Notes under the pieces: model-generated
Database searches by the model: none
What the model was told of the DNA's origin: nothing
What the model saw: only the letters and a program-made list of their open reading frames with translations
Translations under genes and position numbers: made by a program
Shown: in pieces, positions 1 to 38,651 of the stretch
How the letters are laid out: every line of letters starts with the position of its first letter
How positions within the stretch are numbered: position 1 is the first letter of the stretch
NCBI GenBank assembly: GCA_043797265.1
Contig: JAZDPV010000007.1
Span: forward strand, 1 to 38,651
DNA from: an archaeon
GTDB taxonomy: Archaea; Nanobdellota; Nanobdellia; Pacearchaeales; GW2011-AR1
DNA: 38,651 nt
Direction of reading: 5' to 3'

Positions 1-270
1 AGTTTGTATGATATCTACTAGATGTGTTGTTGATTGAGTGGAAGGATCCTCTAGTACGAGAGGAACGGGGATTCGGAGCCTCTGGTCTACCAGTTGTTAT
101 GAGCAGGCTGGGCAGCTACGCTCTATCCGATAAGTGCTGAAGGCATCTAAGCACGAAGCGGACCGCAAAACGAATCAACATAGGCCGCAGTAAAAGACTG
201 CGTTGATAGAGATGGGATGTAAGCATTGAGCTCACGCGATTTGTTCAGTCCGCATCTACTAAAAGCTACA
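1..270 (+). rRNA. rrl: 23S rRNA, 3' end (partial)
   Basis: Sarcin-ricin loop AGTACGAGAGGAAC at 53-66, followed by conserved domain VI motifs (GCTGAAGGCATCTAAG, GTTGATAG). The 3' boundary is approximate; a T-rich tract follows. Confidence 0.95.
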
Positions 271-398
271 TTTTTATTTTTCTTCACGTGATTTCTTATA
301 CTGTTCTTGTTTTGAAATAATGTTTTTGATATTATTTTTAAAAATTATGATAACATTAAGATTTAAAATCTCAATTTCTTTATGTTGCGTGAGGTTGA

Positions 399-1601
399 AT
401 GAGCTTTATTTTAAGGAGGCAGAAGGGAATGGTTTTTACGAGGATGGCTAGATTGGCTATTGTTCTTTTTATTTTGTCAATTGCATTTTCTTTTATTGAT
501 ACTATTTGGGCGGTTTATCTGGATAGTTTTGTTCACAGCGCTTCGATTGTTGGGTTTGTTTCGTCGTTTTTGACTTTGGTTTCGTTTGTTTCTTTTTTCT
601 TTATAACGACGCTGATTGAGAAATCGAGCAAGACGAAGTTGTTTTTGTTGTCGTTGTTTTTGTTTTTTATTTCTTATTTGTTGTTTGCTATTAATACTAA
701 TTTTTATGTTGTGGTTGTGCTGGCGGTTGTCGTTACTGTTTTGCATACTTTGCGAATTACGAGTTTTGGGATTTTGGTGAAAGAGGATTCGGGGAGGACG
801 CAACTTTCGAGAAATGAAGGTTTGATGTATACTTTCATGAATCTTGCGTGGGTTGTCGGGCCGTTGATTGCGGGATTTATTTCTGATAAATATGGAATTA
901 ATTTAATTTTTGTTTTGGCTGCTATTTTTGTTTTGACTTCGATTTTATTTTTTAAAGTTTCGAAAATTAGAGACCCTGGAATTAAAGAGCGGGAACATCC
1001 GAATGTCTTGAGGAACTTTAAGGATTTTTTCAAAGACAAAGAAAGAAGGTTGGCGTATATTCTTGGTGGTGGAGTTAATTTTTGGTGGTCGTTGATTTAT
1101 CTTTTTATTCCGGTTTTTATCGTCGAGAGCGGGTTTCATATCAAATGGGTTGGTTATTTTTTATTCGCGATTGCCATTCCGTTGATTTTGTTTTCGTATT
1201 ATTTTTCGAAACTTGCTGGAAAAGTTGGGTTTAAAAAAGTTTTTAGAATTGGTTTCTTGATTCCGTGCTTGATGGCGTTTATTTGTTTTTTCGTCGGCAA
1301 TATTTATTTAATTTTGCTGGCGCTGGTTTTTGCGAGTATTGGCCTGGCGATGTTGGAATCCACGACGGAATCTTACTTTTTTGATGTCCTGAAAGGGAAA
1401 GAAGAACTGAGATTTTATGGACCGTATAATACTGCGATTGATGTGAATCATTTTGTGAGCAGATTATTTTCATCGGTGTTGTTGTTGTTGTTGCCATTTA
1501 AATTTATATTTTTATTTTACGGGTTGGCGATGTTTGTTTTCTTTTTGCTTTCTTTCAGGGTAAAAAATATTGTCGAGAAAAACAGAAAAAGGAGAAGATG
1601 A
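399..1601 (+). CDS. MFS transporter
   Basis: About 12 hydrophobic segments, with MFS-like loops (GPLIAGFISDKYG, KLAGKVGFKK). The start could be 429. Confidence 0.85.
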   Translation: MSFILRRQKGMVFTRMARLAIVLFILSIAFSFIDTIWAVYLDSFVHSASIVGFVSSFLTLVSFVSFFFITTLIEKSSKTKLFLLSLFLFFISYLLFAINTNFYVVVVLAVVVTVLHTLRITSFGILVKEDSGRTQLSRNEGLMYTFMNLAWVVGPLIAGFISDKYGINLIFVLAAIFVLTSILFFKVSKIRDPGIKEREHPNVLRNFKDFFKDKERRLAYILGGGVNFWWSLIYLFIPVFIVESGFHIKWVGYFLFAIAIPLILFSYYFSKLAGKVGFKKVFRIGFLIPCLMAFICFFVGNIYLILLALVFASIGLAMLESTTESYFFDVLKGKEELRFYGPYNTAIDVNHFVSRLFSSVLLLLLPFKFIFLFYGLAMFVFFLLSFRVKNIVEKNRKRRR

Positions 1602-2288
1602 ATGGAAAAACCTTATATAAAAAAATTTTGTGAAATTGGAGATTTCAAGGTTTGGATTGTCGATGGGGTTTATGTTCGGAGAAACATCGACGAGGAATTT
1701 ACTAATTGTGGGCAGCACTTTGAATTTAAGTTTATTCCGCGGAACGAGTTCTGGATTGATAGAGAACGGAAGCCGGGAGAAGAAAAATATTATATTGATT
1801 CGATGGTAATAATGCATCGGCTGATGTCGGGAGGTATGGGACGCTGGGAAGCGATTAAGGTTGCGGATAAAACCGAGAAGAGAGAGAGGGCGAAGTCGGA
1901 GTTGATGAAAAAAGAATTAAAGATTAGGGGCGATAAAAAATTGGTGGATAGCGTTCGGGTGAAATTTTTGAAGACATATAGTGGGAAGGTGAAGGTTTGG
2001 ATTGTGAATGGGGAAGCGGTGCGGGATTTGTTTTTTATTGATTTTACCGAGGGTGGGCATGACAAAGTTTATCCATTTATACCTTCGGGGGAAATTTGGA
2101 TTGATGACGACGTTTTTCCGAGGGAGAGGAAATTTGTTTTTTTGCATGAGATTCATGAGAGAAATTTGATGAGCGGGGGGATGTGTTACGACGACGCGCA
2201 TAAAGATTCGAGCAAGATAGAACTTTATTGCCGGACTCGTCCGAAAGAGACGGAAAAGAAAATTAGGGATGAAGTTGCAAAAGAATAA
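1602..2288 (+). CDS. Hypothetical protein with internal domain duplication and HExxE..H motif
   Basis: Two copies of KVWIV(D/N)G..VR...(I/F)..F T..G.H....FIP..E(F/I)WID. The second copy is followed by HEIHE...YDDAH. Confidence 0.75.
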   Translation: MEKPYIKKFCEIGDFKVWIVDGVYVRRNIDEEFTNCGQHFEFKFIPRNEFWIDRERKPGEEKYYIDSMVIMHRLMSGGMGRWEAIKVADKTEKRERAKSELMKKELKIRGDKKLVDSVRVKFLKTYSGKVKVWIVNGEAVRDLFFIDFTEGGHDKVYPFIPSGEIWIDDDVFPRERKFVFLHEIHERNLMSGGMCYDDAHKDSSKIELYCRTRPKETEKKIRDEVAKE

Positions 2289-2317
2289 TTTTAAAAAGTG
2301 TCTTTTTGTGGGTTTAT

Positions 2318-2615
2318 GTCAGTGGGGAAGCTAACTGTCGGTGCCGAGTTAATGACTCAAGGAAATGTAAAATGGTTTCTGGTGCTGAGGAAGGTCCGCA
2401 CATCCTTCGGTAATTTAGTTTATCGAAGACAAAGGCAAGTACGAAAGTATTACGTCGAGAGGCGTGGCTCTGGTATAGAGACGAGAAATGTGGAACGAGC
2501 AACCTGCCTGATGCAATCACAGCTTTGTGAGCTTAGTCAGATGTTAGCACAAACTGTTTGTCTCAAGTACAAGATGGGACAAAGTTTGACAGAACGTGGC
2601 CTATTTCCTACTGAC
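2318..2615 (+). ncRNA. rnpB: RNase P RNA (archaeal)
   Basis: P1 GTCAGTGGGGAA (2318) pairs with TTCCTACTGAC (ends 2615). CR-I GAGGAAGGTCCGC (2387-2399) and CR-V ACAGAACGTGGCCTA form P4 with the bulged U (AGG-U-CCGC / GTGGCCT). TATA box TTTAAAAA at 2290-2297; T-run terminator after 2615. Confidence 0.92.
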
Positions 2616-2621
2616 TTTTTA

Positions 2622-3209
2622 TTATGGAAATAATAATTTTAGTGTTTGGCCGATGAAGCCGGCGAAGACCGGGATTGCAAGGTTGTCGTCGACGTGGGGG
2701 AAGACGGTTTCGACGAATGTTGCCATGGCTGCCATTGGGATTATAATTGCCCAGTTGCCGATGATTAGGTAACCGATTATTATGTCGACGACGAATTCTG
2801 CGATGATACCTTCCCATGCGGTGTTTGGAACTTTTTTGAGCCAATGTTTCCCGAAGGCGATTCCGAAAATTGCGGCCGCCATGTCGCCGAATATTGTCAT
2901 TAGGATTACTGCGATTGCGATTGGAAATTCAAAGAGGGATAGCGCGAGGATGACGCCGAGGATGTAATAGACCTGGCCGCCAAGGGTGTTTTCTTCTTTT
3001 GGTCGCCAGAGGAAATGGAAGATTGGGATTTTTCTGTGTTCAATTACTCTGAAAAATTCTATGGTTATGAAAAATAACAAAGTGGCGAGGAGAGTTAGGA
3101 TTGCGATTCGGTGCCCGAAGATTTTCAACGCTATGTAATATGCTATAACGTAGCCGAATCCGAGGAGGTGGATGAATTTTCTTTTTGCTTCGAAGGTGAG
3201 TTTGGACAT
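2622..3209 (-). CDS. Dolichol/phytol kinase-like membrane protein (cytidylyltransferase family)
   Basis: Motifs RKFIHL, GDMAAAIFG..FG and DDNL in a multi-TM protein. Confidence 0.8.
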   Translation of the reverse strand: MSKLTFEAKRKFIHLLGFGYVIAYYIALKIFGHRIAILTLLATLLFFITIEFFRVIEHRKIPIFHFLWRPKEENTLGGQVYYILGVILALSLFEFPIAIAVILMTIFGDMAAAIFGIAFGKHWLKKVPNTAWEGIIAEFVVDIIIGYLIIGNWAIIIPMAAMATFVETVFPHVDDNLAIPVFAGFIGQTLKLLFP

Positions 3210-3248
3210 AATATTATATGGAAAGATTGTTTTTATATTTACTTAGTT

Positions 3249-3587
3249 GGAAAAATTCGAGCAAAGATTTTCGGTGTAGGCGTTCGATTCTGTCTTACTC
3301 GCAATACTTAAAAACTAATGAATTCTAAAATTTATGACGGGGTTGTAGCTCATTGGGAGAGCCTGAAGACCTGCTCACAATTTACATCTCGCAAAATAAT
3401 TTTTATTTTAATTTTGCTCGAAGTGAATTGTTCTGCTCAAACTTCACTCTAAAATTTTTCTGGATATTCTGTAGGAAAAATTCGAGCAAAGATTTTCGGT
3501 GTAGGCGTTCGATTCTGCCTTACTCGCAATACTTAAAAACTAATGAATTTTAAAATCTATGACGGGGTTGTAGCTCATTGGGAGAGC
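3249..3587 (+). repeat. ~114 bp direct repeat (3249-3362 and 3474-3587) containing the tRNA-Phe promoter and 5' half
   Basis: Near-identical copies of GGAAAAATTCGAGCAAAGATTTTCGG...GGGGTTGTAGCTCATTGGGAGAGC. Confidence 0.95.
3339..3371 (+). pseudogene. Truncated tRNA-Phe copy
   Basis: Acceptor 5' strand and D-arm are identical to the intact tRNA, then CTGAAGACC with the anticodon 5' stem deleted; no T-arm follows. Confidence 0.85.
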
Positions 3588-3635
3588 ACACGGCTGAAGA
3601 CCGTGGTGTAGGGAGTTCGATTCTCCCCAGCCCCA
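3564..3635 (+). tRNA. tRNA-Phe(GAA)
   Basis: Full cloverleaf: GGGGTTG/CAGCCCC acceptor, GCTC/GAGC D-stem, CACGG-CTGAAGA-CCGTG, GGGAG-TTCGATT-CTCCC. No intron; CCA not encoded. Confidence 0.97.
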
Positions 3636-3712
3636 TAGTTGAGAAAATTCGAGCAAATTTCTCACAGTTCCGTTATGAGAACTTTTATAAATGTGAGATG
3701 TTATTGTTTTTT

Positions 3713-4264
3713 ATGAGAGGGAAGAGGGGTGCGATTGAGTTGTCGATTGGGACGATTGTGATTATTGTGTTGGCGATGTCGATGTTGATTCTTGGGTTGG
3801 TTTTGGTTAAGAATATTTTTAGCGGGTCGTCGGAAAATATTTTGCAAATGAATGATAAAGTCAAGGATGAGATTAACAAGTTGTTTGTCGAGGATAAAAG
3901 GACGGTTGTTTATTTGCCGAACCAGATTGCAAAGATTGAACAGAATGAGGATTGGGGCGTCGCGTTTGGAATTAAAAATTTGGCGAAGGGAACTGCTGAA
4001 GTTGGGAAGTTTAGTTATGAAGTTACAGTTTCGGACCCGGATGTAAAACAAAAGTGCGGGATTGACGAGAATAGTATTGAAAGTTGGATTAAAACGGGGA
4101 GAGTTGATAGTATGGATATTGCGCCTGGACAGAATTATTATGGGATTGTTAGGTTTTTGGTTCCTGAGAATGCGCCACTTTGCACGATAAGGTTTCATAT
4201 CGACGTGAAAATGGATGGACAAACGTATACCACAGATTTTTTTGATGTTGAAGTGATTGCATAA
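3713..4264 (+). CDS. Pilin-like protein with class III signal peptide
   Basis: MRGKRG/AIELSIGTIVIIVL... hydrophobic N-helix. TTTATAAA at 3684-3691 supports a start at 3713 rather than 3578, which lies inside the tRNA. Confidence 0.8.
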   Translation: MRGKRGAIELSIGTIVIIVLAMSMLILGLVLVKNIFSGSSENILQMNDKVKDEINKLFVEDKRTVVYLPNQIAKIEQNEDWGVAFGIKNLAKGTAEVGKFSYEVTVSDPDVKQKCGIDENSIESWIKTGRVDSMDIAPGQNYYGIVRFLVPENAPLCTIRFHIDVKMDGQTYTTDFFDVEVIA

Positions 4265-4396
4265 TTGCGAAGCAATTATGCAGAACGGCTTTGCCTACAG
4301 AACGCTAATGCTACAGAATTAAGAACGCTTCGCTGGAGACTGACTTTGTATGTAATTATCGTGAAGTTTATTAATGGTAGAGTTGTTTTTGTTGGG

Positions 4397-5326
4397 ATGA
4401 AGATATTAGTTATTGGGGATTTGCATGGTCGACGACCGCTGATTAAGAATAAAGATTTTGATTGTATGGTTCTAGTTGGGGATATTTGTGATGATAAAAA
4501 GATTGGTCCAATTTATAAAAAATGGTTTGAAGAATTAGCAAGGCTTGGCGAGAAAGATACTTTTTTAGATTTTGAAAAATTTGCTGCCAAATATTTAGGA
4601 AGTAAAAAGAAGTTAGTAGCTTATGAAAAAATATCTTTGAAAGAGGGGAATAAAATTTTAAGGTATCTTGATTCTTTTGGGAAGCCGATTTTTATGGTCG
4701 CTGGGAATTGGGACCAAAGTTATGGGAAATCTAGGATTAAAGATTTGAATAAGAATTATTATAATTATATTAAATGGTTTTATGATTCGTGGGCTGGAGA
4801 TGAGATTAATTCTGAATTAATTAAGGGAACGAAGAATGTTAAAAATTGTATGTTGCATAATATTGAGTTTGGTGGAATTAATTTTGTTGGATATGGGTTG
4901 TCTAGTGCATTTGAAGATTTTAGGATGAGAACTAAAAAAATAAAAACGAGGGGAGAGAAAATTGTAATGCTGAAAAAAGCTTATGATAAAATAGGTTGGA
5001 AATTAGAAAGTGTTAATCTTAAGAGAAACAAGAAATTTTTGACTTTTTTTATTAGTCATAATATTCCATATGGAACAAAGTTGGATAAAGTTAAAAATAA
5101 GAAATCTTATGCTTATGGAAAACATTTGGGGTCGACGATTGCTCGGGATTTTTGTAGAAGATTTAAACCTTTGATTTGCGTTGGTGGGCATGTTCATGAG
5201 GGACGAGGTCGTGATAAAATTGGGCGGACTATTGTTGTCAATCCGGGATATGGGAGGCAAGCGCAGGTTTTGGTTGAGGTTGATACAAAGAAGGGAAAGG
5301 TTAAAAGTGTGAAGTTCTTGAACTAG
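4397..5326 (+). CDS. Metallophosphoesterase (calcineurin-like, Icc family)
   Basis: Motifs GDLHG, GD, GNWD, SHNIP and GHVHE. Confidence 0.9.
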   Translation: MKILVIGDLHGRRPLIKNKDFDCMVLVGDICDDKKIGPIYKKWFEELARLGEKDTFLDFEKFAAKYLGSKKKLVAYEKISLKEGNKILRYLDSFGKPIFMVAGNWDQSYGKSRIKDLNKNYYNYIKWFYDSWAGDEINSELIKGTKNVKNCMLHNIEFGGINFVGYGLSSAFEDFRMRTKKIKTRGEKIVMLKKAYDKIGWKLESVNLKRNKKFLTFFISHNIPYGTKLDKVKNKKSYAYGKHLGSTIARDFCRRFKPLICVGGHVHEGRGRDKIGRTIVVNPGYGRQAQVLVEVDTKKGKVKSVKFLN

Positions 5327-5328
5327 TT

Positions 5329-6693
5329 ATGTTAAAATTATATAATACATTGTCGAGGAAGAAGGAAATTTTTAAGCCAATTAAGAAGGGTGAGGTTGGG
5401 ATTTATAGCTGTGGGCCGACGGTTTATTGGTTTGCGCACGTTGGGAATTTTAGAAGTTATGTTTTCGCGGATGTTTTGAAACGGGTTTTGGTTTATGATA
5501 ATTTTAAAGTTAAACATATAATTAACGTGACGGATGTTGGGCATTTGACGTCGGACGCGGACGAGGGTGAGGACAAGTTAGAGAAGTCGGCTAAGAAAGA
5601 GGGTCGGACAGCGACGGAGATTGGTCATTTTTATTTTGATGCGTTCTTGAAAGATTTTAGGAAATTAAATTTGGTTGAGCCGATGAAGTGGGTTTGGGCG
5701 ACGGAACACATTCGAGAGCAAATTGATTTGATTAAAATTTTGGAGAAGAAGGGATTTACTTATCGGACTTCGGATGGGATTTATTTTGATAGTTCGAAGG
5801 TTGCGGATTATGGGAAGTTAGCGCGGTTGAGGATTGAAAGTTTGAAGGCGGGAAAACGAATTGCTGTCGGTGAAAAGAAAAATAAAACTGATTTTGCGTT
5901 GTGGAAATTTTCAGGGAAACCGGGGGAGAGGCAACAAGAATGGGATTCGCCGTGGGGACTTGGCTTTCCGGGATGGCATATTGAATGTTCGGCGATGGCG
6001 TCGAAATATTTAGGGAAGCAGTTTGATGTTCATACCGGGGGGGAGGACCACCTTGGGGTTCATCATGTAAATGAGATTGCGCAGAGCGAGAGCGCGTGGG
6101 AGAAGAAACCATGGGTTCGGTATTGGATGCATGGGGCGTTTTTGAATTTGAAAGGCGGGAAGATGTCGAAGTCGAGTGGCGGGATTAAGACGATTGGTGA
6201 ATTGGAGAGAGATGGGATTGATGCTTTGGCTTACAAATATTTTTGTTACACCGCGCATTATCGGAAACCGTTGACTTGGAGTGATGAGGCGATTTCGTCG
6301 GCAGTTAGTTCGTTTAAGAAGTTGAAAAATATTTGTCTTGATTTGATTGACGATGGGAAAGTTAACATGAAGTATTTGAAGGAATTTGAGAAATGTATCG
6401 ACGATGATTTGGACATGCCGGGTGCCGTCGCTGTTTTGTGGTCGATGTTGAGAGATGAGAAAGCTAACGGGAAAGTTGGGGCCGTGAAAAAGATGGATGA
6501 GGTTTTTGGGTTGGGGTTGCTTTCCGAAAATAAGGTTGAAGTGCCGTCGGAGGTTAAGAAGTTGGCTAAGGAGAGAAGTTTGGCTCGGAAGGAAAAAGAT
6601 TGGAAGAGGGCGGATGAGTTGAGGGAGAAGATTGAGAAGTTGGGGTGGAAGATTGAGGATGTTGGGAATGGGTTTGAGTTGGAGAAAGTTTAA
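5329..6693 (+). CDS. cysS: Cysteinyl-tRNA synthetase
   Basis: Motifs CGPTVY, HVGN, PGWHIECSAM and KMSKS. Confidence 0.98.
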   Translation: MLKLYNTLSRKKEIFKPIKKGEVGIYSCGPTVYWFAHVGNFRSYVFADVLKRVLVYDNFKVKHIINVTDVGHLTSDADEGEDKLEKSAKKEGRTATEIGHFYFDAFLKDFRKLNLVEPMKWVWATEHIREQIDLIKILEKKGFTYRTSDGIYFDSSKVADYGKLARLRIESLKAGKRIAVGEKKNKTDFALWKFSGKPGERQQEWDSPWGLGFPGWHIECSAMASKYLGKQFDVHTGGEDHLGVHHVNEIAQSESAWEKKPWVRYWMHGAFLNLKGGKMSKSSGGIKTIGELERDGIDALAYKYFCYTAHYRKPLTWSDEAISSAVSSFKKLKNICLDLIDDGKVNMKYLKEFEKCIDDDLDMPGAVAVLWSMLRDEKANGKVGAVKKMDEVFGLGLLSENKVEVPSEVKKLAKERSLARKEKDWKRADELREKIEKLGWKIEDVGNGFELEKV

Positions 6694-6720
6694 GAAGATA
6701 AAAATATTTAGAAGTTTAAA

Positions 6721-6990
6721 ATGGTGAAGAGGTCGATTTGGGATTGGTTGGCATGGATTGCGTTGGGGAGTTTGGTTGTTTGGTTGGTTTTAAGAGGAAT
6801 TGGAATTATTAACACGCCTTTTTTATTAGAGTATTATCCTTATTTTGTTATTACATATTTTTTTGGTTATCAGATTGGCAAACTAAACCACATTATTTAT
6901 GAAGTTGATGGACTGAAAAAATTTAGAAATGAAACAATAAAAAAGATACATAAAATTGAATTAAATTGCATTAGAAATCATGGGAAATAA
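6721..6990 (+). CDS. Small membrane protein (2 TM)
   Basis: 89-aa ORF with two hydrophobic segments and a charged tail. Confidence 0.7.
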   Translation: MVKRSIWDWLAWIALGSLVVWLVLRGIGIINTPFLLEYYPYFVITYFFGYQIGKLNHIIYEVDGLKKFRNETIKKIHKIELNCIRNHGK

Positions 6991-7096
6991 ATTTATTGAA
7001 AGACATATTGGTACGTCGGTTTGGGATTGGCTGGCGTGGATTGCGTTGGGGAGTATTTTGGTTTGGACTATATTAAAAAGTTTTGGGATAATATAA
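6980..7096 (+). CDS. Unannotated 38-aa membrane peptide, paralog of the N-terminus of 6721..6990
   Basis: Translated by hand as MGNKFIERHIGTSVWDWLAWIALGSILVWTILKSFGII*. Its stop overlaps the RuBisCO start (TAATG). Confidence 0.6.
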   Translation: MGNKFIERHIGTSVWDWLAWIALGSILVWTILKSFGII

Positions 7097-8361
7097 TGAA
7101 AAAATTTTCGTTTATTGATAAGGAATACAAGCCGGGGCGGAGTGATTTGGTTTGTTTGTTTCGGGTGACGCCGTCGGGGATGAGTTTTGACGAGGCGGTG
7201 AATAATGTTGCGTTGGAAAGTTCGGTCGGGACGTGGTGTGATGTAAAAAGTAATGAGAGTTATGTGAATAAGCTGGGGGCGAAAGTTTTTGCTGTTTCTG
7301 GGAATTATGTGAAGATTGCTTATCCGCAGGAATTGTTTGAGGAGGGGAGTGTTGCGAATATTTTGTCGTCGGTGGCGGGAAATGTTTTTGGGATGAAGGC
7401 GGTCAGGGGTTTGAGATTGGAAGATATAAAATTTCCGACGAGGTTGTTGAAAAGTTTTCCGGGACCGAGGTTTGGGATTGAAGGTTATCGGAAAATTTTG
7501 GGGGTGAAGAAGCGGCCGTTAGTTGGGACTATTGTGAAACCGAAGTTGGGGTTGAAGACGAAGGACCATGCGAGGGTTGCTTATGATGCTTGGGTTGGTG
7601 GTTGTGATTTGGTGAAGGATGATGAGAATTTGTCGTCGCAGAAATTTAATCCGTTTGACAAGCGGGCTGAGAAAACTTTGGAGATGTGCGACAGGGCGTC
7701 GGAGGAGACTGGGGAGAGGAAGGGTTATTTGATTAATGTAACGGCTGAGGCATTGGAGATGTTGAGGCGGGTTGATGTTGTGAATGAACTGGGTGGGAAG
7801 TTTGTGATGCATGATATTATCACGGCGGGGTTTGCGAGTTTGCAGACGCTGAGGGAGAATTGCAAGCTGGGGATTCATGCGCATCGGGCAATGCATGGGG
7901 CGTTTACAGAGAATCCGGAGCATGGGTTGTCGATGATGTGCGTCGCTGATTTCGCGAGGTTGGCGGGAGTTGATAGTTTACATATTGGGACGGGGATTGG
8001 GAAGATGAGAGGCGGGGTTCGGGAAGTTTCTGAGATTAATGAGGAGATTGAGATGAGACGAGTTGGGAAGACGAAGAATCGGTTGGAGCAAAATTGGGGC
8101 GAGATTAAGCCGGTGATGTCGGTTTGCTCGGGAGGGATTTATCCGGGACATGTTTCGTATTTGATGAAAAATTTTGGAAATGATATTATTGTGCAAGCGG
8201 GAGGTGGGGTTCATGGGCATCCGGCTGGGACGAAAGTTGGGGCGACGGCGATGAGGCAGGCGGTCGACGCTATTATGGATGGCGAGAGTTTGAACGAGTA
8301 TGCGAAAAGTCATAAGGAATTATTTGATGCGTTGGAATTTTGGGGGAAGGTTAGGTTTTGA
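7096..8361 (+). CDS. rbcL: RuBisCO large subunit, form III/III-like
   Basis: Motifs ESSVGTW, KPKLGL, DLVKDDEN, HAHRAMHGA, LHIGT..GKM, SGG and QAGGGVHGHP. Likely start 7096. Confidence 0.95.
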   Translation: MKKFSFIDKEYKPGRSDLVCLFRVTPSGMSFDEAVNNVALESSVGTWCDVKSNESYVNKLGAKVFAVSGNYVKIAYPQELFEEGSVANILSSVAGNVFGMKAVRGLRLEDIKFPTRLLKSFPGPRFGIEGYRKILGVKKRPLVGTIVKPKLGLKTKDHARVAYDAWVGGCDLVKDDENLSSQKFNPFDKRAEKTLEMCDRASEETGERKGYLINVTAEALEMLRRVDVVNELGGKFVMHDIITAGFASLQTLRENCKLGIHAHRAMHGAFTENPEHGLSMMCVADFARLAGVDSLHIGTGIGKMRGGVREVSEINEEIEMRRVGKTKNRLEQNWGEIKPVMSVCSGGIYPGHVSYLMKNFGNDIIVQAGGGVHGHPAGTKVGATAMRQAVDAIMDGESLNEYAKSHKELFDALEFWGKVRF

Positions 8362-8408
8362 TTGTTTAGTATAATAATATTTTTAAAGAGTGTTGGTAAA
8401 ATTTATTT

Positions 8409-8678
8409 ATGGAAGATAGAATGCCGGTGGTGAAACTTGGGGTATCATTGAGGAGAGAGCACCCGCGAAATTATATTGAGTATCTCGAGTGTAATCGCGA
8501 GGAGGTTGTGGATTTTTGTGAGAATCTTTGTGGATTAAATCCCGATAAGGCGGAGAAAGCTTATCGGCAACTTTTAGATGATGCGAGGGAGGATGAAAGG
8601 GGCGCTGATTCATTTAGAAAATACAAAGGGGAGAGAGGGAAGGGGGGCATGCGCACTAGATTTCTCAGAATAGACTAA
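8409..8678 (+). CDS. Hypothetical protein
   Basis: 89-aa ORF with an upstream TATA-like TTTTAAA; no recognisable motif. Confidence 0.55.
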   Translation: MEDRMPVVKLGVSLRREHPRNYIEYLECNREEVVDFCENLCGLNPDKAEKAYRQLLDDAREDERGADSFRKYKGERGKGGMRTRFLRID

Positions 8679-8708
8679 TTTTTTAAAGTCTTGTTTTCTT
8701 GGAGTTGT

Positions 8709-9314
8709 ATGAGAGAATTTGTTTATTATTCTGTGAACGGAGTCACGACGGGAAATTTGATTGGGGAAGATTTGATGAAGGCGGGGCGGATTGATATTGC
8801 GTGTCAGTTTATTATTCAGAGTTTGTTTGTTTCGCGGGCGATGAGGGATGACACGAAGGTGCATTTGATTTTGATGGGGCCACCGGATTCGCCGAAGCAT
8901 CTTGAGATTTTTCCTGGGAAAAATTTGGATGGCGTCGAGGGGAAGATTGATATTAGCAAGAAGGATGTTGCTGGTTTGATTCGGCGAATGTTGTATAAAT
9001 ATCGGAAAGGTGAAAGAGTTGAGATTGGCGAGGGGTATAGCGTCGAGAAGAAAGGGTTTGTGAAGTTGATGGAGGAGTTTGTCGACGAGGGGAAAGAGAT
9101 TTATATTTTGGATAAGAGAGGCGAGGATATTCGGGATGTCAAGTTTGGGGAGAATGTCGTTTTTGTCGTCGGTGACCACGACGGGATTCCGAAGAATGAG
9201 ATGAAGTGGGCGAAACATATTCCTTTCAGGAAGATTAGCGTTGGACCGAAGATGTTGTTTGCGTCGCAGGTTGCGGTGATTGTGAATAATGAATGCGACC
9301 GAAGGTCGCATTAG
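8709..9314 (+). CDS. trmY: tRNA (pseudouridine54-N1)-methyltransferase, SPOUT family
   Basis: Motifs AGRIDI.C, L.GPP, and the SPOUT knot FVVGDHDG...ISVGP..LFASQ. Confidence 0.88.
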   Translation: MREFVYYSVNGVTTGNLIGEDLMKAGRIDIACQFIIQSLFVSRAMRDDTKVHLILMGPPDSPKHLEIFPGKNLDGVEGKIDISKKDVAGLIRRMLYKYRKGERVEIGEGYSVEKKGFVKLMEEFVDEGKEIYILDKRGEDIRDVKFGENVVFVVGDHDGIPKNEMKWAKHIPFRKISVGPKMLFASQVAVIVNNECDRRSH

Positions 9315-9419
9315 TTGGTAGTTTTTAGTAAGTAGTTTGTAGTGTTTGGGATTGGGCAACTTCTTTGCCGGTTTATTGTTTATAGGAATGTATAAAAAGT
9401 TGAGTTGAGTTTTTACTGG

Positions 9420-9698
9420 ATGAAAAGTGGGGCGAGGTTTGTTGTGAAGGGGACGGTGCAGGGAGTTTTTTTTAGGCAGTTTGTGAAAGAGGGTGCGGAT
9501 GAGTTGAAGCTGCGGGGGTTTGTGCGGAATCTTGAGAGTGGCGACGTTGAGATTGTCGTCGAGGGTGAGGATGATGCGATTGAGAGATTGAGGGCTCGGA
9601 TTAGGAAGGGACCAAAGCATGCGCAGATTAGGGATGTTGTTGTAGAGGAGAGGAAGTGGAGTGGTGATTTTGATGAGTTTAAAATTTTGAGGTTTTAG
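9420..9698 (+). CDS. acyP: Acylphosphatase
   Basis: Motifs G.VQGVFFR, GFVRN..G.VE and GP..A. Confidence 0.95.
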   Translation: MKSGARFVVKGTVQGVFFRQFVKEGADELKLRGFVRNLESGDVEIVVEGEDDAIERLRARIRKGPKHAQIRDVVVEERKWSGDFDEFKILRF

Positions 9699-9791
9699 AG
9701 AACGCGCTTTGTGCGGTAGAACGGAAAATTCTAATTTTCCGGTAGAACAAAAACGCTTTTGCGTTTTTGATAGAACGACTGCGTCGGTAGA
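9699..9791. repeat. Array of four different hairpins separated by a constant (G/A)TAGAAC linker
   Basis: AGAAC-GCGCTTTGTGCG-GTAGAAC-GGAAAATTCTAATTTTCCG-GTAGAAC-AAAAACGCTTTTGCGTTTTTG-ATAGAAC-GACTGCGTCG-GTAGA. Confidence 0.85.
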
Positions 9792-9840
9792 TGAGTTGGT
9801 GGGTTGGGTAAGTTTATAAATTTGTTTGGGATATAATTTT

Positions 9841-11331
9841 ATGGCAGAGAAATTTTTTTGGGCGGACGCGATTGCAGACAGGATAATTGCGGAGAAAGGC
9901 GATAAGAAAATTTATGTTTGCGCGTCGGGGATTACGCCGTCGGGGCAGGTTCATATTGGGAATTTTCGCGAGGTGATTACGACTGATATGGTTGTGCGGG
10001 CGCTAAGAGATAAGGGAAAGAGCGTTCGATTTATTTATTCGTGGGATGATTTTGACAGGTTCAGGAAAGTGCCGGCTGGTGTGCCTGAGAATTATGAAAA
10101 ATATTTGGGGGTACCGATTAGTGATATCCCGTCGCCGTTTGATTCTAAATTGAGTTATGCGGAATTTAATGAAAAGAAGTTTGAGAAGAGTTTGAAGAAT
10201 GTTTTTATCTCTCCTGAATTTATTTATCAGAATAGGATGAACAGGAAATGTGCTTATGCTGATTTGATTAAGGTTGCGCTGGATAGGAAAGATGTTATCG
10301 TCGAGATTTTGAATAGGTATCGGAAGGAACCGCTCGAGAAAGATTGGTGGCCGATTATGATTTATTGCGGGAAGTGCGGGAAGGATTCGACGACGATAAA
10401 AAAAGTTGATAAGTATGATATTTTGTATGAGTGCGAGTGCGGGTTTAGTGAGAGTTTTGATATTCGGAAAAAGGGGATTGTGAGTGTGAGATGGCGGATT
10501 GATTGGCCGATGAGGTGGAAATATGAAGGGGTTGATTTTGAGCCGGGAGGAATTGACCATAGTGTCGAGGGTGGGTCGTTCACGACGGCGAAGGAAATTT
10601 CTAAAAAGGTTTTTGGTTTTGAGCCGCCGGTTTATCAGTTTTATGATTGGATTGGGATTAAGGGCGGGAAAGTTTTTTCGAGTTCGAGCGGGAATGCTTT
10701 GAGTTTGGATGAGGTTGGCGAGGTTTATGAGCCGGAGGTTTTGAGATATTTGTTTGTCGGGACGAAGCCGAAGAGCGCGTTTGAAATTAGTTTTGATAAT
10801 GATGTTATTAGTATTTATGAAAAGTTTGACGCATTGGAGGAAAAATATTTTGGCGGGAAGTGCGACGAGAGGGAGAAGCGGATGTATGAGATGTCGGTTG
10901 TTGATGTGCCAAAGAAGAAGCCGAAGCGGATTGGGTTTAGGCATTTGGCGACGCTGGTTCAGGTTGGGAAGTTGGATGGGTTGAATAATTTTGATAAATT
11001 GAGGGCGGGGAAAGTTTCGAATTGGATTGAGAAATATGCGGGTGATGATATGAAGTTTTCTGTTGGTGAGAAAGTTGTTGGGGAATTTTCGAAGAAGGAA
11101 AAAGCGGGCTTGATTGAGTTAAGGAGGGTTTTGTCGTCGGGGGATTTTGGCGAGATAGAATTACTTGATAAGTTTTATGAGATTTGTGAGAAGGTTGGAT
11201 TGGGTAATGTTGAATTTTTTGATGTTTGTTATCGGGCGATTATCGGGAAGTCGAGGGGGCCACGATTGGCGAGTTTGATTAAATCAATTGGACAAGAGAG
11301 GGTTGCTGAATTGTTGGGAAGTTTGAAGTAG
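9841..11331 (+). CDS. lysS: Lysyl-tRNA synthetase, class I
   Basis: Motifs WAD, SGITPSG.VHIGNFRE, WRIDWPMRW, EPGG.DH and SSS.GN. TATA box at 9813-9820. Confidence 0.97.
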   Translation: MAEKFFWADAIADRIIAEKGDKKIYVCASGITPSGQVHIGNFREVITTDMVVRALRDKGKSVRFIYSWDDFDRFRKVPAGVPENYEKYLGVPISDIPSPFDSKLSYAEFNEKKFEKSLKNVFISPEFIYQNRMNRKCAYADLIKVALDRKDVIVEILNRYRKEPLEKDWWPIMIYCGKCGKDSTTIKKVDKYDILYECECGFSESFDIRKKGIVSVRWRIDWPMRWKYEGVDFEPGGIDHSVEGGSFTTAKEISKKVFGFEPPVYQFYDWIGIKGGKVFSSSSGNALSLDEVGEVYEPEVLRYLFVGTKPKSAFEISFDNDVISIYEKFDALEEKYFGGKCDEREKRMYEMSVVDVPKKKPKRIGFRHLATLVQVGKLDGLNNFDKLRAGKVSNWIEKYAGDDMKFSVGEKVVGEFSKKEKAGLIELRRVLSSGDFGEIELLDKFYEICEKVGLGNVEFFDVCYRAIIGKSRGPRLASLIKSIGQERVAELLGSLK

Positions 11332-11332
11332 A

Positions 11333-11542
11333 TTATTTTTTGTCTTTTGCTTCTTTGAGTGATTCGTTTTCGATGACTTTTAATAATCTTGATGATTCTT
11401 GTGTGACATCCCCTGATGAAAGTGCTCTCATATCTTCCTTTAATATTTCCTGATATTCGGGGGAGAAAAAATAAGAGCAGCCCGAATATAAAACTATAAA
11501 GGAACATACTACTAATCTTGGGAAAATTTTTTGGTAATTCAT
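11333..11542 (-). CDS. Small hypothetical membrane/lipoprotein
   Basis: 69 aa with a hydrophobic N-terminus ending in SGC. Confidence 0.5.
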   Translation of the reverse strand: MNYQKIFPRLVVCSFIVLYSGCSYFFSPEYQEILKEDMRALSSGDVTQESSRLLKVIENESLKEAKDKK

Positions 11543-11590
11543 GTGATTTGATTTAGTAAACTATTTAAATAAATATGTGTTTTGGAATGC

Positions 11591-11752
11591 ATGGCGTTGA
11601 TTGTTTGGAGCAGGGTTAAGAAAGTTGTCGAGTTGAATGTTGGAGAGGATGTGAATATTGAGTTGGAGAAAAAGGTTGAGGAAATTTTAAAGAAGGCGGA
11701 AGGGCGAGCAAGGGCGAATGGGCGACGGACGGTTTATGCTCGCGACTTATAG
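11591..11752 (+). CDS. Short histone-fold protein with truncated alpha3 (absent from the ORF track)
   Basis: MALIVWSRVKKVVELNVGEDVNIELEKKVEEILKKAEGRARANGRRTVYARDL* (53 aa), with the histone A..RA..NGR.TV..RD signature. TATA box at 11564-11571. Confidence 0.88.
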   Translation: MALIVWSRVKKVVELNVGEDVNIELEKKVEEILKKAEGRARANGRRTVYARDL

Positions 11753-11832
11753 TCGCGAGAGGTTTCAGGTGTCAGAATTCAGATTTCAGGTGTCTTGTGA
11801 AGATTTATAATTATTGTTATATTGATTTTATT

Positions 11833-12330
11833 ATGGAGTTGAAAAGTCCGGAAGTTGAGAGCGAGTTTAAGGCGAGTGTCGACGAGAAGGGGAATGTCGT
11901 GCTGAAGCGGAAGTCGAAAATTCGGCGGGGGTCGAAAAGTCGGGCGGATGGCGGGTTGTTCGAGGCGAGGGTTCGGAAGGACTTGGAGTTGAAAGGTTGG
12001 GTTGTTGACAAGTGGTCGAATAATGTTGATTTGGAAAGTGGGGGGATTATTCCGTGCAAGAGAAAGTTTAATCCGTTTAACAAGGTAATGACGATTGGGA
12101 CGGGGTTTCCGGATTTTGTTTGCTTTGAGAGGAGAGGAGATTTGTTTAAAGTGATTGGTGTTGAGGTTAAGATGAATGGGAATTTGTCGAGAGTTGAGAA
12201 GGAGAAGTGTGCTTGGTATTTGGAGAATGGGGTTTTTAGTGAGATTTTGGTTGCTTCTAAGAAGAAGGTTGGGCGAAATGTTGGAGTTGAGTATATGGAT
12301 TTTTTGGAGATTAGGGAGAGGATGAGATGA
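11833..12330 (+). CDS. PD-(D/E)XK nuclease, Hjc Holliday junction resolvase-like
   Basis: Motifs G..FE..VR..LE..GW.V, PDF and VEVK. Confidence 0.7.
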   Translation: MELKSPEVESEFKASVDEKGNVVLKRKSKIRRGSKSRADGGLFEARVRKDLELKGWVVDKWSNNVDLESGGIIPCKRKFNPFNKVMTIGTGFPDFVCFERRGDLFKVIGVEVKMNGNLSRVEKEKCAWYLENGVFSEILVASKKKVGRNVGVEYMDFLEIRERMR

Positions 12331-12884
12331 AATATTTAGTTTTGGTTTTGTTGATGGTTGGGTTTGTTTCTGCTGTGGGTGTTGATTTTGATTGTCCGAA
12401 TTCGGTTTTTGTCGACGAGGAATTTGAATGTCGGCTTGAAGTTTTGGATGGGAGTGGGGTTTATGATGTGAAGGTTGAGTTTGATACTGAGAGAGATTCG
12501 GTTTTGAAAATTTGGAACGAGAAAAATGGGAAGTGGTTGTCGGGTTATTATTATTTGACTGGGTTCGTCGACGACAGAGATAGTGTTGATGTGAAGTTGA
12601 AAGTTTCGGAGATTGGGAAGTATGACGGGGTTTTGAAATTGAGGCAAGGCGAGAAGCGGGAATTTTTTGAGGTTGAGCGGATTATTGTGAAAGAGAAAGT
12701 TGTTGATGGCGACGGGGAAATAACGAACGAGAAGATTGTTTTGGGAAATAAAACTAACGAAATGATTGCCTTGAATGAGAAAATTATTTATGAGTCGAGA
12801 GATTCGAAAGTTGTTGATAAATTGGTTTATGGGTTCGCGATATTTTTGATTTTTGTTATTGGGATTTTGGTTTGGGGGAAATGA
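12327..12884 (+). CDS. Secreted, C-terminally anchored protein
   Basis: Signal peptide ending VSA, beta-rich body and a C-terminal TM. Confidence 0.75.
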   Translation: MKYLVLVLLMVGFVSAVGVDFDCPNSVFVDEEFECRLEVLDGSGVYDVKVEFDTERDSVLKIWNEKNGKWLSGYYYLTGFVDDRDSVDVKLKVSEIGKYDGVLKLRQGEKREFFEVERIIVKEKVVDGDGEITNEKIVLGNKTNEMIALNEKIIYESRDSKVVDKLVYGFAIFLIFVIGILVWGK

Positions 12885-12966
12885 TTTAACTTAATCACGG
12901 ACGGACACGGATTTGGTTTTGGGAGAGATTGGAAAGAATTAAAAGGGGTTTTTGTTTCTTTGATTT

Positions 12967-13443
12967 ATGGTAAGAGCGATAATGATTGTTGAGATTGCGG
13001 GGAGGCCGGCGGAACATTTGAAGAATGCGTTGGCGGAGCATATTGGAATTTTGAATAAAGTTAATGATATTACGGTTCATTCAATTAAGTTGAGCGAACC
13101 GAAAGAAATAGAAAATTCTAACGGGATGCTAACTTGTTTTGCCGAGGCTGATTTTGAGACGACGAGTTTTGGGAGGTTGAGCGAGACGATGTTTGATTTT
13201 ATGCCGTCGTCGGTTGAAATTATCGAGCCGACAAATGTTTCTTTGAGCATGCATGAAGCGACGGATTTGTTGAATAATATTTCGGGCCGGATGCATCGGT
13301 ATGATGAGATTGCGAAGATTGCCGGCGAGAAATTGAGGCAGATGGCCGAGAGAGAGAAAGAGTTAGTTGCGAAGATGGAGAGCGGTGAGATAAAAATTGC
13401 GAAGAAAAAAGTTGCGAAGAAAAAAAGTTCTAAGAAAAAATAA
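12967..13443 (+). CDS. Conserved hypothetical protein with Lys-rich tail
   Basis: IVEI.G.P.EH and FDFMPSSVEI.EP pattern; fits host codon style. Confidence 0.75.
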   Translation: MVRAIMIVEIAGRPAEHLKNALAEHIGILNKVNDITVHSIKLSEPKEIENSNGMLTCFAEADFETTSFGRLSETMFDFMPSSVEIIEPTNVSLSMHEATDLLNNISGRMHRYDEIAKIAGEKLRQMAEREKELVAKMESGEIKIAKKKVAKKKSSKKK

Positions 13444-14703
13444 TTAGGAATTTGACAGGCCGCCTTGAATTCTTTTGGAATATTTTTCTGAGGTTTCTTT
13501 GATTTTCTCGTCGGGTGTTTGTGGTTTTATTTTTTTTTGTTTTTTGTAGAAATAATATCCGGCACCGGCGAGAGTTATGAAAATTATTATTGCGATGAGC
13601 CAGCCGTAGCTGAATCCGTTTTCATCTTGGTTGATTGGTTGGCAGGTGCCCATGCAACAGTATTCGTTGTCTTTTGTGAAAGTTGCTTTGCCGTCGCAGA
13701 TTTCGTCGGTCGTGCAGGGAGTTCCTTGTTTTTGTTCACAGGTTTCTTCTGATATTTTGAAATCTTCTTTTGTGCTTCCTTGTGGCAAGACAAATATACT
13801 TAATGGGATTTGGAGAATGTTTTGTTTTTCGTATTGGGTGTATGTGATGTTGATGTTGCCATTGAAATATCCTGATGTTAGTGGCGAGAGTGTTAAAGTT
13901 AGATTATAAACTTCTCTTGCCGATATGTTTTGTATTGGTTTGGCGTCGATAAATGTCTGGTCTGATGTGATGGTGATGTTTGCTATTGATTCGTTGCCGA
14001 AGTTGAAGAGCTGGATTATTTCCTGGGATTTGTTTTTTACGAAGAGCTCGGCGAAAAGTAATTGTGGGTTTGGTTTCAAGTCGAGTTGCGGTTTGGTTTG
14101 GAATGTCCCGTTTGCCGGTGGATAAATTATTGGAATTAGAAAATTCTTGTATGAAGAAATTTCGGCGATTGAAAAAATTTCGGTCGGAACAAATGTGATT
14201 TCTTTTGTTTTTAATGGCTGGATTGATATTTCGTTTTTGCTGAATGTCGCGTTTAGCGTCGCTGTTCCCATGTTTGTAAGTTTTATCTTTGGAATTTGAG
14301 TTGTGAAAATGAAGCCAGGTTTAATTGACAGGATTTGGGTTTGGTTTGATTCGTCTTGAATTGTGAAATTTTGCTGGATTGTTTTTGATTTTAAATCATT
14401 TAATTCTTTGTATAAAATGTTTTCGATTTTGACTGTGAAATTGCCGGTGCGGGTTGTGTAGATGTAGAGGTAGTGAGTCCCGTTATAAAAAGTGATGTCG
14501 TGCTCGAAGAAGACTTGTTTTCGGTTTTCTAAAAATGTAATGTCTGCTGGTTCGATTTGTTTTGTAAATGTCCCTGAAGTTGTTATCGTTGCGAGAATTG
14601 TTTCGCCGGGCTGGATTTGGTCGTGCTGGAAATTAAGAGTTGGCGTCGCTGATGTTAGGAATAGAAAATAGAAAATAGAAAATAGAAAATAGCATCTTTT
14701 CAT
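13444..14703 (-). CDS. Cell-surface protein (signal peptide, Ig-like beta domains, Cys-rich module, C-terminal TM)
   Basis: Many N-x-S/T sequons, a C...C..C....CC...C module, then WLIAIIIFITLAGAGYYFY and a basic tail. Confidence 0.8.
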   Translation of the reverse strand: MKRCYFLFSIFYFLFLTSATPTLNFQHDQIQPGETILATITTSGTFTKQIEPADITFLENRKQVFFEHDITFYNGTHYLYIYTTRTGNFTVKIENILYKELNDLKSKTIQQNFTIQDESNQTQILSIKPGFIFTTQIPKIKLTNMGTATLNATFSKNEISIQPLKTKEITFVPTEIFSIAEISSYKNFLIPIIYPPANGTFQTKPQLDLKPNPQLLFAELFVKNKSQEIIQLFNFGNESIANITITSDQTFIDAKPIQNISAREVYNLTLTLSPLTSGYFNGNINITYTQYEKQNILQIPLSIFVLPQGSTKEDFKISEETCEQKQGTPCTTDEICDGKATFTKDNEYCCMGTCQPINQDENGFSYGWLIAIIIFITLAGAGYYFYKKQKKIKPQTPDEKIKETSEKYSKRIQGGLSNS

Positions 14704-14704
14704 A

Positions 14705-16501
14705 CTAACTCGACATTTCTTTTAGTTTCTTGAAAGTTTCTGACATCGTGGTGTCTTGGGATTGTTGTGGTCGTCTGACCGGCGCGACGGGAGGATATGG
14801 TCTTCTTATCGGCGGGAAACCGGGGCGCGGTGGCATACCTGGTCCTCCGCGCGAAAAAGAATCTTTTGGACCTTTATCTTTTTTGAATTTTGTTTTGATT
14901 TTAAACCAGAGTAATTTTAGTTTGTCCCGGAAGATGTACGCGATTGCGGCGAGGATTATTATAATTAGAATAACCAGAATCCATATCCACCACGACGAAC
15001 CTCCCGGAGTTGTTTTTGTTCTGCAGCAAACTTGAGGAAGATTGCATGAATATGTTGTTACCGGTTCTTGGAATTCTGAACACTGGTTCATGCAGGTGTA
15101 AAAGTTTTTTTCGCATTCGGTTTCCTGTGGTCTTGGTTTGCATTCGCCGGTGCAACAACTGGTTGTGTCCGTGGCTTTTCTTGAATTACCGACGCAGATT
15201 TCGGATGTTGAACATTCTTTTCCGTTGTATCCTGAGCAGGATTTTAGATTTTCGTTCATACAACATGTGGTTGATTGCGATGGGCAGAAATAATTTTTCC
15301 CGACATCTTCGTTTGCTGGACAGTCTAATCTTGGAATACAGAAATATTTTGCTTCGGAGCAGTATGTTGTTGTGCTGCCGCCACCGGATGTTTTTCCGCT
15401 TCTTCCGGTTAGCGCCCAGAGGACTGTGGCGGTTTCCTTGACGGAGTTTTGCCAGCATCCGTTCGTGCCTTGCGAGAATAACAGCCAATCTTTTGCCTTG
15501 GTGATTTGTTCTGATGATGAACTGCCGAGGGCGACGAGCGCTATTGCCGTGTCATAATATCTGTTGTATGCCGACGCTGGCGCTTCCCAATAGTTTCCTA
15601 ATTTTTGGTCGGCGACGAGTTGAGTTGCGTAGTCCTCGTAATTTGTTAGCATGTAAATGAATGCTTCAGGAAGATATTGCTTGTTTGTGTCGGACATCGC
15701 GACAATGTATGGAATGAAGTCTTCGATGTTGTGACCGGTTTCTAATAGCGCTAATGTCGCCCACACTGTTGCTTCATAGTCGCATGAATTTTTGCCGAAG
15801 CATTTTGATTTGACGTCGAGTTTGATTGAGCCAAATGCCGGCTCTGAGTCGGTGCCTTCAAGGACATAAATTGTCGGCGAGTTTTTGTTTTTGTAAATTA
15901 GAGTTGCGATGAATGCCTGGTCGCATTCGATTGTGAATTCTTTTTCGTAGCAATCTGGGGCGACTTGTAGCCAGAAATTTGACTGGGCTCGAGTCAGGCA
16001 TGTGCCTGCGTTCCTGTCGATTTTTTTGTTCGCACCGACGTTGATTATGTAGTCGTTTGACTCGTAGCCGATGTGACATTCTGTTGCGACGTTTGAGTCT
16101 TGTTGAAGATACCAGATCAGGTCGGTTGGGGTTTTTTCTTGTTTTAACAACCACGCTTCTGCGGCTTCGGTGTCTTCGCCGGCGTGCTTTAGTGCGAGGA
16201 TTGCGAGAGCGGTGTCACGAATGTCGCCCCAGTTGTCTGAAGTTTGCCGTTTTTTTAATTCAGCGACGCAATAGTCGAAAATATTGTCGGGGGTTGCGAA
16301 AATTGTGAGCGCGATTTCTTGGGTCGTGAGGTCTGCGCAGTCTTTTGCTTCTTTCTCGAGGCATTCGAATCCTTTTTCGATTTTGTCTGGATTTTGTTGT
16401 AATTCGGTTGGGGTCGTGCTGTTCGTTTCATTGGCTGCAGTAATTAATGCGATTGAGAATAATAGCATTAGAAGGACGAAGGATGCACCGACTTTTTTCA
16501 T
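14705..16501 (-). CDS. Cell-surface protein with prenyltransferase/squalene-cyclase-like alpha/alpha repeats and Cys-rich repeats
   Basis: Repeats W..(D/E)TA.A..AL......A..WL...Q...G.W, three Cys-rich modules, a TM and a Pro/Arg-rich tail. Confidence 0.75.
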   Translation of the reverse strand: MKKVGASFVLLMLLFSIALITAANETNSTTPTELQQNPDKIEKGFECLEKEAKDCADLTTQEIALTIFATPDNIFDYCVAELKKRQTSDNWGDIRDTALAILALKHAGEDTEAAEAWLLKQEKTPTDLIWYLQQDSNVATECHIGYESNDYIINVGANKKIDRNAGTCLTRAQSNFWLQVAPDCYEKEFTIECDQAFIATLIYKNKNSPTIYVLEGTDSEPAFGSIKLDVKSKCFGKNSCDYEATVWATLALLETGHNIEDFIPYIVAMSDTNKQYLPEAFIYMLTNYEDYATQLVADQKLGNYWEAPASAYNRYYDTAIALVALGSSSSEQITKAKDWLLFSQGTNGCWQNSVKETATVLWALTGRSGKTSGGGSTTTYCSEAKYFCIPRLDCPANEDVGKNYFCPSQSTTCCMNENLKSCSGYNGKECSTSEICVGNSRKATDTTSCCTGECKPRPQETECEKNFYTCMNQCSEFQEPVTTYSCNLPQVCCRTKTTPGGSSWWIWILVILIIIILAAIAYIFRDKLKLLWFKIKTKFKKDKGPKDSFSRGGPGMPPRPGFPPIRRPYPPVAPVRRPQQSQDTTMSETFKKLKEMSS

Positions 16502-16621
16502 GGATTATTTAAGGTTGGGCTGTTTATAAATTTAAGGATAATCGCGCGTTGCGCGAGATAATAGATAATAGAAAATAGGTAATAGGAATAGATTTATAAA
16601 ATATGTAGACGTACACTTTGT

Positions 16622-17083
16622 ATGGCGTATACGGAGATAAAGGAAAGAAATGGTAAGAAGTATTATTATAGAGTTAAATCTATTAGAAAAAATAATAGGG
16701 TTTCAAAAGACAGAATTTATCTTGGTGGCGATTTGGCGGGGGATGTTCTTTTTAATAAAGAAAAAGAGGCGGATAAGAATTTTGAAAATAAAAAGATAAA
16801 TAAAAGTATTTCTGGGATGAAGTCTAAAATTGTTAATGTGTTCAAGAAGAATGGGATAAAAAAGGCGGGGATTTTTGGAAGTTATGCGAGAGGGGAACAA
16901 AGAGTTTCGAGTGATATTGATATTCTTATTGAGCCGACGAGGGAAATGGGATTTTTTGACATTGTAAGAATTGAGGATGAGCTTGGGAAAAAATTGAATA
17001 AAAAAATAGATTTGATTACTTATGCGAGTATTCATAAATTATTGAGGGAAAAAATACTTGATGAGGAGATTAGGATTATATGA
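16622..17083 (+). CDS. MNT nucleotidyltransferase antitoxin (MntA-like) with N-terminal extension
   Basis: Motifs FGSYARGEQ...SDIDIL and KIDL; ATGA overlap with the HEPN gene. Confidence 0.92.
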   Translation: MAYTEIKERNGKKYYYRVKSIRKNNRVSKDRIYLGGDLAGDVLFNKEKEADKNFENKKINKSISGMKSKIVNVFKKNGIKKAGIFGSYARGEQRVSSDIDILIEPTREMGFFDIVRIEDELGKKLNKKIDLITYASIHKLLREKILDEEIRII

Positions 17084-17424
17084 AAGAGGCAGTGGTTTTT
17101 GTGGAGCATATAATAGAGAATATTCGGGATATTGAGAAATTTACAAAGGGGGTAGATAAGAAAAGTTTTTTGGAAAATAAAGAAAAACAAAATGCAGTGG
17201 TTAGAAGTTTGGAGATTGTTGGAGAGGCTGTAAAAAATATTCCTCAAAATATAAAGTTGAAATATAAGGAGATTCCATGGAGGGAGATAGTAGGAACTCG
17301 AGATAAAATTTCTCATCATTATTTTGGAGTTGATTTGGGGCTGATATGGAAAATTATCAAAGAGAATTTGCCTGATTTAAAGGAGCAAATGCTTGAGATT
17401 AGAAAAGATTTAATTGGGGATTGA
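17080..17424 (+). CDS. HEPN (DUF86/HepT-like) RNase toxin
   Basis: LEIVGEA, IPW and the Rx4HxY motif RDKISHHY. Confidence 0.93.
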   Translation: MKEAVVFVEHIIENIRDIEKFTKGVDKKSFLENKEKQNAVVRSLEIVGEAVKNIPQNIKLKYKEIPWREIVGTRDKISHHYFGVDLGLIWKIIKENLPDLKEQMLEIRKDLIGD

Positions 17425-17569
17425 ATTTAGAAAATTATTTATAGGTTGCCGAAGTGTAATTTTGTGGGTAATTTTTATTTGAATGTGGAGACGACGGGAC
17501 ACGCTTCGCGCGCTGTTCGTTGTTCGCAGTTCGCAGTTCGACTTATGTTTAAATTTGGCGAGGTTTTTC

Positions 17570-18115
17570 ATGGGTAATTATTATCTTGATATTGAGACGA
17601 CCGGGTTGAACCCGGATGTGGACGAGATTTTGACGATTCAGTATCAGGAGTTGGGGCGGAATACGGGGATGCCCGTCGGTGATTTGGTTATTTTGAAGGC
17701 GTGGGAAAGTTCGGAAAAAAATATTATTGAAAAGTTTTTGGACGAGACGAGTTTTCTTGATGCTTATGATTTTAGTTTTGTGCCGGTCGGGTATAATTTG
17801 AGTTTTGAGCATAATTTTTTGAAGAGGCGGGCGGAGATTCATGGGTTGCCCGAGATTGATATTTTGTCGAAGCCATTTATTGATTTGAGAGTTGTCGGGA
17901 TTTTGATGAAGGGTGGGGAGTTCAAGGGCTCGGGGTTGAACAAGATTACCGGGAAAGATAGGGATGGAATGATGGTGCCGATTTGGTTTGACCACGGAGA
18001 TTATGACAAGATTGTTGAATATATTGAGATGGAGGCGAGGGAATTTTTGAAATTTTGTGTTTGGTTATATCGACGGATGCCGGAGTTGTTTGGGGAGTGG
18101 GTTTCTGGGTTTTAG
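17570..18115 (+). CDS. RNase H-like DEDD 3'-5' exonuclease domain protein
   Basis: Motifs LDIETTGL, GYN..FE, IDL and Y...E. Likely start 17570. Confidence 0.8.
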   Translation: MGNYYLDIETTGLNPDVDEILTIQYQELGRNTGMPVGDLVILKAWESSEKNIIEKFLDETSFLDAYDFSFVPVGYNLSFEHNFLKRRAEIHGLPEIDILSKPFIDLRVVGILMKGGEFKGSGLNKITGKDRDGMMVPIWFDHGDYDKIVEYIEMEAREFLKFCVWLYRRMPELFGEWVSGF

Positions 18116-18350
18116 GTGTTAGGTGTTAGAAGGATTGGCTCACGGATTTCACGGATGGACACGGATTTTTTATTTGTTTTAATAAAAAGAAATTTCGACG
18201 ACGAAAAAATTAGAGAAAAAATCACCCTTTATTGTTTCTTTTTTCCGAATGAAATGAGGAAAACATGACGCAACTTGTTTGCGACTTTTTTTCTAAAAAA
18301 GAAAATGAGGGATTCTTATTTTGCTTCTTTTTCTAAAAGAAGATTTAGAA

Positions 18351-18932
18351 TTAATTTGCTTTTTCAAAAGTAATATCTTTGTAGGATGCTTGTAATCCTA
18401 TTCCTCTTGAACATTCAGAATTAATCGGCATATCATAACCAACAATCTTAGCATTTTTTACTTTAACAATAATAGGAACATTATCTTCAACTCCAAGAGC
18501 ATCTAATTTTTCTTTTAAAGCTTGAGCAGATACTGAAGAATCTTGAGTTTCTTCATCTTCTGTAATTGAAATTCCTGTCCAGAAGTTGTTACTCCCTATA
18601 TCCATATATTCTTTAGAATCCTTTGGAATATTTTCATCTAGATAAATTATTTGTATATTGGAGTGAGCCATTCCAGTACCTTTAAGCCCTCTTAATTCAT
18701 TCATAAAAATCATATTATAACCAATAACATCAACAGTTTCTCCCTCGCAAGGCATTGGAATATTACAAGTTTTTTCAGTTTGTAATCCACAAAAAGAATA
18801 TAAATCAGTAGTAGTAATGAAATCTCCAGTAGTTGGTTCTGGTTTTTCTGGATTCAAATAAATGTAAGCTCCAACAATAACTACAATTAAAACTATACCG
18901 ATAATTGTTGTTATTAAAATATTTTTCTTCAT
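18351..18932 (-). CDS. Membrane-anchored hypothetical protein, atypical composition
   Basis: N-terminal TM; AT-rich and lacks the strand skew of its neighbours. Confidence 0.75.
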   Translation of the reverse strand: MKKNILITTIIGIVLIVVIVGAYIYLNPEKPEPTTGDFITTTDLYSFCGLQTEKTCNIPMPCEGETVDVIGYNMIFMNELRGLKGTGMAHSNIQIIYLDENIPKDSKEYMDIGSNNFWTGISITEDEETQDSSVSAQALKEKLDALGVEDNVPIIVKVKNAKIVGYDMPINSECSRGIGLQASYKDITFEKAN

Positions 18933-19194
18933 AATTTAAGTAAAGAAAACATATTTATAAAGATTTGCGAAGCTTCAAGAGGAATTGAAGTGAAATTAAT
19001 CCTCGGCGAAGCCGATAAAATGTCCGAAGGACTAATAACCCCTCAAACTAAATGAAAAATTTGGGTGTAGCGAAGTGAAACCTTTTACCCTTTCTTATAC
19101 AAAGTGCGAAGCATTTTGTTGGTTTTCTTTCAGTTTGATGTAACTTGTTTTTTGTTTTGATTGGATAGTTTTGCGGATTGCAATTGTATTAATA

Positions 19195-19320
19195 ATTAAA
19201 TCTTCTTTCGTATTCTTTGCGGTCGAGCCATTCGAGGATGATTGTGATGATTGTGAGGTTGCCGCCTTCGATTGAGTAGATGAGTCGCCATGCGTCGGTA
19301 ACCGAAGAATATTTAAAGGA
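19195..19320 (-). pseudogene. Remnant of a RelE-like toxin gene
   Basis: Minus-strand frame ...FKYSSVTDAWRLIYSIEGGNLTIITIILEWLDRKEYERRFNY* with an upstream in-frame stop and no start codon. Confidence 0.6.
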
Positions 19321-19379
19321 TTATGATGTTGTGATATTAATATATTCCCCAGCCTTGCCTTGGCGACGCTGGGCAGATT

Positions 19380-20960
19380 TTAAATTTCTGCTTTGTTCTC
19401 TTTCGGCTTCACATAAACTGATTTTTGTTTGGCTTGGATGGCTTTGCGGATTGTGTAGTTGATTGGGTTTTTGATGCCGGGTTCGGGCGGAGAGTTGATG
19501 CCGAATTCTTTGTAGATTGGTTTGTCGTAGTTTGGTGGAAGTCGTTTGTTTTTTAGGAACCAGTTTATTTGAGATTTTATGTAGCCGTCGCGGAGAGGTT
19601 GATAATTTTTTTTGTTCCATCCGGCGATTTCGTTTTCGATGTATTCTTGAGGGAATTCGAGGGTTGTGAAGAAAGACAGGAGGAGAGAGAGTGCTCGTTT
19701 GCGGCCGTCGTCTTTCATGCCTTTGAGAAGTTTTGTTATAATTGGGGGGAACATTGAAGAATTTATTTCTAAATTCTTCAAAGGTATTCGGAGTTCGGAG
19801 TTCGGAGTTCGGTCGGGGGATTGTTTTGGTTTGTTTTCGTTGTGCCAGTCGATTGCGTGTAAGAGCAACTCTTTCGCTTCGTCTTCTTTGGCGTCGGGCA
19901 TGAATGATTTTGTCTGGGCTATTTTTAGTGGGTCAGCGTCGGAGAGTTTGAAATTTTCGATTTGGTCTTTTGTGATTGGGATTGAGGCTAATGCGGTTTT
20001 TTCGTGGAGCGAGTAGGGTGCGCGAAAGAGATGGCGGGATGAAACGAGGACGATGTCGACGGCATCTTGGGTTGATTTTATTTTGTCTTCGACTTTGAAT
20101 TTTGTTTTGTTCGGCCGGAGTTCGCCGCCGTATGAGCTTGTTGCTTCGAGGTTTGCTGTGTTGATTTTGCAGTTTTGGCAGAAATGGATTTCGCGCTGAG
20201 ATACTCGTTTCATTTTGCCGTTGCAGGACGGGCATATCATTTCTTTGCGGTTTGATTTCATTGATTCGACTTCTCCTTTACATTTGACGTCGGGGCATTT
20301 GTAGAGTCCGACTAGTTTTTTTTCGGTTGAGTTCCTGCATTTTGGGCAGATGTGTTCGGATGTTAATTCGCCTTTTTCTTTTAGTTTTTCGCGATTTGTT
20401 AGTTTTAGGATTTCTTGGTTCATTGGCTGCTTGATTCGGTTGAAGAGGTAGGCGGCGATTATTCTTGGCCATTCGGGGAATTTGTTTTTTGTCTGTTCGC
20501 CCGCGAATTCTTTTGGGAATGCTTTGAATGGGATGATGATGTGGAAACCTTTTGAGCCGGAGAATTTGATGCCGTAGTTTTTTACGTCGTGGCGTTCGAG
20601 TTCTTTGATTAGGAGTTTTGCGGCGATTTTTCCGTAGTCGAGGAAGGGGGAGTCGATGTCGATTAGGAAATCCCAACCGGTTCGGGCTTCGTTGTATTGG
20701 ACTGGTGTCATATCGGTGTTAATGTCGAGGGGGTTTTGCCAGATTTCTTCAGAGGTGTGGAATGAGGTCGCGCCTTGTTTTGCGAGGTTGAGAATGTCTT
20801 GAGGGTAGTCGAATGTGTCGGGGCGTTTGCCGAAGAATTTGTTGTTGAAGTTTGGGACGGTTTCGCGGTGCTTGCAGAATTCGAACATTGCTTTTTGGAT
20901 TTCTTTTCTGGCGTAATAAGACTGGGCTATTAGCTGGACTTTTGATGATGGTTCTTCCAT
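19380..20960 (-). CDS. priS: DNA primase, DPANN-type PriS fused to a PriL/PriX-like C-terminal domain, with Zn-ribbon insert
   Basis: Motifs DFLIDID, SGSKGFH and D....SSRHLFRAPYSLH; C-terminal DGRKR..W; four CxxC-type pairs. Confidence 0.9.
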   Translation of the reverse strand: MEEPSSKVQLIAQSYYARKEIQKAMFEFCKHRETVPNFNNKFFGKRPDTFDYPQDILNLAKQGATSFHTSEEIWQNPLDINTDMTPVQYNEARTGWDFLIDIDSPFLDYGKIAAKLLIKELERHDVKNYGIKFSGSKGFHIIIPFKAFPKEFAGEQTKNKFPEWPRIIAAYLFNRIKQPMNQEILKLTNREKLKEKGELTSEHICPKCRNSTEKKLVGLYKCPDVKCKGEVESMKSNRKEMICPSCNGKMKRVSQREIHFCQNCKINTANLEATSSYGGELRPNKTKFKVEDKIKSTQDAVDIVLVSSRHLFRAPYSLHEKTALASIPITKDQIENFKLSDADPLKIAQTKSFMPDAKEDEAKELLLHAIDWHNENKPKQSPDRTPNSELRIPLKNLEINSSMFPPIITKLLKGMKDDGRKRALSLLLSFFTTLEFPQEYIENEIAGWNKKNYQPLRDGYIKSQINWFLKNKRLPPNYDKPIYKEFGINSPPEPGIKNPINYTIRKAIQAKQKSVYVKPKENKAEI

Positions 20961-21197
20961 GGTTAGAATAGGGGATGTTGGTTTTTAGGGTTTGTTGTGG
21001 TTTATAGAAAGAGAAAATAGCTCACGAATGCACATGGATTGACACGGATTTTTTATTTGGATAATTTTATTAGGGAGAATAATTAGCAGGATGAATAGGA
21101 TGAATAGGATTTTGGGTTGATGTAATTTATTTTGGTAATAAATGATGTGATAATTGAGTGTATAAATCTTTAAATAAGGAATTGGAGTTTTGTTAGT

Positions 21198-21920
21198 ATG
21201 ATATTAAAATTGGATGAGCCGAGGTTGTTGGGGGACGCGATTGGGATTATTTCTGAGGTTGTTTCGGAAGTTCGGATAAAACTTTTGGAGGACGGGCTTT
21301 CGATTGTCGCGGTTGACCCGGCGAATGTTGCGCTTGTGATTTTCAAATTGCCGAAGGAAAGTTTCAGCCAGTATGATGCGGGGAACGAGACGTGGGGTGT
21401 TAATCTTGGTGACTTGAAGAAAATTTTGAAGAGGGCGTCGGGTTCGGCGAGTGTTGTTTTTGAGGAGGAGGCGGGGAAGTTGAAGATTACGATTTATGAC
21501 AAGATTAAGCGGGTTTTTGGTTTGTCGTTGATTGATGTGTCGTCGGAGGATAAGGAAATTCCTGAGTTGAATTTTGGAGCGAGGGTTGAGTTAAATGCTG
21601 ATGATTTTGCGCAGGCGGTTGAGGACGCGAGTGTCGTCGCTGATTCGTGTTCGCTTGTCGTAAAGGATGGGAAATTTTTTGTCGAGGGTTCGGGAAATTT
21701 GAACAGCGCGAGGGCGGAATTTTCGGGGGATAATATTGAGTTGTTTGGGGCTGGACGGTCGAAGTTTTCGCTTGAGTATTTGATGAAGTTTATCAAGGCG
21801 GGGAAGATTTCTGGGAAGGTTGTTGTGAACTTGTCTGATGATTATCCGTTGAAGTTGGATTTCCCGGGGGAGAGGATGGGGATTGGGTTTGTTTTGGCGC
21901 CGAGGGTTGAAAACGACTAA
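21198..21920 (+). CDS. pcn: DNA sliding clamp PCNA
   Basis: Motifs AVDPANVAL, SKFSLEYL, DYPL and FVLAPRVE. Confidence 0.95.
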   Translation: MILKLDEPRLLGDAIGIISEVVSEVRIKLLEDGLSIVAVDPANVALVIFKLPKESFSQYDAGNETWGVNLGDLKKILKRASGSASVVFEEEAGKLKITIYDKIKRVFGLSLIDVSSEDKEIPELNFGARVELNADDFAQAVEDASVVADSCSLVVKDGKFFVEGSGNLNSARAEFSGDNIELFGAGRSKFSLEYLMKFIKAGKISGKVVVNLSDDYPLKLDFPGERMGIGFVLAPRVEND

Positions 21921-22060
21921 TCGTTTTCGGTGGTTGTCGGCTTTGCCGATGGGGATACGCGTTTCGCGCGAGGATATACTTTTGTTTCGTAAAAATGGGG
22001 GCACAAAAAATCTTTGATTTTTTGAGGCAAGTATAATGGTGCACGGATTTTAGAAAAGGT

Positions 22061-22106
22061 TTTAAATGGTGTAATATTAAGTATTACTAAGTGGCTTTTA
22101 GTAATA
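22061..22106 (+). promoter_or_regulatory. TATA box plus inverted GTAATA/TATTAC boxes (candidate RHH operator)
   Basis: TTTAAA at 22061-22066; GTAATA at 22071, TATTAC at 22082 and GTAATA at 22101; TATTACTAA-n7-TTAGTAATA palindrome. Confidence 0.6.
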
Positions 22107-22243
22107 TGGTGAAGGAAAGGATTTCGGCGACGGTTGACGGGGAGACGATTGAGAGAATTGAGAGAATTTTGGAAAATGGGCGGTTTCGGAATAAGTCGCA
22201 TGTTATTGAAGAGGCGATTAAGTTGTTGGAGGAAGAGAAATGA
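22106..22243 (+). CDS. Ribbon-helix-helix (CopG/Arc/MetJ-like) regulator (absent from the ORF track)
   Basis: MVKERISATVDGETIERIERILENGRFRNKSHVIEEAIKLLEEEK* (45 aa); ATGA overlap with the next gene. Confidence 0.88.
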   Translation: MVKERISATVDGETIERIERILENGRFRNKSHVIEEAIKLLEEEK

Positions 22244-22986
22244 AGCGTGCTCAGGTTACAATTTTTATTATTGTTGGGATTGTGATTGTCGTCGGGATAA
22301 TAATAATTTTTCTTTTAATGGGAAAGTTTAGCGTGGAGTCGCCGGTTGATTTGGGGCCGAAGGCTTTTGTGAGCAAGTGTGTTCGGGACGCTGTTGAAGA
22401 ATCGGTTGAGAAAATTTTGGCTGGTGGCGGGGAGGTTGCGCCGTCGTATTCTTTGATGTATGACGGGGTTGAGTGGAATTATTTGTGTTATCAGGCGGAT
22501 TATTATTTGACTTGTTATAATTTGGTTCCGATGTTGGAGGCGAGAGTTGAAGATGAGATTCGGCGGGACACGATGGACGATGTGCAGAATTGTTTTGACG
22601 AGATGGCTGTTGATTTTGAAGATAGCGGATTTGATGTGAGCGGGGGTGCGACTGATTATTCGATTGATTTGTTGCCGGGGAAAGTTGATATTAATTTGAG
22701 GAAGAATGTCGAGATTGTGAGAGATGGCGCGGCGCAGAATTTTGAGAACTTTGACACGAGTGTTTTGTCGTCGGTGTATGATTTAGTTCGGGTCGCGAGG
22801 GAGATTGTGAATGCCGAGTCGCAGTATTGTTATTTTGAGTATAATGGTTATATGCTTTTGTATCCTGAGTATGACATAAGAAGGATTGATTATGATGATA
22901 GCAAAATTTATAGATTAATTAAACGAAAAACTGGGGAGGAGTTTAGGTTTGCCGTGAGAAGTTGCGCGTTTGCGCCGGGGATATAA
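22240..22986 (+). CDS. Pilin-like protein, class III signal peptide
   Basis: MKRA/QVTIFIIVGIVIVV...; paralog of 27340..28137. Confidence 0.8.
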   Translation: MKRAQVTIFIIVGIVIVVGIIIIFLLMGKFSVESPVDLGPKAFVSKCVRDAVEESVEKILAGGGEVAPSYSLMYDGVEWNYLCYQADYYLTCYNLVPMLEARVEDEIRRDTMDDVQNCFDEMAVDFEDSGFDVSGGATDYSIDLLPGKVDINLRKNVEIVRDGAAQNFENFDTSVLSSVYDLVRVAREIVNAESQYCYFEYNGYMLLYPEYDIRRIDYDDSKIYRLIKRKTGEEFRFAVRSCAFAPGI

Positions 22987-23019
22987 CGACGCTGCGCGGT
23001 TGTCGGTTGGAAATAAAAG

Positions 23020-26000
23020 ATGGGTAATAAAAAAGTTGTGGCGGGATTTGAATTAGTTGTGATGGTTGCATCTGTGTTTGCTTTCAGCTATTTGGTTGCG
23101 GTGAGCAATGAGGTGTTTGGCGGGGCTGATGTTAATTTGAGAGTTGGCGGATTTGGAAGAGTTGTTGCTAAGGTTGTTGAGATTTTGGGGAAACCGATAA
23201 TTGGGATTGCATCGGCGGAAAGTTGGAACGAGACTCTTGATAGCGGGGATATTTTGATGCACACGACGATGAAAAGCGCGTTTGAGATTTCATCTGATGT
23301 GTTCGGGGCGGGTTGCTGTGCGGTGAGCAAGGATGGATATAAATGTGCGACGACGCTGGATGCGGGTTGCAAAGATGGTGAATCTTTTGCTGAAGGTTCT
23401 GTTTGCGATTCGACTTCGTTTTGCAAGAGAGGTTGTTGTTATGATGAGGAGCTGGGAATTTATGATGCGAATGTTTTGGAACGAGATTGTTCGGCAAGCT
23501 GGGTTGACGACGCTAATTGCAATATGCCGGGAGCCCGGAAGGGATGCTGTGTTCTTGGGGCGGCTTCGATTTATGAAACGCGGGGGCAATGTAGTGTTGA
23601 TAGTTTGACTTTGGCGATGGGGCCTAATGCCGTCGTTGATTGGAGAGTTGATTTGAATTCGGGGCAGTGCGCGATGTTGTCTGCTGTTCAGGAGGAGGGC
23701 GCTTGTGTTATCGGGAATGATTGCAAGTTTGTGAATGAGGGGAATTGTTTTAGTTATGGCGGGGAATTTTATGGTGATGTTTTATGCACTTCTCCTTCTT
23801 TGAATATGTCCTGTAAGAAAACTGACAGAACGACTTGCGTCGACGGGAAAGATGGAGTTTATTTTGTTGACTCCTGCGGGAATGTGGCTAATGTTTATGA
23901 TTCAAAACGAATTAATGATGATAGTTATTGGGATGTTGTCGTTGGTGAAGATGATTTGTGCGGGGCCGGGGATGGGAATGCGAAGTCGAAAAGCTGCGGG
24001 AATTGTAATCGGTTTCTCGGTGGGATTTGTGGCTCGGCGAGCGAGGACGGGTTTAAAGTTGATAATGGGAATTTTTATTGCCGGTCGACGTCGTGCATGT
24101 TTGACGGGAAGAGTTACAAGAACGGGGAATCGTGGTGTGTTTACGACGGTGTGATTGGTGATGGGAACGATGTTGTGGGTTCGCGGCACTGGAAATATGT
24201 TTGTTCGCAGGGGGTCGTGCAGATTGAGCCGTGTGCTGATTACCGGAATCAGATTTGCGTCCAGACAAATACTTTTGATGTCGAGGGGAAAGAGGTGGAG
24301 TTTAGGAATTCGGCTTGTATTGCAAATAATTGGAGGATGTGTCTGGATTTGAATGGGGAGGAAAATGGACTTGAAGAATGTGCAGATAGTTTGAATTGTC
24401 GGATTGATAGTGTCGCTATTGCTGATCATTTTAGTTTTAATGTTTGTGTGCCGAAATATCCGGGCGGGTTTAATTTAAAGAGTGAGAGGTATCAGGGGAC
24501 GGCGGGAAAAATTTGCGACATGGCGGATTTGAGTTGTACCGTTGTTTATGCGCCGAAGACGTGGGGAGGTTGCAAGATTGTCGCGAACAAGGGATGTCTT
24601 AGCGAAACATTTGCGAAAGAGATGAATGATTTTTGCCGAGGGCTTGGGGATTGTGGAGGGGCTGCTAACATTGTCGGAGAATATTCGAGTAGTTACAAGG
24701 TTTTTAATTCGCCGATGCTGGGGCAGGGGGCGATTGATAGGTTGAAAGATTTGGCGACGCCGATTGAGGGGCAATTTGCCGAGGTTGAAGATTATAGTGA
24801 GTATTTGGAGGCGGCGGGGTTGTGGGGCGGGACTGGAGATGTGCCAGAGACGGGAGAGTTGGAAGATTATGGCGGGATGATGACTAATATTGGGATGGGT
24901 GTTGCGGGGATTGGATATGCTGTAGGAGTTATTGTCACGGGAAGCTTTCATCTTACTGGGTTATCTTATGCTGTTCTTTTTTCTTCTGCTTCGGAATTAG
25001 CTCCCTTTGCCGGCGCTGCGATTGGTGCTGGAATTGGGATGATTGCGGGCGCGATGATTGCTGACGCGATGGGGCTTAGTCCGGGGGGTTCGTTGCTGAT
25101 GGCGATTGGGGGAGGAATGGTTGGAGGAATTGTGGGATATTCTATAATAAGTCATGGCGCTGTGCTTTTGGGAATACCCGGACTTGGTTTAATTATATTT
25201 GCAGCGGGTATTATTTTAATTGTGACTTCGCTTTTTTTTGGTGGGGATGATTGTGATAATGTTGTGGTTCGGTTTGATTGTAAGACGTGGTTGGCGCCGA
25301 GTGGGGGTGATGATTGTGATGAGTGTAATGGGGATTTGTTGAAGCCGTGTTCGGAATATCGTTGCAATAGTTTGGGGGCGGCGTGTGAGTTGATAAATAA
25401 AGGGAGTGATAATGAGTTGTGCGTCGAGAATAATCCTGATGATGTTCGGCCGCCGATTTTGAAACCCCGATTGGAAGTGATTTCTGAAAATGAAACATAT
25501 AGCGATATCAGCGACGGTGGTTTTGGTTTGACTAATAAGGATGGCGGTTGTATTGATGCGTATACTCCTTTGATGTTTGGGGTTGCGACTGATGAGCCGG
25601 CGCATTGCAAGTTTGATGTTGAGATGAAAGAGTTTGAGGAGATGAGTTTTGATTTGGGCGGGAATTTTTATCTTTATAATCATACGACGGTGTTTGTGTT
25701 GCCGGACCCGAGTCATGGGCAGAGCCAGGGATTTAATTGGACTGGGGATTTGAATTTTTATATTAAGTGCCGGGACACGCATGGGCATGAGAGTCCGGGG
25801 TTTTATAGTGTTGATATGTGCGTCAGAGAAGGTGAAGATGTGACGGCGCCGATTGTGCGAGCGGTTAGCCCGAAGAATGGCGGAATTGTCGGGTTTAATG
25901 TGACTTCGAAAAATGTTACTATTGTTACTAATGAATTGGCGAGTTGCAAGTGGGACTTGAAAGATGTTGTTTATTCGGAGATGGGGAATGAGATGAGTTG

Positions 26001-26700
26001 TTTGGATAGTTTGAATAGTCCGTCGAATATTCAGGGATATGTTTGTTTGGATGTTTTGCCGACGATGAGCGGGGATAATGTTTATTATGTTAGGTGCGAG
26101 GACCAGCCGTGGATGGATAGCGGGAATGCGAATATTGATAGTTTTGTTTATGAATTAAAGAAGCCGAGCAAGGCGATTGAGATTGACTGGATTGAGCCGA
26201 GCGGGGATTTTGAAATTAATAGTGACATGACGACGATTAGGTTGCAGGTTGAGACGTCGGGTGGCGGGGATGTGCATTATTGTTCTTACTCGTTTTCTGG
26301 GCATGAGACGATGATTAGAATGTTTGAAAGCGGGGGGAAACTTCATGAACAATTTTTGAACAGGCCGGCGGGGTTGCACAAGATTTATGTTGAGTGCGAG
26401 GACGAGACGGGGGATTTTGTGAGAGGGGAAACGAGTTTCAAGATTATCAAGGATAGTTCGACGCCGCAGGTTGCGAGAGTTTGGCAAGATGACGGGAAGT
26501 TGCATGTCGTGACGACGGAGATTGCTGATTGCAGATATTCGACTGAAAGTTGCAAGTTTAACTGGGATGATGGCGAGGTGGCTGGGAATGGGATGGAACA
26601 TATTTTCGGAGTGGTTCGTGGGGATACTTATTATATCAAGTGCGAGGATGAATTTGGGAATGTGCCGTCGGGATGTTCGATAGTTGTTCGTGCTTTGTGA
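23020..26700 (+). CDS. Giant Cys-rich surface protein (1226 aa) with a central Gly-rich hydrophobic region and C-terminal Ig-like repeats
   Basis: N-terminal hydrophobic signal, dozens of Cys (GCC, NGESWC.YD), about four Gly-rich hydrophobic helices near aa 620-740, and repeated T.E.A.C...Y(Y/I).C.D..G modules. Confidence 0.85.
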   Translation: MGNKKVVAGFELVVMVASVFAFSYLVAVSNEVFGGADVNLRVGGFGRVVAKVVEILGKPIIGIASAESWNETLDSGDILMHTTMKSAFEISSDVFGAGCCAVSKDGYKCATTLDAGCKDGESFAEGSVCDSTSFCKRGCCYDEELGIYDANVLERDCSASWVDDANCNMPGARKGCCVLGAASIYETRGQCSVDSLTLAMGPNAVVDWRVDLNSGQCAMLSAVQEEGACVIGNDCKFVNEGNCFSYGGEFYGDVLCTSPSLNMSCKKTDRTTCVDGKDGVYFVDSCGNVANVYDSKRINDDSYWDVVVGEDDLCGAGDGNAKSKSCGNCNRFLGGICGSASEDGFKVDNGNFYCRSTSCMFDGKSYKNGESWCVYDGVIGDGNDVVGSRHWKYVCSQGVVQIEPCADYRNQICVQTNTFDVEGKEVEFRNSACIANNWRMCLDLNGEENGLEECADSLNCRIDSVAIADHFSFNVCVPKYPGGFNLKSERYQGTAGKICDMADLSCTVVYAPKTWGGCKIVANKGCLSETFAKEMNDFCRGLGDCGGAANIVGEYSSSYKVFNSPMLGQGAIDRLKDLATPIEGQFAEVEDYSEYLEAAGLWGGTGDVPETGELEDYGGMMTNIGMGVAGIGYAVGVIVTGSFHLTGLSYAVLFSSASELAPFAGAAIGAGIGMIAGAMIADAMGLSPGGSLLMAIGGGMVGGIVGYSIISHGAVLLGIPGLGLIIFAAGIILIVTSLFFGGDDCDNVVVRFDCKTWLAPSGGDDCDECNGDLLKPCSEYRCNSLGAACELINKGSDNELCVENNPDDVRPPILKPRLEVISENETYSDISDGGFGLTNKDGGCIDAYTPLMFGVATDEPAHCKFDVEMKEFEEMSFDLGGNFYLYNHTTVFVLPDPSHGQSQGFNWTGDLNFYIKCRDTHGHESPGFYSVDMCVREGEDVTAPIVRAVSPKNGGIVGFNVTSKNVTIVTNELASCKWDLKDVVYSEMGNEMSCLDSLNSPSNIQGYVCLDVLPTMSGDNVYYVRCEDQPWMDSGNANIDSFVYELKKPSKAIEIDWIEPSGDFEINSDMTTIRLQVETSGGGDVHYCSYSFSGHETMIRMFESGGKLHEQFLNRPAGLHKIYVECEDETGDFVRGETSFKIIKDSSTPQVARVWQDDGKLHVVTTEIADCRYSTESCKFNWDDGEVAGNGMEHIFGVVRGDTYYIKCEDEFGNVPSGCSIVVRAL

Positions 26701-26734
26701 TAGAATTTATAAATAAGAGATGATTGGGATAGGG

Positions 26735-27034
26735 ATGAAGAAAGGGTTGGACAAGAATGGGATAATTGACAGGCTGAAGGAAAGCCGGGATGAGTTGAAA
26801 AAATATGGGACGGTTCGTATTGGGTTGTTTGGTTCGTATTTGAAAGGGGAGCAAAAAGGTAGAAGTGATATTGATTTTTTGGTTGTTCTTGATGAAAATA
26901 CTTTTGATAATTATTTTGGATTGTGGGCTTTTTTAGAGAAAGTTTTCGCGAAAAAAATTGATTTGGTTATCGAGAAAGGATTGAAACCTGAATTAAATTC
27001 CGTGAAAGAAGAGGCAATTTATGTTGAGGTCTAA
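26735..27034 (+). CDS. MNT nucleotidyltransferase antitoxin
   Basis: LFGSYLKGEQKGRSDIDFLV; TATA box at 26706-26713. Confidence 0.92.
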   Translation: MKKGLDKNGIIDRLKESRDELKKYGTVRIGLFGSYLKGEQKGRSDIDFLVVLDENTFDNYFGLWAFLEKVFAKKIDLVIEKGLKPELNSVKEEAIYVEV

Positions 27035-27350
27035 GTTGTATTTTAGTCAGATTCTTAGGATGATTAATCTTATCGAGAAGCATAGAGAAGATGGTTTAGA
27101 TGATGAACAAAATTGGGACGCGACTCTGATGAGGTTGCAAGTTATTGGGGAAAATATTGGGAAGATTCCGATGGGAGTTAGGAAGAGGTATCCCGATATT
27201 GAATGGGATAAGTTTAAGAATTTGAGAAATATTATTAGTCATGTATACATTGGGGTTTTGAAGGAAGTGGTGAAGGATACTATCGAAAATAAACTCCCGA
27301 GGTTGGGAATTGAAATAAAAAATATAATGGAGAAATTAAATGAAAAATAG
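27021..27350 (+). CDS. HEPN (DUF86) toxin
   Basis: Motifs LQVIGE and RNIISHVY. Confidence 0.9.
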   Translation: MLRSKLYFSQILRMINLIEKHREDGLDDEQNWDATLMRLQVIGENIGKIPMGVRKRYPDIEWDKFKNLRNIISHVYIGVLKEVVKDTIENKLPRLGIEIKNIMEKLNEK

Positions 27351-28137
27351 AGGGCAGGTCACATCGCTTCGCGAGAATTCAGGTTTCAGAATTCAGAATT
27401 CAGAACGACGGGGACAAGTTACGATTTTTATTATTGTCGCGATTGTGATTGTGGCGGTGGTCATTGTTTTTCTTTTGTGGGTTCAGCCGACTTATTTTTC
27501 TGAGACGGGAAGGGGGTTAGGCTTTGAAGGATGCGTTGGTGATGCGGTTGAGCAGGCGGTTGACGAGTTAGGGTTGAAGGCCGGGTTCGTTAATCCAGGT
27601 TTTAGTTATACATATGATGGGGAGGAATTTGTTTATTTGTGTTATACGAAGGAATATTATGAGACGTGCACGGTGCAGGTGCCTTTTTTGAAAAATGTTT
27701 TTGAGAAGCAGATGGAGAGTTTGATTAGGAGCAAGATTGATAGTTGCTATGCTAATTCCGTCGGTGATTTGGTGGCGCAGGGTTATGATGTTGTCGGTGG
27801 TGTTGTTGATTATGATGTCTTGATTGAACCGGGAGTCGTGAGAGTTGAGATTGATGCGCCGACGAGTGTTGGCTCGCAGGGGTTTTCCCGATTTAATGTC
27901 AGGGTTAATTCGCCGATTTATGATATGATTATGATTGCGACTTCGATTTTGCAATATGAGTCGTCGCTGGGCGATTCTGATATTGATACTCTTATGATTT
28001 TTTATCCTGATTATATTATTGACAAATTAAAGCAGGGAGATGGGACGACAGTTTATATTGTGGAGAATAAAATTTCGGGAAATAAATTTCAGTTTGCGTC
28101 GAGAAGTTTGGCGTGGCCGGCGGGATATTTGAGATGA
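27340..28137 (+). CDS. Pilin-like protein, class III signal peptide (duplicated RGQVT)
   Basis: MKNRGQVT...ERRG/QVTIFIIVAIVIV; shares YLCY and F.FA.RS with 22240..22986. Confidence 0.8.
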   Translation: MKNRGQVTSLRENSGFRIQNSERRGQVTIFIIVAIVIVAVVIVFLLWVQPTYFSETGRGLGFEGCVGDAVEQAVDELGLKAGFVNPGFSYTYDGEEFVYLCYTKEYYETCTVQVPFLKNVFEKQMESLIRSKIDSCYANSVGDLVAQGYDVVGGVVDYDVLIEPGVVRVEIDAPTSVGSQGFSRFNVRVNSPIYDMIMIATSILQYESSLGDSDIDTLMIFYPDYIIDKLKQGDGTTVYIVENKISGNKFQFASRSLAWPAGYLR

Positions 28138-28138
28138 A

Positions 28139-28435
28139 ATGAAACTAACAAATAAAAAAATAATTCGGGAGATTGAAAGGAGAAGAGATGAGTTAAGGGC
28201 TAAGGGCGTTAGAAAAGTTGGGTTGTTTGGTTCGTATTTGAAGGGGTCTCAAAAAAAGGGTAGTGATATTGATTTGTTGATTACTTTTGAAAAAGAAAAT
28301 TTAGGGAAGAATTATTTTGAAGTTTTATTTTATTTGGAAAATTTGTTTAAAAGGAAGATTGATTTGGTTGCGACCCAATCTTTAAGACCTGAATTAAATT
28401 ATGTAAGGGAGAAGGCTATTTATGTCAAAATATGA
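28139..28435 (+). CDS. MNT nucleotidyltransferase antitoxin
   Basis: LFGSYLKGSQKKGSDIDLL; close paralog of 26735..27034. Confidence 0.92.
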   Translation: MKLTNKKIIREIERRRDELRAKGVRKVGLFGSYLKGSQKKGSDIDLLITFEKENLGKNYFEVLFYLENLFKRKIDLVATQSLRPELNYVREKAIYVKI

Positions 28436-28742
28436 TCTTTATTTAAATTTGATTAGAGATATGATTCAAAGAGTTGAGGGAGATTCGAATAAATCCTTGG
28501 AAGATAAAACTGTTTGGGACGCTATGCTTATGAGGTTTCAAGTTATAGGTGAAAATATTGATAAGTTGCCAATTGAGATTAAGAAAAAACATAGTGAGAT
28601 TAATTGGAAAAAATTTTATGCTTATAGAAATTCGATAAGTCATTCATATAATAAAATATTAGTAGAAGTAATTATGGAATTAATTAATGAGTTGCCTGCA
28701 TTAAAGAAAGCTATTGTTAAAATGAGAGAGGAATTAAAGTGA
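28422..28742 (+). CDS. HEPN (DUF86) toxin
   Basis: Motifs FQVIGE and RNSISHSY. Confidence 0.9.
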   Translation: MSKYDLYLNLIRDMIQRVEGDSNKSLEDKTVWDAMLMRFQVIGENIDKLPIEIKKKHSEINWKKFYAYRNSISHSYNKILVEVIMELINELPALKKAIVKMREELK

Positions 28743-30508
28743 ATAAAAAAATAGTTTTAATGTTTGTTTGTTTGTTTTGTTTGGCTGAGGTTCTTGCGGC
28801 GACTGCGACTTCAGATGCGAGTTTTTGTTGCGAGAAAACTGTCGATGGGGTTTGGTGCATTAATGATGAGGAAGCGAATTGCGATAGTTCTTATAAGGTT
28901 GCGCCGACTTCGTGCGAGACGACTTCGTATTGCAGGTTGGGGACGTGTTATGAGTCGGAGGAGGGGATTTGCATGGAGAATACGCCGCAGAGAGTTTGCA
29001 ATGATTATGGCGGGACTTGGGATGCGAGGGATATTAGCGAGGTTCCGCAGTGCCAGTTGGGGTGTTGCATAATTGCCGATCAGGCGGCGCTTGTTCCGTT
29101 GGTCAGGTGCAAGAGGTTGTCGACGTTGTTTGGAGTGAGTAATGATTATCGGTCTGGAATAACTGACGAGATTTCTTGTATCGCGACGGCGCAGGCGCAG
29201 GATGTCGGGGCTTGTGTTTATGAAAAAGAATTTGACAGAGTTTGTGAGTTTACAACGCGAGGTGATTGTGGTGCGGGAGAGAGAGTTGAGATTGTGAATG
29301 GGAGCAGTGTTGCGTTGTCGAGCGAGAGAACTTTTTACAAGGATTTTCTTTGTTCGGCTGAGGAGTTGAATACGGCTTGCGCGAAACAGACTTCGACGAC
29401 TTGTTACAAAGGTGATGTTTATTGGGTTGATTCTTGCGGGAACAGGGAAAATATTTATTCTGGCGACAAGGTGAAAAGTTGGAATGCGGGAAAAGTTTTG
29501 GATGAGGATAGTGTTTGCAAGGCGAATGATGGTTCGGCTATTGATTGCGGGAATTGTGATTATCTGCTGGGGTCGAGATGTTCGGAGTGGGATGGGTATG
29601 TTGGCGGGCCGAAATTTGGAGATAATTATTGCCGGAGGACTGAGTGTGTTGATAGAGATGGAGACAAGAGAGTGAATGGAGAGTCGTGGTGTGTTTATGA
29701 TAGCATCGTCGGGAATGGCAGGGATATGGTTGGTTCGAGATATTTCAGGGAAGTTTGTGTTGATGGGGAGGTTCATGTCGAGCCGTGTGAAGATTTTAGG
29801 AATGAGGTTTGTCTTGAGGATTCGATAGAGACGAGCGCTGGCGAGTTTGGGACGGCGGCGTGCCGAGTTAATCGATGGCAGAATTGCGTTCTTCAAATTG
29901 AAGAGGATGATTGTTTAAATATCGACAGGAGGGATTGTATTTGGGTTTCATCCGTGACTGGAATGATTATTGGGGGCGGGACGCAGAGCGGGGTGTTTAC
30001 TAACCCGAGTGGCGCGACTGCTTTTAATAATCCGACGGCGAGTGGTGGATTTGGAACGGGGAATGTTGTGGCGCCTATAACTGGGGAAGGAATTTTTGGA
30101 GGAGAAGAGGAAGAGAAGATTGAGGAAAGTGTTAGCAATAGGCCCGGTGGTGTTTGTGTCCCGAATTTTCCGCCGGGATTGAAATTTTGGGATGAGGCGG
30201 CTCAGCAGGACTGTGGGATTGCGAATGCGAAATGCGTTGTTGTTTATGAGAAGGGATTGATTGGGGGGAGGAAGTGTGTCGAGGGGTGTGATTGCTTGGA
30301 TGAGTCGTGGGCGTTGAGTGCGAATCGTGTTTGCACTGCTCTTGGAGATTGTGGTGGTTATGTAAATTATAATAGCAAATATACCGACGATGGTTATGCG
30401 TGGAAAGTTGACGGGGTCAAGAGTAAGTTTGCGCCGAACAGTGTTAATATTATTAGTGGCGGGTTTACAGGGAGAGTTGTTGAGATAGTTGAAGAGATTT
30501 TGGGGTAG
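28739..30508 (+). CDS. Secreted Cys-rich protein, paralog of the N-terminal half of 23020..26700
   Basis: Shared motifs VY.VDSCGN..N.Y, CGNC, NGESWCVYD..G.G.D.VGSR, EPC.D.RN..C and C..LGDCGG..N. GTG start overlaps the HEPN stop. Confidence 0.85.
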   Translation: MNKKIVLMFVCLFCLAEVLAATATSDASFCCEKTVDGVWCINDEEANCDSSYKVAPTSCETTSYCRLGTCYESEEGICMENTPQRVCNDYGGTWDARDISEVPQCQLGCCIIADQAALVPLVRCKRLSTLFGVSNDYRSGITDEISCIATAQAQDVGACVYEKEFDRVCEFTTRGDCGAGERVEIVNGSSVALSSERTFYKDFLCSAEELNTACAKQTSTTCYKGDVYWVDSCGNRENIYSGDKVKSWNAGKVLDEDSVCKANDGSAIDCGNCDYLLGSRCSEWDGYVGGPKFGDNYCRRTECVDRDGDKRVNGESWCVYDSIVGNGRDMVGSRYFREVCVDGEVHVEPCEDFRNEVCLEDSIETSAGEFGTAACRVNRWQNCVLQIEEDDCLNIDRRDCIWVSSVTGMIIGGGTQSGVFTNPSGATAFNNPTASGGFGTGNVVAPITGEGIFGGEEEEKIEESVSNRPGGVCVPNFPPGLKFWDEAAQQDCGIANAKCVVVYEKGLIGGRKCVEGCDCLDESWALSANRVCTALGDCGGYVNYNSKYTDDGYAWKVDGVKSKFAPNSVNIISGGFTGRVVEIVEEILG

Positions 30509-30637
30509 GGATTTGAATTTGGGCTTTCAGTGAGTGGGAAGAATTATTTATCTTGGTGGATAGTTGATTGGTAGTTTGTTTGGGATGAGTGAAGTGAATA
30601 CGAGGCGTTGTCAGCGTCGCTGGCGGGCGGGTTTGGA
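30509..30637 (+). pseudogene. Degenerate fragment of the 33020..35218 gene
   Basis: 29-bp exact match of 30608-30636 to 33554-33582, with degenerate similarity upstream (GTTGATTGGT.GTTTGTTTGG.ATGAGTGA.G). Confidence 0.85.
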
Positions 30638-30715
30638 TAGGGGTTATAATTTCACTACTAATTGTGCGTAATTTTTTGAAGAAATATTTATATAGTTTGA
30701 AGTGATAGAGTGTTT

Positions 30716-30883
30716 ATGGATAAACTTGAAATTGTTGCCTCAAATGAAACCTTAGGAATAGAGATGGATGCCGACGAGAGAAAGTATCTAGCTACTGTTT
30801 CACCAGTAGAAGATTCTTGTTTCTCTTGTAATATAGAACCATGTAGAGCTTGTTATGGGCCCCTTAATTATTCTTTAGATTAG
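30716..30883 (+). CDS. Putative RiPP precursor peptide, 55 aa, Cys-rich core (absent from the ORF track)
   Basis: MDKLEIVASNETLGIEMDADERKYLATVSPVEDSCFSCNIEPCRACYGPLNYSLD*. TTTATATA at 30687-30694 lies 21 nt before the ATG, the same spacing as other leaderless genes here; ends 9 nt before the rSAM gene. Confidence 0.8.
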   Translation: MDKLEIVASNETLGIEMDADERKYLATVSPVEDSCFSCNIEPCRACYGPLNYSLD

Positions 30884-30892
30884 AATTGGCAA

Positions 30893-31933
30893 ATGATAAA
30901 AAAACACCGAAACAAAGATAGAGGGTTTTATATCCAATGGGATTCCACTAATGATTGTAATTTATCTTGTTCTCATTGCTATCATAATTTTGGGAAAATT
31001 AAAGATAAATCTAAACAAAGTAAAACAATGACATTAGAAGAGATTGTATACATGTTAGATGATTTAAATCAGACTTGTGACAGGTGGAATTTTAATCCTA
31101 TTTTTAATATTTCTGGAGGTGAGTGTTTACTTAGGCCAGATTTATTTAAAATAATTAATTATTCTATTTCTAGAGGGATCGAAACCAGATTAATGACAAA
31201 TGGGACATTACTTGATATTGAAAAAGCTAATGAATTAAAAAGATTAGGCGTTCTTAGTGTCCAAATTTCAATTGATGGGGACAAAGAAACTCATAATAGA
31301 GTTCGAGGAAGAAATTGGGCTTATAATAAAGCAATGGAAGGTATTGGAAATTGCTATATTGCTGGACTTCATGTGACTGTTTCAACTACTTTAATGAAAC
31401 AAAATGCGTCTCAAATAAAGTTTGTTGTTACAGAAGCAATAAAAAATAGGGCTAGTGGCGTCGGGTTTCAGACTTTAGTCCCCAACCCATTACTTGGAGC
31501 CAATGACCCCGAATTTTTAAATTGTTTTGAAATAAAAAAAGCCTATGAAGAAATTGACAAATTAAGAGAAATATATAAAGGCAAAATTCAGGTTTACACA
31601 AGTGAAATTTTATGGCATTTATTTAGAAACAAAACAAATACGCAATCAAGTTATCAAGGAGGTTGCAGTGCCGGATTCGGCGGGCTTTCTGTTCTTGCTG
31701 ATGGAACAGTTTATGCGTGTAGAAGACTTCCTATATCAGTAGGCCACATTACCGAAGGGATAATTAATCTTGTTACCAAAAAACCTTTAATGAAAGAATT
31801 AAGAGATAATAGAAAGAAGCAAAGAACCTATTGCTCTGACGCTCCTTATTGTGGCGGATGTAGAGCTATCGCTTATGCCACCACTGGGGATTATTTAAAT
31901 AAAGATCCTACTTGTTTCAAACATTTAATATGA
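30893..31933 (+). CDS. Radical SAM/SPASM domain peptide maturase
   Basis: Motifs CNLSCSHC, SGGE, TNG and QISIDG; SPASM region GGCSAG...DGTVYAC...C-x5-CGGCRA.AY...GD....DP.C. Confidence 0.93.
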   Translation: MIKKHRNKDRGFYIQWDSTNDCNLSCSHCYHNFGKIKDKSKQSKTMTLEEIVYMLDDLNQTCDRWNFNPIFNISGGECLLRPDLFKIINYSISRGIETRLMTNGTLLDIEKANELKRLGVLSVQISIDGDKETHNRVRGRNWAYNKAMEGIGNCYIAGLHVTVSTTLMKQNASQIKFVVTEAIKNRASGVGFQTLVPNPLLGANDPEFLNCFEIKKAYEEIDKLREIYKGKIQVYTSEILWHLFRNKTNTQSSYQGGCSAGFGGLSVLADGTVYACRRLPISVGHITEGIINLVTKKPLMKELRDNRKKQRTYCSDAPYCGGCRAIAYATTGDYLNKDPTCFKHLI

Positions 31934-32460
31934 TAAATACAATAAAAGAGAAAGTAAACATAATGAAAAAAGTGGGCCCAGTTTCAGAGGTATTTGATAT
32001 TGGATGTGGAGATGGTTTTATGTCTAAATATTTTTTAGAATTAGGTTCAAGGGTTACTGGCATAGATTCTATAAACAAACCTCTAATAAAAAATAAAAAC
32101 TTTAAATTTTTAGACAAAGATATTAGAGATTATAAATTTATAAAAAAATTTGATTTGAATATTTGTTCCCTTTTTCTTCATTTTTTTACAAAGGAAGGTG
32201 CAAATTATTTGCTTAAGAAAATAAAAGAAAACACAAAATCTGGTGGCTATAATTTGTTAATTTGTATGACCAATAAGGATAATTTTTCTAAATATAAGCC
32301 TACTAATTTTTACCCTAGTTCTTCAGATCTAATTAAATTATATTCTGATTGGAATTTAATTAGTATTGTCTCGGGCGAAACCGAAAAAGAAAATCATGGT
32401 AATCTCGGAGAACATTATCATAATTTAGTTTTTGCACTATTCCAAAAGAATATTAATTGA
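31930..32460 (+). CDS. Class I SAM-dependent methyltransferase (TehB-like)
   Basis: Motifs DIGCGDG, VTGID, FDL and SGGYNL; ATGA overlap with the rSAM stop. Confidence 0.9.
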   Translation: MINTIKEKVNIMKKVGPVSEVFDIGCGDGFMSKYFLELGSRVTGIDSINKPLIKNKNFKFLDKDIRDYKFIKKFDLNICSLFLHFFTKEGANYLLKKIKENTKSGGYNLLICMTNKDNFSKYKPTNFYPSSSDLIKLYSDWNLISIVSGETEKENHGNLGEHYHNLVFALFQKNIN

Positions 32461-32527
32461 TTAAAATACTCATTATATAATAACGACAAAACAAAAAGTT
32501 TATAAAGTTTGGAGTTGTTTATTTGTT

Positions 32528-32932
32528 ATGAGAAACGCGAGAAAGTTAGGGCTTGTCGGACGGGTTATTCTTGGAGTTGGGGCTGTGGGCGGAATGGTTT
32601 CGACGAGTGGATGTGATGCTGTCGTCGGTGGTTATGTAGGGGCTAAGGTTGCGGAAAAAACTGAAGCGAAAAGAGAGGCGCCTAATACCGAAGAGATAAG
32701 AGGGCCAGAAGTTCCTTACGACGTTAACTTCCTTGCTTATTATAGAATACAGGATTTGAAGACAGGTGAGGTTGAGATTGTTGAATCTAAAAAGTATTAT
32801 GGAGCATTGGCAGATTGGGAGAATAGTATATCTTCACAATATGAAAGAAAATACCCTGAAGGATATAAGATGGAAATAATTAAAGAAGGAAGACTCGCTA
32901 CAACAATTTTTTGGACTCCAAATAAAAATTAA
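32528..32932 (+). CDS. Putative lipoprotein/secreted hypothetical protein
   Basis: Basic N-terminus, hydrophobic stretch and TSGC lipobox-like motif; own TATA box at 32499-32506. Confidence 0.7.
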   Translation: MRNARKLGLVGRVILGVGAVGGMVSTSGCDAVVGGYVGAKVAEKTEAKREAPNTEEIRGPEVPYDVNFLAYYRIQDLKTGEVEIVESKKYYGALADWENSISSQYERKYPEGYKMEIIKEGRLATTIFWTPNKN

Positions 32933-33019
32933 AGTTTATGATTCTCAATCATGATCGCTGATTGTGTTATTATCTTTCTAAAGACAAGAATTTATAAATA
33001 ATAGATGATTGTTTTGTTT

Positions 33020-35218
33020 ATGAAAAAAGGGTATATAGGTTTTAATAAAAAAATTCAGGTTTGTTTTCAATTAACGTTACTCCTCACGTCGCTATTTGCA
33101 TTTTCTTTTTTAGTTGGCTCTATTGGGTTTGTTGAAGCTGAAACTATTTCGAATTTAAATGTTCCTGGAGGTGTTAGTAGCGGGGCTCTCCCCGCTGGTA
33201 CTGAATTAACAGTTACAGAAGCTATAGAAGGGACTAGTTTTACTTCTGCGGGAGGAAGCAATATAATTATTTCTAAAGCTAGTGATTTGAAAATTTTTGA
33301 AACATCTAAAGGCGGGGTCGCGATTTATGATGGTAATTCCTATGAATTAACCGAATCTCAAATGAAATCTTTTTTGGATTCCGGTGCTGCGACGAGACCT
33401 GAGGGTTCTTCTGCTACGTCGAGGCTTTTGGGTTTTAGTAAGGGAACTGGTTTGGATGCTATTGCTTCCGGACTTCAATGGGCGGGGATTGCGTATATGG
33501 CGGGGATGTTGATTGGTGGTTTGTTTGGAATGAGTGAGGGGAATACTAAGGCTTTGTCAGCGTCGCTGGCGGGCGGGTTTGGTTCGTATAAAGCGTTGAG
33601 TGTTTGGAAGACCGGTGGGCATAATATTCCTTATTTGAGTAAGATTCCGGCTTTGTCTGGGATTGTGATTGGTGCGGTTATTTTTCTTGTGATGTATAAA
33701 ACAACTGATGTTGAGGTTGTGACTTTTGATTGCTTGGCGTGGCAGGCGCCGACGGGTGGGAATGATTGCGAGATTTGTAATGATGATACGCTTCCTTGTT
33801 CGGAATATAGGTGCAAGGCGTTGGGGCAGAATTGTGAGATTGTGAATGCGGGAACTAGCGAGGAGAGATGCGTGAATATTAATCCGAGGGATGTCGTGCC
33901 GCCGGTTGTTCGTCCGTGGGTTGAGGCGTTGAGTGCCGGGCATAATTATGTTAATGTTCGGGCTTCGCCGCCCGGGCCTGGGTTTGGGATTGTGAATTTG
34001 AATTCGAGTGATGGATGCTTGAAAGCGTTTACGCCGTTGGAGTTTGGGTTGGTTGCCGACGAGCCGGCGCAATGCAAGATTGATTTTGAACATACTGAAA
34101 GTTTTGATGAAATGAGTGCTTATGTCGGTGGGAGTAATTTGTTTGCTTATAATCATACCGAGAGATTTTCGCTGCCGAGCGCTGAGGCGATTAAGAACTC
34201 GTCGCTGGTTTTAGAGAACGGGAAGGACTTGACTTTTTTTATCAGGTGCCAGGATAAGAACGGGAATGCGAACGAGGCGGAGTATGCGGTGAAGTTGTGT
34301 GTTGACCCGACGCCGGACAACACCGCGCCAAAGATTGAAGCGACTTCTGTTGTTAATGGCGGGTGTGTCGCTGAAAATGTGAATAGCGCCGGGGTTGAGT
34401 TTTACACGAATGAGCCGGCGGATTGCAGATGGAGTTTTGATGACCAAGATTATGATAACATGGTGAATGGGATGAGTTGTTCGGGGGCGTTGTATCAGGC
34501 GAACGCGGCGCAGTTATTTACTTGTGTTGCTAACTTGACTGGAATATCGAGGATTGAGAGTAAATATTATGTGAGATGTAAGGACCAGCCAGGGAAAGAT
34601 GAGGTGAATAGAAATGAGATGAAGCAGAGTTTTGAATTTAGTTTGATTGGTAGCACCGGGTTGAAGATGAAGAACTTGAGACCGAACGAGACGATATTTG
34701 GAGGAGTTAGCCCGACGCCGGTTGAGTTGTATGTCGAAACTTTGTTTGGTTGTAATAATGGGCGGGCGGTTTGCCAGTATTCGTCGAGCGGAGATAATGA
34801 TGATTATATTGTGTTTTATGATACTGATAATATTGATGGGATTAGCACGCAGAAGTTGAGTTTGACTGCCGGGAGACAGGAGTATTTTGTGAAGTGCGTT
34901 GATGAAGGCGGGAACTTAGTTGAGGATAAAGTTGTTTTTGATTTAGAGATTGACACGAGCGCGCCGGTTGTTGCGAGAATTTACGAGGAGGATCAGATGC
35001 TGAAGATTGTGACGGTTCGGAATAGTGAGTGTGCTTATAGTTTGGATAATTGCGATTTTAGTTTTGCCGAGGGGACCGTGATGCCTTACGCGAATTCGAC
35101 GGTGCATGTTGCGGAGTGGAATGAGCAGAAGACTTATTATATTAAGTGCCGGGACGAGTTTAGAAATGAGGACGCTGGATGTTCGGTTGTAGTAAAGCCG
35201 AGTAGAAATTTTTTATGA
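33020..35218 (+). CDS. Cys-rich surface protein, paralog of the C-terminal half of 23020..26700
   Basis: Signal peptide, Gly-rich hydrophobic helices, then V.FDC..W.AP.GG.DC..CN...PCSEYRC..LG..CE..N and Ig-like repeats. TATA box at 32990-32997 supports start 33020. Confidence 0.85.
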   Translation: MKKGYIGFNKKIQVCFQLTLLLTSLFAFSFLVGSIGFVEAETISNLNVPGGVSSGALPAGTELTVTEAIEGTSFTSAGGSNIIISKASDLKIFETSKGGVAIYDGNSYELTESQMKSFLDSGAATRPEGSSATSRLLGFSKGTGLDAIASGLQWAGIAYMAGMLIGGLFGMSEGNTKALSASLAGGFGSYKALSVWKTGGHNIPYLSKIPALSGIVIGAVIFLVMYKTTDVEVVTFDCLAWQAPTGGNDCEICNDDTLPCSEYRCKALGQNCEIVNAGTSEERCVNINPRDVVPPVVRPWVEALSAGHNYVNVRASPPGPGFGIVNLNSSDGCLKAFTPLEFGLVADEPAQCKIDFEHTESFDEMSAYVGGSNLFAYNHTERFSLPSAEAIKNSSLVLENGKDLTFFIRCQDKNGNANEAEYAVKLCVDPTPDNTAPKIEATSVVNGGCVAENVNSAGVEFYTNEPADCRWSFDDQDYDNMVNGMSCSGALYQANAAQLFTCVANLTGISRIESKYYVRCKDQPGKDEVNRNEMKQSFEFSLIGSTGLKMKNLRPNETIFGGVSPTPVELYVETLFGCNNGRAVCQYSSSGDNDDYIVFYDTDNIDGISTQKLSLTAGRQEYFVKCVDEGGNLVEDKVVFDLEIDTSAPVVARIYEEDQMLKIVTVRNSECAYSLDNCDFSFAEGTVMPYANSTVHVAEWNEQKTYYIKCRDEFRNEDAGCSVVVKPSRNFL

Positions 35219-35256
35219 TTAAGTAAGTTTATAAATTTTGATTGGTGTTGTTTTTT

Positions 35257-35760
35257 ATGAGAGTAAATAAAAAGGGGCAGCACATAATGGGGATGCCGTT
35301 TGAAATTATTTTTGCGATTTTTTTGATTGTTGTTTTTGTCGTGATTGCATTTATCGCGGTCGGGTATTTTTTAGATATCGGGCGGAGTTCGAGTGTCGGG
35401 ATGTTTTATCGGGATTTTCAAGCGGTTGTTGATGACGCGATGAGGGGGCAGTTTGAAGAAAGTTCTTTTGAGATTGATTTACCGTCGGAGATTAAGGAAG
35501 TTTGTTTTGCGAATCTTTCGGCTGAAATTACAAATCCGGGGGCAGAGTATGAGGCGATTAAGAATTATGATGTTTATGAGGCGAATGTTTTTTTGGTGCC
35601 GCCGGAGTATGCGCAGAACATGCAATGGAAGTTGATTGATAGGATTAATGTTTCGAAGATTACTCAGAATAAAAATCCTTATTGTGTTGATGCTGATGGG
35701 GAGATTGTGATTAAGAAAGGATTTTATGATAAATATGTTCAAATAGAAGGTAGAGGGTAG
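35257..35760 (+). CDS. Pilin-like protein, class III signal peptide
   Basis: MRVNKKG/QHIMGMPFEIIFAIFLIVV; TATA box at 35228-35235. Confidence 0.78.
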   Translation: MRVNKKGQHIMGMPFEIIFAIFLIVVFVVIAFIAVGYFLDIGRSSSVGMFYRDFQAVVDDAMRGQFEESSFEIDLPSEIKEVCFANLSAEITNPGAEYEAIKNYDVYEANVFLVPPEYAQNMQWKLIDRINVSKITQNKNPYCVDADGEIVIKKGFYDKYVQIEGRG

Positions 35761-36699
35761 ATGGTAGGAGGTAGAAAACATGGGCAGTTTAATTTTGTGT
35801 GGTTGTTCGCGATTGTGGCTGGCGGTGCGATTTTGTTTTTGGCAATTTATGGGGTGTTGAGGTTTGGCGATACGGCAAGATTTCAGAGTGATACCGAGGC
35901 TGCGAAAAGTATTGCAATAATTACCGACCCATTGCAAGCAGGTTTTGCCGAGGGTAAGTTTGGGAGAATTTCGTTTCAGCAAGAGAGTCGGATAAATAAT
36001 ATTTGTTTTGATGATGGGTTTGGGAAGAATGATATTTCTGTGGCGACGCGGTCTGATATTGGCGAGGAGTGGAATTTGCCGGGGGGTGCGAGTTCGATTC
36101 ATAATAAATATATTTTCTCGTCGGGAAAAAGTTCTGGGTTGGATTATTATGTTTTTTCGAAGCCGTTTAATTTCCCGTATGAAGTTTCTGATTTGATTTT
36201 TTTGACGCCTGAGCATTATTGTTTTGTTAATGCACCGGATAATTTGCTTGGGTTGAGCGTTCCGAATATTGAGATGGGTAATTGTAGTTTTGCCGATGGC
36301 GTTAGAGTTTGTTTTGGTTTTGGGGATGATTGTGATGTGATGGTTTATGGTTCGTGTTCGAGCGGGTGTGATTCTGTTTATGACGAGGGCGTTGTGGTCA
36401 AGGGTGGGGTTGATATGAAGTATGTCGGGAGCTTGATGTATGGGGCGATTTTTTCGGACAAGGGAATTTATGATTGTAATGTTCGGCGATTGTTGTATCG
36501 GGCGGGTAAGATTGCTGAGGAGTTTGTTGACAAGGCGGATTTGATGGATGCGAGGAATTGCAATACGAATTTGAAGCCGGATCTTATTATCTGGGGCGCG
36601 ATGGTTGGGAATGCGAGTGTTGGCGATTTGTCGTCGTTGAGAACGATGGCTGATGTGATTGACAGGAAAAATGGCCGGGAAGGATGCGGAATATGGTGA
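35761..36699 (+). CDS. Pilin-like protein, class III signal peptide
   Basis: RKHG/QFNFVWLFAIVAGGAILFL. Confidence 0.75.
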   Translation: MVGGRKHGQFNFVWLFAIVAGGAILFLAIYGVLRFGDTARFQSDTEAAKSIAIITDPLQAGFAEGKFGRISFQQESRINNICFDDGFGKNDISVATRSDIGEEWNLPGGASSIHNKYIFSSGKSSGLDYYVFSKPFNFPYEVSDLIFLTPEHYCFVNAPDNLLGLSVPNIEMGNCSFADGVRVCFGFGDDCDVMVYGSCSSGCDSVYDEGVVVKGGVDMKYVGSLMYGAIFSDKGIYDCNVRRLLYRAGKIAEEFVDKADLMDARNCNTNLKPDLIIWGAMVGNASVGDLSSLRTMADVIDRKNGREGCGIW

Positions 36700-37196
36700 G
36701 GGGGCAGATGAAAATTCAGCAAATGGCGGTCATGATTGTGGCGGTGTTTTTCTTTTTTGTTTTGGTTGGACTGTTTTTTTTGGGAATTGTGTTCAAGGAT
36801 GTGAAGGGTAGTGCTGGGGATTTGCAGAGGGCGCAGGCGATTTCGTCGATGAGCGTGATTGCTGATATGCCTGAGTTGAATTATGATTCGAGTTGGTCGA
36901 TGAGTGTTGATGAGGATAAGTTGAGAATTATGTCTGGCGAGTTTGGGGATAGTTATGATTTGTTTTGGCCGGTTGCATCGGTTGGAGTGTATAAAGTTTA
37001 TCCGAGATTTGACGAGATTAGAAAATGCCCGGGAGTTGATTGTAATTATTATGAGATTTATTCGAATGGGCAGAAAGATGTGAAGACATATTCTGCTTAT
37101 GTTTCGATTTGTCGGAAAGTTCGGGAAAGTGGTTCGACTTATGATGACTGCGAGATTGGGAAGCTGGTTGTGGGCGTCTTGGGAGGTAGGGAGTAG
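36693..37196 (+). CDS. Pilin-like protein, class III signal peptide
   Basis: MVRG/QMKIQQMAVMIVAVFFFF; the start may be 36684. Confidence 0.78.
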   Translation: MVRGQMKIQQMAVMIVAVFFFFVLVGLFFLGIVFKDVKGSAGDLQRAQAISSMSVIADMPELNYDSSWSMSVDEDKLRIMSGEFGDSYDLFWPVASVGVYKVYPRFDEIRKCPGVDCNYYEIYSNGQKDVKTYSAYVSICRKVRESGSTYDDCEIGKLVVGVLGGRE

Positions 37197-37712
37197 ATGG
37201 TAGGGGGTAAGAGGCAGATGGTAGGAAGCAGGTCTAAGTTGGGGCAACAGGAGATTGTTGGATTTGTTTTGATAGTTGTGCTTGTGGTTGTTGGACTGAT
37301 GGTTTATTTGGTGATTTCATTGAAGGATTCGCCTGTCGCTGAAGATAGCGTCGCTGTTGGTAATATTTTGGATGTTATGATGAAGTATACGACTGAATGC
37401 GCCATTGTTTATGAGCCGGATTATGATAATTTTGAGGACCTGTTTAAGAGTTGTTATTTGGGAAACAGGTGTAAAAATTTGGGGGAGTCGGCGTGTGATT
37501 ATTTGAATGAGAGTTTGAGTTTGGTGCTCGGGAATTTGATGGCGAGTGATGCAAGTGTTGGTTTTTATGAACTGGATTTTTTTGCAGATGGTGGTGAAGG
37601 GCTTTTGAAAATTTCGGACGGGAATTGCAGTGGGGATGTTTCTGCGGCGCAAAGGAAAATTATTTCTGGTTCTGAAAGTTTAGTTATTAGAATGAAAGTT
37701 TGCGAAGTTTAG
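37197..37712 (+). CDS. Pilin-like protein, class III signal peptide
   Basis: SKLG/QQEIVGFVLIVVLVVVGL. Confidence 0.78.
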   Translation: MVGGKRQMVGSRSKLGQQEIVGFVLIVVLVVVGLMVYLVISLKDSPVAEDSVAVGNILDVMMKYTTECAIVYEPDYDNFEDLFKSCYLGNRCKNLGESACDYLNESLSLVLGNLMASDASVGFYELDFFADGGEGLLKISDGNCSGDVSAAQRKIISGSESLVIRMKVCEV

Positions 37713-38065
37713 ATGTCTATGATTATTTGTAATTTGTCGACTACAAGGACTGGCATTAGGGATTCTCTTTTGCCTATTTTTTCCGCGTGGAATTCGATGA
37801 ACCCGAATCTTTCCAAGATATTTACGTCTTCTCTTACAGATTTGAAATCTCGGCCCAGAAGTTTTGCAAGAGCGTAGATTGATTTTGGGTTTTGGGTTTT
37901 GAGTGCGTATAGTATTCTGGCTTTTTCGTTGCTTAGTATACTTCGTAATAATTTTATATCTGAGAAGTCGTGGGGTTTTTTTGCTCCGACGAATTTTGAA
38001 ACGAAGTTTCCTTTGTTTACATTCACGTCAACGTATCTTGTTTTTGTTTTCTTTTTTGTGTCCAT
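37709..38065 (-). CDS. Winged-HTH transcriptional regulator
   Basis: LS.EK.RIL......P.SIY.LAK.LGRDFKSV..DV..LE..GFI. Confidence 0.85.
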   Translation of the reverse strand: MDTKKKTKTRYVDVNVNKGNFVSKFVGAKKPHDFSDIKLLRSILSNEKARILYALKTQNPKSIYALAKLLGRDFKSVREDVNILERFGFIEFHAEKIGKRESLMPVLVVDKLQIIIDI

Positions 38066-38300
38066 ATATATTTGTGACCAATTTATTTGAATATATAAAT
38101 ATATGTTTTACATATGGGTATTTTTTTGCCATATATTTTTGTTTGATAAATAATAGTGGAGATTGAGGGCTCTCGAAAATGTTATTTTTTATTTGTGACA
38201 ACAGAAGTTTTATAAATAAACTTGAAAAAATTGGCATTTTTAGAGGATTTTTTGTGTAATCGGGATGATAAGATTTATATAGTGAAAATTCTTGGGATGT

Positions 38301-38530
38301 TCAGCGTTGTTGTTTATCAATGATGCGTTGACTAGTCAGTGTACATATAGGGACCTAGTGATGACAACTTATAACGCTCCCTAGTTATAAGGAAAAAAGT
38401 TTTTAGACTTCGAAAGATTGACTTTCGTTGCGAAAACTTTTCCGGCCAGGCTATTAGAAAACTGAACTCGCTTTCGCGGGGCCTTGAATAAGGCGGCTAA
38501 GCTAATAGTGCTGAAAGGAGGTTTAAAATA
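38301..38530 (+). ncRNA. Structured 5' leader of the S-layer gene (candidate cis-regulatory RNA)
   Basis: TATA box at 38274-38281, five or more stems, and SD AGGAGGT at 38516-38522. Confidence 0.55.
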
Positions 38531-38651
38531 ATGAAAAATATATTTAGAAAAGCTATTACGATTTTGGGAAGTGCTGCTTTGATTGGAATGACGGTAGGCG
38601 CGGCTTCGGCTGCTTCTTATCCATCTCCTTTTACAAGTAACACGGCTATTG
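38531..38651 (+). CDS. Probable S-layer protein, N-terminus (partial)
   Basis: MKNIFRKAITILGSAALIGMTVGAASAASYPSPF resembles archaeal S-layer signal peptides followed by YP.PF; strong SD. Confidence 0.75.
   Translation, partial: MKNIFRKAITILGSAALIGMTVGAASAASYPSPFTSNTAI

Follow-up and report, generated by a model that had tools for sequence, protein, structure and literature searches.

A candidate RiPP-type cassette of a short Cys-rich peptide, a radical SAM/SPASM enzyme and a TehB-like methyltransferase in a DPANN archaeon

The window, meaning the whole stretch of archaeal DNA that was analysed (38,651 nucleotides), carries three closely packed genes between host genes for secreted or surface-type proteins. 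The features on which the following discussion relies are these:

28739..30508, + strand: left flank, host gene for a Cys-rich secreted 589-aa protein in a surface/pilin-like locus, with a homolog in the genus
30510..32493, + strand: segment missing from the closest relative, genome G216, which aligns to 30308-30506 and then to 32494-32621
30687..30694, + strand: TATA-like octamer TTTATATA, at -29 from the peptide ATG
30716..30883, + strand: putative precursor peptide gene, 55 aa, MDKLEIVASNETLGIEMDADERKYLATVSPVEDSCFSCNIEPCRACYGPLNYSLD, with ATG at 30716 and TAG stop at 30881-30883, recognised by homology and a profile match
30893..31933, + strand: radical SAM (rSAM)/SPASM enzyme, 346 aa, without an RRE, recognised by PF04055, PF13186 and Cys motifs
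31930..32460, + strand: TehB-like class I SAM methyltransferase, 176 aa, its start overlapping the rSAM stop (ATGA), recognised by PF03848 and fold
32528..32932, + strand: right flank, host gene for a 134-aa lipoprotein-like ORF outside the cassette, with promoter and N-terminus in common with G216
33005..35218, + strand: right flank, 737-aa secreted protein, placed by its homologs in genomes G201 and G051

The initial annotation had described a 55-aa reading frame with a CxxC-x4-CxxC core, its own TATA box, and an rSAM/SPASM gene translationally coupled to a methyltransferase gene. Direct reading of the sequence bears this out: the frame lies at 30716-30883 with a TATA octamer 29 nt before its ATG, the rSAM gene (ATG at 30893) follows 9 nt past the peptide stop, and the rSAM stop and methyltransferase start share ATGA at 31930-31933. 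The position of the octamer implies a transcript that would be leaderless or nearly so. Among 24 other loci examined, a TTTAWAWA-like octamer starting at -28 to -30 was found by pattern match in 16, and most of the remaining loci have CTTAAAAA- or CTTATAAA-like strings at the same spot, as judged by eye; the type D loci (n=3) have GGAGG in place of the octamer. A scan for sigma-70 sites and terminators found 9 sites against 8.6 expected. The description of the window cassette as lacking an RRE, protease or exporter is likewise right. An HExxH accessory protein or a kinase is encoded by other cassette subtypes; a search of the window genome (83% complete) for the former found none.

All four Cys of the peptide fall within the core, SCFSCNIEPCRACYGP, as C35-x2-C38-x4-C43-x2-C46, and the leader is acidic as proposed (9 acidic and 3 basic among residues 1-33), with a D-E-R-K-Y-L motif that includes the invariant Glu21. 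The chance that a given 55-codon stretch stays open at the local composition is ~0.007; judging from the sequence comparisons, however, we take homology and not the open frame to be the decisive evidence for a peptide gene. A profile of the related peptides matches the window peptide at 7.3e-14 and nothing else in the genome. The two peptides nearest to it, P0122 and P0123, come from a set of 5.8 billion proteins and have the same core as the window, VEDSCFSCN[IM]EPCRACYGP, whereas leaders and tails differ. A leader Glu and a CxxC pair are common to all 22 aligned peptides, across which Glu21, Cys43 and Cys46 are invariant, and pN/pS values of 0.13-0.27 in five of five close pairs of relatives' peptide ORFs indicate purifying selection. 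The cores comprise at least five unlike types with the leader motif kept throughout, and the window peptide appears to form a core subtype of its own, distinct from types A, B, C and D. An NCBIfam search with 18 peptides at E up to 10 matched no Cys-peptide family; two of the 18 gave only chance-level matches to unrelated families (FliT, 0.12; ribonucleotide reductase, 0.39). A C-terminal Asp or Glu was considered as a general feature of the precursors and rejected, since type A peptides, P0122 and P0123 end differently. The precursor ORFs are unannotated or named 'hypothetical'.

The loci of these relatives were found with an alignment (A1) as query; a single-protein query gave none. Each of the 26 DPANN loci whose enzyme is full-length has an upstream Cys-rich ORF, which the initial annotation had suggested looking for near homologs; none of the 4 loci with a truncated enzyme has one. 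A TehB-like gene adjoins the enzyme gene at 29 of the 30 DPANN loci, compared with 0 of 50 loci outside DPANN. When one set of 201 genomes from the order was searched with the peptide profile, it matched all 10 with a full-length orthologue and none of the other 191, each of the 10 matches lying directly upstream of its enzyme gene; because genomes of this collection also went into the profile, the match beside the enzyme is partly circular and only its absence elsewhere is independent. Enzyme subclades coincide with peptide core types (SH-aLRT: A 95, B 93, C 99, D 99, window type 97) in a quick IQ-TREE phylogeny restricted to sequences gathered here. The nearest enzyme relatives (P0002-P0005) are 59-70% identical, and a metagenome scan for the window subtype gave one locus only, at 48% identity; the contigs of the P0122 peptide and the P0003 enzyme are of equal length (21520 nt) and are probably one and the same. 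A short precursor with conserved leader and variable core beside a modifying enzyme is the generic criterion for a RiPP, and by sequence the family conforms to it; the RiPP reading of the cassette is supported. The literature search found no description of such a family. Two papers give generic antiSMASH RiPP-cluster counts for DPANN (PMC12144867, PMC12153355) and a third deals with a different family, CrpC (PMC13692751); supplementary tables of these papers may list such clusters under 'ranthipeptide'. We regard the cassette family as a set of undescribed peptide-modification systems scattered among DPANN archaea.

The cassette occupies what is an empty site in close relatives. A homolog of the 589-aa left-flank protein, which has no Pfam family, occurs in 39 of 41 genomes of the genus, and in G201 and G051 the 737-aa homolog directly follows the 589-aa homolog; the flanking genes are also close neighbours in G216. 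Since the flanks adjoin in these relatives, ~2 kb was inserted in the window genome, and the empty sites in three same-genus genomes, together with the patchy distribution, agree with the horizontal acquisition put forward earlier. The claim that the block is AT-rich and lacks the host G/T skew also holds: the cassette (30687-32460) has GC 0.308, GC skew 0.172 and G+T 0.506, compared with 0.475 / 0.448, 0.493 / 0.387 and 0.647 / 0.620 in the flanking genes. By composition the foreign part of the segment begins near 30687. No direct or inverted repeats bracketing the insertion were found. Cassettes of at least three core types lie in or beside the same pilin-like/Cys-rich surface-protein locus of different genomes: type B at locus L023, type C at loci L035 and L038, and the type peculiar to the window.

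A composition so little ameliorated toward the host would fit a recently landed, non-functional passenger, as would the truncated enzymes in 4 loci and the leaders that are interrupted or without an ATG start in 5 of the 26 related loci, which suggest that some relatives' copies may be decaying. We nevertheless consider this very unlikely for the window genome, where the three ORFs are intact, the promoter stands at the family's usual spacing, and the core is the same as in two other peptides despite their differing leaders and tails.

The rSAM enzyme matches PF04055 (3.4e-22) and the SPASM family PF13186 (4.9e-07), both above the gathering cut-offs. The radical SAM domain begins at residue 19 and no other Pfam domain was seen; an N-terminus this short leaves no space for an RRE. 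The enzyme carries the CxxxCxxC cluster (C22-x3-C26-x2-C29) and the C-terminal Cys-rich auxiliary-cluster domain expected of SPASM enzymes, with six invariant C-terminal Cys at 258, 276, 314, 320, 323 and 341; C22, C26, C29 and these six are kept in 81 of 81 aligned enzymes. The canonical SPASM Cys pattern is C-x2-C-x5-C-x3-C, from which the C-terminal spacing of the window enzyme, C-x5-C-x2-C, departs. In an NCBIfam scan no family model reached its cut-off, the best scores being those of NirJ2 (169.1 bits, cut-off 500) and ACGX, TIGR04340 (165.5 bits, cut-off 400). The best PDB folds are SkfB, PqqE, SuiB, CteB and anSME (TM 0.66-0.73), all of them enzymes that modify peptides or proteins.

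Those scores raise the question of whether the enzyme belongs to tetrapyrrole or other small-molecule metabolism of the AhbD/NirJ type, with the small ORF incidental. Clustering with cofactor-biosynthesis rSAMs had been named beforehand as a finding that would count against the RiPP reading, and it was borne out weakly, in that NirJ2, a putative heme d1 enzyme, gives the top HMM score (AhbD, a heme b enzyme, scores 146.6 bits) and the quick tree places as sister clade a set of stand-alone bacterial enzymes that have no peptide nearby. Several homologs are named 'AdoMet-dependent heme synthase' at JGI, a label that points the same way. However, the NirJ2 and AhbD cut-offs are 500 bits, and neither HemB nor HemC was found in the window genome (83% complete), while the same searches match in 11 of 14 control genomes, which makes a cofactor role unlikely. 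The conservation of the peptide, the purifying selection on it, its strict co-occurrence with the enzyme and the predicted binding described below also stand against an incidental ORF, and we give this explanation hardly any credence.

Models of the peptide-enzyme complex support binding of the two. They gave ipSAE values of 0.88, 0.89 and 0.89, against 0.01 for the best of 3 controls, and passed a mark that 116 of 157 solved complexes but only 2 of 215 mismatched pairs reach; the runs used custom alignments and included ligands, unlike the calibration, and such a pass denotes likeness to peptide-binding rSAMs, not binding itself. Contact agreement between runs was at least 71% and partner pLDDT at least 53. 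The lowest-error contacts join peptide residues 20-25 to enzyme residues 291, 294-296, 301 and 304, and the modelled core touches residues 258, 276 and 323. The leader motif is thus predicted to sit on the SPASM domain. Clade-specific differences of the enzyme occur at 237-239, 241, 291 and 294; R304 and L303, which belong to the predicted leader site, are not among them, being kept in all 81 enzymes.

The methyltransferase resembles TehB in Pfam domain (PF03848, 1.3e-14) and fold only. Its AF2 model (pLDDT 95.4) has TehB structures as best PDB folds (4dq0, 2xvm, 2i6g, 3m70; TM 0.75-0.78, 19-22% identity), and the NCBIfam TehB models score 45.9-64.5 bits, below the cut-offs of 218-303 that an equivalog would reach. 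Relatives of TehB act on soft nucleophiles.

Taken together, these observations make it probable that the cassette serves peptide modification, with the 55-aa peptide as substrate of the rSAM enzyme. We propose a self-contained, horizontally inserted RiPP-type unit whose 55-aa peptide would be translated off a leaderless transcript. Leader residues Glu21, Tyr24 and Leu25 would dock on a SPASM-domain helix (~291-308) of the RRE-less enzyme, and the four-Cys core would thread into the barrel near the auxiliary-cluster cysteines. The enzyme may then form crosslinks by radical chemistry, thioethers from Cys-S to carbon (-2 Da each) being the likeliest, before the coupled TehB-like methyltransferase adds one or more methyls (+14 Da each), possibly on sulfur or carboxylate. 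Within this proposal the gene order, the conservation, the co-occurrence and the insertion are established, and binding has the support of the complex model. We infer thioether crosslinking with methylation to be the likeliest chemistry, and the bond type, the methylation site, the export and cleavage of the product and its role are likewise inferred. Thioether formation by this enzyme in particular is a plausible assignment that falls slightly short of an even chance.

The same system acting on the same substrate could carry out another Cys chemistry, such as formation of a thio-oxazole-type heterocycle (SbtM-like), formylglycine oxidation (anSME-like), a C-C crosslink or the readying of sulfur for S-methylation. 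The window enzyme gets 114.7 bits from the SbtM model, which ranks first for two related enzymes coupled to Cys-rich tails, L054 and L079, and anSME is among the best folds (TM 0.73). The unusual C-x5-C-x2-C spacing, with only six C-terminal Cys invariant, and a methyltransferase nearest to TehB, whose relatives act on soft nucleophiles, point the same way. The supporting scores are nevertheless far under the cut-off (350 for SbtM), and the anSME target motif, C-x-P/A-x-R, is missing from the core. Most characterised SPASM enzymes that act on multi-Cys peptides make thioethers, which likewise argues against a different chemistry. CrpC is described as such a case (PMC13692751). We therefore regard these other chemistries as somewhat unlikely.

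A further possibility concerns the product. Rather than a secreted, antibiotic-like peptide, it might be one that stays inside the cell and either becomes a cofactor or binds metals or metalloids, as known from mycofactocin, PQQ and metallothionein. Genes for export, proteolysis or immunity are missing from the cassette, the families related to its enzyme include PqqE (PDB 6c8v) and the mycofactocin maturase (TIGR03962, 96.7 bits), the CxxC-rich cores resemble metal ligands, and the methyltransferase has a tellurite/selenite methylase as its closest counterpart. Diversifying RiPPs, however, have variable cores and a kept leader, while cofactor precursors are near-invariant; the at least five unlike core types with a common leader motif, and the patchy spread (~10 of 201 genomes of the order), make an intracellular role of this kind improbable.

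The genomes of DPANN archaea are minimal, and these cells are presumed to be host-dependent. That a unit devoted to peptide modification is nonetheless retained and passed around among them gives the cassette its interest, and knowing its product would offer a first handle on the chemistry that they direct at hosts, competitors or metals. To enzymology the family brings a compact RRE-less rSAM/SPASM enzyme of 346 aa with a predicted SPASM leader site and a fixed TehB-like partner. The window contributes a core subtype that is new to the family and an insertion site that is cleanly empty in relatives. With precursors unannotated or 'hypothetical' and the enzyme named a 'heme synthase', standard genome-mining filters are likely to mislabel the family. 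In its boldest form, our proposal would be that these are crosslinked, sulfur-methylated mini-peptides of a new kind, read through a leader by a SPASM domain without an RRE and acting at the DPANN surface or host interface; this whole is speculative and, as it stands, quite improbable.

Among known systems, the reference families (ACGX, AhbD, PapB and similar) were compared with the window enzyme through NCBIfam scores alone. The ACGX system (TIGR04340, a 'hypothetical equivalog') is similar in having an RRE-less enzyme of ~340 aa next to small Cys-rich peptides, which in the ACGX system carry ACGX repeats. The alignment of the window enzyme covers nearly the whole model (3-340 of 341), most clade members have TIGR04340 as their first or second family by score, and type C relatives contain one ACGP or ACGS. 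However, the window enzyme (165.5 bits) and 16 relatives (153-222) all stay under the cut-off of 400, the window core lacks ACGX repeats, and the TehB-like methyltransferase (29 of 30 DPANN loci) sets the family apart. No ACGX member above the cut-off was found in 14 control genomes, and no paper combining 'ACGX' and 'radical SAM' was found in the literature search.

Ranthipeptide systems (SCIFF/CteB, PapB freyrasin, CrpC) share the arrangement of a SPASM rSAM beside a peptide or protein with leader and C-terminal Cys repeats, CteB (5wgg/5why) matches the window enzyme in sequence and fold, and ranthipeptide-like C-x3-D/N spacings occur in the cores. In ranthipeptide/SCIFF-type maturases an N-terminal PqqD-like RRE binds the leader, whereas the window enzyme has none. 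We know of no coupled methyltransferase in the SCIFF/CteB, PapB or CrpC systems. The PapB model (NF047865) gives 91.6 bits against a cut-off of 340, and the CrpC family (TIGR04463) is outside the best 25 listed for the window enzyme. CrpC of Methanococcus voltae is of a different family and has a predicted RRE (PMC13692751).

SkfB is the best PDB match of the window enzyme (sequence 3.6e-15; fold 6efn, TM 0.69), but the two are only 20% identical, TIGR04403 gives 82.3 bits against a cut-off of 300, and SkfB has an extra N-terminal domain, the alignment beginning at its residue 115. As a sactipeptide-type maturase, SkfB forms a Cys thioether. The heme d1 and heme b enzymes NirJ2 and AhbD, which give the top HMM scores, are like the window enzyme in length and domain order; apart from the low scores and the HemB/HemC result, they differ from the window family in that its enzymes are paired with a peptide (26 of 26 full-length) and a methyltransferase (29 of 30). 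Finally, the tellurite/selenite methyltransferase TehB is the best Pfam (PF03848) and fold (TM 0.77) for the methyltransferase gene, which differs from it in its low identity (19-22%) and in being fixed in a peptide-modification cassette.

The initial annotation had read a short peptide gene with its own TATA box, a closely following radical SAM/SPASM gene and a translationally coupled methyltransferase from the sequence, and the coordinates and Pfam matches agree with that description.

Elements of the cassette in the window
30687-30694, + strand: TATA-like octamer TTTATATA, 29 nt 5' of the peptide ATG
30716-30883, + strand: 55-codon peptide ORF, read from the sequence (ATG at 30716, stop at 30881-30883)
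30893-31933, + strand: radical SAM/SPASM gene, starting 9 nt past the peptide stop (PF04055, 3.4e-22; PF13186, 4.9e-07)
31930-32460, + strand: TehB-like class I methyltransferase gene, with an ATGA overlap with the radical SAM stop at 31930-31933 (PF03848, 1.3e-14)

The N-terminal two-thirds of the peptide is acidic (9 acidic versus 3 basic residues within 1-33), and all four cysteines fall within C35-x2-C38-x4-C43-x2-C46, as claimed. The enzyme was also correctly described as lacking an RRE, since the radical SAM domain already starts at residue 19, and block 30687-32460 as AT-rich without the host skew (GC 0.308, GC skew 0.172, G+T 0.506, versus 0.475 and 0.448, 0.493 and 0.387, and 0.647 and 0.620 in the two flanking genes). 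Searches of the window genome for both components found a single enzyme and a single precursor, and its three-gene cassette is the minimal form of the family.

A search of a large protein set with the window enzyme gives 877 homologs at E up to 0.001; approximately 100 are 42-70% identical, and the named ones among these belong to Pacearchaeota, Nanoarchaeota or unclassified archaea. Among 80 loci taken from species-representative genomes, 30 are from DPANN archaea (L020-L047, L058 and L066), with a full-length enzyme in 26 and a truncated one in four. The conserved upstream peptide predicted by the initial annotation was recovered: a Cys-rich ORF on the same strand, ending 8-88 nt 5' of the enzyme match, is present in all 26 full-length DPANN loci and missing from the four truncated ones. 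The 22 aligned peptides have in common a leader motif, [S/T]-x-x-E-x-x-[Y/F/L/V]-[L/F], in which the Glu is invariant, and one invariant CxxC pair. The window core is a distinct type beside the following four.

Core types of the relatives' peptides
Type A: Y-T-C-V-S-G-C-x-x-C-V-S-C
Type B: C-x-x-C-x-x-C-N-S-C-G-S-G-D-C
Type C: C-D-P-C-D-A-C-G-P
Type D: C-N-T-C-x-x-C-P-G-C-G-C

Two peptides in a set of 5.8 billion proteins match the window core, VEDSCFSCN[IM]EPCRACYGP, exactly, with differing leaders and tails. Peptide ORFs compared between close relatives (five pairs) have pN/pS of 0.13-0.27, and a pattern search finds a TATA-like octamer starting 28-30 nt 5' of the start codon, both in the window and in 16 of 24 other loci; most loci outside the pattern have a similar string by eye, and the three of type D carry GGAGG in its place. 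None of the 21 peptides retrieved with the profile has a Pfam domain, and those with names are all 'hypothetical protein'. It should be noted that the leader is interrupted or without an ATG start in 5 of the 26 DPANN loci, through an in-frame TAG between leader and core (L034, 1277-1509), a frameshift (L038, 1791-2022; L045; L023, 5763-5965) or an unclear start (L035). L038 and L045, from two different MAGs, share one arrangement, a -1 frameshift in an A-rich stretch. The split between leader and core affects some cassettes of types C and B and could stem from decay, recoding or an assembly error.

The cassette is conserved in gene order, and its members co-occur. A TehB-like gene adjoins the enzyme in 29 of 30 DPANN loci, as against 0 of 50 non-DPANN loci. 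Within one evenly spread draw of 201 genomes of the order, ten have a full-length orthologue (E <= 1e-99), and the peptide profile matches exactly these ten, in each case immediately 5' of the enzyme gene, with no match in the remaining 191; the profile was built from the same collection, so that presence is partly circular and absence elsewhere is not. A quick maximum-likelihood analysis of 81 enzymes groups the DPANN sequences with support 99, and the subclades within this group follow the core types of the peptides: support is 95 for A, 93 for B, 99 for C, 99 for D and 97 for the window together with proteins P0002-P0005. Because kin share labels, this agreement shows co-inheritance and not more. 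Type C cassettes encode an extra protein of approximately 220-270 aa (HExxH in 9/9 full-length copies), which was searched for in the window genome and not found; those of type A encode an APH-like kinase, some of them also a DUF3419 protein, and those of type D a second methyltransferase.

The cassette is an insertion into a host locus. On its left lies a 589-aa gene with a homolog in 39 of 41 genomes from the genus; in two of these (G201 and G051) the next gene along is the homolog of the 737-aa gene on the right flank. In the closest relative (G216, 83% identity), the sole gene between the flank homologs is lipoprotein-like, the counterpart of 32528-32932; the alignment of G216 covers window 30308-30506 and then 32494-32621, and therefore about 2 kb (30510-32493) is extra in the window. 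By composition the foreign part starts near 30687, and a search for terminal repeats around the insertion found none. Flank homologs that adjoin without the cassette in G201 and G051 and lie near each other in G216, together with the foreign composition, support the proposed horizontal acquisition. Apart from the window, orthologue-level similarity within the sampled genus genomes is seen in G015 only, at 49% identity and with a type A peptide; since the subtypes differ, separate acquisition of the two cassettes is probable.

The surrounding surface-protein locus seems to tolerate insertions.

Other features of the window, and cassettes near surface genes
18351-18932, - strand: 193-aa membrane-anchored ORF
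28139-28742: MNT/HEPN-type toxin-antitoxin pair (nucleotidyltransferase/HepT-like; PF01909, 2.6e-14; PF01934, 1.9e-12)
Window, 23300-35800: cassette near surface genes, own core type
L023, 2212-10199: the same, type B
L035, 15-3472, and L038, 7210-8755: the same, type C

The MNT/HEPN-type pair lies between a 265-aa pilin-like gene and the 589-aa gene, whose counterparts are adjacent without it in G216; it occupies the same place in G201 and others within the locus in G051 and G209. The 193-aa ORF lies in a second low-GC (0.31), low-skew (0.09) patch at 18001-19200. In 4 of 31 mapped loci, cassettes of three core types occur within a few kb of genes homologous to one shared set of Cys-rich secreted proteins and a pilin-like protein, and the three matches to the Cys-rich family in the window genome are all at this locus on the window contig. 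This proximity might mark a hot spot for insertion or reflect a link in function. In eight genomes of the genus (G138, G206, G069, G215, G207, G213, G219 and G221), the frame containing the 589-aa gene homolog is open for 1275-1444 aa, approximately the sum of the 589-aa and 737-aa genes, and hence the two may be fused there; in G138, the single genome inspected, the matching parts are adjacent.

Modelling supports docking of the leader on the SPASM domain. With own alignments for both partners, three 4Fe-4S clusters and SAM, the peptide-enzyme complex scored 0.88, 0.89 and 0.89, versus 0.01 for the best of three controls; the calibration mark is met by 116/157 solved complexes and 2/215 mismatched pairs, counts that hold only roughly here because own alignments were used and ligands were present. 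Runs share at least 71% of contacts, with partner pLDDT of at least 53. Predicted error is lowest for contacts between peptide residues 20-25 (D-E-R-K-Y-L) and positions 291, 294-296, 301 and 304 of the enzyme, in a predicted helix pair of the SPASM domain, and core residues 27-46 would run along the barrel, contacting Cys258, Cys276 and Cys323. At several of the contact positions the DPANN clade and its peptide-less bacterial sister clade have different residues: I/V versus Trp (37/37 sister enzymes) at 294, S-E-V versus G-D-P at 237-239, and Trp versus Ala at 241. R304 and L303 were rejected as clade-specific contacts, being conserved everywhere. The sister clade (37 loci within L052-L099, Nitrospirota/Desulfobaccales) has no conserved neighbours, no Cys-rich ORF upstream of its 37 enzymes and no enzyme passing an NCBIfam cut-off (AhbD 169-195 bits versus 500).

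Since most characterised SPASM enzymes acting on multi-Cys substrates make thioethers, a thioether is the favoured bond in the product. One example is CrpC (PMC13692751). The methyl acceptor is likewise inferred, as are how the product is processed and exported and what it does.

A separate clade of related rSAM/SPASM enzymes (support 99), with no methyltransferase present, looks like a second undescribed substrate-enzyme pairing. It comprises L053, L054, L062, L071, L072 and L084 (Nitrospirota, several magnetotactic), L079 (Cyanobacteriota) and L059 (Undinarchaeota); its enzymes lie directly 3' of genes whose products have Cys/Gly/Ser-rich tails (e.g., ...GGCGGCGGGGGD), the upstream product in L059 being a 51-aa membrane-anchored CxxC-repeat peptide.

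On the DPANN peptide/rSAM/methyltransferase family, the literature searched gave generic counts of DPANN RiPP clusters (PMC12144867, PMC12153355) and one different, RRE-bearing family (PMC13692751) only. Neither the window enzyme nor 16 related enzymes passed any NCBIfam model, the former scoring 169.1 bits for NirJ2 (cut-off 500), 165.5 for ACGX (400), 146.6 for AhbD (500), 114.7 for SbtM (350), 91.6 for PapB (340), 82.3 for SkfB (300) and 74.4 for PqqE (381). A heme-type role is unlikely, because HemB and HemC were not found in the window genome (83% complete) while both searches were positive in 11 of 14 control genomes. The methyltransferase does not reach the NCBIfam TehB cut-offs; its model (pLDDT 95.4) lies nearest to TehB structures (TM 0.75-0.78, identity 19-22%), with the disulfide-methylating Ecm18 at rank 16. 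For the enzyme, the PDB sequence search ranks SkfB first (3.6e-15), then CteB, PqqE and GDGT-MAS, and the fold search (pLDDT 83.9) gives SkfB, PqqE, BlsE, SuiB, CteB and anSME as best matches (TM 0.61-0.73). Six C-terminal cysteines (258, 276, 314, 320, 323 and 341) are invariant in 81/81 enzymes, and their spacing, C-x12-G-x4-C ... C-x5-C-x2-C ... C, departs from the seven-Cys SPASM motif.
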